Source of the DNA: Candidatus Latescibacterota bacterium
Lineage (GTDB): Bacteria; Latescibacterota; UBA2968; UBA8231
Direction: 5' to 3'
Assembly (NCBI GenBank): GCA_965206595.1
Contig: OZ242214.1
Coordinates: forward strand, 128,001 to 192,000
DNA: 64,000 nt
Part shown: in pieces, positions 1 to 64,000 of the stretch
Layout: the number at the start of each line of letters is the position of its first letter
Numbering within the stretch: the first letter of the stretch is position 1
The notes under the pieces: model-generated
What the model was told of the DNA's origin: nothing
Databases searched by the model: none
What the model saw: the letters and a program-made list of their open reading frames with translations, nothing else
Made by a program: the position numbers and the translations under genes

Positions 1-3
1 CCT

Positions 4-384
4 GTGCACCGTCCAGTGGTTGTCGAGGAACTCCCGGAGCAGTTCTACGCCGGGGAGATATATCTGATTGGCGAGGATGGACATTTCTGGTGTGCTGCAA
101 TGCTCTGCCCGTGCGGATGCAGAGCAATCATCCAGCTTAACCTCGTTGCCGGAACTCGACCTCTTTGGACATTCGAACTCGATTCCGACACCAAAGCCAT
201 CACCCTACAACCCTCGGTCTGGCGCACTGCAGGCTGCCGCAGCCATTTCAGTATTCAACTGGGTCGTGTGCGGTGGTATCGATCACGGCGTTCGTTCAGA
301 TCAATGCTGAGGGTGCTCAGGGACTGGGTCGACGAAAAAAGGATGCCGCCTGGGCTCGGATCCCATCGCCGCAGTGCGGCTTAA
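4..384 (+). CDS. DUF6527-family protein (CPCGC ... PSV ... CxSH); may extend 5' beyond the window
   Basis: The motifs LCPCGC, ITLQPSVW and GCRSHF match my recollection of DUF6527. GC is lower than in the neighbouring genes. The frame is open to the window edge. Confidence 0.7.
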   Translation: MHRPVVVEELPEQFYAGEIYLIGEDGHFWCAAMLCPCGCRAIIQLNLVAGTRPLWTFELDSDTKAITLQPSVWRTAGCRSHFSIQLGRVRWYRSRRSFRSMLRVLRDWVDEKRMPPGLGSHRRSAA

Positions 385-406
385 TTCTTTCGCCCTCTCC
401 CTGCGC

Positions 407-2008
407 TCACCCCCTTCCCAGCATGCGCACATCCCGCACCGTCTCGACGAGGCGGATGAACTCGCCCCGGTAGCCCCTCGGGTCATACCCCTGACCCCTC
501 TCGGCAAGTCCGATGACGTCTTCCAGCGTGTAGCCGCCGATATGGGGTGAGTCGCGGAGCAGCATGCCGAAGCCCGCCACCGCCGCGGCGAAGCGGAAAT
601 CGGTGGAGGGACCGGCAGGCGCGTCCACCACCGGCTGTGTAAGGAGGCGGCTCGCCGAACCGTCCGGGTCCTTGTAGCGGACCTTCACGTACATCAGCTC
701 TCCCTCGAGGCCGCTGTCGACGGCGGTGTCGTCCTCGTCTTCCGGTTGGTAGCGGAGGTCGTCCACCGCGCCTCCGGGAACCGGAACGCCCGCGGGAACG
801 ACCTCGTACAGGGCCGTCACCGTGTGTCCGGCCCCCAGCTCGCCGGCATCCTCGCTGTCGTCGTTGAAGTCCTCCGGGTCGAGCAGGCGGTTCTCGTAGC
901 CGATCAGCCGGTATCCGGCCGCCCGGGAAGGGTTGAACTCGACCTGCACCTTCACATCCTTGGCAAGGGTGAGGAGGGTTCCGCCCATCTCCTCCACCAG
1001 GACCTTCCTGGCCTCCAGCAGGCTGTCGACGTAGTGGAAGTTGCCGTTCCCGTGGTCGGCGATCTGCTCCATCTTCGCGTCCTTCAGGTTCCCGGTGCCG
1101 AAGCCGAGAACCGTCAGAAAGATCCCGCTCTCCCGCTCCTTCTCGATGAGCCGGATCATCTCCTCGTCGCTGGATGCGCCGACGTTGAAGTCGCCGTCCG
1201 TCGCCAGGATGACGCGGTTGTTGCCGCCGTCGAGGTGGTGCTCGCGCGCGACCTGGTAGGCGAGCCTGATTCCCTCCCCGCCCGCGGTGCTGCCGCCGGC
1301 CCGGAGCTCTTCCAGGGCGGCGAGGATCTCCTCCCGGGCGTCTCCCGGCGTCGAGGGCAGGACCAGCCCGGCGGCGCCGGCATAGACCACGATCGCCACC
1401 CGGTCCTCGGCCCTGAGCTGCTCGACGAGGAGCGCGAAAGCCTTCTTGAGCAGCGGCAGCTTGTCGGGTGACTCCATCGATCCCGACACATCGATCAGGA
1501 AGACCAGGTTCCCGGGCGGCAGGTCCTCGGTGTCCATCGACCGCGCCTTGAGGCCGATGCGCACCAGCCGATGCTCCGGTTTCCAGGGCGCCTCCCAAAC
1601 CTCGGTGGCGACGGCGAAGGGGTGCTCTCCCGACACTTCGTCCCACTCGTAGGGGAAGTAGTTGATCATCTCCTCGATCCGTACCGCGTCGATCGGCGGC
1701 CGCTGTCCATCCTCGATGAAGCGGCGCACGTTGGCGTACGAGGCCCGGTCGACGTCGATGGAGAAGGTCGACAGCGGCGACTCGCTCACGAGCTGAAAGC
1801 CGTTCTCGCCGATGGGGGCGTACGACTCGGTGTTGGAGTAGGAGGGGGGAGAGATGTGTCTGTAATCCGCGGCGGCCTCAGGGGCGGAGGACATTTTGGG
1901 GGCGAACGGATCGCCGGTGCACGAGGCAAGGGCGAGGAAGCAGAGAAGGGATGAGGCCAACCCGGTGAAGGTGGCGGACCGGTAGGGTCGGGTGGGGTTC
2001 GAGTTCAT
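407..2008 (-). CDS. YfbK-like von Willebrand factor A lipoprotein (vWF_A + VWA + DUF3520)
   Basis: Lipobox LASC; STFSIDVDRASY; MIDAS motif DVSGS; ATDGDFNVG; GYENR. ATG at 2008 with AGAGG upstream, so the ORF-track start at 2383 is over-extended. Confidence 0.9.
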   Translation of the reverse strand: MNSNPTRPYRSATFTGLASSLLCFLALASCTGDPFAPKMSSAPEAAADYRHISPPSYSNTESYAPIGENGFQLVSESPLSTFSIDVDRASYANVRRFIEDGQRPPIDAVRIEEMINYFPYEWDEVSGEHPFAVATEVWEAPWKPEHRLVRIGLKARSMDTEDLPPGNLVFLIDVSGSMESPDKLPLLKKAFALLVEQLRAEDRVAIVVYAGAAGLVLPSTPGDAREEILAALEELRAGGSTAGGEGIRLAYQVAREHHLDGGNNRVILATDGDFNVGASSDEEMIRLIEKERESGIFLTVLGFGTGNLKDAKMEQIADHGNGNFHYVDSLLEARKVLVEEMGGTLLTLAKDVKVQVEFNPSRAAGYRLIGYENRLLDPEDFNDDSEDAGELGAGHTVTALYEVVPAGVPVPGGAVDDLRYQPEDEDDTAVDSGLEGELMYVKVRYKDPDGSASRLLTQPVVDAPAGPSTDFRFAAAVAGFGMLLRDSPHIGGYTLEDVIGLAERGQGYDPRGYRGEFIRLVETVRDVRMLGRG

Positions 2009-2372
2009 GAAATCGCCTCTGGGATGATGGGGTTGTGAGAGGAAGGGGCACGCTGCCGCAATGAAGCCAGATGCCGGTGCGCGGGGGCCGCAGGTCGGTC
2101 CTCGAAAACGCAGGTGTCCGGGTTGGACGATGCGGAGGGCTGCTTCGGGATGTCCGGGAGCGAGGCCATCGCTTCCGTCATGGCCTTCCTCGTGGGACGC
2201 CGCCGCTGCGCGGGGGTTCCGCGGGTGGCAGGCGCGGCGCGCTGGCCCCATTGGCCCATGGTAGCATGCCCCCACGCGACCGATCCAGGGGTGCCATATT
2301 CCAGCCATGTCTTTCCCCCCGAGCCCGACGCCTGAGCAAGGCGGAACGGAGCCTGCCCTTTGGCCGCCACCG

Positions 2373-2409
2373 TAAAGAAACATATATTGATCTTTAAATC
2401 ACTATAGTG
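2373..2409 (+). promoter_or_regulatory. AT-rich promoter/operator region of the toxin-antitoxin operon
   Basis: Imperfect inverted repeat TAAAGA-N12-TCTTTA (2373-2396) and palindrome CACTATAGTG (2400-2409) directly upstream of the HTH antitoxin. Confidence 0.35.
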
Positions 2410-2424
2410 TCTGTTTTTTGAATC

Positions 2425-2754
2425 ATGAAATCTTCCCGATCCCAACAGGCCCTCCCCTTCGGGGTGCGGCGCGCCCTGCAGAAGCTGGGCATGGATGTCT
2501 CGGCCGCCCGGCGCCGGCGCCGGATACCCATGGCGCTCATGGCCGAGCGCGCCTTCATCAGCCGCACCACGTTGGCGAGGGTCGAGAAAGGGGACCCCGG
2601 CGTATCGATGGGCATCTACGCCTCTGTCCTCTTCGTCCTGGGAATGGCGGACCGCCTGGGAGATCTCGCGGACGCCGCCCGAGATCCGGTCGGGCTGGGC
2701 CTCGAAGAGGAGCGGCTGCCGCGTCGCATCCGTACGCCGCGGCAGGCACCATAG
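2425..2754 (+). CDS. XRE-family HTH antitoxin (HipB-like)
   Basis: ARRRRRIP..MAERAFISRTTLARVEKGDPGVS HTH pattern; lies 9 bp upstream of the HipA-family gene. Confidence 0.85.
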   Translation: MKSSRSQQALPFGVRRALQKLGMDVSAARRRRRIPMALMAERAFISRTTLARVEKGDPGVSMGIYASVLFVLGMADRLGDLADAARDPVGLGLEEERLPRRIRTPRQAP

Positions 2755-2763
2755 GGGGCCGCC

Positions 2764-3999
2764 ATGGAGCGTGAGATTCTGGTCTTCATCGACCGGGCCG
2801 GTGAGACCGTTTCCGCAGGCACCCTGTGGGCGCGGACCCGAGGAGCCCGTCAGACCGCCTCCTTCGAGTACGACCCTTCCTGGCTGGCGCGCCGGGACGC
2901 CTTCGGACTCGATCCCGTGCTCCCTCCGGCACGCGGGCAGTTCCACACCGACCGGCCCCTGTTCAACGCCTTCACCGATCCCGCCCCGGACCGCTGGGGA
3001 CAGACTCTCATGCGCCGCAACGAGCTCCGGAGGGCGTGGGCGGAAGGGCGCCAACCGAGAACATTGCTGGCCGTCGATTTCCTCACCCTGGTCGACGACG
3101 AGACGCGGCTCGGCACGCTGCGGTTCAAGGAGGCCGGCGGCGGCCCGTTTCTCACCTCGACCGGCAGGCAGGTGCCGCCGGTTGTCGACCTGCCTCGGCT
3201 GCTGTCCGCCGCCACCCGCGTCATCGATGCCAACGAGACCGACGACGACCTGCGGTTGCTCCTGGCCCCCGGAACCTCGCTCGGGGGAGCTCGAGCGAAA
3301 GCCACGGTCCGCGACCGGGACGGGCACCTTCTGATCGCCAAGTTCCCGCGCCGGGACGACGACTGGCCGGTGACGCGATGGGAAGCGGCCACCATGGCGT
3401 TGGCCGAGGCGGCGGGGGTCCGGGTCGCGCCGTTCCAGCTCCTGCAGGTAGCGAACAGCCCCGTATTCATGGCCCGGCGCTTCGACCGCAGGCAGGGCCG
3501 GCGCATCCCTTTCATGTCGGCGCTCACCGCAATCGAGGGGTCGGACAACGAGATGCGAAGCTATCTGGAGATCGCCGAGTTCCTGCGGCGGGAGGGACTG
3601 GAGGTGAACGAGGACCTGGGTCAGCTCTGGCGCCGGATCGTGTTCAACATGCTGGTGTCCAACACCGACGACCATCTGCGCAACCACGGCTTTCTCCGGG
3701 AGCAGAACGGCTGGCGGCTTTCACCGGCGTATGACCTCAACCCGGTGCCGGCCGACGTGAAGCCGCGCGTCCATGCGCTCGCGATCGACGAGACGGACGG
3801 CACGGCGTCCTTCGACACGGCCATGGAGGTAGCCCCGATGTTCGGCATGACGGGGCAGGCGGCGCGCGCGACAGCAGCCGAGGTGGGCAGGGCGGTCCGT
3901 GGCTGGCGGGATGCGGCGGCCGGCATCGGCATTTCGGCGAATGAAACCGAGCGGATGTCCAGCGCCTTCGATCACGACGACCTCGAGGCGGCGATCTGA
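2764..3999 (+). CDS. hipA: HipA-family kinase toxin (type II toxin-antitoxin)
   Basis: PDRWG N-terminal motif, SLGGARAK P-loop, RRFDR, NTDDHLRNHGF catalytic loop, LSPAYD. Confidence 0.92.
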   Translation: MEREILVFIDRAGETVSAGTLWARTRGARQTASFEYDPSWLARRDAFGLDPVLPPARGQFHTDRPLFNAFTDPAPDRWGQTLMRRNELRRAWAEGRQPRTLLAVDFLTLVDDETRLGTLRFKEAGGGPFLTSTGRQVPPVVDLPRLLSAATRVIDANETDDDLRLLLAPGTSLGGARAKATVRDRDGHLLIAKFPRRDDDWPVTRWEAATMALAEAAGVRVAPFQLLQVANSPVFMARRFDRRQGRRIPFMSALTAIEGSDNEMRSYLEIAEFLRREGLEVNEDLGQLWRRIVFNMLVSNTDDHLRNHGFLREQNGWRLSPAYDLNPVPADVKPRVHALAIDETDGTASFDTAMEVAPMFGMTGQAARATAAEVGRAVRGWRDAAAGIGISANETERMSSAFDHDDLEAAI

Positions 4000-4185
4000 A
4001 GAAAGCGATGATGGCACCCGTCGGAAGTGGTGTTTGCCGGGGAGCGCCATCGGCTTCGGGCGCGCGCGGCCAGGGAGCCGCAGTGCAGCCCGCTGCACCG
4101 GGTAGGAGTTGGGAGGAAACCGTCCGTAACTTGGGGCAGCGGCCCCCCGAGCAGGAGCGAATCCGAAAAACGAGAGGAGATTGAG

Positions 4186-5160
4186 ATGAAGGTCTGTCTG
4201 GTGGGAGAAGGCGCTCAGGGCATCACCCACATGAGGGCGCTGCGCGGGATGGAGGGCGTCGAGGTGGTCAGCCTGGCCGGAGGCATCGCCGCGGACGCAG
4301 AGGCCTTTGCCCGCGAGCACGGCATCGGCCACGTCTCCACCGATCTCGAGGAGTGCCTGGGCCGGCCCGGGGTCGAAGCCGCGGTGATCACCAGCCCGAA
4401 TCAGCTCCACTGCGAACAGGCGGTGACCGCCCTGGAACGGGGCAAACACGTCCTCCTCGAGCTGCCGATGGGGCTGTCGCTGGCCGAATCCCGGCGCGTG
4501 GTGGAGGCGGAGGAGAGGTCGGGGAAGGTGGCGATGATGTGCCACACCCAGCGCTACCGCCCGTCCTTCCGCAGGTTGCACCAGATGATCGCGGACGGCG
4601 GCCTGCACCTGCACCACATCGTGCAGCAGACCTACTTCTTCCGCCGCGTCAACGAGAACCGCTTCGGCAAGCCGCGCATCTGGACCGACGACCTGCTGTG
4701 GCACCAGGCCTGCCACATGATCGACATGGTCTACTGGCTCCTCGGCGACCCCGGCATGCAGGCCTGGGGGCGCTGCGGGCCGGTGCACGAGCGGCTGGGG
4801 GTGCCGATGGACATCTGCATCTCCCTGCGCTCCGCCGCCGGCTGCCTGGTGAGCGCGGCCCAGTCGTTCAACAACCACGGCCCGATCCGGGGGGAATGGC
4901 GGTTCATCGGCGAGGAGGAGACGTACGTGACCGACGGCGCCGGGCTGCGCGATCACCAGGGGAACGAGGTGTCCCTGCCGGACGGGCCCTCCGGGGTCGA
5001 AGCCCAGGACGGTGAGTTCTTCGCCGCCATCCGCGAGGCGCGCAAGGCGCTGACCAGCTGCTCCGAGGTGCTGCCGGTGATGGGGATCATCGACCGCGTG
5101 CAGAGGGCGATGGACGGCCGCGACGGAGCCCCGAGTGCCGGCATGGTGCAGTCCTCCTGA
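4186..5160 (+). CDS. Gfo/Idh/MocA oxidoreductase, LigC-like (4-carboxy-2-hydroxymuconate semialdehyde dehydrogenase-like)
   Basis: N-terminal Rossmann motif VGEGAQG and GKHVLLELP; FFRRxNxN..GKPRxWTDDLLWH resembles LigC. ATG at 4186 follows GAGGAG. Confidence 0.8.
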   Translation: MKVCLVGEGAQGITHMRALRGMEGVEVVSLAGGIAADAEAFAREHGIGHVSTDLEECLGRPGVEAAVITSPNQLHCEQAVTALERGKHVLLELPMGLSLAESRRVVEAEERSGKVAMMCHTQRYRPSFRRLHQMIADGGLHLHHIVQQTYFFRRVNENRFGKPRIWTDDLLWHQACHMIDMVYWLLGDPGMQAWGRCGPVHERLGVPMDICISLRSAAGCLVSAAQSFNNHGPIRGEWRFIGEEETYVTDGAGLRDHQGNEVSLPDGPSGVEAQDGEFFAAIREARKALTSCSEVLPVMGIIDRVQRAMDGRDGAPSAGMVQSS

Positions 5161-5165
5161 TCCGA

Positions 5166-7109
5166 ATGGGCGGACCGGCAGCATCCTCACCCTCGGATTC
5201 CACTGCCGCCAGGCTCAGGGGACTGCTCCGCGGCTGGCAGCAGCGCTTCGGCCTCGACCTGCGGGCGCTGGCACTCTTCCGCATCCTGCTCGGCCTGCTG
5301 CTGCTCGTCGACCTGGCAGTTCGGCTGACCGATCTGCGCGTCTTCTACTCCGACGCCGGGGTGCTGCCGCGAGTCGATCTGCTCGGCCGGGTCGCCACCA
5401 GCTCGACCCCGTGGCTGGTGTCCCTGCACATGGCGAGCGGGCTCTGGGGGGTGCAGCTCCTCCTCTTCGCGGTCGCGGCGTTCTGCGCGATCTGCCTGAT
5501 GATCGGCCATCGGACCCGGCTATTCACCTTCCTCAGCTGGGTGCTGCTGGTGTCGCTGCACAACCGGAATCTCACTGTCCTCAACGCCGGCGACCTGCTG
5601 TTCCGGGTGCTGCTCTTCTGGTCGCTGTTCCTCCCCCTCGGGGCGCGCTGCTCGGTCGACGCGGCGATGAAGGAGGCGGACGGGACCGGACCGGCGAAGC
5701 GCAACGACCGCACCTGGTCGGTTCCCGCCTTCTGCTTGATGGCGCAGGTCACCATCCTCTACTGGGCGACGGCGCTGCTGAAGAACCACCCGATCTGGAC
5801 CGGGGACCGGACCGCGGTCTGGTACGCCCTCAAGCTCGACTACATGGCGCTGCCGCTCGCGGTCCTGATGCGCGACCTGCCTGCCGCATGGCTCGAGCTC
5901 ATGACCCGGACGACGCTCCTGGTCGAACTCCTGGCGCCGGTGCTGATCTGGATTCCGTTCCTCGTCGGCCCGCTGCGTCTGGCCGCCTGCATCGTCATGA
6001 TCGGCATTCACCTGGCGTTCGCGGCGACCCTGCAGATCGGGCTCTTCTCCTACATATGCAGCGCCATGTGGCTGGCCCTCCTGCCGCCATGGGTCTGGGA
6101 CAAGCTCTTCGCGCGCTTCCGGCGCGACCCCCGGCGGCTCGGGATGACGATCCACTACGACGCCGACTGCGGCTTCTGCCGCCGCATGGTTCTCCTGCTG
6201 AGAAGCTTCTTCCTGCTTCCCGAGACGCGCATCGCCGAGGCCCAGGAAAACGCGGAGATCGAGCGCGACATGCGCGCCCGCAACTCGTGGGTGGTCACCG
6301 ATTGCGAGGGGAAGCGCCGCTACAAGTTCCAGGCCTTCAGCTACGTGCTCTCCCAATCGCCGTGGGCCTGGCCCGCGGGGAAGATCCTGGGACTGGCGGC
6401 CTTCCGGGGGTTGGGCATCTGGCTGTACGAACGGACCGCGAACCGCCGCGAGCTGATGGGGCGCCTGACCGGCTGGATCCGTCCGCGCCCGGAAAGGCGG
6501 GTGCGCCGGCCGCTCATCTGGCTTAGGAACAGCTTTCTCCTGGCCACGCTCGCCTACGTCCTCGTCTGGAACGCCCGCATCTTTCACAACAAGGAGATCT
6601 TCAAGCCGGACTCGGCCGCCGGCAGGTTCTCGGCGGCGTCGGCGAGATGGATCGACGGCCGGGACGACGAGGGCAATCGAGTCGACCGCCGCTGGTACGG
6701 CCGTCTCCTGCGCGTCGGTCAGTCGTGGAACATGTTTTCCCCGTACCCGCCTCGCATCATCGGCTGGTACGTGGTTGTCGGCACCTTGGAGGACGGATCG
6801 CAGGTCGATCTCTACCGGCACGTCGTCCTGGGAGAGGAATCCCCCGAGGTCTCCTGGGACCGCCCGAACAGCATCGCCGAGACGTTCCGCGGACCGCGCT
6901 GGCGCAAGTACATGATGTCGCTCCGCAAGAAGGAGAAGAGCGATTTCCGCCCCCTGCTGTGCAAGTACCTGGCGCGCGAATGGAAGCGTGAGTTCGGGGA
7001 CGCCGCGCCGCTGACGATGGTCGAGCTCTTCTTCAACGAGGAGCGGACCAAGGCGTACGAGCCCAACACGGAACCGAAGAAGCGCCGCCTCTGGTATTAC
7101 ACCCCGTAG
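5166..7109 (+). CDS. HTTM-domain membrane protein with an inserted DCC1-like (DxxCxxC) thiol-disulfide domain
   Basis: DLRALALFRI, SLHNRN, multiple TM helices, YDADCGFC, QSWNMFSP. Confidence 0.8.
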   Translation: MGGPAASSPSDSTAARLRGLLRGWQQRFGLDLRALALFRILLGLLLLVDLAVRLTDLRVFYSDAGVLPRVDLLGRVATSSTPWLVSLHMASGLWGVQLLLFAVAAFCAICLMIGHRTRLFTFLSWVLLVSLHNRNLTVLNAGDLLFRVLLFWSLFLPLGARCSVDAAMKEADGTGPAKRNDRTWSVPAFCLMAQVTILYWATALLKNHPIWTGDRTAVWYALKLDYMALPLAVLMRDLPAAWLELMTRTTLLVELLAPVLIWIPFLVGPLRLAACIVMIGIHLAFAATLQIGLFSYICSAMWLALLPPWVWDKLFARFRRDPRRLGMTIHYDADCGFCRRMVLLLRSFFLLPETRIAEAQENAEIERDMRARNSWVVTDCEGKRRYKFQAFSYVLSQSPWAWPAGKILGLAAFRGLGIWLYERTANRRELMGRLTGWIRPRPERRVRRPLIWLRNSFLLATLAYVLVWNARIFHNKEIFKPDSAAGRFSAASARWIDGRDDEGNRVDRRWYGRLLRVGQSWNMFSPYPPRIIGWYVVVGTLEDGSQVDLYRHVVLGEESPEVSWDRPNSIAETFRGPRWRKYMMSLRKKEKSDFRPLLCKYLAREWKREFGDAAPLTMVELFFNEERTKAYEPNTEPKKRRLWYYTP

Positions 7110-7230
7110 CCTTCGATTCCAGGGGGCGACTTCAGCTGCCCTGAAATCGCTGGGATTGGGGCGGCGGGTACTGTCCGCGCCATTCCTTTCCGTGGTGTTC
7201 CGGGACCAGGCCGATGGCTGAGCGAACGGT

Positions 7231-7803
7231 TCACCCGACCCGGGTCCGGCCCTGCCAGCCGGCGATGAATCCGTCGACGTCGATGTCGGGCATCTCCTGG
7301 AACCTGTAGGTCGATGGCTGCTTGCCCTGGAAGCCGGGAACGAGGTGCGGCTCCTCGACCTGGAGGAGGCGGTCGAAGGTCTCGAAACGCCGCCACAGCT
7401 GCCCGGCTTCCGCGGCAGTCAAGCGGCCGCCCACCGGCCCCCTTCCCCGCAGGGCCGCCCTCGCAATCTTGGACAGTTGAATCAGGCAGGAAACGCCGCC
7501 CACCTCTCCGGAGTGGAGCTCGCCGAGGGCCTCGCAGAAGGCCGCGGCGTCCCGGTCGATCATGGCGCGGAAGGCTCGCTCCATGGCGTCGCATTCCCTC
7601 TCGCCTCCCGGCGGCTCCCCCGGCTCGCGGTGGTCCGCCCACCATGTCCTGTGGCGCGCGAGCATCTCTTCGCAATGGGTCCGCAGCGAGTCGAGCTGTT
7701 GCCGGGGAAGGCATTCGCGCAGGATGCAGTACCCATTCTCCAGCAGCTCGTCGCTAACGGTCAAATGAGATTCCCCCACAGTTTTTTTACCCGCTACCTG
7801 CAA
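7231..7803 (-). CDS. Hypothetical protein; N-terminus resembles phytanoyl-CoA dioxygenase (PhyH) family, possibly internally deleted
   Basis: LLENGYCILRECLP is a PhyH-like start, but no HxD...H core is present in 190 aa. Confidence 0.45.
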   Translation of the reverse strand: MQVAGKKTVGESHLTVSDELLENGYCILRECLPRQQLDSLRTHCEEMLARHRTWWADHREPGEPPGGERECDAMERAFRAMIDRDAAAFCEALGELHSGEVGGVSCLIQLSKIARAALRGRGPVGGRLTAAEAGQLWRRFETFDRLLQVEEPHLVPGFQGKQPSTYRFQEMPDIDVDGFIAGWQGRTRVG

Positions 7804-8162
7804 TGCTGTGGGTAAATATCAGGCACACCTGGGCAGCTTTTGGCCGGAAAAGATCGCCCGTCCCGCCCGTTTGAGGTGCTGTAGCGGCGTGGAGGTTCTC
7901 GTTGGACCGCGGCGACCGGAGTGACAAGCATCCCCTGGTCCGGGACCTCGACGGATGCCCGGCGGTCGCCTTCATGGGGACCGCCGGGAGCCGATCAACA
8001 CCCCCTTCGAAATCGTCCGGCCTTACGGGAGGGTGTGCTGCTCGCCAGCACGCGCGGCAGCACGGAGGTCAATGGCTCAGCAACCGGGACCCGTCCCTGG
8101 TGGGTGTACTGCTCGAGTGGGGGGGATGTGGGGCGATTGGAAACGGGCTTCCTCCCGGGACG

Positions 8163-8441
8163 CTACCCTTCCCGTAAAGGTTCCAACCCCAACTCACCGA
8201 TCGGGACCGCCTCGTCGATGAGCATGATCGGGATGTCGTCCTCGACCGGGTAGAGAAAGGCGCCGTCCTCCCGGACCAGCCCGCCGTCCAGCTTCTTCTC
8301 CAGCTTTTCGCCTCTCCGGTTCGAGACCTGTCCCAGTTCTATCAGGGCGTTCAGCCCGTCGATCAGTCCGGCGTCGGCCAGATGCACCGGTTCCTTGGTC
8401 TCCGGGCAGGCCAGGATGTCGAGCAACTCCTTGTCTATCAT
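8163..8441 (-). CDS. Trm112-family protein
   Basis: MIDKELLDILACPETK ... YPVEDDIPIML; ATG at 8441. Confidence 0.85.
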   Translation of the reverse strand: MIDKELLDILACPETKEPVHLADAGLIDGLNALIELGQVSNRRGEKLEKKLDGGLVREDGAFLYPVEDDIPIMLIDEAVPIGELGLEPLREG

Positions 8442-8803
8442 GACGTTGCAAATTCTCCGCAAGAAACTGGGTCGGGGGTTTGGAATGGGTGTGAAGATAG
8501 CAGGCCCCATTCCGGGGAACAAGCAAAGGAAATTTTTTCCCCGGGTGGGGGTCGCAATTTCCCACTTGATGGGAGGCACTTCAAAAAAAGGCTCTCCGCG
8601 AAGGCACCCCTATCACTGGATCATATTGTTTATCTATCAGTAAAAACAACCAGTTAAAAGAAAACTCCCGAATCGGGCTCCCGTTCGGGCAACGAATCGA
8701 CGTCTTCGGTCCGAACCTTGCTGGCTCCTTGCCCCGGAAGTCGCGGTCAGGCTGCGGCTTCCTCCGGAACAAAGCCAATCCACTTGTTGGAAAGGGGCCC
8801 GCG

Positions 8804-9109
8804 GTGGAACAGGTCGACCAGGATGCAGAAGAGGTTCGCAAGGAGCGCCTGGCGCTCATCGTCGATCGCTGTCTGGACAGCGAGGCGGCCTACAGGCTTT
8901 TCGACATGCTCGGATCGATTTGCCGGCTGGACGCCGCCGCAAGGCGCGAGTACATGAGACTGGTACGGGAGTCGGGGCTGTACTCCGCGGAAGAGATGGT
9001 GGCGGTCGAACGCCTGATCGCCACCGGGGCGGCGCAGTGCTTCAAGGAGGTGGTCGACCAGGTTCGCGAGGAGCGGATTGAGCGCGAGATCAGGGACCTG
9101 GTTTCCTGA
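8804..9109 (+). CDS. Hypothetical helical protein
   Basis: Coding-like codon usage; GTG at 8804 preceded by AAAGGGG. The ORF track starts at 8729. Confidence 0.6.
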   Translation: MEQVDQDAEEVRKERLALIVDRCLDSEAAYRLFDMLGSICRLDAAARREYMRLVRESGLYSAEEMVAVERLIATGAAQCFKEVVDQVREERIEREIRDLVS

Positions 9110-9286
9110 GCCGGGCGAATGTGACCCGCAGCGATCACCCGATTCCCGAAATTTCCGCCTGCGGGGCTGAGAACGACCGTCCCTGGTGTACGTGCGTAAG
9201 CAAGCGGCCGAATTCACCCGGAATTGCGCCCACAGGACCAGGATGACCGGATTGGCGGGAGCGTCCCATAGCAATGCGCGAAACGC

Positions 9287-9327
9287 AAAAAAAAAAGCGG
9301 CCCGGGGATCGGATTCCCCAAGACCGC
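9287..9327 (-). terminator. Rho-independent terminator of rpmB
   Basis: Minus strand GCGGTCTTGGGGA-loop-TCCCCGGGCCGC followed by a run of 10 T, about 35 nt after the rpmB stop. Confidence 0.8.
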
Positions 9328-9361
9328 AGATCAGAGACGGGCCGGAACCGACCCGCTGAAT

Positions 9362-9589
9362 TCACACTTTTATTCCGTTCTCCTCGAGATACCGCAGAAC
9401 CCCCTTCTTGTTCATCGTCCGCAGCGCCCGGGCGCAAAGCTTCAGGGTGACGGTGCGGTTCCGCTCAGGTATGTAAATCCGCTTCTTGATGAGATTCGGA
9501 TGCTGAACCCGCTTGGTCTTGCGATGGGAGTGGCTGACGCTGTTGCCAACCATTCTTCTCTTGCCGGTTACCTGGCACACACGAGCCAT
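9362..9589 (-). CDS. rpmB: 50S ribosomal protein L28
   Basis: MARVCQVTGK...GNSVSHSHRKTKR..PNL; GGAGG RBS upstream of ATG 9589. Confidence 0.97.
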   Translation of the reverse strand: MARVCQVTGKRRMVGNSVSHSHRKTKRVQHPNLIKKRIYIPERNRTVTLKLCARALRTMNKKGVLRYLEENGIKV

Positions 9590-9613
9590 GTTCGACCTCC
9601 TGAATGAGCCAGA

Positions 9614-9642
9614 AACATAGAGCAGACAAGGAGATACGTCAA
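9614..9642 (-). promoter_or_regulatory. sigma70-type promoter of rpmB
   Basis: TTGACG-N17-TATGTT on the minus strand. Confidence 0.65.
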
Positions 9643-9650
9643 GAAGCGAC

Positions 9651-9679
9651 TTGACAGGGTGGGCCCCTGGACCTACGTA
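9651..9679 (+). promoter_or_regulatory. Candidate sigma70-type promoter of the porU operon
   Basis: TTGACA-N17-TACGTA, back-to-back with the rpmB promoter. Confidence 0.45.
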
Positions 9680-9852
9680 TTCAAAGGCGCACGCAGCCGC
9701 TGCGGGCAGGCCGGAAGCCCCCGGGGGATTCGCTGCGAAGCGGAAAACCGCCGGCTTTTGCGGATCCCGCACACGGCTCGAGCGTCCTGTCGAGACACAT
9801 ACCCGCAACTCTGTCCTAACTTCCGAACTATTACAACACAAGTACAACACAA

Positions 9853-12800
9853 GTGATCTTCAACCGCACCCCGTGGGTCGGGATTGCGCTCCTCCTCTCG
9901 GTCGCGGCGCTGGCTGTGGCCGCCGGAGCGCAGACCCCCTGGGCACCAGTGGGTCCGCCCGAGGCCGGTGCTCTCCAGGTTTCCGCGGAGTTCGACCGGC
10001 AGCTGACACGGGCCCGCGCCGTGCTGGCGAATTCCTGGACTGCGACTGTCGAAATGGTCGGGAAGACTTCCAACAGCGTGCGCCTGGTGTACGAGGCCGG
10101 ACCGGCAACACCGCCCGGCCCTGCTTCCGTAGAGCCGGTCGCCTTCGATCACCTCCGTGACCTCCACCGCAGCTGCACCGTAGGGATTCCCCCGGACAGT
10201 GAAGTCGAGATGGAGGTCGTCGATGCCCGCGTCGCCGCCCGAGTGCACGGTCCGGAGGCTGGCGAGCTGTTCGCGGGCACGGCGCAGGGACCGGTGGAGC
10301 TCGGGGAACGCGGTCTCCTGCGCAGGCAGGAAGTGGTGGCTCTCGGGTTCGGGCCGCGGCTGGACGGGGAGGAACTCACCGTGTTCGACCGCATCGAGGT
10401 CGAACTGCGCTTTTCATCGAACTTGACGTCCAACCGGCGTTTTCGGGCTGACAAGTGGGGGGAGATGCTGTATCGCAATACCCTGGTCAACTACGAGCAG
10501 GCGAGATCCTGGCGTCTTCCTGCCATGGGACCGGCGGCAGGAAAGATGGCCGATGGGTCCGCCCTGAGTGGCGAGGTGCTGAGGATAACGGTCCGCAAAA
10601 ACGGCCTATACAAGGTTACCGGGGGCGATCTGGCCGACGCGGGCATCCCCCTCGAGACAATCGACCCGGAGCATCTACGCATGCTCTACGGAGGAGGCAG
10701 GGTTCTCGGTCTCCAGCGCGCGGTCATTCAAGGTCTCCGCGTCCGTGATATACCGGTCCTGGTAGAAGACGGCGGCGACGGTCGCTTCGACGCCGGCGAT
10801 TTCCTCCTCTTCTACGGCGAGGCGACTGAACGCTGGGACTACCACCGCGGGGATGACCGCTATTTCTGGCGGGCGAACCCCTTCACCGAGGAGAACGCCT
10901 ACTTCCTCGATGCCGGCGCCGAAGTGCAGGGACGCAGGATGCGTCAACGCAGCGGGTCCCGCGATCACGGTTCGCCTCGCCCTGTCGACAGCTACCGCGA
11001 GCGGCTCCATCTCGAGGACGATCGCCTGATCCGGAACCAGTCGTTCGGCATCAAGTCGGGTTACGACTGGTACTGGGAGGACTTCGGGGGGAACGCGCGC
11101 AACTTTTCCGCCATCGTGCGCGACGCAGTTCCCGGAATTCCCGTCGATATCCGGGTCCGCTTCTGGGGCTCGAGAAGAAAGATCCACAGGTTCGATCTGT
11201 ACTGGAACGAAGAGCTGGTGGGGAAGGTCTCGATGGATAGCATGTCCGTTGCCACCCTCGAGGCGCAGGCTCCGCAGGGCGCGAAGGAGGGCCTGAACCA
11301 GCTCGGGGTTTTCCACCGCGACAACAAGGCGACGCGGCTGGACTGGATCGAGCTCGAATTCGATCGCCGGCTGTCGGCCGAGGGCGGGGAGCTGGCCTTC
11401 TCCTGGCCTCCCTCGGCGATGCCCGGGGAGGGGGAAGAGGTAACGGCGGAGTTCGTGCTGACCGGGTTCGCCGAAGAGGGGAAACCGCGGATCTTCGAGA
11501 TCTCGGATGTTGACGTGGCGAGTGAAATCGTCGGCTTCGACTACGACGAGACCACCGGAACCGCGGTCTTTCAGGACCGCTTCGACGGGGAGGGGCTTCC
11601 TCCGCGATACATCGCCAGCGTCCCGTCCCGCTGGAGGCTGCCCGCAAAAATGGAGCTCGATACCCCGAGCCGGCTGCGCACCCCGGACAACGGCGCCGAG
11701 TACGTCGTGCTCACCCATGCCGATTTCCGCGCAGCTGCGGACCGTCTGGCGGCGTGGCGCGCCGCCGGCGACCGGTTCGGACCGATGCGGACACTCTCCG
11801 TCGACGTCCAGGACGTGTACGACGAGTTCTCGGGGGGGCTCCTCGACCCGATGGCGATCCGGTCGTTCGTCAACTACGCCGTAGACAACTGGGATCCCGC
11901 CCCCTACTTCGTCTGCCTGATCGGTGACGGCACCTACGATTACAAGAACAACACCGGCACCAGTCGCCCGAACTGGATGCCGGCGTACCAGGAAGGCATC
12001 AGCATGTTCGATGAATGGTACGTGCGCGTAGAGGGAGAGGACCGGATTCCCGACCTGGCGATCGGCAGATTGGCGGTGCAGACGGCGGCCGAGGCCGAGG
12101 GGGTGGTCGACAAGCTGATCGCCTACGACTCGGACCCAGAGGTCGGACCCTGGCAGAGTCGCGTGCTGCTGGTGGCGGACGACCTGCGCCATCCTTCGAA
12201 ACTGAACTTGAGGGAATCCTATTTCATTGTCGACGCCGAAAACCTGGCGCGTCGCCAGCTCCCCACCGACTTCGATCTCGTCAAGCTCTACCTCGCCCAG
12301 TTTCCGCTCGAGGGGAGCACCAAGCCGCAGGCCAGGGAAGCATTCCTGCGCCGTTTCAACGAGGGGGCGCTGATCGTCACCTACATCGGGCACGGGAGCT
12401 ACAACGTGCTCGCCCACGAGAGTATGTTCCTTCTCTCCAGGGACGCCGACCGCATCGACAACGGCAGAAGGCTGCCGTTTATGTACACGGCCGCGAGCCA
12501 GGTGGGGGTGTTCGACCTACCGGACCAGCAGTCGATCCCCGAGATCCTGATGAACCGTCCCGATGGCGGGGTAATCGGGTTCATCTCGGCGGCCCGGGTT
12601 GGCTACCATACCAGCAACATGTACCTGGCCCGTGAATTTCACCGGCTGATGTACCGGTCGGAGGAAGACCACATGCCCCTGGGACTGGCGCTGACGATTG
12701 CCAAGCAGAACGTGACGGGTAGCAGGACAGACCGCACCAACATGCAGCGATACTGTCTGATCGGCGACCCGGCCATGCGCCTCGCCAGACCGCGGTACAC

Positions 12801-13791
12801 CGTCGCCATCGAAGTGCCGGATTCGATTCGGGCGCTCGAGGAGATTCCGATCGCCGGCCGCATCCTCGACGCCGAGCGCCGGGCGGCGGAGGACTTCACC
12901 GGAACCGCCCTCGTGCAGGCGTTCGACTCCAGTACGAAGAGCAAGTTGGATAGTATCACCTACAACCGCCCCGGGGCTCCGATTTTCCGCTGTCTGGTAC
13001 CGGTCGCCGCCGGCCGCTTCGAGACCGCCTTCCGGGTGCCCAAGGACCTCAGCTACAAGGAAGACAACGGCCGGGTCAGTGCCTATGTTTGGAGCGACGA
13101 TGCCCCGGCCGCTTTCGGGGCCGTCGACAGTCTGGTGATCGCCGGAACGGCGCCCGGTATCGTCGCCGACCAGACCGGCCCCGAGATCGCGATCCGATTC
13201 AAGGGGCAGGATAGTTTCAGCAGCGGTGACTTCATTTCCAGCGAAGCGGTCCTCGAGGCTGTGATCAGCGATCCGAACGGCATCAACATAACCGGAGAAA
13301 CCGGGCACGAAATGGAGTTCCGGGTGGATGACCGCCTCTTCATCGTCACCGAGTCCTTCTACAATACAGGGGACTACCGCAGCGGCCTGCTCGAATTCCC
13401 GCTTCCCGCCATGGAACCGGGTACCCACACCTTGCGTCTCAAGGCCTGGGACACGTTCAACAATTCGTCCCAGGTCGAGGCGGAAGTGCGCTTCTCCGAG
13501 GGGGACGACGGGGGGCTCTCCCGGCTGCTGTTCCACCCCAACCCCATGCGGCACGGGGGCGATTTCACATACACTCTCGAAATCGCTGCGGAGTCCGTCC
13601 ATATCAGGGTGTTCACGCTCGCCGGAAAGCTCGTCGACGAGCTCTCCGGCACGGGGCATGCCGACTTCAACCAGGTCGCCTGGACCCCGCCGAGGGAGCT
13701 CGCCAACGGCACCTACCTGTACCAGGTCGAGGTCGAGCGCGCAGATGGACTGCGCCTCGAAAAGAAGGCGGCCATCCAGGTGATGAAATGA
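9853..13791 (+). CDS. porU: Type IX secretion sortase PorU (C25/gingipain fold) with C-terminal sorting domain; Ser at the catalytic Cys position
   Basis: Signal peptide; YDEFSGG..DPMAIR; IGDGTYD; AIGRL; YIGHG; LIGDPA; LKAWDTFNN; HPNP...ANGTYLY CTD; directly upstream of porV. Confidence 0.88.
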   Translation: MIFNRTPWVGIALLLSVAALAVAAGAQTPWAPVGPPEAGALQVSAEFDRQLTRARAVLANSWTATVEMVGKTSNSVRLVYEAGPATPPGPASVEPVAFDHLRDLHRSCTVGIPPDSEVEMEVVDARVAARVHGPEAGELFAGTAQGPVELGERGLLRRQEVVALGFGPRLDGEELTVFDRIEVELRFSSNLTSNRRFRADKWGEMLYRNTLVNYEQARSWRLPAMGPAAGKMADGSALSGEVLRITVRKNGLYKVTGGDLADAGIPLETIDPEHLRMLYGGGRVLGLQRAVIQGLRVRDIPVLVEDGGDGRFDAGDFLLFYGEATERWDYHRGDDRYFWRANPFTEENAYFLDAGAEVQGRRMRQRSGSRDHGSPRPVDSYRERLHLEDDRLIRNQSFGIKSGYDWYWEDFGGNARNFSAIVRDAVPGIPVDIRVRFWGSRRKIHRFDLYWNEELVGKVSMDSMSVATLEAQAPQGAKEGLNQLGVFHRDNKATRLDWIELEFDRRLSAEGGELAFSWPPSAMPGEGEEVTAEFVLTGFAEEGKPRIFEISDVDVASEIVGFDYDETTGTAVFQDRFDGEGLPPRYIASVPSRWRLPAKMELDTPSRLRTPDNGAEYVVLTHADFRAAADRLAAWRAAGDRFGPMRTLSVDVQDVYDEFSGGLLDPMAIRSFVNYAVDNWDPAPYFVCLIGDGTYDYKNNTGTSRPNWMPAYQEGISMFDEWYVRVEGEDRIPDLAIGRLAVQTAAEAEGVVDKLIAYDSDPEVGPWQSRVLLVADDLRHPSKLNLRESYFIVDAENLARRQLPTDFDLVKLYLAQFPLEGSTKPQAREAFLRRFNEGALIVTYIGHGSYNVLAHESMFLLSRDADRIDNGRRLPFMYTAASQVGVFDLPDQQSIPEILMNRPDGGVIGFISAARVGYHTSNMYLAREFHRLMYRSEEDHMPLGLALTIAKQNVTGSRTDRTNMQRYCLIGDPAMRLARPRYTVAIEVPDSIRALEEIPIAGRILDAERRAAEDFTGTALVQAFDSSTKSKLDSITYNRPGAPIFRCLVPVAAGRFETAFRVPKDLSYKEDNGRVSAYVWSDDAPAAFGAVDSLVIAGTAPGIVADQTGPEIAIRFKGQDSFSSGDFISSEAVLEAVISDPNGINITGETGHEMEFRVDDRLFIVTESFYNTGDYRSGLLEFPLPAMEPGTHTLRLKAWDTFNNSSQVEAEVRFSEGDDGGLSRLLFHPNPMRHGGDFTYTLEIAAESVHIRVFTLAGKLVDELSGTGHADFNQVAWTPPRELANGTYLYQVEVERADGLRLEKKAAIQVMK

Positions 13792-13955
13792 CCGCCTTGC
13801 CGGGCAGGAAGCCGGGAGGCACGGCAACCGGAGTGGAAGGGAGCCTGGAATCCGCCCAGCCGCGGGCTGCAGGCAACGAATGCCGCATCGCAGTCGCCGG
13901 TCCGAAATGAAGCGGCAGCAGATTCTCGAAGTGAAACCTCAGGAGGTATCGACAA

Positions 13956-15005
13956 GTGCTTGACAAACTCAGCGCCTGGTGCGTGACCGCCGCCCTGCTC
14001 GCCGCGGCCGCCGGGCCTGCCTCGGCAACCTCGGAGAGCCGCGCCACCGTCATTTTCCTTTTGATCAAACCGGATGCGCGCTCTATCGCCATGGGGGAGT
14101 CGTACGTCGCCGTCGCCGACAATGCCAGCTACTTCAACCCGGCCTCGCTCGCGGGGCAGACCGAGCGCAAGCTCCACCTGACCCATGCGAAGTGGCTTCC
14201 CGGTCTGGCCGACGACATGTCGTACGAGTATGTCGCCTACTCGCAACCGGTCGAGGGATGGGGAAACGTCGGTCTCAACGGAGTCTGGATGAACCTCGGT
14301 GAGCAAGCGTATACCGGCGAAAGGGGCGAGGTGCTCGACACCTTCTCGAGCAACGAGTTCGCGATCAGCGTCGCCTACGGCGCCGATGTCGCCGAAAACA
14401 TGAAGGCAGGCGTCGGCCTGAAGTTCATCCACAGCCGCCTCTCCCCCGAGTACGGTGCGGGCATCGAGCAAGGCGAGGGGGTCGGAAGCAGCTTTGCCGC
14501 CGACCTCGGTATCCTGTGGGACCTGACACCTGCGCTTACATTCGGCTCGGCGCTTCGCTACCTCGGTCCGAAGATGGCCTACATCGACCCCAGCCAGGCC
14601 GATCCCCTTCCGCAGCATGTCGTCGCCGGTTTCGCGTACGAGCTCCTCGACGCCGAGTACCACGACGTCCTGCTCGTATTCGATCTCTACAAGCCCCTGA
14701 TCGCCGAGGGCTCGTTCATCGGCAACCTGGTGAAGGCGTGGGCGGACGAGAGCATGGCGAACGAGTTCAAGGAGATGGACGTTCACGTCGGCGGGGAGTA
14801 CCGGTACGGCCTGTCGGCCCAGCAGGACCAGTCGTTTCTGGCGCTGCGGGCAGGATACAGGTGGGACCACGACGGCGAGCTGAAATTCCCCACGTTCGGG
14901 ATGGGTCTGAAATACAACATGTTCCAGGTCGACGTGGCATACGTAACGGGTACCGGCACCCCGATGGAGGACAACACCCGTTTCTCCCTGAACCTGACGT
15001 TCTGA
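13956..15005 (+). CDS. porV: PorV-family outer-membrane beta-barrel (T9SS shuttle)
   Basis: FLLIKPDARSIAMGE, FNPASL, KWLPGL, C-terminal Phe; follows porU; AGGAGG RBS. Confidence 0.85.
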   Translation: MLDKLSAWCVTAALLAAAAGPASATSESRATVIFLLIKPDARSIAMGESYVAVADNASYFNPASLAGQTERKLHLTHAKWLPGLADDMSYEYVAYSQPVEGWGNVGLNGVWMNLGEQAYTGERGEVLDTFSSNEFAISVAYGADVAENMKAGVGLKFIHSRLSPEYGAGIEQGEGVGSSFAADLGILWDLTPALTFGSALRYLGPKMAYIDPSQADPLPQHVVAGFAYELLDAEYHDVLLVFDLYKPLIAEGSFIGNLVKAWADESMANEFKEMDVHVGGEYRYGLSAQQDQSFLALRAGYRWDHDGELKFPTFGMGLKYNMFQVDVAYVTGTGTPMEDNTRFSLNLTF

Positions 15006-18000
15006 GGAGGCTCCGGGGACATTGGGGCGGACGCGCGTCCGCCCTGGCGGCTGCCCTTCTCCTCGCGGCGGGGGCCGGGGGACAGGAGGCCGGGACGTGG
15101 CGCGTTCTGGCGGTCCGGGTCGACTTCCCGCTCGAGGAGCCTGACGAGCCTTCGACTTCAGGCAGGGGGAAATTCGACCTCCGCACAAGCGCAGAAGCTC
15201 TCACTGACTACACCTTTCCCTACGATCTTCCACCTCACGACCGCCTCTATTTCGAGCGCCATCTCGACGCTCTCGGCCGCTACTACCGGACCGTTTCGGA
15301 GGGCCGCGTCGACATCGACTACGAAGTTTTCCCTACCGGTCTGAACGACGCTTACACCTTGCCGGAGCCGGCATTGCAGTACGGCATCGGCCGCTCGCCG
15401 CAGGAGATAACCGAAAAGTGGGTACGGTTGGTGCGCGACGCGGTCGAGCTTGCCCAGGCGGATGCCGGGGGTCCCGATTTTCCCCGGTTCGACAGCTACC
15501 TGTTTGCGCACGCCGGGGCCGGGCACGAGACCGGCCAGCTGAACGACATCCGCTCGGTGTTTCTGTCCGCGGACGACTTCGAGGGGAGTGCTGCGGGAGG
15601 TCCGATTCTCGCGGACGGCGTCGAGATCCGCGAGGCGTGGATCCTCCCCGAGGCGGTCGAAGGCAGCGACCGCGCCGGCGCCGGGCTCAACGGCCTGATG
15701 GCGAAGTTCTTCGGCCACCAGCTCGGGCTCCCCGGGCTGTCGAACTTCGCCGCCGGTCTGCCTGGGACCGGCGGCTGGAGCCTGATGGACGGCGGTCCCA
15801 ACCGGGTCGGCTTCCTGCTTCAGGGAGGTCAGTTGCAGACACTGTTCGGGTTCGTGCCCCCCCACCCGATCGCCTGGAGCAAGGCCCGCCTGGGCTGGAT
15901 CGAACCGCTCGCCGTGCGGCGGGATACCGCGGTCGCGGTGGCGGTGACGGACCGCACGGTTGCGCCGGGACAGCACAAGGCGGTGCGGGTGCCGATCTCG
16001 GCGACGGAGTATTTCCTGATCGAGAATCGCCAGCGGCGCGGCAACGCGGCGCTGCCCGAGGGGGTCGAGCCGCCGTTTGCGGGGATCGACGTAACCTGGA
16101 TCGAACCCGACGAGGTGGAATTTTCCGGGTCCGGGGACCCCGGCAGCGATCCGGATGCCGCACCCGAGACCGGGGTCTGGCTCGGGGTCGAGGAGTACGA
16201 CGCTTTCGTTCCCGGTTCCGGGATCCTGATCTGGCACGTCGACGAGGCCGTCATCGCGGCCGGGGAAGCGGAGGGAGGAATCAACAACGATCGCATCAAC
16301 CCCGGAATCGCGCTGGAGGAGGCGGACGGCGAGCGCGACATCGGCAACGCCTTTTTCGATCGCCAGGATGTCACCGAGGGCAGCCCTGCCGATCCCTTCT
16401 TCGCCGGGGAAGGGCGCGGAGGCATCCTTTCGAAGACTCTGTTCGGGCCCGGCACGACGCCGAGCACCGCGACCAACACCGGGGTTGCCAGCGGCATTCG
16501 CATCGAAGTGCTCTCCACCCTCGCCGACGTGATGACGGTCGGCATTCGCTTCAACGGCCCCCTGCCGGGCTGGCCGGCCAGCCTGCCGGCGGGGTCGCGG
16601 CTGCAGGCGGTCGATCTCGACGGCGACGGGGCCGCGGAGCTGCTGGCGGCAAACCACAGCGGCATTCACCTGTTCGCCAGCGGCCGGGCAACCGTCTCCG
16701 CTTCCTTTTCCGGAACGTACCTCGCCGCGGCTGCGGGGGGACCGGCAGAACCCGGCATGATTTTCGTGGCCTCGGGACGGGACGTCGCCGCCTACCTCCC
16801 GGATGGGGACGCGCCGGAGTGGTCGGCGAGCCTTGCCGGGGAGGCGGTAGTCGGACTCCGCGGCCGCCCGGGAGACTTGGCGCAGGAAGCGGCCCTCGCC
16901 GTGGCCACCGCCTCGAGAATCGAGCTTCTGAGCGCCGGCACCGGCGAGGTGCTGGCCGCTTTCGACCTTCCCGGAACCATCGCCCTCGGTCTGCTGCCGG
17001 ACGCCGGGGGGGAGAGGTCGCAGCTGCTGGTCACCACGGCAGACGCGGTCGCGGCCCTGGGGCCTGACGGCCTCCGGTGGCTCTGGGAACATCCCGGCGA
17101 AGGTCCGCTCTTGCCGGGCATCGCCGGAGACCTGGGCGGCGGCCGCGGCAGCGAGATCGTCTCCGTCTCCACCGACGGCACCGTTTCCGTCCTGAACGCG
17201 GAAGGGGAGGTTCTCTGGCAGGTGATGCTGCCGGAGAGTGCCGCCGCCCCTGCCGCCCTCGGGGACGTAGACGGCGACGGTTCCCTGGAGATTGCCGTGG
17301 CCACCGCTGCCGCGGTCGATCTGCTGCGGGAGAACGGCCACCGGATGTCGTCGTTTCCGGTGGAGTTCCGGAGACACCGGCAGCTCGGAGCGACCGCGGG
17401 CGAGCCGCTCCTGGCCGATCTCGACGGCGACGGCAGGCAGGAGATCCTCGTGGCGGCCAGCGCCGGTGCGATCGCCGGCATCGACGACGACGGCAGTCAA
17501 CTCGGCGGCTTTCCGGTTCTGACCGCGGCGGCGGTCAGCTCGACGCCGGTAGCCGCGGACCTCGACGGCGACGGGGAACTGGAGGTCGCCGTCCTGGCAG
17601 GAGACTTCGCCTACGCCTGGGATCCGCAGCGCCTGTCTCCGGGGCTGGGCGGGAGCGGAGTCGCCGCCTGGGGCCAGGGCGGGGCGGACGCAGAGGGGAG
17701 CCGCGCCCACCGCGGGGAACGCGTCCCGGCCCCGCCGCGAGTTGCCCTGCTGCCGGCCGACAGGGCGTACTGTTACCCCAATCCCGTCGGCCCGCGGCAG
17801 CGCGCCCACCTGCGCTACTACCTGAGCGGTGCGGCCGACATCGAGCTCGAGGTGTTCGACGCCATCGGAAGGCGGGTCGAGAGGCGCCGGTGGAGCGCCG
17901 GCTCGCCGCAGTCGGAGGCCGGGGAGAACGAGATCACCTGGGCGACCGGCGACTACGACAGCGGGCTCTACCTCTGCCGGCTCGAGGCGAGCGGCACCGA

Positions 18001-18046
18001 CGGCAGCCGCGGCCACGTCATCGTGCGCATGGCGGTCGCCCGATGA
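15002..18046 (+). CDS. Immune inhibitor A (M6)-like domain with degenerate zinc motif + FG-GAP/VCBS repeats + T9SS CTD; probable CTG start
   Basis: VLAVRVDF, HAGAGHE, KFFGHQLGLPG, WSLMD, WSKARLGWI, EYFLIENR, GILIWHVDE; several DLDGDG repeats; YPNP CTD. A signal-like sequence begins at CTG 15002. The product call is firmer than the start position. Confidence 0.8.
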   Translation: MRRLRGHWGGRASALAAALLLAAGAGGQEAGTWRVLAVRVDFPLEEPDEPSTSGRGKFDLRTSAEALTDYTFPYDLPPHDRLYFERHLDALGRYYRTVSEGRVDIDYEVFPTGLNDAYTLPEPALQYGIGRSPQEITEKWVRLVRDAVELAQADAGGPDFPRFDSYLFAHAGAGHETGQLNDIRSVFLSADDFEGSAAGGPILADGVEIREAWILPEAVEGSDRAGAGLNGLMAKFFGHQLGLPGLSNFAAGLPGTGGWSLMDGGPNRVGFLLQGGQLQTLFGFVPPHPIAWSKARLGWIEPLAVRRDTAVAVAVTDRTVAPGQHKAVRVPISATEYFLIENRQRRGNAALPEGVEPPFAGIDVTWIEPDEVEFSGSGDPGSDPDAAPETGVWLGVEEYDAFVPGSGILIWHVDEAVIAAGEAEGGINNDRINPGIALEEADGERDIGNAFFDRQDVTEGSPADPFFAGEGRGGILSKTLFGPGTTPSTATNTGVASGIRIEVLSTLADVMTVGIRFNGPLPGWPASLPAGSRLQAVDLDGDGAAELLAANHSGIHLFASGRATVSASFSGTYLAAAAGGPAEPGMIFVASGRDVAAYLPDGDAPEWSASLAGEAVVGLRGRPGDLAQEAALAVATASRIELLSAGTGEVLAAFDLPGTIALGLLPDAGGERSQLLVTTADAVAALGPDGLRWLWEHPGEGPLLPGIAGDLGGGRGSEIVSVSTDGTVSVLNAEGEVLWQVMLPESAAAPAALGDVDGDGSLEIAVATAAAVDLLRENGHRMSSFPVEFRRHRQLGATAGEPLLADLDGDGRQEILVAASAGAIAGIDDDGSQLGGFPVLTAAAVSSTPVAADLDGDGELEVAVLAGDFAYAWDPQRLSPGLGGSGVAAWGQGGADAEGSRAHRGERVPAPPRVALLPADRAYCYPNPVGPRQRAHLRYYLSGAADIELEVFDAIGRRVERRRWSAGSPQSEAGENEITWATGDYDSGLYLCRLEASGTDGSRGHVIVRMAVAR

Positions 18047-21000
18047 AACCGGCGGCGCCGGCCCTCCTCATACTGCTGTTCTGGCAGGGAGCTGCCCAGG
18101 CGCAGAACCACCCGGAGCTGCAGTGGGAGATCCTGCAGACCCCCCACTTCGAGGTCTTCTACCACGACGGGCTGCAGCAGGCTGCGGAGAGAGCTGCCGA
18201 GATCGCCGAAGCGGCGTACGGTCCGGTGACCGACCTCTACCATTACCGCCCCGGCGGCAGGGTGCGCATCGTCCTCAAGGATTACGACGACTACGCCAAC
18301 GGAGCCGCCTTCTTCTATCACGACGCGATCGAGATATGGACCACCCCCCTCGATCACGACTTCGACCTGCGCGGCACCTGCGACTGGCTGGCCAACGTCA
18401 TCACCCACGAGTTCGTGCACATCGTCTCTCTCGGAGCGGCGCGCAAGGCATGGAAACGCACCCCGGCGCTGTATCTCCAGCATTTCGGCTACCAGCGCGA
18501 GCGCAACCGCCCCGATGTCCTGACCGGGTTTCCCGACTTGCTGGTGTCGTATCCCCTGGCGGCCACGGTTTTCCCGATGTGGTTCGCCGAGGGAGTGGCC
18601 CAGTACCAGGTGGCCGCGGCCAGGCACGACCGCTGGGACGCTCACCGCGACATGGTGCTGCGCGTTGCCGCGCTCGAGGAGGAGATGCTGTCGTTCGACC
18701 GGATGGGGGTGTTCGCCAAGGCCGGCTTCGGCAACGAGTTCGTCTACGACCACGGCTACGCCCTGGTCCGCTACATTGCCGCCGAGCACGGCGACGACGC
18801 CCTGCAGCAGTTATGCGCCGCCCTGTCCGGCTGGCGCACCCTCGAGATCGACGGCGCCATCGAGGAGGTTCTCGGCATCACCGCCGACCAGCTCTACGAG
18901 GGGTGGCGGCGGCAGCTGGGGGAGCGCTACGGCAGGCAGCTCGCCGGTATCGGAGAGTTGCGGGAAGGTGAGGAGATCACCGATGCGGGGTTCTCCAACA
19001 TCCACCCGGCGTACGCCCCCGGAGGGGACCGGCTTGCCTTCCTCTCCACCGGGACAAGGGAATACGGACCCCACCGGCTCGTCATCCGCGACCTGGAGAC
19101 CGGGGAGGACGAGGTCATCGCCGCCGGCGTCGTGTCGCGGCCGACCTGGTCGCCGGACGGGCGCAGGATCGCTTACGTGCGCAAGCACCGCGCCGACAAG
19201 TACGGCTCGCGCCAGGCGGACGTTTTCACCTGCGACCTCGACGGCGACGAGCCGGGATTGCTGTCGAAACTGGCCTGGGCGCTGCCGGGAATGGTGGTCT
19301 CCTTCGCCCCGGAACCGGAGCGGGTGAAGCAGCTTTCCACCGGACTGCGCGCCCTCTACCCGGCCTGGTCCCCCGACGGCGAGTGGCTGGCGTTCATCCG
19401 CAACCAGGGCGGCTCGAACAACCTCGGCCTGCTCAGCGCCGACGGGACCGTCGTCCTCCACCTCACCGACTTCACCGACGGCACCGAGCTCTACACGCCG
19501 AGCTGGTCCCCGGACGGCGGGACCCTGGCCCTGTCCGTTTCCCGCAAGGGGCAGCGGGACCTCGTCCTGGTCGACCTCGAGCGCGGCCGGATCGACGCCC
19601 TTGCCAGGGAGCTGAGGAGCGGTAGCGGAGAGCAGGGGAGCGGTCCGATAGTTCATACCGATACGAGCCTGGCCGGCTCCATGCGGCCCCTGGTGGCGAC
19701 GGATGCCACCGAGCGGGATCCGGCCTGGACATCCGGGGGTGAGATCCTATTCGCCTCCGACGCCACCGGCATTTTCAACATCTACGCGATTCCGGCGGGG
19801 AAGGGGGAGATCCGCCGCATCACCAACGTGGTGGGGGGGGCGATCAATCCCGCGGCCGGTCCCGAAGGCAGCGTGGTCTTCTCCTCCTACGGAGCGGACG
19901 GGTTCCGTCTGCGCTCCATGGTGGACCGCGGCGGCAACGAGGCGGAGTTCATGCTGGACGGCATCGAGGCGGCGACCGCTTCGATGCCCGGGGCAGTTGC
20001 ACCGGAATTCCTGCCGGAGCCGGCAGCCCGCCCGGACCGGACGGCCGGGGGTGTCCTTGCGGAGCGGTCCTCCGCAGCGGCCTCTCCGGCAGCGATTTCC
20101 GCCCCGCGGGCGTACGGAGGAGAGCTGCTCAGGACGATGGTTCTGCCGCGCCTGATGTGGGACGAGGGCCGCTTCAAGGGGGGAGCGTACGCCGCGTCTT
20201 CCGACGTCCTGCGGAAGCAGAGCCTGTTCGGCGGCTTTGGCATCTCCCCGGACAACGGCGACCGCGAGCTCTTCGCCCTGTACGAGCACCGCGGCTGGCG
20301 GCCGACGGTGTTTCTCGAGTACTACCACCAGAAACGCCACACCAGCCGCGGCGACAGCAGCGACGCGCGGGATGACATCGTCACGGGGATGAACTTCAGT
20401 CTCAACCAGGTCTCCGCAGGCCTGAGGATCGGGGACGAGTTGCCCTCCCTGAGGCGCCAGCTCACCCTGTCGCTGACCTACGACCGCTACGACGCCGGCC
20501 TCGACTGGGAAGCCTTCGTAACCCGCAGCGACGGCGCCCCCGGTTTCGAGCGCCGCCGCATGAAACCGATCGGCTATACCTACCTGAACGGCTTCGCCCT
20601 CGGGGCCCGCTACGACTACGAAACGGTGGAGCGCCGCCGCGACAGGGAGATCAGCCCTCGCGGGGGCCGCCGCATCCGCTTCCGCTACGACCGGGTGTTC
20701 AACTTCTTCCTCGAGGAATTCAACCGCAACAACGCTTCCTTCCTCGAGGAGGTGTACCTCAAACTGTTCTACAACCAGTGGACCCTGGACTGGAGGGAAT
20801 ACCTCGGCACGCCGTTCGACACCGCCCTGGAGCTGCGTTTCTTCGGAGGGTGGATCGACAGCGACAAGGTCGACGGCGACGACGTCAACGACTTCTTCGA
20901 CTACCACCTCGGCGGCCTGCAATACATGAAGGGGTACACCTTTTACAGCATAGAGGGGCGCAAGGCGGCGATGGGATCGGCGTTGTTTCGCTTCCCCCTT

Positions 21001-21285
21001 CTGCCCGACATGCGAAGGCGGCTCTTTCACATCTACCTCGACAAGCTGTACGGAGCGGTCTACGGAAGCATGGGCAAAGCCTGGGACGAGAAGTTCGGCG
21101 ATACCGATCCCTTCTACGGCCGCTCCGGCCCGTTGCGCGACATCGGCGTTCAGTTGCGCCTCGATTCGATCTCGTATTACAGTTTGCCGACCCGGGCACA
21201 GGCCGATCTCGCGCGCGGGATCGACGAGCTGCCCGGTCGCTCCCACTGGAAATTCTACCTCACCGTACTGTTCGGATATCTGTAG
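18043..21285 (+). CDS. Peptidase MA-like (HExxH) + PD40/TolB propeller + Omp85/BamA-like barrel protein
   Basis: ATG overlaps the upstream TGA; signal peptide AQA; HEFVH...WFAEG; WSPDG repeats; LGG...KGY loop motif and C-terminal beta strands. Confidence 0.85.
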   Translation: MKPAAPALLILLFWQGAAQAQNHPELQWEILQTPHFEVFYHDGLQQAAERAAEIAEAAYGPVTDLYHYRPGGRVRIVLKDYDDYANGAAFFYHDAIEIWTTPLDHDFDLRGTCDWLANVITHEFVHIVSLGAARKAWKRTPALYLQHFGYQRERNRPDVLTGFPDLLVSYPLAATVFPMWFAEGVAQYQVAAARHDRWDAHRDMVLRVAALEEEMLSFDRMGVFAKAGFGNEFVYDHGYALVRYIAAEHGDDALQQLCAALSGWRTLEIDGAIEEVLGITADQLYEGWRRQLGERYGRQLAGIGELREGEEITDAGFSNIHPAYAPGGDRLAFLSTGTREYGPHRLVIRDLETGEDEVIAAGVVSRPTWSPDGRRIAYVRKHRADKYGSRQADVFTCDLDGDEPGLLSKLAWALPGMVVSFAPEPERVKQLSTGLRALYPAWSPDGEWLAFIRNQGGSNNLGLLSADGTVVLHLTDFTDGTELYTPSWSPDGGTLALSVSRKGQRDLVLVDLERGRIDALARELRSGSGEQGSGPIVHTDTSLAGSMRPLVATDATERDPAWTSGGEILFASDATGIFNIYAIPAGKGEIRRITNVVGGAINPAAGPEGSVVFSSYGADGFRLRSMVDRGGNEAEFMLDGIEAATASMPGAVAPEFLPEPAARPDRTAGGVLAERSSAAASPAAISAPRAYGGELLRTMVLPRLMWDEGRFKGGAYAASSDVLRKQSLFGGFGISPDNGDRELFALYEHRGWRPTVFLEYYHQKRHTSRGDSSDARDDIVTGMNFSLNQVSAGLRIGDELPSLRRQLTLSLTYDRYDAGLDWEAFVTRSDGAPGFERRRMKPIGYTYLNGFALGARYDYETVERRRDREISPRGGRRIRFRYDRVFNFFLEEFNRNNASFLEEVYLKLFYNQWTLDWREYLGTPFDTALELRFFGGWIDSDKVDGDDVNDFFDYHLGGLQYMKGYTFYSIEGRKAAMGSALFRFPLLPDMRRRLFHIYLDKLYGAVYGSMGKAWDEKFGDTDPFYGRSGPLRDIGVQLRLDSISYYSLPTRAQADLARGIDELPGRSHWKFYLTVLFGYL

Positions 21286-21299
21286 AAAGGAATGCCGCG

Positions 21300-22256
21300 A
21301 TGTTGATGTTTCCGAGTACCGGAGTACATGCCCCCGGCAGGGGCGCCTCGGTTCTGGCGATCTGCTGCGTCCTCGCCGCCGCCGCCCGGGCGGAGGAAGG
21401 GGCAGCCGGTTCCACCCGGTCGCAGCCCGGGCAGTCCTCCCTGATGGCGGAGGCGCAGCTGCCGCGGCTGTTCGAATCCGCTGCGGACGGCGGCGGTTGG
21501 CCGCGGATGCTGGCGCAGGCGGACAGCGCCGCCGGCCCCGATGAAGTGTCCCCGCGGCCACAGCCGCTGAAGTCGCCGGGGAGAGCCCTGCTCTATTCCG
21601 CCCTGCTGCCCGGAGTGGGGGAGTTTTACGCCGGGGCCAGGAAAAGGGCGGCCCTGTTCTTTGGTTTGGAAGCCGCCGCCTGGGGGGTCTATTTCTCCTG
21701 GAACGGCAAGGGGAAGGAACTCGAGGAGGATTTCAGGGGGGTAGCGGACGAGCAGTGGGACGTGCTCAGGTACGTGGACTGGAGGGGGTCGCCGATCTCG
21801 CGCAATTCATCGATTACGCACGTCCTGCCGTGCAGCACGTTCGTCGTCGGCGGGGAGGGCATTTCCGGTTGTCCCGACATCGAGAAGCAGCAGTACTACG
21901 AGCTGATCGGGAAGTACGACCAGTTCGTCTCGGGATGGGAGGACGTCAGGGGCCGGGACGGCAACCTCGTTCAGCCGACCGAGATCGACTCGGTCGAGAA
22001 CTTCCTTTCGGAGCAGCGCTTCGCCTACGAAGATCAGCGCAACGACAGCAACAGGTTCCTCAAGAGAGCGACCAACGTCGCCGGCCTGATACTGGTCAAC
22101 CACGTCATCAGCGCCATCGATGCCGCCCGGGCGGCTCGCGCCACGGCAGCAGGTGCCGACCAGGCGATGCTACAGCGACGGACGCGGTTCGCCTTGGTCC
22201 GCGGCGGACCCTCCGGAAAGACCCCGATGATCCTCGCCTGGAGGCCGCTCTACTAA
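21300..22256 (+). CDS. Hypothetical exported/membrane protein (DUF5683-like)
   Basis: AAAGGA RBS; signal peptide; KSPGRALLYSALLPGVGEFY; QQYYELIGKY; NHVISAIDA. Confidence 0.75.
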   Translation: MLMFPSTGVHAPGRGASVLAICCVLAAAARAEEGAAGSTRSQPGQSSLMAEAQLPRLFESAADGGGWPRMLAQADSAAGPDEVSPRPQPLKSPGRALLYSALLPGVGEFYAGARKRAALFFGLEAAAWGVYFSWNGKGKELEEDFRGVADEQWDVLRYVDWRGSPISRNSSITHVLPCSTFVVGGEGISGCPDIEKQQYYELIGKYDQFVSGWEDVRGRDGNLVQPTEIDSVENFLSEQRFAYEDQRNDSNRFLKRATNVAGLILVNHVISAIDAARAARATAAGADQAMLQRRTRFALVRGGPSGKTPMILAWRPLY

Positions 22257-22892
22257 ATGGCGCTGCGCGCCCTCGCTCCAGGCGCCCTCGCCCTGATGTT
22301 GATGGCGGCTCCCGCGCATGCCGGGACATCGGCGGTCAGGGCCTTCTGGTCGTCGCTGCTGCTTCCGGGAGCCGGCCAGTACCTCAACGGCCACGCGACC
22401 GCGGCCGCTCGCTTTCTCGGTTTCGAGGCGGCGCTGTGGGGGAGCTACCTGGGATTTCGAGGGATCGCCGATATCCGCGAGCGGAACTTCCGAACCCACG
22501 CCGCGGTTCACGCCGAAGCCAGTACGTCGGGAAAGTCGAAGCGATACTTCGACGACCTCGGATTTTACCAGAGTTTCCACCAGCACAACCGCTACGCGGC
22601 GGTGGAAGAGGGGGCCTCCGCCCAGCTGTATCCCGACAGCGAGGAGTTCTTCTGGGAGTGGGACCAGGAGGAGTCGCGACTGCGCTTCCGCGAGCTGCGG
22701 AATTCCGCCCGGGGCGCCGATCGCAACGCCGTCATGGCTACCGGGCTGATCTTCGCCAACCACCTCGTCGCCGCGGTCCACGCCGCCCGCCGGGCAATGG
22801 CGCCGCCTGCCGCCGTGCAGGAGCGAGCCGTGCAGCTCCAACTGGTCGCCCTTCCTCAGCGGACGACCGTGGCCCTCCTCCACCGCTTCTGA
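22257..22892 (+). CDS. Hypothetical exported/membrane protein, paralog of the upstream gene
   Basis: SLLLPGAGQYL and NHLVAAVHA parallel the upstream protein's motifs; abuts its stop codon. Confidence 0.75.
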   Translation: MALRALAPGALALMLMAAPAHAGTSAVRAFWSSLLLPGAGQYLNGHATAAARFLGFEAALWGSYLGFRGIADIRERNFRTHAAVHAEASTSGKSKRYFDDLGFYQSFHQHNRYAAVEEGASAQLYPDSEEFFWEWDQEESRLRFRELRNSARGADRNAVMATGLIFANHLVAAVHAARRAMAPPAAVQERAVQLQLVALPQRTTVALLHRF

Positions 22893-22904
22893 CGCATCGG
22901 CCCA

Positions 22905-24590
22905 ATGCCGGCCGCGATGGACCGACCAGGAGTCCCCTTCCTTATTGCGGTTGTCCTGTGGGCCCTCGGCATGAGCCCGGATCCGGGGTCCGCCGCGGCG
23001 CCGTACCTGTGCGGCACGCGCCTGATCGAGCGGCATGCCGGGGGGCTCCCGCTGCCGGATCCGCCGCTACAGGCGGCCAAGCCCTCGTCCGGCGCGGACG
23101 CCGAGCAGGATCCCGCCGGCATCGGCGTCGGGACCCTGCAGGAGTTCGCTGTCGCCGGCAGCCCGCAGCTGACGCAGGCGACCTGCCGCTACGCAGGCGA
23201 GCGGGTGTTCGTGTTCGTCGAGGATCGCCAGTGGGATACCAACGGCGGCTCTATACTGCAATCGCACGTCGACGGTCTCGGGGACCTGTTCGAGCGCTCC
23301 ACCCCTGCCGATCCCGGGCGCGGGATCCACGACCTTTGCACCGAGGCCTTCGGTGCGGTCCCCGACGTCGACGGCTATCCCGAGGTGTTCCTGCTGGTTC
23401 TCGACATCCCCGATTCCCGGGTGGTAGGCTATTTCGACGCCCGCGTCGCCGGGCACGAGGTGCCCGAGCTGCGCCGGGACATCCTCTACGTCGACGAGTG
23501 GTTTGTGCGCCGTCAAACCTACCTGGCGCGCGGCACCCTGGCGCACGAGTTCCAGCACCTCATCCACTGGGGCCACGACAAGGACGAGGAGATCTGGCTG
23601 AACGAGGGGATGTCGGGCTACGCCGAGGCCCTGACCGGGTTTCCCGAGGCGGACTCGACCGTCGTCGGGGCGTTTCTGCAGCGCCCGGGGGCCGGCCTGA
23701 CGGAGTGGGAAAACCAGGCCTGGAACTACGGATCGACCTACCTGTTCTCGGCTTTTCTCGCCGAGCGCTACGGCGAAGACCTGATCCGCTCAATAGTCGC
23801 CGAGCCGGAGAACGGCATCGACGGCATCGACGCCGCCTTTGCCGGTCTGGGCCTCGGAGGGGACTTCCGGGAAGCTTGGTCGCGCTGGGTTCTCGGCAAC
23901 TACATCGGCGATGAAGATGAATTCAGCTACGGGGCGCTACAGGGGCGGCGGGCGCTCTGGTACCCGGCGGACGGTCTGCCGCTGGAGAATCTCGGCGGCA
24001 GCGTCGAGGACCAGTGGGGGACGATCGCCATTCTGTTGCGAACCCCGGGGAGTCTTCAGGTGGAGTTCTCCGGAAAGGAGGAGGCGCGGCACCGGGTCTG
24101 GGCCTGGTCTATGCGGGCCCGCGTGGGTGAGCTTCGCGAACTCGAGCTCGATGTCTCGAACCGCGGCTCCGTGGTGGCGACGGAGATCGACAGCATGGCG
24201 CTGATCGTCGGCAGAATTTCCATCGAAAAGGGGGGATTCGAGGTCTCGGCGCGCCACGACCCGGAGACGGCGGTCGAGCAGCCGCTGGCCGCGGCCAGCC
24301 CGGTCTTCCGGCTCGGGGCCGCATACCCCAATCCCTTCAACGCCGCGATGCGCATCCCCTTCTCCGGGGGTGCCGAGGGGCTGAAGGTCTTCTTGTACAA
24401 CGCCGCGGGCCAGCGCCTCGGGGAGCTGACGCCGCTGTCCGGCTCGCGCGAAATAGCCTGGGACGGCCGCGACGGCGGAGGACGGCGGGTTGCGAGCGGA
24501 GTCTACTGGATCCTCGCGCAACCGAAGTCGGGAACGGGCGGCCGCGGCACCTCGCATGTGCACCGCACCGCGGTGACGCTTATCAGATAG
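22905..24590 (+). CDS. Secreted zinc metallopeptidase (M30-like) with FlgD-Ig/T9SS C-terminal domain
   Basis: TLAHEFQHLIH...WLNEGMS; AYPNPFN...WDGRDGGG..VASGVY. Confidence 0.85.
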   Translation: MPAAMDRPGVPFLIAVVLWALGMSPDPGSAAAPYLCGTRLIERHAGGLPLPDPPLQAAKPSSGADAEQDPAGIGVGTLQEFAVAGSPQLTQATCRYAGERVFVFVEDRQWDTNGGSILQSHVDGLGDLFERSTPADPGRGIHDLCTEAFGAVPDVDGYPEVFLLVLDIPDSRVVGYFDARVAGHEVPELRRDILYVDEWFVRRQTYLARGTLAHEFQHLIHWGHDKDEEIWLNEGMSGYAEALTGFPEADSTVVGAFLQRPGAGLTEWENQAWNYGSTYLFSAFLAERYGEDLIRSIVAEPENGIDGIDAAFAGLGLGGDFREAWSRWVLGNYIGDEDEFSYGALQGRRALWYPADGLPLENLGGSVEDQWGTIAILLRTPGSLQVEFSGKEEARHRVWAWSMRARVGELRELELDVSNRGSVVATEIDSMALIVGRISIEKGGFEVSARHDPETAVEQPLAAASPVFRLGAAYPNPFNAAMRIPFSGGAEGLKVFLYNAAGQRLGELTPLSGSREIAWDGRDGGGRRVASGVYWILAQPKSGTGGRGTSHVHRTAVTLIR

Positions 24591-25128
24591 AGAGAGGGCC
24601 GGCCTGCGAGGTTCCGGCGGCTTCGGTTCGCGCGCGCGGAAGTCTTCCCGCCGGGCAGACCCCGGAACAGTCGCACCTGTCGAGACAGTCGGAGAGCCGT
24701 TCCCCGGTCTCGGGATGCACGAGCCCGGGTGCCAGCTCCAGCAGGGGCCTGAGCACGAAGCAGCGCCAGGTCATGCGGGGATGGGGAACCTGCAGGTCCG
24801 TATCGGCGACGATCCGGCTGCCGTACAGCAGCAGGTCGAGATCGAGGGTCCGCGGACCATCGGGGATCAGCCGCTGCCTGCCGTGCTCCATTTCGATGGC
24901 CAGCAGGGACCGCAGCAGCTCGGAGGGGGCAAGTCGGGTGCGCACCAATGCCGCTGCGTTGAGGAAGCGGGGCTGGTCCACGAGTCCGATCGGGTCTGTT
25001 TCGAAGAGCGACGACGGCTGACAGAGCTCGACCCCGGGCAGCCCGCTTATCGCCGCCACCCCGGAGGCCATGAACCCGCGCCGGTCTCCCAGGTTGGAGC
25101 CGAGACCGACAAAAACGTCCTCAGGCAA
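24583..25128 (-). CDS. folK: 2-amino-4-hydroxy-6-hydroxymethyldihydropteridine diphosphokinase
   Basis: GLGSNLGD, FLNAA, GPRTLDLDLL, VPHPR. TTG at 25128 (alternative GTG at 25155). Confidence 0.95.
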   Translation of the reverse strand: MPEDVFVGLGSNLGDRRGFMASGVAAISGLPGVELCQPSSLFETDPIGLVDQPRFLNAAALVRTRLAPSELLRSLLAIEMEHGRQRLIPDGPRTLDLDLLLYGSRIVADTDLQVPHPRMTWRCFVLRPLLELAPGLVHPETGERLSDCLDRCDCSGVCPAGRLPRARTEAAGTSQAGPLSI

Positions 25129-25477
25129 AGGATTTCGAGATCTCGACTTCGACACTGCCGAGCTGTCCGGCGATGGGGGGGTGCGGCTTGCGCACCCGCA
25201 CCGTCACCAGCGGGGGGGCGAAACGGTCGCCGATGCGTCGGACGATCTCCGCGGCCAGGGCTTCGATCAGCATGAAGCGCTCCTGTTCCACGGTTTCCTC
25301 GACCAGTCTGAAAACCTCGACGTAGTCCAGGGTGCACTCCGGCGAATCCGGATCCGCAGGCAGCGGCAGTTTCAACTCGACGTCGGCCTGGAACTCCTGG
25401 CCGAGCACCTGCTCCTCGGGATGGACCCCGTGATGGCCGAAGAACCGCAGGTCGTGCAGGCGCAGGAAGTAGGTCAT
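25121..25477 (-). CDS. folB: Dihydroneopterin aldolase
   Basis: FFGHHGVHPEE..LGQEF, TLDY, LIEALA, VRKP. Confidence 0.95.
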   Translation of the reverse strand: MTYFLRLHDLRFFGHHGVHPEEQVLGQEFQADVELKLPLPADPDSPECTLDYVEVFRLVEETVEQERFMLIEALAAEIVRRIGDRFAPPLVTVRVRKPHPPIAGQLGSVEVEISKSFA

Positions 25478-25877
25478 TCAGCCTCGAGCTTGCGGACTAA
25501 CTTGGAACCAGCACCAAGGCGGCGCCGACTAGTACGCCGCCGCCGAAGGCGATGGGGTTCGGTAGTACGGGGAACTTGGCGTGTGTGTCCATTTTCTGTC
25601 AATCGGACTGCCATGTCGGAAGCCCCCGACTCTGTGGGTTTCCGATCATGATTTCCTTGTTCCCGTTCCAGCGAAAGGCCAATCCGGCGCACCGTCAACA
25701 GTCCCGCCTTGGCCGGGTTGCATAGCTTTACATATTTCCCACTAACAACACGTGTCTCAGGCCATCCCGTTACCCGGTGGGGGCGCCCAACGGCACGGCT
25801 CCGGGCAACTGGCGCATGGGCTTCGGGATTACGCGCTTCGCTATCTGTAGAGAAGGAAAGGGCATCAGGGGGCCGAC

Positions 25878-26999
25878 ATGATCGATTATCCGCTCCGGAA
25901 TGGTCTCGTTCGTGCGGGTGCTCCGGTCGAAGTGGGCCGGGGCTCCGGCCATTTCTGGTTCCCGTCCCTGCACCGGGTCGACGACGATACGCTGGTCTGC
26001 GCCTGTATCCGGTCCGCGGACGTGGCTCAGGGGCAGTGGCCGGCCGATCTATTCGCGAGCGATGACGCCGCCGGCAGCTGGCGCCCGGACCAGAGCGTGG
26101 ACTCTTACGGCCACACTTCCGTTCGAAATCCGTCCGGTACGTTGATGATGCCCTACGAGCAGTGGCCACAATCGCCGGGCGACAGGAAAAACTGTGCCGC
26201 TCCGGGCCACGCCCTGAAGGTGGTCGATGGCGCGCTCCTGGTCGAAGTCCGGGAGGTGCGGATCTTCGATTTTCCGCGACCCCTCGCAGAGTACCACGAG
26301 AACGAACTGTGGCTCCTGCACAGCGGCAACATTCTGCGCCTGGAGGACGGGAGCTTGTTGACGACGATGTACGGGAAATTCGACGGGGAAGAAGGCTTAA
26401 ACAGTTTTGCGCTGGTCAGCGACGACGGTGGCCTTTCGTGGAGGTATCGCAGCACCATCGCCGCTCGGGATGCGGCGCCCGGAGCTCCTGAAGGCTCCAA
26501 CGAATCGGACGCACTGCTGCTGGACAACGGCGACCTGATGTGCATCTACCGCGTTGCCTCCGGCTGGGACTTCCGCAAGAGCATCAGCCGCGATGAAGGC
26601 CGGACCTGGTCGCAGCCGGCGCGCATGGAAGGGATGGCCTCGGTGCAGCCAAGGCTGGCCCGGTTGGGCAACGGCGCGATCGTACTGACCGGGGGCCGCC
26701 CGGGCCTGTTCCTCTGGCTCTGCGCAGATGGGCAGGGCGATGGATGGGAGCGGCTGAATCTGGCAGCGCATCACAATCGACTGGCCGAGCCTGATGAGCA
26801 GGGCTTTTCGGATGCCTTCCGCAATGCGCAGGAAGGAGAGGATCCCGCCATGAGTACGTCCTACACGGCGCTGATGCCCTGGGGAAGGGACGGAGTCATC
26901 ATGGCCTATGACCGGCTGGCCAACGGCTGGGCAGGCACTCCCGGACCGAACGGCTCCGTCGACCGGGTATTCAGCCTTGCAGTAACGGTTTCCGTCTGA
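25878..26999 (+). CDS. BNR/Asp-box sialidase-like beta-propeller protein (no signal peptide)
   Basis: Asp boxes SDDAAGSW, SDDGGLSW and SRDEGRTW. Confidence 0.8.
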   Translation: MIDYPLRNGLVRAGAPVEVGRGSGHFWFPSLHRVDDDTLVCACIRSADVAQGQWPADLFASDDAAGSWRPDQSVDSYGHTSVRNPSGTLMMPYEQWPQSPGDRKNCAAPGHALKVVDGALLVEVREVRIFDFPRPLAEYHENELWLLHSGNILRLEDGSLLTTMYGKFDGEEGLNSFALVSDDGGLSWRYRSTIAARDAAPGAPEGSNESDALLLDNGDLMCIYRVASGWDFRKSISRDEGRTWSQPARMEGMASVQPRLARLGNGAIVLTGGRPGLFLWLCADGQGDGWERLNLAAHHNRLAEPDEQGFSDAFRNAQEGEDPAMSTSYTALMPWGRDGVIMAYDRLANGWAGTPGPNGSVDRVFSLAVTVSV

Positions 27000-27156
27000 A
27001 GTGCACGCCGTGAGAGCGTCGTCCCACATGTGGGATGGCCACCTCAACCCTGACGCCTCAGGCGGCGTCTGACGCTGCAGCGCCACCAGCCAGGCAGCTC
27101 TTGACCGGCACGGAGAGTGCGATGCCAGGGCGCCAGCGACACTCCTCCGCAAGCTG

Positions 27157-28542
27157 CTACAGCGAGTTGAGGAAGGCGATCAGCGCCCGGCGGTCCTCCG
27201 CGCTCATCTCCCTCACCGCCTCCCTCGCCATTTCGGCTTCCCCTCCGTGGAACATGACCGCCTCCATCAGGGTGGCGGCGCGGCCGTCGTGGAGGTAGGC
27301 GGGATCCCCGTTCACCGTTGCCGTAAGGCCGATGCCCCACAGGGGCGGGGTCCGCCACTCGCGGCCGTCCGCCTCGTAGTCGGGGCGGCGATCGGCCAAC
27401 TCATCCCCCATGTCGTGCAGCAGCAAGTCCGTGAAGGGGTGGATGACCTGGTTCGAAAGGGAGGCTACCTCGTGCGGCCCCGTGCGCAACCCAGGGACGT
27501 GACAGGCGGCGCAACCTGCTTCGGCGAACTGCATCTCCCCCCTCAGGGCAACAGGGTCGTCGAGGTCGCGGCGCGCCGGCACCGCAAGGGTGGCGACATA
27601 GAAAACCACGTCGTCGAGAATCTCCGGGGAGAGCTCGGGATCGTCGTCGAGGCCATCGACCTGCGGCTGGCCTGCCGTGGACTCGCGCGGGAAATAGGGA
27701 GTGGTGATGCCGATGTCCTCCCTGTAGGCCGTGGCCACCTGCTGCAGCAGGGTGGGGTGGTTCGCCTTCCAGCCGAAGCGGCCGAGCACGGTGCGCCCTG
27801 CCCGGATGTCGAAGACGTAGTTGGGCCTTCCGGAGATGCCGTCTCCGTCGGCGTCCCCCGGGTCGGCGAGGGCGAGGATCCCGGATTCGTCGACCGCCTC
27901 GAGTAGACCGCGGCCGAACACGGGGGGCGCCATGCGCACCGAGGTGAGCACCCCCGCCGGCAGGTCGATGTAGGTGTCGGTCAGGTCGTAGGTCGGATGG
28001 CGCAGGGTGTAGGTCCCGCCATCGGCGAAGCGGCCTTCCTCCTCGAACCAGCTCGTCCCCACCCGCCCCTCGGGGGAAACTCCGAAGATCGCCCGGTCCC
28101 CGATCTGCAGGCCGAACCCGGGAACGGGCGCCGGTGCTCCCGGATGCTCGGAGCCGGCGCCCGGCAGGCTGACCTGCATCAGCGAAGACCCGACGAACGG
28201 GGCGCTCTCGCCGAACCCGGAGCGGCCGCGGCCGTCGCGCCCGTGGCAGCCGACGCACGAGGTCTGGTTGAAGACCGGACCGAGGCCGCCGTTGACCTCG
28301 GCGGGGGCGCTGACGAACACCGCTTCGAAGGCGGCGTCGCCGGCAAGGAAGCGCGCCATCTGGTTCGCCTCGAGGCCCGGTACCGGGTTCTCGAAAGCAG
28401 TGCTGGCCGCGTCGAAAACGGTCGCCGCCCCTCCGGAGAGCGCCTTGTCGTCCAGGGGGGGCGGGGGCGAGGTTGGGCTGCGGTCGCCGCAGCCCAAGAG
28501 GAGGAACGCGGCGAGAAAGCCGGTGTACTGGCCGCGGTTCAT
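27157..28542 (-). CDS. Di-heme oxidoreductase-family (DHOR) lipoprotein
   Basis: Lipobox LLGC; heme motifs CVGCH and CAACH; GRFGWKA; WRTPPLWG; LHDGRA. Confidence 0.9.
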   Translation of the reverse strand: MNRGQYTGFLAAFLLLGCGDRSPTSPPPPLDDKALSGGAATVFDAASTAFENPVPGLEANQMARFLAGDAAFEAVFVSAPAEVNGGLGPVFNQTSCVGCHGRDGRGRSGFGESAPFVGSSLMQVSLPGAGSEHPGAPAPVPGFGLQIGDRAIFGVSPEGRVGTSWFEEEGRFADGGTYTLRHPTYDLTDTYIDLPAGVLTSVRMAPPVFGRGLLEAVDESGILALADPGDADGDGISGRPNYVFDIRAGRTVLGRFGWKANHPTLLQQVATAYREDIGITTPYFPRESTAGQPQVDGLDDDPELSPEILDDVVFYVATLAVPARRDLDDPVALRGEMQFAEAGCAACHVPGLRTGPHEVASLSNQVIHPFTDLLLHDMGDELADRRPDYEADGREWRTPPLWGIGLTATVNGDPAYLHDGRAATLMEAVMFHGGEAEMAREAVREMSAEDRRALIAFLNSL

Positions 28543-28575
28543 GTCATGTGGGCCCCGTACCCGCCACCAACAACT

Positions 28576-29649
28576 TTACAGCTCGAGAACCAACGGAAGG
28601 ACATCCTCCTCCAAAATCTGCTGCACCCTGGCGATCGCCTGCTGTGCCTTCTCGATCTGGCCGGCGTCGCTGGCGATGGCGTCGCGGAAGGGGTTGCTGA
28701 TCATGCCGATCTCGTCGATGGCGGCCTGGATCTCTCCCTTGAGACCGCTGTCGAGGTCGGCGTCCCGGGAAGCGATGAACTCGTCGAGGCCGCTCCCCTC
28801 GTTGCCCCCGTAGTCTCCGGTGTAGGCGTTCCAGACGCTGCGCATGTTGTTCTGGAAGTCCTCGAGGGAGTTGAAGCTGAACTGGGATTCCACCAGCCTC
28901 GGATCCTGTTCGCTGAAGGGGTCGGCAATCTTGCCGTTGGCGACTTCGTCGCAGATCCCGATCATGCCGTTGACGATCTCCTGGACCGCGGACTGTTGAG
29001 AGGGGTAGATGTCGCTGCCGCTGCCGGCCTCGACGACCTTGGAGACGAAGTTTCCGCCCGAGGGGACCCAGCTGTCGTGCAGGTCCGACGCCGTCTGTTC
29101 GAGGACGCGCGTGCTGGCGACGAGGTAGTCGAACTGGCGATCTGTGAAGTCCCCGGGGGACTTGCCGCTCCCCTCGCCGAACAGCAGGTACTCGATGGTG
29201 TGGAACCCCTTCAAGGTCCCGTCCAGGCCGTTGACGTACTCGGCGAGGAGGTCGTTGTCGCTGGCCATCACTCCGTCGAGGTCGGTGCGGTTGACGGGCC
29301 AGCTGTCCAGGGCGGGATCGTAGCCGTTGAAGTCGACCGGTCCGAAGAGGAAACCCTCGCTCGCCTCCCAGGGGGCGCGGGCGGCGACCCAGGCGCCGCG
29401 AGCCGTTTCCAGGGTGGCGTCGGTCGGGTTATCCCGCAGGGCGGCCACGGCGTCGGCCAGGGCCCCCGCCGCGGCATCCAGATCGCGGTAGGTAGGGATG
29501 ACGACGTTGTTGCCGAAGTCCTCCAGGATCGGTCCGAAGTCGAACGACTCGCTGCCGGGGCCGGTGACGCTGTCGTCGTCGTCTCCGCAGGCAGTCAGGC
29601 CGAGCATGGAGGCCAGAACGGCGGGAAGGAGTTTCGTGCGGTGTGGCAT
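28576..29649 (-). CDS. Imelysin-family (IrpA/IcmP-like) iron-regulated lipoprotein
   Basis: Lipobox LTAC; LDSWP; GFHTIE (GxHxxE); ESQFSFNS; ATG at 29649 with GGAG upstream. Confidence 0.9.
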   Translation of the reverse strand: MPHRTKLLPAVLASMLGLTACGDDDDSVTGPGSESFDFGPILEDFGNNVVIPTYRDLDAAAGALADAVAALRDNPTDATLETARGAWVAARAPWEASEGFLFGPVDFNGYDPALDSWPVNRTDLDGVMASDNDLLAEYVNGLDGTLKGFHTIEYLLFGEGSGKSPGDFTDRQFDYLVASTRVLEQTASDLHDSWVPSGGNFVSKVVEAGSGSDIYPSQQSAVQEIVNGMIGICDEVANGKIADPFSEQDPRLVESQFSFNSLEDFQNNMRSVWNAYTGDYGGNEGSGLDEFIASRDADLDSGLKGEIQAAIDEIGMISNPFRDAIASDAGQIEKAQQAIARVQQILEEDVLPLVLEL

Positions 29650-29680
29650 GGGATACTCTCCGGTTGAGGGTGAGCCAAAT

Positions 29681-30910
29681 TCAGAACTGGAATCCGAGCG
29701 CCAGTCCAAGGGTGTTTTCGTCGTTGAAGCGCGCCGCCCCGAGCCGGCGCATGGCATAGTCGGCCTTGACCACGAGCTTGCCGGCAACGGCGTAGTTGAC
29801 GCCAAGTGTGTAGACCCGGCGGTCGAATCGGGGATTGTCGAAGAATCCCTCCGGCACCTCGGCCATGGTGTCGTAGTCGTCGTAGCGGGCGAACAGGTCG
29901 AGCCGCTCTCCCGGCCGGGTAGCCAGCCACGGCAGGACGTCGTAGCCCGCCTCGAGATAAAGGGCGTTCGCGGCGCTGGCCACGGGGCTGCGCAGCACGT
30001 CGAGATTGTTGGAAAGGGTGCGGTTGCGGGCGCTCACCGCGGCGGCGTTCCCAAGCCGCCCGTGGAGGAACAGGCCGCGGGCGCGCAGACGCCTGCCTGT
30101 GAAGTGGGCGTGGATGTCGGAGATGGTGACGTTAGCGGAGGTTCCCTTCATGTCCGGCTTGGGGCGGTTGGCGGCGCTGTCGCCGCGATACAGGGAGACG
30201 CCGATCAGGGCACCCCGGGCAGGCTCGAAATCGACCCGGCCGGCGATGGCAAGCGCGTCGGCCCTGACCTGCTCGAAACGCAGCTGATGGCCCCCGGCCA
30301 CCCACCTCTGGGAGCTGAACCCGGTGGCGTCGAGTCCGTTGACCACCTGCAGGCGCCAGCGCCAGCTTCGAACCCCGCCCGACGCCTCGATCCCGGTCTC
30401 GTGCCACAAGGCGGGGATCATCGACGTCTCCGCCTCCGAGCGCACGGTGCCGTAGAAGTCGAGGGGGTGGTAGAGGCTGGAAAGCAGTCCGACGGCGACG
30501 TAGAAATGGCCGGCGCTGACGTCGAGGTTGTCGCCGAAGGAGCGTTTGACGTACAGCTCCTCCAGGATCACCTCGCCCCCTTTCTCGACTTCCTGCTCGA
30601 ACTCGCCGAACTCCTCGTACTCCAGCTCCAGGGCGCCCCCGGTTCCCCCGTGCTCGAACTCCACTTCCGCTTCCAGCTCCAGGTGGGGCAACAGCTCCGC
30701 TTCGAGCTCCAGTGCAAGCCTGGTGACGTCGATGAGGGCGCGGTTGCCGGGAGCCGAACCCTCGGGCAGGCTCTTCTGATCGGGACCGTAGTCGAAGCGC
30801 CAGTAGTTGATCTCCCCGTAGCCGCTCAGCCGCAACGGAGTCTCCCCCGCGGCCGCAAGCAGGGGTGTCAGGAAGAGAAGGCAGGCGATGGCGGACGCCC
30901 AGGTTCTCAC
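29681..30910 (-). CDS. Outer-membrane porin associated with the imelysin cluster
   Basis: Signal peptide, LSGYGE, EVEFEHG, IPALWHETG, C-terminal GFQF. GTG at 30910 chosen for its RBS and signal peptide. Confidence 0.8.
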   Translation of the reverse strand: MRTWASAIACLLFLTPLLAAAGETPLRLSGYGEINYWRFDYGPDQKSLPEGSAPGNRALIDVTRLALELEAELLPHLELEAEVEFEHGGTGGALELEYEEFGEFEQEVEKGGEVILEELYVKRSFGDNLDVSAGHFYVAVGLLSSLYHPLDFYGTVRSEAETSMIPALWHETGIEASGGVRSWRWRLQVVNGLDATGFSSQRWVAGGHQLRFEQVRADALAIAGRVDFEPARGALIGVSLYRGDSAANRPKPDMKGTSANVTISDIHAHFTGRRLRARGLFLHGRLGNAAAVSARNRTLSNNLDVLRSPVASAANALYLEAGYDVLPWLATRPGERLDLFARYDDYDTMAEVPEGFFDNPRFDRRVYTLGVNYAVAGKLVVKADYAMRRLGAARFNDENTLGLALGFQF

Positions 30911-31168
30911 TGCCCGGGTTACTCTTCCCGTGGATCTTTCGACATCCGGACGCGGATCCACCCCCGTCTCCGTGATCCTGTCCATCCCGTCATGAGGCGT
31001 TGCCTGTCCTCGTAATCCCCCCTGGAATGCCTGGCTCAGGCGCCGGGGCGACGGCTCCGGTCCGGTCCATCGAACTACCATCAGTTGAGTCGTACGTTAT
31101 GTTGCTCACGAGAGCATGAAGGGGGCAGTCTGCAAAATTGCATGCGCACGGCTTCTGGTCGTTCTCCG

Positions 31169-31214
31169 GGGCTATCGGTGGTTCGCTGGCAGGCTGCAAC
31201 CGATAGCCCTTTTT
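31169..31214 (+). terminator. Terminator-like hairpin on the strand opposite to the flanking genes
   Basis: GGGCTATCGGT-N19-ACCGATAGCCC followed by TTTTT. Confidence 0.45.
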
Positions 31215-31376
31215 CGTTCTGGCGATCAGCCGGTGAATCCGTTCGTCGGCTGACTTTTGCAACCGGGAGAGAGTGGCTGGTTCCCAATCGGTTGTCTTCC
31301 CAATCATTTGATTCGCATGCCAAATATATGATTATAAAGGCAATCGCATGAGTTGGTATCCAATCAAACGTTTGGC

Positions 31377-31411
31377 AAGACAAACAAGCGGATGGCAAAC
31401 GAAACATCCGC
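31377..31411 (-). terminator. Candidate terminator of the purD operon
   Basis: Minus strand GCGGATG-N10-CATCCGC followed by TTGTTTGTCTT, 65 nt after the purD stop. Confidence 0.5.
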
Positions 31412-31475
31412 CAGACGGATTTGTCAAGTCAATTTTTCGGCCTATCGCCGCTCGATGCTGCTTTCTGGTTTTGGT

Positions 31476-32792
31476 TTACAACCGGGCGAGCGCCCGGTGT
31501 GCGATGTCGCCGCGGTAGTACTTTCCCTCGAAGGAAACGGCATCGACCGCCTCGTACACCTTGTCGACGGCCGCGGCGATTCCGGGAGCCATCGCGGTGA
31601 CGCCCAGGATCCGCCCCGACGCCGTCAGCAGCTTGTCCCCCGCCCGCTCGGTGCCGGCGTGGAAGGCGAACACATCCTCGCGGCCGTCGAACTTGCCGAG
31701 GCCGGAGATCTCCTTTCCGGTCTCGTACGATCCGGGGTAGCCCGCGGAGGCGAGAACGACGCAGACAGCGGCCCCGCTCCGGGTGCGCACGCTGTCGCGG
31801 ATCTTGCCGATGTCTCCCTGAGCGGAGGCCAGCAACAGCTCAACGAGGTCGGACTCGAGCAGGGGCAGAACGACTTGGGCTTCGGGATCGCCGAAACGGC
31901 AGTTGAACTCCACGACCCTGGGATGGCCTTTCACTATTATGATGCCGGTGTACAGCACGCCTCGGTAAGGACAGCCCAGGCGCCTCATCTCCCGCAGCAC
32001 CGGCGCCACGATCTCCGCTTCGACTCGGGCCGTCATCCCGGCGGTCATGACCGGCGCCGGAGCGTACGCTCCCATTCCCCCTGTATTGGGGCCGCGGTCC
32101 CCGTCGAATATCGCCTTGTGGTCCTGGGCCGGAACGAGGCTGACGAACTCGTCGCCGTCGGTGATGGAAAACAGCGAGGCCTCTTCGCCGTCCATGAAAT
32201 CCTCGATGACGACCTCGGAGCCGGCGTCGCCGAACTGACGGTCGACCATGCGCTCACGCACCGCGGCGACCGCCTCCTCAGCCCGGTGGCAGACCGCCAC
32301 TCCTTTTCCCGCGGCCAGGCCGGTCGCCTTTACGACGATCGGCGTCCCCCTCTCCTCGACGTAGGCAAGCGCTTCCCCGCTGTCGGTGAAGGTGCGGTGG
32401 GCCGCGGTCGGCACCCCGATCCGGGCCATCAGCTCTTTCGAGAAGCGCTTGTCGGTTTCGATGCGCGCCGCCGCGGCGGTCGGACCGAACACAGGCAGCC
32501 CCGCGGCCGTGAACTCGTCGACGAGGCCGCCGGCGAGGGCATCATCGGGACCGACGACCGTCAGGGCGATCCGCCGCTCCGAGGCGAAGTCGCGCAGCCT
32601 GAGAATCTCGAAGCGCAGCCTCTCCATGTCCGAGGAAGGGGTGTCGACGCGTATATCCGGGAGGCAGGCGGCCAGCGCGGCCAGGCCCGGGCTCCCGGGC
32701 GCGGCGAAGATTTCGGATACGAGCGGACTCCGGGCGATCTTCCACGCGAGAGCGTGCTCCCGCCCACCTTTGCCGACGATCAACACCTTCAT
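31476..32792 (-). CDS. purD: Phosphoribosylamine-glycine ligase
   Basis: GKGGREHALAW, GLAAGKGV, QDHK, GPNTGGMGAY, EFNCRFGDPE. Confidence 0.98.
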   Translation of the reverse strand: MKVLIVGKGGREHALAWKIARSPLVSEIFAAPGSPGLAALAACLPDIRVDTPSSDMERLRFEILRLRDFASERRIALTVVGPDDALAGGLVDEFTAAGLPVFGPTAAAARIETDKRFSKELMARIGVPTAAHRTFTDSGEALAYVEERGTPIVVKATGLAAGKGVAVCHRAEEAVAAVRERMVDRQFGDAGSEVVIEDFMDGEEASLFSITDGDEFVSLVPAQDHKAIFDGDRGPNTGGMGAYAPAPVMTAGMTARVEAEIVAPVLREMRRLGCPYRGVLYTGIIIVKGHPRVVEFNCRFGDPEAQVVLPLLESDLVELLLASAQGDIGKIRDSVRTRSGAAVCVVLASAGYPGSYETGKEISGLGKFDGREDVFAFHAGTERAGDKLLTASGRILGVTAMAPGIAAAVDKVYEAVDAVSFEGKYYRGDIAHRALARL

Positions 32793-32834
32793 GCAGCGGT
32801 CTCCTCGTGATTTGGGGCAGGAAGCCTGCTCGAA

Positions 32835-33785
32835 CTACGCGTATCCGAACTCCTTCAGGTCGCGGTCGCGGTTGCGCCAGTCGCGGCGCACCTTTACCCG
32901 CAGCTCGAGATAAACCTCGCGGTCGAGCAGCTCTTCGATGCCCGCCCTGGCGCGGCTGCCGATTCTCTTCAGCATGCTGCCCCCGCGCCCGATGACGATC
33001 CCCTTCTGGCTCTCGCGGTCGACGTAGAGAACCGCGCTGACGTAGGTCTTTTCCCGTCTGGGGGAATCCCCTCGACGGGAGCCTTCCGCTTCGGGGTCGC
33101 GGAAGTCATCGACGTCGACGGCGATCGCGTAGGGCAACTCCTCGGAAAGCTGTTCGAAGGCCGCCTCGCGGACCAGCTCGCCGGCAAAGAACCGCTCCGG
33201 CTGGTCGGCGATGACCTCGTCCGGGTAGAGCCTCGCCCCCAACGGCAGCGCCGCTTCCAGCTCGGCCAGCAACGGGGGGACGTTCTCCCCCGTGACGGCT
33301 GAAACCGCACGCAGGGTATCCAGGCCGAGGTCGCCGGCGACAGCGGCGGCAACCCGCTCGCGGGAATCCTTCGGGATCGTATCGATCTTGTTCAGCGCCG
33401 CCATCACCGGTGCCTTCGCTCTCTCAAGGAAGGAGCTTACCAGGTCGATGCGGTTGCGCGGCCGCGATCCGTCGACGAGCAGCAGGATCACGTCGGCGTC
33501 GCGGGCCGAGCGGTCGATCTGACGTCCCATGGTCTCGTGCAGGCGGTAGCTCGGCTCCAGGAGGCCAGGGGTGTCGAGGAAGATCATCTGGCTCTCCGGG
33601 CGGCTGAGGATTCCGCGAATGCTGCAGCGCGTCGTCTGGGCCTTGGCGGTGACGATCGACAGCCGCTGCCCGAGGAAGGCGTTGAACAGGGTCGACTTGC
33701 CCGCGTTCGGCCGCCCGACGAGGGCGACGTATCCGCAGCGTGTGGCGGCGGACGGGGTAGGTGGATCGTTGGCTGGTGCGCTCAG
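32835..33785 (-). CDS. era: GTPase Era; probable CTG start at 33785
   Basis: My manual translation upstream of ATG 33587 gives GYVALVGRPNAGKSTL (G1) and KAQTTR (G2), in frame with DTPG, NKID and the KH motif IGRGG. Confidence 0.95.
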   Translation of the reverse strand: MSAPANDPPTPSAATRCGYVALVGRPNAGKSTLFNAFLGQRLSIVTAKAQTTRCSIRGILSRPESQMIFLDTPGLLEPSYRLHETMGRQIDRSARDADVILLLVDGSRPRNRIDLVSSFLERAKAPVMAALNKIDTIPKDSRERVAAAVAGDLGLDTLRAVSAVTGENVPPLLAELEAALPLGARLYPDEVIADQPERFFAGELVREAAFEQLSEELPYAIAVDVDDFRDPEAEGSRRGDSPRREKTYVSAVLYVDRESQKGIVIGRGGSMLKRIGSRARAGIEELLDREVYLELRVKVRRDWRNRDRDLKEFGYA

Positions 33786-34711
33786 AAGTCCGTGGTCGCC
33801 GAGAAGACGTAGGTCGCCTCGAGATCGTGCCGCTGATAGGCCAGGTCCAGCCGCAGCATGTCGTGCGCCCGGATGCCGATACCGAAGGCCTGGCGCTCTT
33901 CCTGGAGACCCGTTCTCAGGGCGAGCCTTCCCAGGTCGTACTCGATCCCTGCAAGCATCGCGGCGGCTCCGCCGGAGGCGTCGCCCCCCCCGGTACCCCC
34001 CAGCGCGAGATTGGCACGGCCCTGCCCCACGGCCCGGGTGATTGCGGCGGCGAGGAGGACGGAAGGCCGGATGGGGTCGCTGGTACCGGTGCTCCAGGAA
34101 ATCGGCGAGGTGGGGGCATCACGCAGGACCGCGGCGATAGCCACTCCCGGGGACAGGCGAAAGCGGGCGCCGAGGTCGAGCCCGGCTCCGTAGGCGCTGA
34201 AGCTCGCCACGGTTCTGTACACGACTTTCACGCTCGCCCCGAGGTCAAGGCGGTCCGAGGCGCAGCGGCCGGCGGATAGGTACAGGGCGTAGTCCGAACT
34301 GACCTCCATGGAGGAGACCTGCGGCCGGTTGTCGGCACTCAGAGGGGCGCCGGGATCGGGCAGCGCCGTGAAAGCGATGTCGCCTACGGCCAGCCGCAAC
34401 ATCCCGACCGAAACGCCGTCGAAGAGCAGAAACCGCTCGAAGTTGACGGCGGCGAAGTCGTGCGAGACGAGACCGGCATACCGCTCGGAGTGCATCAGGT
34501 GGGCGCTGCGCTCGAGACCGGTCAGGGCCGCCGGGTTCCAGTAACCGGCGGTCGCGTCGTCGACCAGGGCGAGGCTGGCGCTCCCGAGAGCGAGGCCGCG
34601 AGCCCCGGCTCCGACGGCGAGAAACTCGCCGGCATAGCCTGTGTCCGCGGAGGCCGGCCCCCGGCCGGGGAGCAGGATCACGGCGGCGAGCAGAATCGGG
34701 GGAAATTTCAT
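33782..34711 (-). CDS. PorV/UPF0164-family outer-membrane barrel (second paralog)
   Basis: FLAVGAGARGLALG, YWNPAAL, GLDLG, C-terminal Phe; ATG at 34711. Confidence 0.8.
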   Translation of the reverse strand: MKFPPILLAAVILLPGRGPASADTGYAGEFLAVGAGARGLALGSASLALVDDATAGYWNPAALTGLERSAHLMHSERYAGLVSHDFAAVNFERFLLFDGVSVGMLRLAVGDIAFTALPDPGAPLSADNRPQVSSMEVSSDYALYLSAGRCASDRLDLGASVKVVYRTVASFSAYGAGLDLGARFRLSPGVAIAAVLRDAPTSPISWSTGTSDPIRPSVLLAAAITRAVGQGRANLALGGTGGGDASGGAAAMLAGIEYDLGRLALRTGLQEERQAFGIGIRAHDMLRLDLAYQRHDLEATYVFSATTDF

Positions 34712-34764
34712 TGCGGAAAGTGTATGTGGGGCCCCGGGGAGGGTCAAGAAAGTCGGACGCCGGC

Positions 34765-36120
34765 TCAGCTTACCAATATGAGACGCAGGTCCATCACATT
34801 TGTGCCCGTGGGCCCGATCATCAGAAGGTCGTTCAGCGGCCGGAAGAAGTGGTAGGAGTCGTTGTTGTCGAGGAAGCTGACCGGGTCGAGTCCGTGTTCG
34901 CGGGCGCGGGGGACGGTGTCGCCGTCACAGACCGCGCCCGCGGCATCGGTAGGCCCGTCGGTGCCGTCGGTGCCGCTGCTCAGAACCGTGATCCCTTCGC
35001 CGCCTTCCAGCAACAGGGCCGCGGCAAGGGCGAACTCCTGGTTGCGCCCCCCCTTTCCCGTGCCCCTGACGGCAACCGTGGTTTCCCCGCCGCTGATGAT
35101 GCAGGCGGGCGGGGCGACAGGCTGGCCGCTGGCCGCGACCTCTTCGGCGATGGCGACGTGGACGCCTGCCACTTCCCGGGTTTCGCCTGCGATCCGTGAG
35201 GACAGCACGAGTGGCTCGTAACCCAGCTCGCGCGCCTTGCGCTCCGCCGCCCCGATAGCAAGGCTGTTGTTCCCGACTACCAGATTGAGGGCGTTGCGGA
35301 AACAGTCCTCCCCGGCCCCGGGAGTATCGGCCGTTTTTTCAAGACGCCCCTCTTCGATGCAGGTGAGAACTGCCTCGGGAATCCTCGACTGGATTCCGTA
35401 GCGCGCGAAGATCGCGTCACAATCGGCAAAGGAGGTCGGGTCGGGGTAGGTCGGCCCCGAGGCGATGGTGTCGAGCCGGTCCCCGATGACGTCGGAAATC
35501 ATCAGGGACAGGGTCGGGGCGGGGTGCGAGAGCCGGGCGAGACGGCCCCCCTTGAGGCGGGACAGGTGCTTGCGAACCGCGTTTATCTCGGCGATGGTCG
35601 CACCGCAGGCCAGCAGCTCCCGGGTCGTCAGCTGCTTTTCGGCGAGGGTGATCTCCGGGACCGGAGCGGGCATCAGCGCCGACCCTCCCCCGGAGAAGAG
35701 ACACAGCAGCAGCGTCGAATCGCCGCAGCGGCCAGCGAGCTCCAGCATCTTCAGGGTTCCGGCGACGCCTGCTTCGTCCGGTAGCGGGTGCCCTGCTTCC
35801 GTCGTCTCGATGCGCTCGAGAGGCACCGCGTGTCCGTACTTGGTGTTGATCGCCCCCGCGGTGATGCGGTTCCCGAGGCGCTCTTCCACCGCGGCAGCCA
35901 TCGCCGGGGTCGCCTTGCCCGCACCGATCACCAATATCTCGGTGAACCGGTCCAGATCGTAGGACCTGCCTGCCACGAGAAGGCGTCCGCAATCGACCTG
36001 CAACGCCTCGAGCACGCATCGGTGCGGGTCGGCCGCGGCCACGGCCGCCGCGAAGATATCGGAGGCATCGGCTCGCCGCTGTTCCGCCCGGGTACGGCGG
36101 GAGGCGCCGGAGGGCGGCAT
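34765..36120 (-). CDS. Glycerate 2-kinase (type II, MOFRL/TtuD family)
   Basis: GAGKA, GHPLPD, SGGGSAL, ISDVIGD, GGETTV, GGRNQE, GTDGTDG, TGTNVMD. Confidence 0.93.
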   Translation of the reverse strand: MPPSGASRRTRAEQRRADASDIFAAAVAAADPHRCVLEALQVDCGRLLVAGRSYDLDRFTEILVIGAGKATPAMAAAVEERLGNRITAGAINTKYGHAVPLERIETTEAGHPLPDEAGVAGTLKMLELAGRCGDSTLLLCLFSGGGSALMPAPVPEITLAEKQLTTRELLACGATIAEINAVRKHLSRLKGGRLARLSHPAPTLSLMISDVIGDRLDTIASGPTYPDPTSFADCDAIFARYGIQSRIPEAVLTCIEEGRLEKTADTPGAGEDCFRNALNLVVGNNSLAIGAAERKARELGYEPLVLSSRIAGETREVAGVHVAIAEEVAASGQPVAPPACIISGGETTVAVRGTGKGGRNQEFALAAALLLEGGEGITVLSSGTDGTDGPTDAAGAVCDGDTVPRAREHGLDPVSFLDNNDSYHFFRPLNDLLMIGPTGTNVMDLRLILVS

Positions 36121-36248
36121 CAGGGAAGCGGCCCTGGGCAGAGCGGATTCCGGGCGGGGTTCATACAGGTTGGGGCTGTCTCCGAAGTCGGCTTTCCGGC
36201 TCGCCCTTCCAAAGCGGTTTCCACAAACAACCGGCGGGATGGTGGGGT

Positions 36249-36878
36249 TCAGTATTGCCGCATAAGGCCGACGACCTTGCCGGCGATGCGGAACTCCCCG
36301 CTCTCTCCAGTGACCACGATCGGGGCGAAGTTGTCGTTCTCGGGAAGAAGTCGTACCCCCGATTTATCGCGCTGGAAGCGTTTGACCGTGGCCTCGTCGT
36401 CGATCAGGGCGACGACGATCTCACCCCCTTCGGCGGTTTCCTGGTGCCGTGCAACGACGATGTCGCCGTCGAGTATACCGGCATCGCGCATGCTCTCCCC
36501 GTGCACGCGCAGGGCGAACAGTTCTCCGGATGCCTGGGCGATCGCCCTGTCGACCTGCAGCGTTGTTTCCACGTTCTCCTCCGCCAGTATCGGGGTGCCC
36601 GCGGCGACATGGCCGAGCAGCGGGATCTCGAGGGTGTTTCCCGCCCGCGGTATGCGCTCCGCGAAATCGACCAGCTCGATCCCGCGCGACAGGCGCGGAT
36701 GCCGGCGTATGTATCCCTTCTTTTCCAGCGCCGCCAGGGTGGTGCGGACGCCGTTCGTGGAGGATATGCCGAACTCCACCATGATTTCCCGTATCGTCGG
36801 AGGGGCTCCGCGGCTGCGGATGATCCCCGCAATGAAATCGAAGATGGTCTGCTGTCTGGACGTCAGGCTTTTGCGCAT
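36249..36878 (-). CDS. lexA: SOS transcriptional repressor LexA
   Basis: LTSRQ, PPTIREI, VAAG cleavage site, GESM catalytic Ser, TVKR catalytic Lys. Confidence 0.97.
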   Translation of the reverse strand: MRKSLTSRQQTIFDFIAGIIRSRGAPPTIREIMVEFGISSTNGVRTTLAALEKKGYIRRHPRLSRGIELVDFAERIPRAGNTLEIPLLGHVAAGTPILAEENVETTLQVDRAIAQASGELFALRVHGESMRDAGILDGDIVVARHQETAEGGEIVVALIDDEATVKRFQRDKSGVRLLPENDNFAPIVVTGESGEFRIAGKVVGLMRQY

Positions 36879-36962
36879 GCCGAAAAGCTCCTGGTTCGCT
36901 CCGTGGAATGCCGCACGCTCTGTTCCGGCACCGAATGTGGGGAAAAACGGACGGTGCCTCTA

Positions 36963-36991
36963 TTCATACTGAACATTCGTTCATTTGTCAA
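36963..36991 (-). promoter_or_regulatory. lexA promoter with SOS box (GAAC-N4-GTTC) in the -35/-10 spacer
   Basis: Minus strand TTGACA-N17-TATGAA; the spacer contains TGAACATTCGTTCA (36970-36983). Confidence 0.75.
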
Positions 36992-37106
36992 CGGCCTCCT
37001 TTGCAGGAAACCCGGATATCCCTGTGGGTTTCCTGCGCGTGCCTGGGTTGGAATGAGCACCCTCGGCAAGACCCCCAGCTCGGTCGGCGAAACCGGTGGG
37101 ATGCGA

Positions 37107-37135
37107 TTGACAAAGTTTACCCCGGAGGATAACCT
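37107..37135 (+). promoter_or_regulatory. sigma70-type promoter of the FN3 operon
   Basis: TTGACA-N17-TAACCT. Confidence 0.65.
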
Positions 37136-37155
37136 AACCAAGCGTCGCCAAAACA

Positions 37156-37716
37156 GTGTGTGAAGGTATCTCAATCACAGCCGGTTCGAACCGGTTCGAA
37201 CCCCTCCCTGCGCCAGACCGGAGTTCCGCAATCTCCGCAAAATCGTCTGCACACGTCACCATTCTTCTTCTGCTCGTCGCCGTCGCCATTCAGGCGGAGG
37301 CGGAGATCGGGGATTTCGCCAGCGCGCGGCGAACCCTTGGGCTGGCTTTCCTAGGGGCCGGCACAGCTCTTGCGGTCAAGGGCTTCGATTACCGCGAGGA
37401 GGCGGATGCTTTCTACGCCGACTACCAGCGCGCCGCCGATCCGATCGAGATCAACAGGTTGTATCAGCGAACCACCAACCGCGACATCAAGGCGCAGGTC
37501 AGCTGGGCCCTGGCGGCTGCCTGCGGAGTTGGCGGGTTGCGCCTGCTGACAACGGGAGACGGCGACCAGGGTGAACGGCCCCGCGAGTCCGAGGCTTCGC
37601 CTGAGAAAGACCCGTCCCGAAACCCGGATTCCCCAAAACCTCGGTTGCAGTTGAAACCCCGACTCGATCCCTCGAGGCGGGGTTTCGGTCTCGAGATTTC
37701 CAGGCTGTTTTTCTGA
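37156..37716 (+). CDS. Hypothetical exported/membrane protein (two hydrophobic helices, aromatic C-terminus)
   Basis: Signal-like ILLLLVAVAIQAEA; helix-YADY-helix pattern; ends in RLFF. Start position uncertain. Confidence 0.65.
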   Translation: MCEGISITAGSNRFEPLPAPDRSSAISAKSSAHVTILLLLVAVAIQAEAEIGDFASARRTLGLAFLGAGTALAVKGFDYREEADAFYADYQRAADPIEINRLYQRTTNRDIKAQVSWALAAACGVGGLRLLTTGDGDQGERPRESEASPEKDPSRNPDSPKPRLQLKPRLDPSRRGFGLEISRLFF

Positions 37717-37786
37717 CTGCTCCGGATCACCGGCTTCCCGCTCCTTCGTCATCCCTGCCCATGGCCGCATCGCTTTTGAGAAGCAG

Positions 37787-40700
37787 ATGATCGCGCGCAG
37801 AACCTGTCTCGCCGCCGCCGTCGCAGTCGCCCTCACCGGGACGAGTTGCGACAGGGAACGCAGCAACCCGCTCGATCCCCAGGGGGATTTCGTGCGCAAG
37901 CGCCCCACTACCCCGGCGGGATTGGCTGCGGAGCCGGGAGTAGGCGTGGTGCGGCTGAGCTGGCAGGCGGTCGAGGATCTCGATCTGGCCGGGTACGCCC
38001 TGTTGCGGTCGGAAGACGCTGCCGCGGTATTCACCTTTCTCCCCGGCAGGGGCTCCGGCGGCGCCACCATTACAACCGGGAAGACCTCCTTCGTCGACTC
38101 GCTGCATTCCTTCGCGGGGAGGACCTTTTTCTATCGCGTCGCCGCGGTCGACACCTCCGGGCTGCAGAGCCTGCCGTCCGGTTTCGTAGGGGCCACGGTG
38201 CTCGAGGACAAGGTCGCACCAGAGCCGCCCCGGAGCCTGGCGGCGATTCCGGACGAGAGCGAGCCGCGCGTCACCCTCCTGTGGACACCTCCGGTGCGCG
38301 ACGCTGGCGGCGGGGAGCTTTCCGGGTTGGCCGGGTATGCGATCCTGCGGGGGGAACCGGAGTCGGGCGGAACCGTGCCTGTCGACACTGTCGCCGCGGA
38401 GACCCGGCAGTACGTCGACGAGGGCCTGAAAGCGCTGACGTCGTACAGCTATTCGATAGTGGCCTTCGACCAGGCGGGTAATACGAGCAGCCTTTCGCAG
38501 GTCGTGCAGGTCACCACGCCGGGGTTGCCGGTTCCCGCCAACCTCGCGGCGCAATCCGGACCGGGCCGCATCGAGGTGAGCTGGGTGGCGGTGGAAGACG
38601 AGGAGCTTCTGGGGTACAACGTGTATCGTTCGGAGCGCCCCGACGAGTCGTTCGAGCGGTTGCCTGGGACGGAGGGGACGCCCTTCACGACAGGTCGCAC
38701 GAGCTACGTGGATACGAGCGTGGCGGTGGGCCGTCCGTATTACTACAAGGTGCAGTCGGTGGGGCGGACGCACCGTTCGGAGCTGTCGGTGTTCGTGGAC
38801 GGGGAGGCGCTGGCGGACGAGGTGCCTCCGGAGTCACCGCGCAACCTGTCGGCGCTGGCGGACGAATCGGAGTTTGGCCGGGTGACGGTGACGTGGAACG
38901 CCCCTCTGAGGGATGACGACCGGGGTGAGCTGACCGGCCTGTCCGGGTATCGGGTGTTCCGGTCTCAGGGAACGACGGACTCGTTCGTGCAGGTGGCGGC
39001 GGTGTCCGAGGCTCGGTATGAGGACAGCGGGTTGGAGGAGTCGACGACGTATTACTACACGGTGTTGGCGGTGGACGGGTCGGGGAACGAGTCGGGGCGT
39101 GCGGCGCCGGTGCGGGTGAAGACGCAGGGGGCCGACGAGGTTTCTCCTGGAGTGCCCCGGAACGTGTCGGCGGTTGCGGAGGGGGGTTTCACGGACCGGA
39201 TTGCGGTACGCTGGAGCGCGCCGACGACGGACGCGGACGGGGGTGAGCTGACGGGGTTGTCGGGGTTCACGGTGTATCGCTCGGAGGGGGTATCGGGTTC
39301 GCTGGTGTCGGTGGCGACGGTGGGACCGGAGGTCCGGGAGTATGTGGACGAAGGGTTGCGGTCGCTGACGGAGTATGGGTATGCGGTGACCGCGTTCGAC
39401 GGTTCGGGCAACGAGTCGGGTCAGTCCGGGTTGTCTCGAGCGCGCACGGAGGGGATTGCGATTCCGTCGGGGGTCCGGGCAGAGGACGGTATCGGCCGCA
39501 TCGAGGTGAGCTGGGCGGCGGTGGAAGACGAGGAGCTTCTGGGGTACAACGTGTATCGTTCGGAGCGCCCCGACGAGTCGTTCGAGCGGTTGCCTGGGAC
39601 GGAGGGGACGCCCTTCACGACAGGTCGCACGAGCTACGTGGATACGAGCGTGGCGGTGGGCCGTCCGTATTACTACAAGGTGCAGTCGGTGGGGCGGACG
39701 CACCGTTCGGAGCTGTCGGTGTTCGTGGACGGGGAGGCGCTGGCGGACGAGGTGCCTCCGGAGTCACCGCGCAACCTGTCGGCGCTGGCGGACGAATCGG
39801 AGTTTGGCCGGGTGACGGTGACGTGGAACGCCCCTCTGAGGGATGACGACCGGGGTGAGCTGACCGGCCTGTCCGGGTATCGGGTGTTCCGGTCTCAGGG
39901 AACGACGGACTCGTTCGTGCAGGTGGCGGCGGTGTCCGAGGCTCGGTATGAGGACAGCGGGTTGGAGGAGTCGACGACGTATTACTACACGGTGTTGGCG
40001 GTGGACGGGTCGGGGAACGAGTCGGGGCGTGCGGCGCCGGTGCGGGTGAAGACGCAGGGGGCCGACGAGGTTTCTCCTGGAGTGCCCCGGAACGTGTCGG
40101 CGGTTGCGGAGGGGGGTTTCACGGACCGGATTGCGGTACGCTGGAGCGCGCCGACGACGGACGCGGACGGGGGTGAGCTGACGGGGTTGTCGGGGTTCAC
40201 GGTGTATCGCTCGGAGGGGGTATCGGGTTCGCTGGTGTCGGTGGCGACGGTGGGACCGGAGGTCCGGGAGTATGTGGACGAGGGCCTTCGGTCGCTGACG
40301 GAGTATGGGTATGCGGTGACCGCGTTCGACGGTTCGGGCAACGAGTCGGGTCAGTCCGGGTTGTCTCGAGCGCGCACGGAGGGGATCGCGATTCCGTCGG
40401 GGGTCCGGGCAGAGGACGGTATCGGCCGCATCGAGGTGAGCTGGGCGGCGGTGGAAGACGAGGGGTTGATCGGCTACAACGTCTACCGCTCGCGTCGTCC
40501 CGACCTGGAGTTCGAGCGACTGGGTTCGGCAACGGGGGCGTCGTTCACGACGGCCCGTACGAGCTACGTCGATTCGAATCTGGTTGCCGGGGCGCGCTAT
40601 TACTACAAGGTGTCGTCGGTGTCGTCGGCATTTGAAAGCGAGCTGTCCGGATATGTCGGCGGGGAGTCCCGGTCGGACGCCTCGGCCCCGGAGCCTCCGG

Positions 40701-43700
40701 GCGGGGTGCTGGCGCTGGCTTTGGAGGAGGGGGCGCAGATCCGTGTGAGCTGGCGGGCATCGCAGTATGACGCGGACGGGGGTGAACTGACCGGCCTGCA
40801 GAGGTATGTGATATTCCGCTCGTCGGAGGGGTCTTCGGAGCTGGTGGCGGTGGACACGGTGTCGGCGGGGACGACGGAGTATGTCGACGCGGGTCTGGAA
40901 GCGGCGGTGGTCTACTCCTACGCGCTGATGGCGGTGGACGCTTCGGGTAACGGGAGTGCGCTGACGTCGCCGGTATCGGCGACGACGCGGGGCCTGGCCC
41001 CCCCATCGGGGCTGTCGGCGGTTTCGGGTATCGGCCGCATCACCGTTTCCTGGGCGGGGAGCGGCGAGGCGGACCTGGTCGGGTACAACGTGTATCGTTC
41101 GGAGCGCCCCGACGAGTCGTTCGAGCGGTTGCCTGGGACGGAGGGGACGCCCTTCACGACAGGTCGCACGAGCTACGTGGATACGAGCGTGGCGGTGGGC
41201 CGTCCGTATTACTACAAGGTGCAGTCGGTGGGGCGGACGCACCGTTCGGAGCTGTCGGTGTTCGTGGACGGGGAGGCGCTGGCGGACGAGGTGCCTCCGG
41301 AGTCACCGCGCAACCTGTCGGCGCTGGCGGACGAATCGGAGTTTGGCCGGGTGACGGTGACGTGGAACGCCCCTCTGAGGGATGACGACCGGGGTGAGCT
41401 GACCGGCCTGTCCGGGTATCGGGTGTTCCGGTCTCAGGGAACGACGGACTCGTTCGTGCAGGTGGCGGCGGTGTCCGAGGCTCGGTATGAGGACAGCGGG
41501 TTGGAGGAGTCGACGACGTATTACTACACGGTGTTGGCGGTGGACGGGTCGGGGAACGAGTCGGGGCGTGCGGCGCCGGTGCGGGTGAAGACGCAGGGGG
41601 CCGACGAGGTTTCTCCTGGAGTGCCCCGGAACGTGTCGGCGGTTGCGGAGGGGGGTTTCACGGACCGGATTGCGGTACGCTGGAGCGCGCCGACGACGGA
41701 CGCGGACGGGGGTGAGCTGACGGGGTTGTCGGGGTTCACGGTGTATCGCTCGGAGGGGGTATCGGGTTCGCTGGTGTCGGTGGCGACGGTGGGACCGGAG
41801 GTCCGGGAGTATGTGGACGAAGGGTTGCGGTCGCTGACGGAGTATGGGTATGCGGTGACCGCGTTCGACGGTTCGGGCAACGAGTCGGGTCAGTCCGGGT
41901 TGTCTCGAGCGCGCACGGAGGGGATTGCGATTCCGTCGGGGGTCCGGGCAGAGGACGGTATCGGCCGCATCGAGGTGAGCTGGGCGGCGGTGGAAGACGA
42001 GGAGCTTCTGGGGTACAACGTGTATCGTTCGGAGCGCCCCGACGAGTCGTTCGAGCGGTTGCCTGGGACGGAGGGGACGCCCTTCACGACAGGTCGCACG
42101 AGCTACGTGGATACGAGCGTGGCGGTGGGCCGTCCGTATTACTACAAGGTGCAGTCGGTGGGGCGGACGCACCGTTCGGAGCTGTCGGTGTTCGTGGACG
42201 GGGAGGCGCTGGCGGACGAGGTGCCTCCGGAGTCACCGCGCAACCTGTCGGCGCTGGCGGACGAATCGGAGTTTGGCCGGGTGACGGTGACGTGGAACGC
42301 CCCTCTGAGGGATGACGACCGGGGTGAGCTGACCGGCCTGTCCGGGTATCGGGTGTTCCGGTCTCAGGGAACGACGGACTCGTTCGTGCAGGTGGCGGCG
42401 GTGTCCGAGGCTCGGTATGAGGACAGCGGGTTGGAGGAGTCGACGACGTATTACTACACGGTGTTGGCGGTGGACGGGTCGGGGAACGAGTCGGGGCGTG
42501 CGGCGCCGGTGCGGGTGAAGACGCAGGGGGCCGACGAGGTTTCTCCTGGAGTGCCCCGGAACGTGTCGGCGGTTGCGGAGGGGGGTTTCACGGACCGGAT
42601 TGCGGTACGCTGGAGCGCGCCGACGACGGACGCGGACGGGGGTGAGCTGACGGGGTTGTCGGGGTTCACGGTGTATCGCTCGGAGGGGGTATCGGGTTCG
42701 CTGGTGTCGGTGGCGACGGTGGGACCGGAGGTCCGGGAGTATGTGGACGAGGGCCTTCGGTCGCTGACGGAGTATGGGTATGCGGTGACCGCGTTCGACG
42801 GTTCGGGCAACGAGTCGGGTCAGTCCGGGTTGTCTCGAGCGCGCACGGAGGGGATCGCGATTCCGTCGGGGGTCCGGGCAGAGGACGGTATCGGCCGCAT
42901 CGAGGTGAGCTGGGCGGCGGTGGAAGACGAGGGGTTGATCGGCTACAACGTCTACCGCTCGCGTCGTCCCGACCTGGAGTTCGAGCGACTGGGTTCGGCA
43001 ACGGGGGCGTCGTTCACGACGGCCCGTACGAGCTACGTCGATTCGAATCTGGTTGCCGGGGCGCGCTATTACTACAAGGTGTCGTCGGTGTCGTCGGCAT
43101 TTGAAAGCGAGCTGTCCGGATATGTCGGCGGGGAGTCCCGGTCGGACGCCTCGGCCCCGGAGCCTCCGGGCGGGGTGCTGGCGCTGGCTTTGGAGGAGGG
43201 GGCGCAGATCCGTGTGAGCTGGCGGGCATCGCAGTATGACGCGGACGGGGGTGAACTGACCGGCCTGCAGAGGTATGTGATATTCCGCTCGTCGGAGGGG
43301 TCTTCGGAGCTGGTGGCGGTGGACACGGTGTCGGCGGGGACGACGGAGTATGTCGACGCGGGTCTGGAAGCGGCGGTGGTCTACTCCTACGCGCTGATGG
43401 CGGTGGACGCTTCGGGTAACGGGAGTGCGCTGACGTCGCCGGTATCGGCGACGACGCGGGGCCTGGCCCCCCCATCGGGGCTGTCGGCGGTTTCGGGTAT
43501 CGGCCGCATCACCGTTTCCTGGGCGGGGAGCGGCGAGGCGGACCTGGTCGGGTACAACGTGTATCGTTCGGAGCGCCCCGACGAGTCGTTCGAGCGGTTG
43601 CCTGGGACGGAGGGGACGCCCTTCACGACAGGTCGCACGAGCTACGTGGATACCGGGTTTGTCGGGGGAGAGGTTTTCTTCTATCGCGCAAGTGTCGTCA

Positions 43701-44392
43701 CCTCCCAGGGAGAGAGCGACCTGTCGGAGTTCGACGGAGCCACGGTGGAAACCGACTCGCGGCCCCCCGCGGCCCCGACCTTCCTGTCCGGAGAGGCGGT
43801 CGCGGGAGATCCCGAGGTCATCCTGCTGGAGTGGCGGGCCCCCTTGAGCGACTTCAGCGGTGCCGAGCTCACCGGTCTGTCGGGATACCTGGTGTTCCGT
43901 GCGGATAGCCCCTCCGGGCCGTTCAGGGAAATCGGCAGCTCGGAAACCGCGGAATACCGGGATAGTGGACTCGAACAAAGGACGACCTACTACTACCAGG
44001 TTCAGGCGCTCGACCCGGCCGGCAACGCAAGTGCGCCATCGGAGACCGAGTCCGCGACGACCTCGGGGGTGGACATTCCGAAGAACGTCTCGCTCACCTC
44101 GACAACGCCGTCCGACCTGACGAAGAATCCTGTGGTCACGATCAGGTGGGAGGCGTCGGCAGGGGTCGTCCTTCGATACGAGGTGGAGAGGACGACGGTG
44201 CCGAACAGCACCGACGACGCCGATTACACCGGAATTCCGCCGGCCAGCGGCATCAAGAACGACATCAGGACCAGTCGCGAGGACGATACGGTGGAAAGGG
44301 GACTGACCTATTTCTACCGGGTTCGGGCGGTCGACGCGGAGTCGCGGGAAAGCGATTGGACGACGCCGCTGGCGGTCAAGGTGTCGGAGTGA
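37787..44392 (+). CDS. Giant fibronectin type III repeat lipoprotein (~21 FN3 domains)
   Basis: Lipobox GTSC followed by RSNPLDP; repeated W...GYxVYRS...YxD...YYYxV..D.SGNES modules. Confidence 0.92.
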   Translation: MIARRTCLAAAVAVALTGTSCDRERSNPLDPQGDFVRKRPTTPAGLAAEPGVGVVRLSWQAVEDLDLAGYALLRSEDAAAVFTFLPGRGSGGATITTGKTSFVDSLHSFAGRTFFYRVAAVDTSGLQSLPSGFVGATVLEDKVAPEPPRSLAAIPDESEPRVTLLWTPPVRDAGGGELSGLAGYAILRGEPESGGTVPVDTVAAETRQYVDEGLKALTSYSYSIVAFDQAGNTSSLSQVVQVTTPGLPVPANLAAQSGPGRIEVSWVAVEDEELLGYNVYRSERPDESFERLPGTEGTPFTTGRTSYVDTSVAVGRPYYYKVQSVGRTHRSELSVFVDGEALADEVPPESPRNLSALADESEFGRVTVTWNAPLRDDDRGELTGLSGYRVFRSQGTTDSFVQVAAVSEARYEDSGLEESTTYYYTVLAVDGSGNESGRAAPVRVKTQGADEVSPGVPRNVSAVAEGGFTDRIAVRWSAPTTDADGGELTGLSGFTVYRSEGVSGSLVSVATVGPEVREYVDEGLRSLTEYGYAVTAFDGSGNESGQSGLSRARTEGIAIPSGVRAEDGIGRIEVSWAAVEDEELLGYNVYRSERPDESFERLPGTEGTPFTTGRTSYVDTSVAVGRPYYYKVQSVGRTHRSELSVFVDGEALADEVPPESPRNLSALADESEFGRVTVTWNAPLRDDDRGELTGLSGYRVFRSQGTTDSFVQVAAVSEARYEDSGLEESTTYYYTVLAVDGSGNESGRAAPVRVKTQGADEVSPGVPRNVSAVAEGGFTDRIAVRWSAPTTDADGGELTGLSGFTVYRSEGVSGSLVSVATVGPEVREYVDEGLRSLTEYGYAVTAFDGSGNESGQSGLSRARTEGIAIPSGVRAEDGIGRIEVSWAAVEDEGLIGYNVYRSRRPDLEFERLGSATGASFTTARTSYVDSNLVAGARYYYKVSSVSSAFESELSGYVGGESRSDASAPEPPGGVLALALEEGAQIRVSWRASQYDADGGELTGLQRYVIFRSSEGSSELVAVDTVSAGTTEYVDAGLEAAVVYSYALMAVDASGNGSALTSPVSATTRGLAPPSGLSAVSGIGRITVSWAGSGEADLVGYNVYRSERPDESFERLPGTEGTPFTTGRTSYVDTSVAVGRPYYYKVQSVGRTHRSELSVFVDGEALADEVPPESPRNLSALADESEFGRVTVTWNAPLRDDDRGELTGLSGYRVFRSQGTTDSFVQVAAVSEARYEDSGLEESTTYYYTVLAVDGSGNESGRAAPVRVKTQGADEVSPGVPRNVSAVAEGGFTDRIAVRWSAPTTDADGGELTGLSGFTVYRSEGVSGSLVSVATVGPEVREYVDEGLRSLTEYGYAVTAFDGSGNESGQSGLSRARTEGIAIPSGVRAEDGIGRIEVSWAAVEDEELLGYNVYRSERPDESFERLPGTEGTPFTTGRTSYVDTSVAVGRPYYYKVQSVGRTHRSELSVFVDGEALADEVPPESPRNLSALADESEFGRVTVTWNAPLRDDDRGELTGLSGYRVFRSQGTTDSFVQVAAVSEARYEDSGLEESTTYYYTVLAVDGSGNESGRAAPVRVKTQGADEVSPGVPRNVSAVAEGGFTDRIAVRWSAPTTDADGGELTGLSGFTVYRSEGVSGSLVSVATVGPEVREYVDEGLRSLTEYGYAVTAFDGSGNESGQSGLSRARTEGIAIPSGVRAEDGIGRIEVSWAAVEDEGLIGYNVYRSRRPDLEFERLGSATGASFTTARTSYVDSNLVAGARYYYKVSSVSSAFESELSGYVGGESRSDASAPEPPGGVLALALEEGAQIRVSWRASQYDADGGELTGLQRYVIFRSSEGSSELVAVDTVSAGTTEYVDAGLEAAVVYSYALMAVDASGNGSALTSPVSATTRGLAPPSGLSAVSGIGRITVSWAGSGEADLVGYNVYRSERPDESFERLPGTEGTPFTTGRTSYVDTGFVGGEVFFYRASVVTSQGESDLSEFDGATVETDSRPPAAPTFLSGEAVAGDPEVILLEWRAPLSDFSGAELTGLSGYLVFRADSPSGPFREIGSSETAEYRDSGLEQRTTYYYQVQALDPAGNASAPSETESATTSGVDIPKNVSLTSTTPSDLTKNPVVTIRWEASAGVVLRYEVERTTVPNSTDDADYTGIPPASGIKNDIRTSREDDTVERGLTYFYRVRAVDAESRESDWTTPLAVKVSE
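38564..43654 (+). repeat. Nested intragenic tandem repeats: 930-930-609 bp units, duplicated as a 2469-bp block
   Basis: The anchor GGCCGCATC recurs at 38564, 39494, 40424, 41033, 41963, 42893 and 43502. Identical antisense ORFs in the track are offset by 2469. Confidence 0.95.
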
Positions 44393-44605
44393 GTTAAGCC
44401 TGCGACAGTCCGTGGCGATCCTGGAACAGAGGGAAAGGATCGAGCCCGGCTTTCGCGGGCGTCCCGGCAACTGAGGCGGGGCCCCGGCGATGCGGTCGAA
44501 ATTTACATCCGCCGCCGGGACGGCAGCCGTTCTCCGTCGAACGGGGATTTTACCGGCCTCAAGGTTTCGCCGCCGCAGTGCCCGATTGATCCCGGTTAAT
44601 CAGGA

Positions 44606-46034
44606 ATGAGTGAAATCAGTGGAGGCGGGACATCTCCGGACGAACTGGCGGCAGCCGTCGGCCAGTGGTTCCGCGACACCACCGGGGAGGCCGGCGCCGG
44701 GACCGTGGTGGCGGTGTCGGGGGGACTGGACTCCATGGTGCTTCTCGATCTCCTCGCCCGCGACCGGCAGCTTTGCCCGCGACTGCACGTCGCTCATTTC
44801 GACCATCAGCTGCGGCCCGAGTCAGGGGCCGACGCTGTTTTCGTCGCGCAGGAAGGGGCCCGGCGCAGGCTGCCTGTGACCACGGCAGCGGGGGACGTGA
44901 GAAGGCTCGCCGCAGGTGCGCGAATCTCCCTCGAAATGGCTGCACGCGAGCTGCGCTTCGAGTTTCTGCACCGCGTCATGACGGAGGCGGGGTGTGAGTT
45001 CATCGCTCTGGGACACCACGCGGACGATCAGGCGGAAACCGTCATCATGCGTCTGCTGCGCGGCAGCGCTTCGGGTCTGGGCGGCATGGCGCCGGTTCGC
45101 GGCAAGCGCTATCTGCGACCTCTGCTGGCCTACACCCGCGACACTCTCGCCGAGTACGCCGCGAGTCGGGATGTCGCCTACCGCGACGACGCCAGCAACC
45201 GCGATCCGAAGTTCCTGCGCAACAGGGTGCGCCGCGAGTTGCTTCCTCGACTGCGCTCGTTCAACCCGCAAATCGTCCGTACCCTCACGCGTTCCGCGGA
45301 GCTGCTTCGCGACGAGGACGACTGGCTTTCCCAGGAGGCTTCAGCCGCGGCCGCGGCGGCTGTCACCCGCGCCGACTCCACCCGTATCGTCCTTGCTGCC
45401 CCCACCCTCGCCAACTATCATATAGCTATACAGCGCAGGGTGTTACGGCATTCGTTGCGGGCTATTACGCCACCTCGCGCCGAGGCCGGTCGCGCGGCGA
45501 TCGACGCCCTCGTCGATCTGGCGCACGGGCCGGTCGCGGGAATCGTCGATCTCGGTTCGGGGATGCGGGCACAGCGCCGCGGCGACAGTCTGGTGCTGAG
45601 CGCGGGAGCGGCGGTTCCGGTGGACCGCTCGTTCGAAGTTCCCGCAGTGGTATTCCTTCCCGAGCGCTCGCTTGAGTTCCACTCGCGCTTCCTTCCGGGC
45701 AGATCATTCGCGGAACTGGCGCCGCGCCTGGGATCCTGGGAAGCGGTTTTCGACGCCGACTCGCTGGGGCCCGAGCCGTTGCGCCTGCGCGGAATGGAGG
45801 AGGGAGACAGGATGCATCCGTTCGGACTCGAGGGACGCCACAAGAAGGTCAGGGACCTCCTGGCAGAGGCTGGTTACCCCCGCCTGCTGCGCGACGAATC
45901 GCTGCTGCTGACCCATGGCCGCGAGATTCTATGGGTCGCCGGCTTGCGCACCGGTCACGGCCATCGCGTCACCTCGGCGACCAGGCATATCCTGCACTGC
46001 GAGTTCAAGCCCTCCGACACAGCGAGCCAGCGAA

Positions 46035-46042
<8 letters not shown>
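44606..46042 (+). CDS. tilS: tRNA(Ile)-lysidine synthase
   Basis: AVSGGLDS, HFDHQLR, GHHADDQAET, RNRVR. Confidence 0.96.
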
Positions 46043-48061
<2,019 letters not shown>

Positions 48062-48065
<4 letters not shown>

Positions 48066-48952
48066 TCTGGAGTTTGCGGGGTGAGGACCGCAGTGTCGAT
48101 TTCCGCTCCCGCGTCCGGATCATGGGCATCCTCAACGTCACCCCCGATTCCTTTTACGACGGTGGATGCTACGACGAGGTCGGGCGCGCCGTGGACCGGG
48201 CGTTGCAACTGGAAGCGGAAGGGGCCGACATCATCGATATCGGCGGGGAGTCCTCGCGCCCACCGATGTACGGAGCCGCCGCGGCCGTGAGCGCAGCCGC
48301 GGAGTGCCGCCGGGTGGTTCCTGTAATCGAGGGAATCCGGACGCGGTCCCAGGTTCCCATTTCGGTCGACACGACCAAGGCCGAGGTTGCCCGCGAGGCG
48401 CTTTCCTCGGGTGCCGACATAGTCAACGATATCAGCGCCCTCGGTGACCCGGAAATGGCCTCCGTCGCCGCCGAAGCCGCAGCGCCGATGATTCTGATGC
48501 ACCGCCGCGGCACTCCGGCAACCATGCAGCTCGACACCCGCTACGACGACCTGCTGGGTGAAATTGCCGGTTTCCTTCGCTCTCGAATCGACGCGGCCAC
48601 CGCTGCCGGCGTAGAGCGCCGGCACCTGGGGGTCGACCCCGGTCTGGGGTTCGGCAAATCGATCGGCAGTAATCTGACCCTGATCGCCGAGCTGTCCCGC
48701 TTCCGCAGCTTCGGCTGTCCCGTCGTCGTCGGCCTCTCCCGCAAGTCCTTTCTGTGGAAGCCACTCGGACTCTCGGCCGGGGACTGCCTCGAGCCGAGCC
48801 TGGCGGCCGCGGCCCTTGCCGTTGCCCGCGGCGCAAACGCGGTGCGCGTCCACGACGTCGCCGCGTCCTTCAGGGCGGTGCGCACCGCCGAGGCGGTCGA
48901 GCGTGCCTCTCGACCGGGGGCGCCGTCGTCGCCGGGGTACGCGCAACAGTGA
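48062..48952 (+). CDS. folP: Dihydropteroate synthase
   Basis: MGILNVTPDSF, DIGGESSRP, DPGLGFGK, SRKS, RVHDV; ATGA overlap with ftsH. Confidence 0.96.
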
Positions 48953-49770
48953 TCGCTGACGAACTCATCCTCTTCAAGCTGTTCGGGTTTTTGCCGGTTT
49001 CTGTGTTCTCCATCGCCGACATCGCCATCGTTGCCTTCATCTTCTACCGCCTCCTGAATCTGATCCGCGGCACCCCTGCGGCGCAGATGCTGGTCGGGTT
49101 GTTCCTGCTGGTGACCATCGCCCTCGCCGCCCACTGGCAGGAGCTGACGGCGACCTCATACCTCTTGGAGCAGGTGCAGTCGATCCTCATCATCCTGCTG
49201 GTCATCGTATTTCAGCCCGAGCTGCGCCGCATGCTGCTAGTTCTCGGTCAGAGCCCACTGCTGAGGTGGTTCTACAAAACGGAGCCGTCTCGCGTGATCG
49301 ACGAAATCGCTAGCGGCGCCGAGCAGCTTGCTTCGAACGGATATGGAGCCCTGATCGTCATCGGCAGGGAGGCGGGCCTGCAATCGGTTATCGAATCTGG
49401 CGTGCCGCTGGATGCGAAGGTATCGGCGGACCTGCTGACCACGATTTTCACTCCCCGCTCACCCCTCCACGACCAGGCGGTGGTGGTGCTGGGAGAAACG
49501 CTGGTAGCTGCCCGCTGTACTCTTCCGCTCGCAGACAAGGTGGCGGACCAGAGGCTCGGGACCCGGCACCGGGCCGCCCTCGGCCTTTCCCAGGAGACGG
49601 ATGCGATCACCGTGGTGGTCTCCGAGGAATCCCGGGCCATCTCGCTGACCGCCGGAGGTGGTTTGTACCGAGGCCTGGACGCGAGAGAGCTCAGGCGCCG
49701 TCTGACCGAGCTGATGTCCACCTGGGGACAATCCTCCGTCCAGCCGGAAGAGCTGGCGATCGAGCCCTGA
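48949..49770 (+). CDS. dacA: Diadenylate cyclase CdaA/DacA-like (DQA variant of the DGA motif)
   Basis: Three TM helices, VFQPELRR, GALIV, PLHDQA, GTRHRAA, VVSEE; GTGA overlap with folP. Confidence 0.9.
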   Translation: MIADELILFKLFGFLPVSVFSIADIAIVAFIFYRLLNLIRGTPAAQMLVGLFLLVTIALAAHWQELTATSYLLEQVQSILIILLVIVFQPELRRMLLVLGQSPLLRWFYKTEPSRVIDEIASGAEQLASNGYGALIVIGREAGLQSVIESGVPLDAKVSADLLTTIFTPRSPLHDQAVVVLGETLVAARCTLPLADKVADQRLGTRHRAALGLSQETDAITVVVSEESRAISLTAGGGLYRGLDARELRRRLTELMSTWGQSSVQPEELAIEP

Positions 49771-49807
49771 TCCCCCCCCCTGGCCGTCCGGTTCCCCCAG
49801 CCCCGGA

Positions 49808-49871
49808 TTGACAGCCTCAGGGGCAGGAATAGGTTATAATCTTTATTCATCGTTTTGAATAATTATTGACC
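49808..49871 (+). promoter_or_regulatory. arg operon promoter with tandem ARG boxes
   Basis: TTGACA at 49808; ATAAT-N4-ATTCA (49836-49849) and TGAAT-N4-ATTGA (49856-49869) match TGAAT-N4-ATTCA, directly upstream of argR. Confidence 0.75.
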
Positions 49872-49914
49872 GACGCATGAGCGGTCACGGACGGTTGGAC
49901 TCTTCTTAAGGACC

Positions 49915-50400
49915 ATGAAGGCCAAGGAACTGCGGCAGGCCAGGATCAGGGAACTGCTGGAGCGGGACCTGATCGACACGCACGAAAAAATGGCGCGCGC
50001 CCTTGCCGGGGTGTCGATCGAGGTGAGCCAGTCGACCCTGTCGAAGGACCTGCGCGAGCTGGGGGTAGTTCGCGTGCCTCGGCCCGAGGGCGGGTTCCGC
50101 TACGCCTTGCCGGAGGCAGGGGTCACGCTTCGCGATCGCCGGATCCTCGAAAGGGAGCTGGGCGACTACCTGCTCGGGGTGGACCGGGCCGAAAACATGG
50201 TCGTCATCAAGACCGTATCCGGGCACGCTCAGTCTGTTTGCGAAGCGATCGATCGCATGGGCTGGGAGGAAATAATGGGCACCCTGGCGGGAGAGAACAC
50301 GATCTTCGCCCTGGCGCGCACGGCCGAGGATGGTTGCCGGATCGCCGGCCGGCTGGAGCGCACCGGCCCGGCCGCGGAAAGCCGCGGGGATGAGCCGTGA
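49915..50400 (+). CDS. argR: Arginine repressor
   Basis: VSQSTLSKDLRELG, VVIKTVSGHA, GTLAGENTIF. Confidence 0.95.
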   Translation: MKAKELRQARIRELLERDLIDTHEKMARALAGVSIEVSQSTLSKDLRELGVVRVPRPEGGFRYALPEAGVTLRDRRILERELGDYLLGVDRAENMVVIKTVSGHAQSVCEAIDRMGWEEIMGTLAGENTIFALARTAEDGCRIAGRLERTGPAAESRGDEP

Positions 50401-51281
50401 CAAGCCTGCAGACCTATATCGACAAGGCGGCCATTCTCGTCGAGGCCCTGCCCTACATCCAGGAGTTTCGCGGCAAGACCGTGGTGGTCAAGTACGGGGG
50501 AAGCATCGGCACCGGTGCGCCGGGGGAGGACAGGATCCTCAAAGATATCGTGTTCATGGAGCACGTCGGCATCAACCCGGTGGTCGTGCACGGAGGAGGC
50601 CCGGCGATAGACCGGCGGCTCAGGGAGCTGAATATCAAGACGCGCCGCGTCAACGGATTGAGGATCACCGACGCCGAGACGATGAAGGTCGTGGAGGAGA
50701 CCCTGTTCGGGGTGGTCAACGCAGCCATCGTCGGACAGCTCGAACGCCTCGGGGGGCGGGCGGCCGGCGTTTCCGCCAAGGAGGCCGGCATCATGCACGT
50801 CAGCAGGCACACCCCCCGGGACGGAAACGGAGCCGCGCTCGACATCGGCTACGTCGGCGAGGTCGAGCGCATGGATCCTGCCCCGATCGAGGAGTTGATC
50901 GCCGATGGCATGATTCCGGTGGTGGCGCCGATCGGCAGGGGGGCGGAAGGGGAATCGTACAACGTCAACGCCGATACCGCAGCCGGGGAGATCGCCGCGG
51001 TGCTGCGAGCGGAGAAGCTGGTTTTTCTCACCGACGTCATGGGGATCATGCGCAACCCGGCCGACGCTTCCACCCTGATGTCGACGGTGCGCGTAGACGA
51101 GGTCGAGGGACTGATTTCCTCCGGGGTCATCGCCGGGGGCATGATCCCCAAGGTTCGCGCCTGCGTTCACTCGGTGCGCGCAGGGGTGCGCAAGACTCAC
51201 GTCGTGGAGGGGCGTATTCCGCACTCCATGCTACTCGAGGTTTTCACCGACGAAGGAATAGGCACCCAGATCCTGCAGTAG
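50397..51281 (+). CDS. argB: Acetylglutamate kinase
   Basis: EALPYI, VVKYGG, VHGGGP, GLRITD, NVNAD, GGMIPK. Confidence 0.97.
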   Translation: MTSLQTYIDKAAILVEALPYIQEFRGKTVVVKYGGSIGTGAPGEDRILKDIVFMEHVGINPVVVHGGGPAIDRRLRELNIKTRRVNGLRITDAETMKVVEETLFGVVNAAIVGQLERLGGRAAGVSAKEAGIMHVSRHTPRDGNGAALDIGYVGEVERMDPAPIEELIADGMIPVVAPIGRGAEGESYNVNADTAAGEIAAVLRAEKLVFLTDVMGIMRNPADASTLMSTVRVDEVEGLISSGVIAGGMIPKVRACVHSVRAGVRKTHVVEGRIPHSMLLEVFTDEGIGTQILQ

Positions 51282-51315
51282 GAAAATCAAACCGCAATCA
51301 CCGGGAGCAGACGAC

Positions 51316-52512
51316 ATGAGGACCGACAAGGTAGTAGAGGGAGAAAAACGGTACATCCTGCAAACCTACGGGCGGCCCGACTTCGTCCTCGAAAGAGGCA
51401 ACGGGGTTTACCTGTTCGACCTCGACGGCAACCGCTACCTCGACTTTGTCAGCGGGCTGGCCGTCAACGCGCTCGGCTACGGCGACTACGACGTGCTGAA
51501 AGCGATCGATGAGCAGGCCGCCCTGCTGATCCACTGCTCCAACCTGTATCACACCGTCCCTTCGACGGGGCTCGCGAAGGTCCTGGTCGAAAGCTCGTTC
51601 GCGGACCGCGCCTTTTTCTGCAACAGCGGGACCGAGGCTTGGGAAGCGTCGCTGAAGTTCTGCCGCAAGTGGGGAAACACGCGGCCTGGAAAGCCGCGAA
51701 ACAGGTTGATCGCCTTCAACAATTCCTTCCACGGCCGCACCTACGGCTCGCTTTCGACGACGGGACAACCGAAGTACCACAAGGGGTTCGAGCCGATGCT
51801 TCCCGGCATCGATTTCGCCCATTTCAACGACCTTTCGTCGGTCGAGAAGCTGGCCACCGACGAGACCGCCGCGGTTCTCGTGGAGCCGCTGCAGGCGGAG
51901 GGGGGGATCCACGTGGCCTCGAACGAGTTCCTGAGCGGCCTGCGACAGCTGTGCGACGAGCGCGGGATGCTCCTCGTGTTCGACGAGATTCAGGTCGGAA
52001 TGGGCCGCACCGGGTCGCTGTGGGCATACCAGCAGTACGGGGTGGAGCCCGATATCATGACCCTTGCCAAGGCGCTCGGGGGCGGCCTGCCGATCGGCGT
52101 CTCGCTGCTGCGGCAGAAGGTCGCCGACGCCATCGAACCGGGTGACCACGCCGCGACCTTCGGGGCCAACCCGGTCGCCTGCGCTGCGGCGCTGAAGGTC
52201 ATGGAGAAGATGATGGCCGAGGGGTTCTTGGATGGGGTGCGGGAAAAGGGGGAGCAACTGCGAGCCGGCCTGGAGAAGCTGCACCAGCGCTGGCCGGACC
52301 GGATCGGCGAGGTCAGGGGGCGGGGCCTGATCCAGGGAGCGTTGGTCACCGCCAAGCCGGCAGCCGACTACCTGGCCGCCTTCCGGAAACGCAACATCCT
52401 CGTCGCTCCCTGCGGCACCGACATAGTACGCTTCCTGCCTCCCCTGGTCATCGACAAGGAGCAGATCGACGAGGCCGTCGACGTTTTCGACGAGGTCCTG
52501 AGGCAGGAATAG
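51316..52512 (+). CDS. argD: Acetylornithine aminotransferase
   Basis: FFCNSGTEA, SFHGRT, FDEIQVGMGRTG, AKALGGG; arg operon context. Confidence 0.95.
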   Translation: MRTDKVVEGEKRYILQTYGRPDFVLERGNGVYLFDLDGNRYLDFVSGLAVNALGYGDYDVLKAIDEQAALLIHCSNLYHTVPSTGLAKVLVESSFADRAFFCNSGTEAWEASLKFCRKWGNTRPGKPRNRLIAFNNSFHGRTYGSLSTTGQPKYHKGFEPMLPGIDFAHFNDLSSVEKLATDETAAVLVEPLQAEGGIHVASNEFLSGLRQLCDERGMLLVFDEIQVGMGRTGSLWAYQQYGVEPDIMTLAKALGGGLPIGVSLLRQKVADAIEPGDHAATFGANPVACAAALKVMEKMMAEGFLDGVREKGEQLRAGLEKLHQRWPDRIGEVRGRGLIQGALVTAKPAADYLAAFRKRNILVAPCGTDIVRFLPPLVIDKEQIDEAVDVFDEVLRQE

Positions 52513-52526
52513 AGCCGGTTTCCGAG

Positions 52527-53924
<1,398 letters not shown>

Positions 53925-53931
53925 GCGCGGC

Positions 53932-55317
53932 ATGCCGCACCGTCGCGATGTCCGCGTAACCGCGGCCTCCCTGTATTTTCTGCCGGTGGAGACGCGGGTG
54001 CCGCTGAAGTTCGGCCCCGAGACCCTGACTCACGTCACCTGCGCGCGGGCGGCGGTCGAGGTGGTGGGCGACACCGGGGAGACCGCCGTGGGCTGGGGCG
54101 AGACGCCGCTGAGCGTGCAATGGGTGTGGCCGAGCGACCGCCTGGGCTACGAGGAGCGCCACCAGTCCCTGAAAAGGTTCTGCATCGATCTGGCTGCGGA
54201 GTGGTCGGGGTACGAGACCTCGGGCCACCCCCTGGAGATCGGTCGCCGCTTTCAGGAGGAGCGCCTGGAAAAGGCGCTGGCAGGGCACAACCGCGGGCGC
54301 GAAGAGTACCTGCCGTATCTCGCGGCCCTGGTCTGCTTCTCACCCTTCGACATCGCCCTTCACGACGCCTACGGCAGGCTGCACGGCCTGCCGACCTACG
54401 AGACCTACGGCGGCGCGTTTATGAACTCCGATCTCGCCGATTTCCTCGAGCCGGCCGCGGCCGGGGTCGACTTCGCCGGCACTCACCCGGCGGACTACCT
54501 GCGGCCGCGGCAGAACCGCCTGCCGGCATGGCATCTCGTCGGCGGGCTCGATCCGCTGGACAGGTCGGAGCTCACCGGCGACGAGCCGGAGGACGGCTAC
54601 CCGGTGCTGCTCCGGGACTGGATTCGCACCGACGGGCTGACCTGCCTGAAGGTCAAGCTGCGCGGCAACGACGAGGCGTGGGATTTCGAGCGCCTGCGCA
54701 AGGTCGGGGAGATCGCCGTCGATGGCGAGGCGAGCTGGCTCTCGGCCGACTTCAATTGCACGGTCACCGATCCCCAATACGTCAACGGGATTCTCGACAG
54801 GCTGATGATGGAGCACCCGCGCATCTACGGCATGATCCTCTATGTCGAGCAGCCGTTTCCGTACGATCTCGAGGAGCACGCCATCGACGTTCACGGCGTC
54901 GCCGCCCGCAAGCCGCTGTTCATGGATGAAAGCGCTCACGACTGGCGCCTCGTCCGCCGCGGCAGGGAGCTCGGGTGGACGGGAGTGGCCCTGAAGACCT
55001 GCAAGACGCAGACCGGGGCGCTGCTGAGCCTGTGCTGGGCACGGGCCCACGGAATGACCCTGATGGTCCAGGACCTCACCAACCCGATGCTCGCCCAGAT
55101 ACCCCACGCCCTGCTGGCGGCTCACGCCGGGACCATCATGGGGGTCGAGACCAACAGCATGCAGTTCTACCCTGCCGCCTCGGCCCCCGAGGCCACGGTG
55201 CATCCGGGCGTCTACCGACGGCGCGGTGGCGAGATCGACATGACCTCGGTCCGCGGCCCCGGATTCGGGTACGGTCTCGACCGCATACGCCGGGATCTGC
55301 CCCAACCCTCCGCGTAA
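53932..55317 (+). CDS. Enolase-superfamily (mandelate racemase/MLE-like) protein
   Basis: KxK motif (LKVKL), ADFN, VEQP, MDES, ALKTCK. Confidence 0.85.
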   Translation: MPHRRDVRVTAASLYFLPVETRVPLKFGPETLTHVTCARAAVEVVGDTGETAVGWGETPLSVQWVWPSDRLGYEERHQSLKRFCIDLAAEWSGYETSGHPLEIGRRFQEERLEKALAGHNRGREEYLPYLAALVCFSPFDIALHDAYGRLHGLPTYETYGGAFMNSDLADFLEPAAAGVDFAGTHPADYLRPRQNRLPAWHLVGGLDPLDRSELTGDEPEDGYPVLLRDWIRTDGLTCLKVKLRGNDEAWDFERLRKVGEIAVDGEASWLSADFNCTVTDPQYVNGILDRLMMEHPRIYGMILYVEQPFPYDLEEHAIDVHGVAARKPLFMDESAHDWRLVRRGRELGWTGVALKTCKTQTGALLSLCWARAHGMTLMVQDLTNPMLAQIPHALLAAHAGTIMGVETNSMQFYPAASAPEATVHPGVYRRRGGEIDMTSVRGPGFGYGLDRIRRDLPQPSA

Positions 55318-55330
55318 AGGAAGCGCTTCC

Positions 55331-56773
55331 ATGGCCGAGGCGATCGCTCTCAAGGAGACGCGCTTCTACATGCGCAACGTGCGCACCCGCATGCCGTTCA
55401 AGTACGGCGCGGCGACGCTCGTCTCGGTGCCGATCCTGCACGTCGGCGTCACCGCGGAGCTCGGAGACAGCACCCCAGCGCGCGGCTGGGCGGCCGACAT
55501 CCTGCCGCCGAAGTGGTTCGACAAGGATCCGGCAAAGGAGTACGAGGAGAACGTCGGCGATCTGATCGCCATGGCGCGCGCCGCGGGCGAGGCGTACGGC
55601 GAAGCCAGCCTTCGCCCCCGCTCGCTGTTCGCCGTCTGGAGCGACGGCTATGAGACGACCCTGGAGGCGGGGCGCAGGGCCGGCCTCAACCCGCTTACCG
55701 CCGGGCACGGCAGCAGCCTGTTCGAACGAGCCCTGATCGACGCCATCGGGACGGCGCGCGGCCTTCCGTACCACCAACTCCTGCGGAGGGATGCCCTCGG
55801 GATCGAACTGTCCGCCCTGCACGGGGAGCTGCAGGGGGTCTCCGTTTCCCAGGCGGTCCCCGCCCGGCCGCTGGGATCCGCGGCCGTCCGCCACACCGTC
55901 GGCATGGCCGATCCGATCCGCAGCAACGAGATCACGGAGGAGGAGCGCCTCGACGACGGGCTCCCGCAGGCCTTGGAGGAATACATCGAGCAGGGGATCC
56001 GCTACCTGAAGATCAAGCTCGGCGGTGTCCTCGAAAGCGACCTGGAGCGCCTGAGGCAGATCGCCGAAGCGCTCGCCGGAGACCGGGAATTCTCCGTGTC
56101 GCTGGATGGCAACGAGCAGTACGAACATCCGGATGAGCTGCTCGAGCTGTTGCGGGCGATGCGCGGCGACCGCAGGCTGCGTGGGCTCTACGAGTCCGTG
56201 ATCTACATCGAGCAGCCCCTCGACCGCGGCCGCGCGCTGGATGGGGACCTCGCCGAGGGTATCCGCGCGCTTTCCGAGCTCAAGCCGGTCGTCATCGACG
56301 AGTCGGACGACGCCTTGGACTCTTTTTCGCGGGCAGCCGGGATCGGATACAACGGCGTCTCGGCAAAAAACTGCAAGGGCCTTATCAAGGCGATCGCCAA
56401 CCTCGCCCTGACCATCAAGTTCGGCGCGGATTCCGGCGCCCCCTTCATGGTGACCGCAGAAGACCTGATGAATCTTCCGGTAGTGCCACTGCAGCAGGAT
56501 CTGGCGCAGGTCGCAGCGCTCGGTATCCGCCATGTCGAGCGCAACGGCCATCACTACGTGCGCGGTCTCGACCACCTCAGCGAGGCGGAGAGGGCAGGCT
56601 GCGAGCGGGCTCACGCGGGGCTGTATCGCCGGGAGGGGGGGATGACGAGGCTCGACATCCGCGGCGGCCGCATCGACCTGAGATCGCTCCAGGTCCCCGG
56701 GCTCGGCGTCGGCGTGAAGGTGGACTGGGAGACGATGGTGCCCCTGGATCAGTGGCGCTTCGACTCGTTATAG
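55331..56773 (+). CDS. Enolase-superfamily (mandelate racemase/MLE-like) protein, second
   Basis: LKIKL, LDGNE, IEQP, IDES, SAKNCKG. Confidence 0.85.
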   Translation: MAEAIALKETRFYMRNVRTRMPFKYGAATLVSVPILHVGVTAELGDSTPARGWAADILPPKWFDKDPAKEYEENVGDLIAMARAAGEAYGEASLRPRSLFAVWSDGYETTLEAGRRAGLNPLTAGHGSSLFERALIDAIGTARGLPYHQLLRRDALGIELSALHGELQGVSVSQAVPARPLGSAAVRHTVGMADPIRSNEITEEERLDDGLPQALEEYIEQGIRYLKIKLGGVLESDLERLRQIAEALAGDREFSVSLDGNEQYEHPDELLELLRAMRGDRRLRGLYESVIYIEQPLDRGRALDGDLAEGIRALSELKPVVIDESDDALDSFSRAAGIGYNGVSAKNCKGLIKAIANLALTIKFGADSGAPFMVTAEDLMNLPVVPLQQDLAQVAALGIRHVERNGHHYVRGLDHLSEAERAGCERAHAGLYRREGGMTRLDIRGGRIDLRSLQVPGLGVGVKVDWETMVPLDQWRFDSL

Positions 56774-56861
56774 CGCCCGGCCCGCAATTCCCTGAACGGG
56801 GCCGTCGCGTCCCGCACGTGGTTCCATCCCGAACTGAAGCGGGACGGAGAAACCGCAGAGG

Positions 56862-59102
<2,241 letters not shown>

Positions 59103-59169
59103 CTATACTGCTCCGCTCGACAGATTCCAAGCTGACCTCCGCAACAAACCAAATATCGGACGTAGATCC

Positions 59170-60027
59170 TTGCAGAGCCTCTCCGCCTATTTCGAGCTCA
59201 CCAAACCGCGCATAACGATTCTCGTCCTGGTGACGACCGCCCTGGGATTTTTTCTCGGAGGCCGCGGCATTCACTCGGCCCCGCTGCTGGTCGTGACCCT
59301 GCTCGGCACGGCGCTGACCGCGGGAGGCTCGGCGGTCCTCAACCACTACTTCGAACGCGAGATCGATCGCTCGATGAGGCGCACGCGGTCGCGCCCGATT
59401 CCCATGGGGGTGATATCACCCGCTGCGGCCGTGTCGTACGGGCTTTGCCTGACTCTCGCGGGGCTCGTTCTCCTGATCAACACCGTCAACCTGATCACCG
59501 CCTTCCTCGCGCTGCTCACCGCCTTCCTCTACGTCGTGATCTACACGCCGATGAAACGGCTGACTTGGCTGAACACCTCCCTGGGCTCGATTCCCGGGGC
59601 CCTGCCTCCGGTCGGTGGATGGACCGCGGCGGCAGGCGAGCTCGAGCTCGGGGCCTGGGCGCTGTTCGCCATCCTGTTCGCCTGGCAGCATCCGCATTTC
59701 TACGCCATTGCCTTGATCTTCAGGGAGGACTACGCCCGCGCCGGCTTCAAGATGCTGCCCGTCCTCGAAAAGGACGGCAGGCGGACCTGCCGCCATATCG
59801 TCGCCTTCTCCATCCTGCTGCTCGCCGCCTCCACGGTCCCGGTGTTTCTCGGGCTTTCGGGATCGCTCTATCTCGCCGGCGCCCTCATCCTCGGTCTCGG
59901 CATGCTGGCGTCCGCGGTTGCCCTGAACGTCACCCGTTCCACCATCGAAGCGCGGCGGCTGCTGCGGGCATCCGTCCTCTATCTTCCTCTGCTGCTGTTG
60001 CTGACCGTCGTCGACGTCAGCTTCTGA
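59170..60027 (+). CDS. ctaB: Protoheme IX farnesyltransferase (heme O synthase)
   Basis: LTKPRI, DRSMRRTRSRP, YTPMKR, WQHPHF, REDYARAG; TTG at 59170. Confidence 0.93.
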   Translation: MQSLSAYFELTKPRITILVLVTTALGFFLGGRGIHSAPLLVVTLLGTALTAGGSAVLNHYFEREIDRSMRRTRSRPIPMGVISPAAAVSYGLCLTLAGLVLLINTVNLITAFLALLTAFLYVVIYTPMKRLTWLNTSLGSIPGALPPVGGWTAAAGELELGAWALFAILFAWQHPHFYAIALIFREDYARAGFKMLPVLEKDGRRTCRHIVAFSILLLAASTVPVFLGLSGSLYLAGALILGLGMLASAVALNVTRSTIEARRLLRASVLYLPLLLLLTVVDVSF

Positions 60028-60676
60028 GCCCCATCCCGGGCACCTGCCGCTTCGTTCGTTCCAGGAACCGCTCCGCCCCGGCCAGGTCTTCCGGCGTGTT
60101 GACGTTGGCGAAGGCCATGCCGTGAGGGTCGAGGTGGCCGTACTCCACGGGCGGCAGCAGGCACACCCGCAGGCGGCGAACAAACGCGCTGACCCCTAGG
60201 TTTCCCCCGGCCAGCGCCTGCTGCAGGAGAGGCCGGCAGGTATCGCGGTACACCGCGCACAGGGGTTGGAGGCCGGTACGGTCCTCGGGGACCGCGGCGT
60301 CGCAATCGGCCTCGGATTTCTCGAGCAGGAACTCCAGCATCGGGGCGGTGAGAAACGGAAGGTCGCATGCGAGGGCGAGGACCCGCTCCGGGGAGTCGGT
60401 TTCGAAGGCGGTGAGAAGGCCCCCGAGGGGGCCCTGGCCGGGATAGTGGTCGCCGGTGATCCCCAGGTCGGATCCGGCCGCGGCAACGGCGCGCAGCTGT
60501 GGCGACGGGGCGGTTCCGGTGACGACGCGGATCGGCAGGCCGAGAGGCCGCACCGCGGTCATAACCCGTTCGAGCAGGGTGGCGCGGCCGAGCCGCAGCA
60601 GGGCCTTTTCGCCTCCACCCATTCTGCGGCTGCGCCCTCCGGCAAGGACGGCCACGACCGCGGAAGCTTTACCCAC
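60017..60676 (-). CDS. mobA: Molybdenum cofactor guanylyltransferase
   Basis: LAGGRSRRMG..K, GPLGG, ACDLP, QPLCAVY, NVNTPED; GTG at 60676. Confidence 0.9.
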   Translation of the reverse strand: MGKASAVVAVLAGGRSRRMGGGEKALLRLGRATLLERVMTAVRPLGLPIRVVTGTAPSPQLRAVAAAGSDLGITGDHYPGQGPLGGLLTAFETDSPERVLALACDLPFLTAPMLEFLLEKSEADCDAAVPEDRTGLQPLCAVYRDTCRPLLQQALAGGNLGVSAFVRRLRVCLLPPVEYGHLDPHGMAFANVNTPEDLAGAERFLERTKRQVPGMGLRS

Positions 60677-61448
60677 CTCGGTCCGGCGTCGAGGATCGCT
60701 TGTTGATGAGGGCCGCGGCGTACCCGGCGCCGTAGCCGTTGTCGATGTTGACGACGAGGACCCCGGAGGCACAGGAGTTTAACATCGCCAGCAGGGCGGC
60801 GAGTCCCTGGAAACTGGCGCCGTATCCGATGCTCGTCGGCACCGCGATCACGGGTGTTTCCACCAGCCCGCCGACGACGCTGGCCAGGGCCCCTTCCATT
60901 CCGGCGACGACGACCACCACCTCGGCCTCGCGCAGGCGCCCGGCGTGGGCGAGCAGCCTGTGGATGCCGGCGACGCCGACATCGAAAATCGTCTCGACGC
61001 GCGCGCCCATGACAGAGGCGGTCACCGCGGCTTCCCGGGCTACCGGTATGTCCGAGGTTCCGGCCGACACCACCAGGACGAGCCCCTTTTCCGGCAGCGG
61101 TTCGACCCCGGACGGGCGGACCACCACGGTGCGAGCCGAAGCATCGACCTCGGCGTCTTCGAAGCGGTCGGACATTGCGGTGGCGAGATCGCCGTCGACT
61201 CGCGTCGCCAGGACTACCGACTGCTTCGCCAGGATGCGGGCGGTTATTTCCACAACCTGGTCAACGGTCTTTCCCTCGCAGAAGATCGTTTCGGGAAAGC
61301 CCCGGCGAAGAACCCGGTGGTGATCGACGTGGGCGAACCCGCCGACCTCCTCGAATGGAAGGTCTTTCAGCCGTGAAAGCGCTTCCGCGGGGCTTACCCG
61401 TCCTGCCGCGACCCCGTCGAGAAGCTGGCGGAGCAGGTCGGCGTTCAT
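60669..61448 (-). CDS. larB: Nickel pincer cofactor biosynthesis protein LarB (PurE-like)
   Basis: DHHR..RRGFPE, AGTSD, DVGVAG, AGMEGAL, VPTSIGYG, NIDNGYGA. Confidence 0.92.
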   Translation of the reverse strand: MNADLLRQLLDGVAAGRVSPAEALSRLKDLPFEEVGGFAHVDHHRVLRRGFPETIFCEGKTVDQVVEITARILAKQSVVLATRVDGDLATAMSDRFEDAEVDASARTVVVRPSGVEPLPEKGLVLVVSAGTSDIPVAREAAVTASVMGARVETIFDVGVAGIHRLLAHAGRLREAEVVVVVAGMEGALASVVGGLVETPVIAVPTSIGYGASFQGLAALLAMLNSCASGVLVVNIDNGYGAGYAAALINKRSSTPDRGG

Positions 61449-61616
61449 ATCTCTTCAGGAGGCGGGAAGAACGCGGCCGCGCGCTTCCGCCAGGGGCACC
61501 CGGGGAAAAAAAGGGGAAGGTATCGGGGAATTTCCGGCATTCTTCGCCTTCGCTGGAGAAACCTCAAAGGGGGTGTATATGGCCGTGGTGCCGCGGCTTC
61601 ATGGAGACCTCGCGGG

Positions 61617-62945
61617 CTACTGGCCGCGACAGCAGCGAAAACCGAGTTCCAGTCCATCCTGGCGAACGTAGGATGAGAAGATCGGGTCCTGCATCAGTTT
61701 CTCGATCTCCGTTTCGGAGTAGATGTCGAAATCACCCGCGGCCGGGATCGGCTCGAAGCGCCCGCTGGCATTCGTACAATCGAAGTCGGTGCTGACACCG
61801 CTCAGCCGGAACTCCCCCTGCCGCTCGGACAAGGAGGTGAAATCCATCGTCCACTCGAAGGCGTTGCCGATAAGGTCGTACACCCCCGCGGAGCTGCTGC
61901 AGTTCGGGAAAAAACCGGACGGAGCGACATCGGTGTATTCGGGTGAATCACCGGCGGTCGCCGATCCGGTGGTGTTGCAGTAACGCCGCCCGAAGTTTTC
62001 GGGCAGGCTCTCACGCACGTCGGTGGAAGAGAACCGCAGCCCCTCCGGACCCCTACAGGCGTGCTCCCACTCCGCCGAGGAGCAGAGCCTCTTCCCCTGA
62101 TCGGCGCACAGGCGCGCCGCCTCGAACCAGGATTTCGTCAACAGCGGCGGCTCGCCCCTGCGGTTCGGGTGTTCGTACAGGTCGATCTCGTAGGGGATCC
62201 CGGCGCCGTCTTCCCCCGGTATTTTCAGGGCCGTCATACCGGTTTCCTGAAGCTCGGGCACCGTTACCTGCAACAGGATCTCCGAGCGCACCGTGTCGGC
62301 GCCATCCGTCACTTCGAGGAGGACCGTGTAGGCGCCCGGGAACAGCGGGGTGATGTTCGCCTGCGTCCGGCCGCTTTCCATGCTGCGTTGGAGCAGCGCC
62401 TGGGGAGATCCTTCCGCGAGCCGCCAGTCGAAGGTCAGCGGATCGCCGTCTTCGTCCTCCGCGAATGCCTCGAGGACCACTACGTGCTCGCGGAAATGAA
62501 CCAGGGTATCGGTCACCGACGTCCGCAACGAGGGGGAGGACTGGATCACCTCGATCAGGAACGACTCGGTAATGTCTTCGGTTTCGTGCTGGCGATCGCT
62601 GATCGTCGCCGAAACCAGGAAGAACTCGGAACTGCCCTGAATGGAAAGGGGGGCGGTCCAGATGGTTGCGGGGCTCGTCGTGTCGCTGAAGCTGCCTGCA
62701 CCCGAGTCGTTCCAGGAGTACAGCAGCGGATCGTCGTCTTCGTCGGAAGCCCTTACCTCCAGCGACACCGATCCCCCGCGCCGGACGCGGGTGGTGTCGG
62801 CCGAGCTAACCTGGAGTGCAGGGGGTTCGTTCGGCAGCTCCTGGTGGAGGAGGCTGCAGGAAGCCGCTGCCATCAGCACCATTCCCAGGCTCGCCGGCAG
62901 CCGGCAGCCGGCGGCGTGCCGGTGCGGTGAAAAGCCGCGGGGCAC
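61617..62945 (-). CDS. Lipoprotein with two Ig/PKD-like domains and a C-terminal FGE-sulfatase (SUMF1)-like domain
   Basis: AASC lipobox; ASDEDDDPLLYSW and AEDEDGDPLTFDW; GKRLCSSAEWEHAC; GVYDLIGNAFEW; GFRCC. The true start may be downstream. Confidence 0.8.
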   Translation of the reverse strand: MPRGFSPHRHAAGCRLPASLGMVLMAAASCSLLHQELPNEPPALQVSSADTTRVRRGGSVSLEVRASDEDDDPLLYSWNDSGAGSFSDTTSPATIWTAPLSIQGSSEFFLVSATISDRQHETEDITESFLIEVIQSSPSLRTSVTDTLVHFREHVVVLEAFAEDEDGDPLTFDWRLAEGSPQALLQRSMESGRTQANITPLFPGAYTVLLEVTDGADTVRSEILLQVTVPELQETGMTALKIPGEDGAGIPYEIDLYEHPNRRGEPPLLTKSWFEAARLCADQGKRLCSSAEWEHACRGPEGLRFSSTDVRESLPENFGRRYCNTTGSATAGDSPEYTDVAPSGFFPNCSSSAGVYDLIGNAFEWTMDFTSLSERQGEFRLSGVSTDFDCTNASGRFEPIPAAGDFDIYSETEIEKLMQDPIFSSYVRQDGLELGFRCCRGQ

Positions 62946-63817
62946 TACTCGTCGCGCAGGAGCAGCTCGAGTATGCGCTCGAGATCGTCGTCGTCGTAGA
63001 ACTCGATCTCGACACGCCCCTTTTTCGAGTTGCGCCGGATACCCACGGAGGTCGCGAAGAAGTGGCGCAGCCGCTCCTCGTAGGCCGCAAGCAAAGGATC
63101 GGCGGGCGGGTCGCCGTTGACGGTTGGCTCGCGGCGCCGCCGCCGTCCCGATCCGGCCTTGCGGGTGGCGCTCTCGAGATCGCGGACGGTCAAGCCTTCG
63201 CTGACGGCGCGGCGTCCGAGCTCGAGGGCGTCGTCGAGCTCGAGGGAGACCAGCGTCCGGGCGTGTCCCATCTGAAGCTGGCCGGAACGCAGAAAATCCT
63301 GGAGTTCCTCAGGCAGCTTCAAAAGCCGCACGGTGTTGGCGATGGTCGAGCGGTCGCGGCCGACTTTTCGAGCGATATCCTCCTGGGTCAGCAGGCAGGT
63401 GTCCATCAACTCGCGATATCCCTGGGCCTCTTCAATCGGATTGAGATCTTCCCGCTGGATGTTCTCGATCAGCGAGAGTTCCATCAACTCCTCGGTGGAG
63501 TCGATCTCGTGCACGATGGCCGGAATCGTCTCCATCCCGGCCATCCTGGCTGCACGCCAGCGGCGTTCGCCTGCGATCAGATGGTAGCCCTGGCCGGAAC
63601 GGTTCACCGAGACGGGCTGGATGACCCCCTTTTCCTGGATGGAGCGCATCAGGCCGCGCAAGCTCTCCTCATCGAAATCGACGCGCTGCTGGTGGGGATT
63701 GGGTTCGATGTCGTCGACGGGAAGCGGAACGACCTGAACGCCCCCTTTGGCGCTGGTCTCACCGTATTCGGGGATCAGGGCGTGGATGCCCTTACCCAAT
63801 ACCTGCTTCTTAGCCAT
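62945..63817 (-). CDS. parB: Chromosome partitioning protein ParB/Spo0J
   Basis: LGKGIHALI, GVIQP, IAGERRWRAA, ENIQREDLNPIEEA, HTH. Confidence 0.96.
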   Translation of the reverse strand: MAKKQVLGKGIHALIPEYGETSAKGGVQVVPLPVDDIEPNPHQQRVDFDEESLRGLMRSIQEKGVIQPVSVNRSGQGYHLIAGERRWRAARMAGMETIPAIVHEIDSTEELMELSLIENIQREDLNPIEEAQGYRELMDTCLLTQEDIARKVGRDRSTIANTVRLLKLPEELQDFLRSGQLQMGHARTLVSLELDDALELGRRAVSEGLTVRDLESATRKAGSGRRRRREPTVNGDPPADPLLAAYEERLRHFFATSVGIRRNSKKGRVEIEFYDDDDLERILELLLRDE

Positions 63818-64000
63818 GCCGAATGATCTCTCCGGCGAGGCTCATGTAGTTCTGGGCACCGGGAGAAACGATATCGTAGAGGACGATCGGTTGTCCGTGA
63901 CCGGGGGCTTCCGCCAGGCGCACGTTTCGCGTTATCGCCGTACTGTAGACCTTGGTCCCGAAATAGGACCGAACCTCGTCGGCAACCTGGCGCGAGAGAT
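63810..64000 (-). CDS. parA: ParA/Soj ATPase, C-terminal part (truncated by the window)
   Basis: My manual translation gives ...ITRNVRLAEAPGHGQPIVLYD..SPGAQNYMSLAGEIIRHG*, overlapping the parB start. Confidence 0.9.
   Translation of the reverse strand, partial: LSRQVADEVRSYFGTKVYSTAITRNVRLAEAPGHGQPIVLYDIVSPGAQNYMSLAGEIIRHG

Follow-up and report, generated by a model that had tools for sequence, protein, structure and literature searches.

Serine at the nucleophile position of the type IX secretion sortase PorU in a lineage of Candidatus Latescibacterota

Introduction

The peptidases of clan CD (caspases, legumains, separase, gingipains and PorU) are, to our knowledge, treated as obligate cysteine enzymes. 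Exchange of the Cys for Ser is the standard way of inactivating them, and Cys-to-Ser mutants in this clan are usually made as inactive forms. Separase C2029S is deposited in the PDB (9hm7). A porU gene of a Candidatus Latescibacterota bacterium, situated within the 64,000-nucleotide stretch of DNA analysed here (the window), raises the question of what a natural serine is doing at this position, as its codon for the expected catalytic cysteine reads AGC. A preliminary description of the locus entertained a serine nucleophile, an inactive scaffold, and a strain-level mutation or read error. The first two readings survive the analysis reported below; the third is refuted.

A search of the literature on PorU or type IX secretion in Latescibacter, on PorU with its catalytic cysteine, serine or Fibrobacter, and on PorU with the Gemmatimonad type IX secretion system (T9SS) found no description of a PorU with serine at this position (Ser-PorU). 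Public annotation labels these proteins simply 'sortase PorU' or 'C25 family cysteine peptidase'.

Results

A PorU orthologue with serine in the column of the catalytic cysteine

The gene and the residues in question are as follows.

9853..13791, + strand: porU orthologue encoding 1312 aa, the N-terminus resembling a signal peptide; matches to NF033707 and 6za2_A
11701..12783, + strand: Peptidase C25 (gingipain/caspase-fold) catalytic domain, residues 617-977; Pfam PF01364
12391..12393, + strand: His847 (CAC), the catalytic histidine of the C25 dyad; it pairs with the GHG His of 6za2 (PorU) and 1cvr (RgpB)
12496..12498, + strand: Ser882 (AGC), aligned by phmmer with the catalytic Cys, C690 in P. 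gingivalis
12595..12597, + strand: Arg915, equivalent of P. gingivalis PorU Arg722 ('saaRvgy' against 'sttRvvy' of 6za2)
13537..13734, + strand: residues 1229-1294, C-terminal tail resembling a T9SS type A sorting domain; TIGR04183

The reading frame scores 617.1 bits against the NCBIfam model NF033707 'T9SS sortase PorU' (cut-off 420), with a match extending over protein residues 239-1299 and model positions 4-1083 of 1095. P. gingivalis PorU (6za2_A) is matched with an E-value of 8e-61 in a phmmer search of PDB chains, and the alignment to its C-terminal part is continuous through residue 1299. The tail itself is recognized by TIGR04183 at 20 bits (E 5e-4), slightly below the cut-off of 23. 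Pfam PF01364 matches the catalytic domain at 263.4 bits across profile positions 1-374 of 374. An AlphaFold2 model of residues 600-1016, computed from an input alignment of 72 of 120 rows, has a mean pLDDT of 93.6, and the top Foldseek matches of the modelled domain are RgpB (4ief/1cvr; E 2e-21), Kgp (6i9a) and PorU (6za2). The gingipains RgpB and Kgp (MEROPS C25), top structural matches at about 18% identity, align in the His and nucleophile columns; they are cysteine proteases and are T9SS cargo rather than machinery. Of the MEROPS features of family C25 and clan CD, the caspase-hemoglobinase fold is present in the window PorU and the Cys nucleophile is absent.

The CAC codon at 12391-12393 is in frame and places His847 within the motif 'TYIGHGS', while Ser882 lies 35 residues beyond it in the context LPFMYTAASQVGVFD, just as the preliminary description had it. 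The alignment to P. gingivalis PorU that the description had proposed bears out the assignment: phmmer pairs 'lpfmytaaSqvgvfd' of the window with 'mpiwitatCdfanyd' of 6za2_A, and also with 'lpfifdvaCvngdf' of gingipain R (1cvr_A). Both alignments thus put Ser882 in the catalytic-Cys column. Arg915 follows 33 residues past Ser882; its P. gingivalis counterpart Arg722, about 32 residues past the nucleophile, is described as conserved among PorU orthologues (PMC4560394).

Orthology to PorU and the residue swap are established. The protein resembles P. gingivalis PorU in its multidomain architecture (residues 239-1299), C25 fold, His, Arg722 equivalent and candidate CTD-like tail. It differs in its nucleophile position (Ser882 against Cys690), in the spacing from His to nucleophile (35 residues against 33) and in its host, which belongs to Latescibacterota instead of Bacteroidota.

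Serine is maintained across genera

A single base separates AGC from TGC, and an ordinary Cys PorU might in principle have been altered by a sequencing or assembly error or by a private strain-level TGC-to-AGC mutation. Positions 12300-12700 are, however, covered by contigs of four runs from four studies, one or two of which may be the source sample; 12496-12498 is identical in all of them, the sole difference being C>T at 12341 in two. Furthermore, G001 and G002, two genomes of the same genus, have AGY in their three copies, as does every other genus of the family. Error or private mutation is thereby refuted, its remaining probability being negligible.

Conservation across genera, which the preliminary description had named as a sign of selection, is borne out on a broad scale. 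Of 55 genomic copies, drawn from 19 Candidatus Latescibacterota genera, 54 have Ser, a count composed of 19/19 best copies, 13/14 extra copies and 22/22 more. So do 115 of the 116 clusters of closely related proteins (90% identity) and 14/14 of the closed genomes checked in genus g14. Across 126 clade sequences the Ser882 column holds 125 Ser and one Cys. Ala, Gly, Thr and Asn were each absent from this position among the clade sequences, leaving Cys as the sole alternative. The codons used are AGC (34) and AGT (20), and this synonymous turnover with an unchanged amino acid indicates purifying selection; fixation under such selection is established. The mixture of AGY and TCN codons that the description had hoped for did not materialise, since no TCN codon occurs. 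That AGY is the only codon family counts against the reading of Ser882 as a nucleophile.

Beyond the clade cysteine prevails. The library search gave roughly 3,700 hits with E below 1e-30. Among the best 150 cluster representatives, 131 have Cys (including P0107, whose alignment was corrected by eye), 14 have Ser, these being the ones nearest the window, and five are without a reading. A search of genome contigs for related loci returned five from the clade, all duplicates of known ones; most of the others were C25 proteins of Chloroflexota, 30-38% identical and of little use for PorU.

One Ser clade with two nested reversions to Cys

The Ser sequences form a single clade (SH-aLRT 100; 36 rows, 34 Ser and two Cys) nested among Cys PorUs. 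The two Cys sequences are reversions deep within the clade, and each has a Ser copy as its sister: L127 with L023 (support 99) and P0186 with P0178 (support 100). Both revertants share the change V886A. As a gauge of relaxed selection, the ratio of PorU identity to PorV identity is 0.67-0.85 for six Ser-Ser pairs against 0.72-1.00 for three Cys-Cys pairs, the pairs being too few and the ranges overlapping.

The rest of the active site is retained

A set of 86 Cys PorUs has 56 positions with conservation of 85% or more, and at 49 of these the Ser clade keeps the residue in at least 90% of its members. The nucleophile is the sole radical change among the 56. His847, Glu856, Asp777, Asp888, Arg915 and Asn922 are each present in 126/126 clade sequences, so that retention of the other family-conserved residues is established. 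Segment 874-890 around the nucleophile has a mean column identity of 0.91, as against 0.72 for the domain. Several changes near the site are fixed and specific to the clade: Ala881, where other PorUs have T or S, together with Gln883, Gly917 and His919. This pattern of conservation argues against decay of Ser-PorU, though not as proof of activity.

A different Cys might be the nucleophile, either because the alignment is out of register or because the catalytic residue has moved, and the window C25 domain does contain Cys688 and Cys968. Each of these is Cys in only 3/24 clade rows, however, and no column of the C25 domain is Cys in at least half of the clade. Moreover, 23/109 full-length clade proteins have no Cys at all, and the HMMER alignments with PorU and RgpB agree in setting Ser882 on the catalytic Cys. 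For the clade this alternative is refuted and can be regarded as exceedingly improbable; another Cys in the catalytic position, which the preliminary description would have taken as fatal to its proposal, was not found.

Operon and secretion setting

Three further genes follow porU in a conserved cluster.

13956..15005, + strand: porV-family outer-membrane shuttle gene, immediately 3' of porU; NF033709 PorV/PorQ family, Pfam PorV
14516..18046, + strand: homologue of M6-like metalloproteases, bearing FG-GAP repeats and a CTD; NF052323 and FG-GAP matches
17077..21285, + strand: TolB-like beta-propeller protein, in fourth place in the cluster; TIGR02800

The porV-family gene scores 226.8 bits with NF033709 (cut-off 90). 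NF052323, 'T9SS-dependent M6-like inactivated metalloprotease', gives 332 bits for the third gene, below its cut-off of 600; the longest reading frame of this gene overlaps porV, so that the gene itself probably starts around 15005. It occupies the identical place after porV at five related loci. The fourth gene reaches 104 bits with TIGR02800, below the cut-off of that model, and its start is uncertain because the longest reading frame overlaps the preceding gene; it has the identical place in L173, L175, L176 and L178. The complete order porU, porV, M6-like, TolB-like is thus found at Ser loci (the window, L173 and L178, and L179 by ORF order only) and at Cys loci of the same phylum (L175 and L176, and L177 by ORF order only).

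The surroundings of Ser-PorU are those of a T9SS, with an adjoining porV, SprA and tens of CTD cargo matches in the genome. In the window genome SprA amounts to 615 bits summed, and some 50 places match only the CTD portion at the C-terminal end of the PorU model. The GldM model found no match in this genome, and control genomes were equally without one, which makes this result uninformative. Of the metatranscriptomes searched, only two runs contained about 7% of the sampled words.

Other C25 domains and the case for a pseudopeptidase

It is possible, if rather doubtful, that Ser882 abolishes catalysis and that the protein has been kept as a non-catalytic part of a PorV-linked surface complex, be it a CTD-binding receptor, a substrate trap or a scaffold. 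Any removal of CTDs would then fall to a long Cys-bearing C25 paralogue or to an unrelated protease. The window genome does encode such a paralogue, of 1841 aa with intact His and Cys and with a CTD (L009:1599-7124), and one is present in 18/19 family genomes surveyed. Several genomes contain two to four copies of Ser-type PorU, as would be expected of diversifying binding proteins. In addition, some secretion in F. johnsoniae proceeds without PorU (review PMC11611037).

The long paralogues (about 1,850-1,950 aa; related to NF052324, 'putative T9SS sortase PorU2') belong to the same domain family and the same genomes, show 35-41% identity and carry a CTD. They differ from Ser-PorU in retaining Cys ('SCLNG'), in being some 550 aa longer and in lying outside the PorU clade. 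The paralogue scores below both relevant cut-offs (295 against 420 for PorU; 223 against 450 for PorU2). That most family genomes, including that of the window, also have a long Cys-bearing paralogue counts against serine catalysis. In the window genome, however, no PorV-family gene adjoins this paralogue, the nearest match being about 380 kb away.

Five closed single-contig genomes of genus g14 contain exactly one Peptidase_C25 domain, that of the Ser-PorU, along with 49-113 TIGR04183 matches and SprA. As these genomes have no second C25 domain, the Cys paralogue cannot serve as a general answer to how CTDs are removed.

The metacaspase MCA4 of T. brucei (clan CD, C14B), the one natural His-Ser protein of the clan whose activity has been assayed, has a caspase fold and the canonical His, with the catalytic Cys naturally replaced by Ser; it is reported to be inactive and to regain activity with S219C (PMC3220528), so Ser can leave a site inactive that is otherwise complete. 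Ser-PorU shares the trait of clan CD pseudopeptidases, loss of a dyad residue (here Cys to Ser), with its His retained as in TbMCA4. Where prokaryotic metacaspases have lost the catalytic Cys, Ser most often stands in its place (PMC3501461), and the Ser-bearing members are regarded as non-catalytic (PMC3501461; PMC6426788). Pseudo-orthocaspases have usually lost the His too (PMC6426788), whereas in the Ser clade His847 and the other family-conserved residues are invariant, no part of the domain is better conserved than the segment around the nucleophile, and the position itself accepts only Ser or Cys. MCA4 is a C14 and not a C25 protein, comes from another kingdom and is one paralogue beside active metacaspases; Ser-PorU, by contrast, characterises a whole bacterial clade and is the only C25 domain in some closed genomes. 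The rescue of MCA4 by Ser-to-Cys mutation has a natural parallel in the Ser-to-Cys reversions of the PorU clade.

Discussion

On balance a working serine-nucleophile CTD peptidase is favoured over a conserved pseudopeptidase and appears somewhat more likely than not. We infer that Ser882 would be the working nucleophile. On this reading Ser-PorU is a vertically inherited, operon-linked orthologue of the C-terminal signal peptidase/sortase of type IX secretion, in which a single base change, TGY to AGY, in the ancestor of part of Candidatus Latescibacterota converted the nucleophilic Cys to Ser. Since that time the enzyme may have acted as a His-Ser serine-type peptidase, probably assisted by Asp or Glu, on the caspase/gingipain fold. 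Cargo delivered by PorV would lose its C-terminal sorting domain by way of an oxyester acyl-enzyme, in place of the thioester of a cysteine peptidase. That oxyester and thioester intermediates partition differently is general acyl-enzyme chemistry, known from work on subtilisin and thiolsubtilisin. The oxyester would be predicted to favour hydrolytic release of cargo over its transfer to a surface amine.

The wider proposal is advanced more tentatively, as slightly less likely than not. Ser-PorU could be the first natural clan CD enzyme with a serine nucleophile, and a whole Latescibacterota lineage could possess an oxyester-forming His-Ser PorU. The nucleophile would be tuned and reversible, having changed from Cys to Ser once and back at least twice, each time with V886A, and the swap might shift the reaction from transpeptidation to hydrolysis.

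The consequences differ according to which reading is true. Should PorU be catalytically dead in these bacteria, their type IX secretion runs with an inactive sortase, and the accepted model, in which PorU removes the CTD and PorV thereby becomes free for another round, would have to change. Should serine catalysis be true, the sortase step of the T9SS uses a different chemistry outside Bacteroidota, and a retuned active site, with Ala881, Gln883, Gly917, His919 and the coupling to V886A, becomes available for dissection. With a serine at the nucleophile position, the rest of the site frozen and Cys as the sole alternative, the clade offers a clean natural test of serine catalysis on the clan CD fold; this follows from the conservation of Ser throughout the clade together with the closed genomes that have no other C25 domain.

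A serine in the catalytic column of PorU

The PorU sortase encoded in the window carries serine at the position of the catalytic cysteine. Its open reading frame scores well above the curated cut-off of NCBIfam NF033707, 'type IX secretion system sortase PorU' (617 bits versus 420), and comprises the following features.

9853..13791, + strand: porU open reading frame, 1312 aa
residues 617-977, + strand: full-length Peptidase_C25 domain (Pfam, 263 bits)
12391, + strand: CAC codon of His847, in TYIGHGS (in-frame translation)
12496, + strand: AGC codon of Ser882, in LPFMYTAASQVGVFD, 35 residues past His847

The serine codon and its spacing from the histidine are exactly as stated in the preliminary description, and in HMMER alignments to solved chains Ser882 shares its column with the catalytic Cys of gingipain R (1cvr, '..DVACVNG..') and with that of P. 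gingivalis PorU (6za2_A, '..ITATCDF..', E 8e-61). In P. gingivalis PorU the catalytic residue is C690, the porU C690A form being called a 'catalytic mutant' in the passages drawn on from PMC5562754, and the Cys/His dyad of PorU is described in the part of a review used here (PMC10202324). AlphaFold2 models residues 600-1016 with confidence (pLDDT 93.6), and the closest fold matches of the modelled C25 domain are RgpB, Kgp and PorU.

Sequencing error or a quirk of the strain, both initially entertained as sources of the AGC, can be ruled out. Positions 12300-12700 were compared in contigs of four public runs, each from a different study; one or two of the runs may represent the source sample of the assembly; the sole difference is C>T at 12341, in two runs, and AGC is read throughout. 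Among relatives, Ser occupies the site in the best PorU copy of all 19 same-family genomes examined first, which span 17 genera and include the window's own, in 13 of the 14 other copies that these genomes carry, the remaining one being Cys, and in all 22 additional copies. To these 22, genus g14 contributes 14 closed genomes, g21 two genomes with two copies each, g16 and g3 a single genome apiece, and f9, a family in another class than that of the window, two genomes. Pooled, the genomic copies comprise 54 Ser and 1 Cys (n=55, 19 genera). The preliminary description named the joint use of AGY and TCN codons as a particular sign of selection; the Ser codons are AGC in 34 copies and AGT in 20, and TCN is absent. 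Within a collection of 5.8 billion proteins, His is paired with Ser in 115 of the 116 clusters closest to the window protein among those listed, and with Cys in one. Where source names are given, they are mostly 'type IX secretion system sortase PorU [Candidatus Latescibacteria/Latescibacterota bacterium]', a few named clusters carrying a Gemmatimonadota label.

Distribution and history of the replacement

An exhaustive HMMER search with the catalytic domain against 1.84 billion cluster representatives gave 15,840 matches, of which the best 150 were read. These best 150 comprise 14 Ser sequences, 131 Cys sequences, one too short at the site and four without local alignment there; the protein P0107, whose apparent Ser is a one-column misalignment, is counted as Cys. 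The 14 Ser sequences all rank among the matches closest to the window. In a maximum-likelihood tree of 96 domains every Ser sequence falls within one clade (SH-aLRT 100), which has 36 rows (34 Ser, 2 Cys) and is nested among Cys-bearing PorUs. A further tree (63 rows), which also takes in the extra genomic copies, places two Cys sequences deep within the Ser clade, each with a Ser copy as sister: the locus L127 (G011:C108:5051-6307) pairs with L023 of the same genome, G011 (support 99), and the protein P0186 with P0178 (support 100). A third Cys sequence, P0010, joins two Ser sequences in a basal polytomy that the tree leaves unresolved. At least three nucleophile changes are required by the well-supported branches, the simplest reading being that Cys was replaced by Ser once and that Ser reverted to Cys twice. 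L127 and P0186 have V886A in common ('CQVGAFD'), four residues past the nucleophile, and this shared change in two independent reversions suggests steric coupling of the nucleophile atom with that side chain.

In a phylum-wide survey of 140 genomes, matches were assigned by identity and the nucleophile residue was read separately. Cys PorUs occur in families f5-f8 and f10-f13, and Ser PorUs in f1, where all 62 genomes have a Ser-type match by identity, and in f9. In f2-f4, which belong to the class of the window, canonical PorU was not found with this query, the sole C25 match being a long paralogue of 1,800-2,200 aa. Several family members (G018, G016, G003, G007 and the g21 genomes) carry two to four Ser-type copies, and the closed g14 genomes carry one.

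Gene neighbourhood

Downstream of porU lie three genes on the same strand.

13956-15005, + strand: PorV-family gene, 3' of porU (227 bits, cut-off 90)
3' of porV, + strand: M6-like protein with FG-GAP repeats and a C-terminal sorting domain (CTD) (NF052323, 332 bits, below the cut-off of 600)
fourth gene of the 9853-21285 cluster, + strand: TolB-like propeller protein, ~1,040 aa (family scan)

This four-gene order is common to Latescibacterota families with Ser or Cys PorU, which makes the Ser gene the positional orthologue of the ordinary PorU and no stray paralogue. The order has family-scan support at the Ser loci L173 (f9) and L178 (g14) and the Cys loci L175 (f13) and L176 (f10); at the Ser locus L179 (g9) and the Cys locus L177 (f12) it is read from ORF order and sizes only, and the Cys locus L174 deviates. 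The M6-like homologue of the window, whose family is named an 'inactivated' metalloprotease, reads 'FFGHQLGLP' where an HExxH motif would be expected. Propeller-plus-CTD proteins might act as stand-ins for PorZ.

Conservation of the active site

Fifty-six positions that are at least 85% conserved among 86 Cys PorUs served as reference. In the 24 rows of the Ser clade, 49 of these stay at 90% or above, and changes at the rest are conservative (I/L, Y/F), the nucleophile being the only radical one. His847, Glu856, Asp777, Asp888, Glu897, Arg915 and Asn922 are invariant in 126 clade sequences, and Ser882 is present in 125. Nowhere in the domain is conservation higher than in the nucleophile segment, residues 874-890 (mean column identity 0.91 versus 0.72). 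The clade has fixed Ala881 (elsewhere Thr or Ser), Gln883, Pro896, Gly917 and His919, which few sequences outside it share; residues 915-919 presumably lie in the substrate-binding loop by the catalytic pair, given the order of strands in the model and the general caspase-fold layout. Arg915 is the alignment partner of P. gingivalis PorU Arg722, a residue that PorU orthologues retain and gingipains lack, according to the relevant text of Gorasia et al. (PMC4560394).

A different Cys at the catalytic site, also considered in the preliminary description, was not found in the C25 domain, where Ser882 itself occupies the Cys column and no spare Cys is conserved. Cys688 and Cys968 of the window protein are shared by few others: each column has Cys in only 3 of the 24 rows of the clade, and 23 of the 109 full-length proteins lack Cys altogether, ruling out another Cys as nucleophile of the clade.

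Genomes with a single C25 domain

A second C25 protein is encoded in the window's own genome.

G000:C1:5014598-5020123 (= L009:1599-7124), outside the window: long C25 paralogue, 1841 aa, 'NGHG' and 'AFSCLNG' intact, with CTD

It scores below the cut-offs for both PorU (295 versus 420) and PorU2 (223 versus 450), and no PorV-family gene adjoins it. Long C25 paralogues are present in most genomes of the class. Many closed g14 genomes give a single match, and a six-frame search with Pfam PF01364 in five closed, single-contig g14 genomes found one C25 domain in each, the Ser PorU, and no long paralogue. These same five genomes have 49-113 matches to TIGR04183 (type A sorting domain) and a full SprA translocon. 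Since the Ser PorU is their only C25 domain, catalysis by a Cys paralogue is ruled out as the general explanation.

Working enzyme or pseudopeptidase

The main rival explanation, to which we give a substantial but minority weight, is that Ser PorU is a conserved pseudopeptidase. The same natural His-Ser pair occurs on the same fold in T. brucei MCA4, which the consulted sections of PMC3220528 describe as inactive on all substrates tried and active as S219C; a dead enzyme could therefore show both an intact-looking site and a natural 'resurrection' by Cys. Ser is given as the commonest substitute for the catalytic Cys in prokaryotic metacaspases (extract of PMC3501461), and pseudo-orthocaspases are widespread, although in the extract of PMC6426788 most of them lack the His too. 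Divergence of PorU, compared with that of PorV, spoke clearly neither for relaxation nor against it.

We favour the reading that Ser PorU is a working His-Ser enzyme, which we consider slightly more probable than not. It is favoured because the His, Arg, acidic residues and nucleophile segment have been held fixed by selection down to ~48% identity; because the site takes only Ser or Cys, the two nucleophile-capable residues; because both putative Ser-to-Cys reversions bear the same adjoining change; because the residues flanking the nucleophile were first retuned and afterwards frozen; and because some lineages have nothing else able to do the job.

In the alignment to RgpB, the 'LLVADD' strand ends in the invariant Asp776/Asp777, adjacent to RgpB Glu152. 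This Glu, which we take to be the third member of the gingipain triad, makes a carboxylate-His-Ser arrangement with Asp776/Asp777 plausible. An oxyester intermediate is expected to partition to water more than a thioester, as in work on thiolsubtilisin and subtiligase. With an oxyester acyl-enzyme, Ser PorU may thus be closer to a signal peptidase, releasing cargo in preference to sortase-type attachment. Serine acyl-enzymes are still capable of transpeptidation, penicillin-binding proteins being an example.

No paper on Ser-type PorU or on T9SS in Latescibacterota was found in the literature searched, which covers few subscription journals, and public annotation gives Ser-type PorU proteins ordinary names. 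The enzyme family and the system are known; the changed catalytic residue is fixed in a large clade, and its functional effect is putative.

Other C25 and surface proteins

L046 and L092, two MAG contigs with Acidobacteria/Blastocatellia labels, encode non-PorU C25 homologues of a kind frequent in Chloroflexota; the nucleophile column of these homologues holds Ser (AGC). The nucleophile region reads 'LSLSSVDGFFHF' versus 'LPMTCYEGSYHF', aligned from one tblastn match each, and this would be an independent Cys-to-Ser replacement within C25. Dozens of Chloroflexota (Anaerolineae) MAG contigs, among loci L045-L118, encode C25 domains with 30-38% identity to the PorU catalytic domain and with His and Cys intact; to our knowledge, no T9SS has been described in Chloroflexota.

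Two further genes of the window are listed below.

33785-34747, - strand: second PorV-like barrel gene (NF052325 'putative type IX sorting system protein PorV2', 137 bits, below the cut-off of 325)
37787-44392, + strand: 2201-aa open reading frame with 11 stretches matching the exoglucanase CbhB model (395 bits, far below the cut-off of 1950)

The former adjoins a glycerate kinase-like gene and era, with no PorU2-type gene beside it. The latter also matches an MXYO-CTERM-anchored family and probably encodes a large repetitive surface protein.
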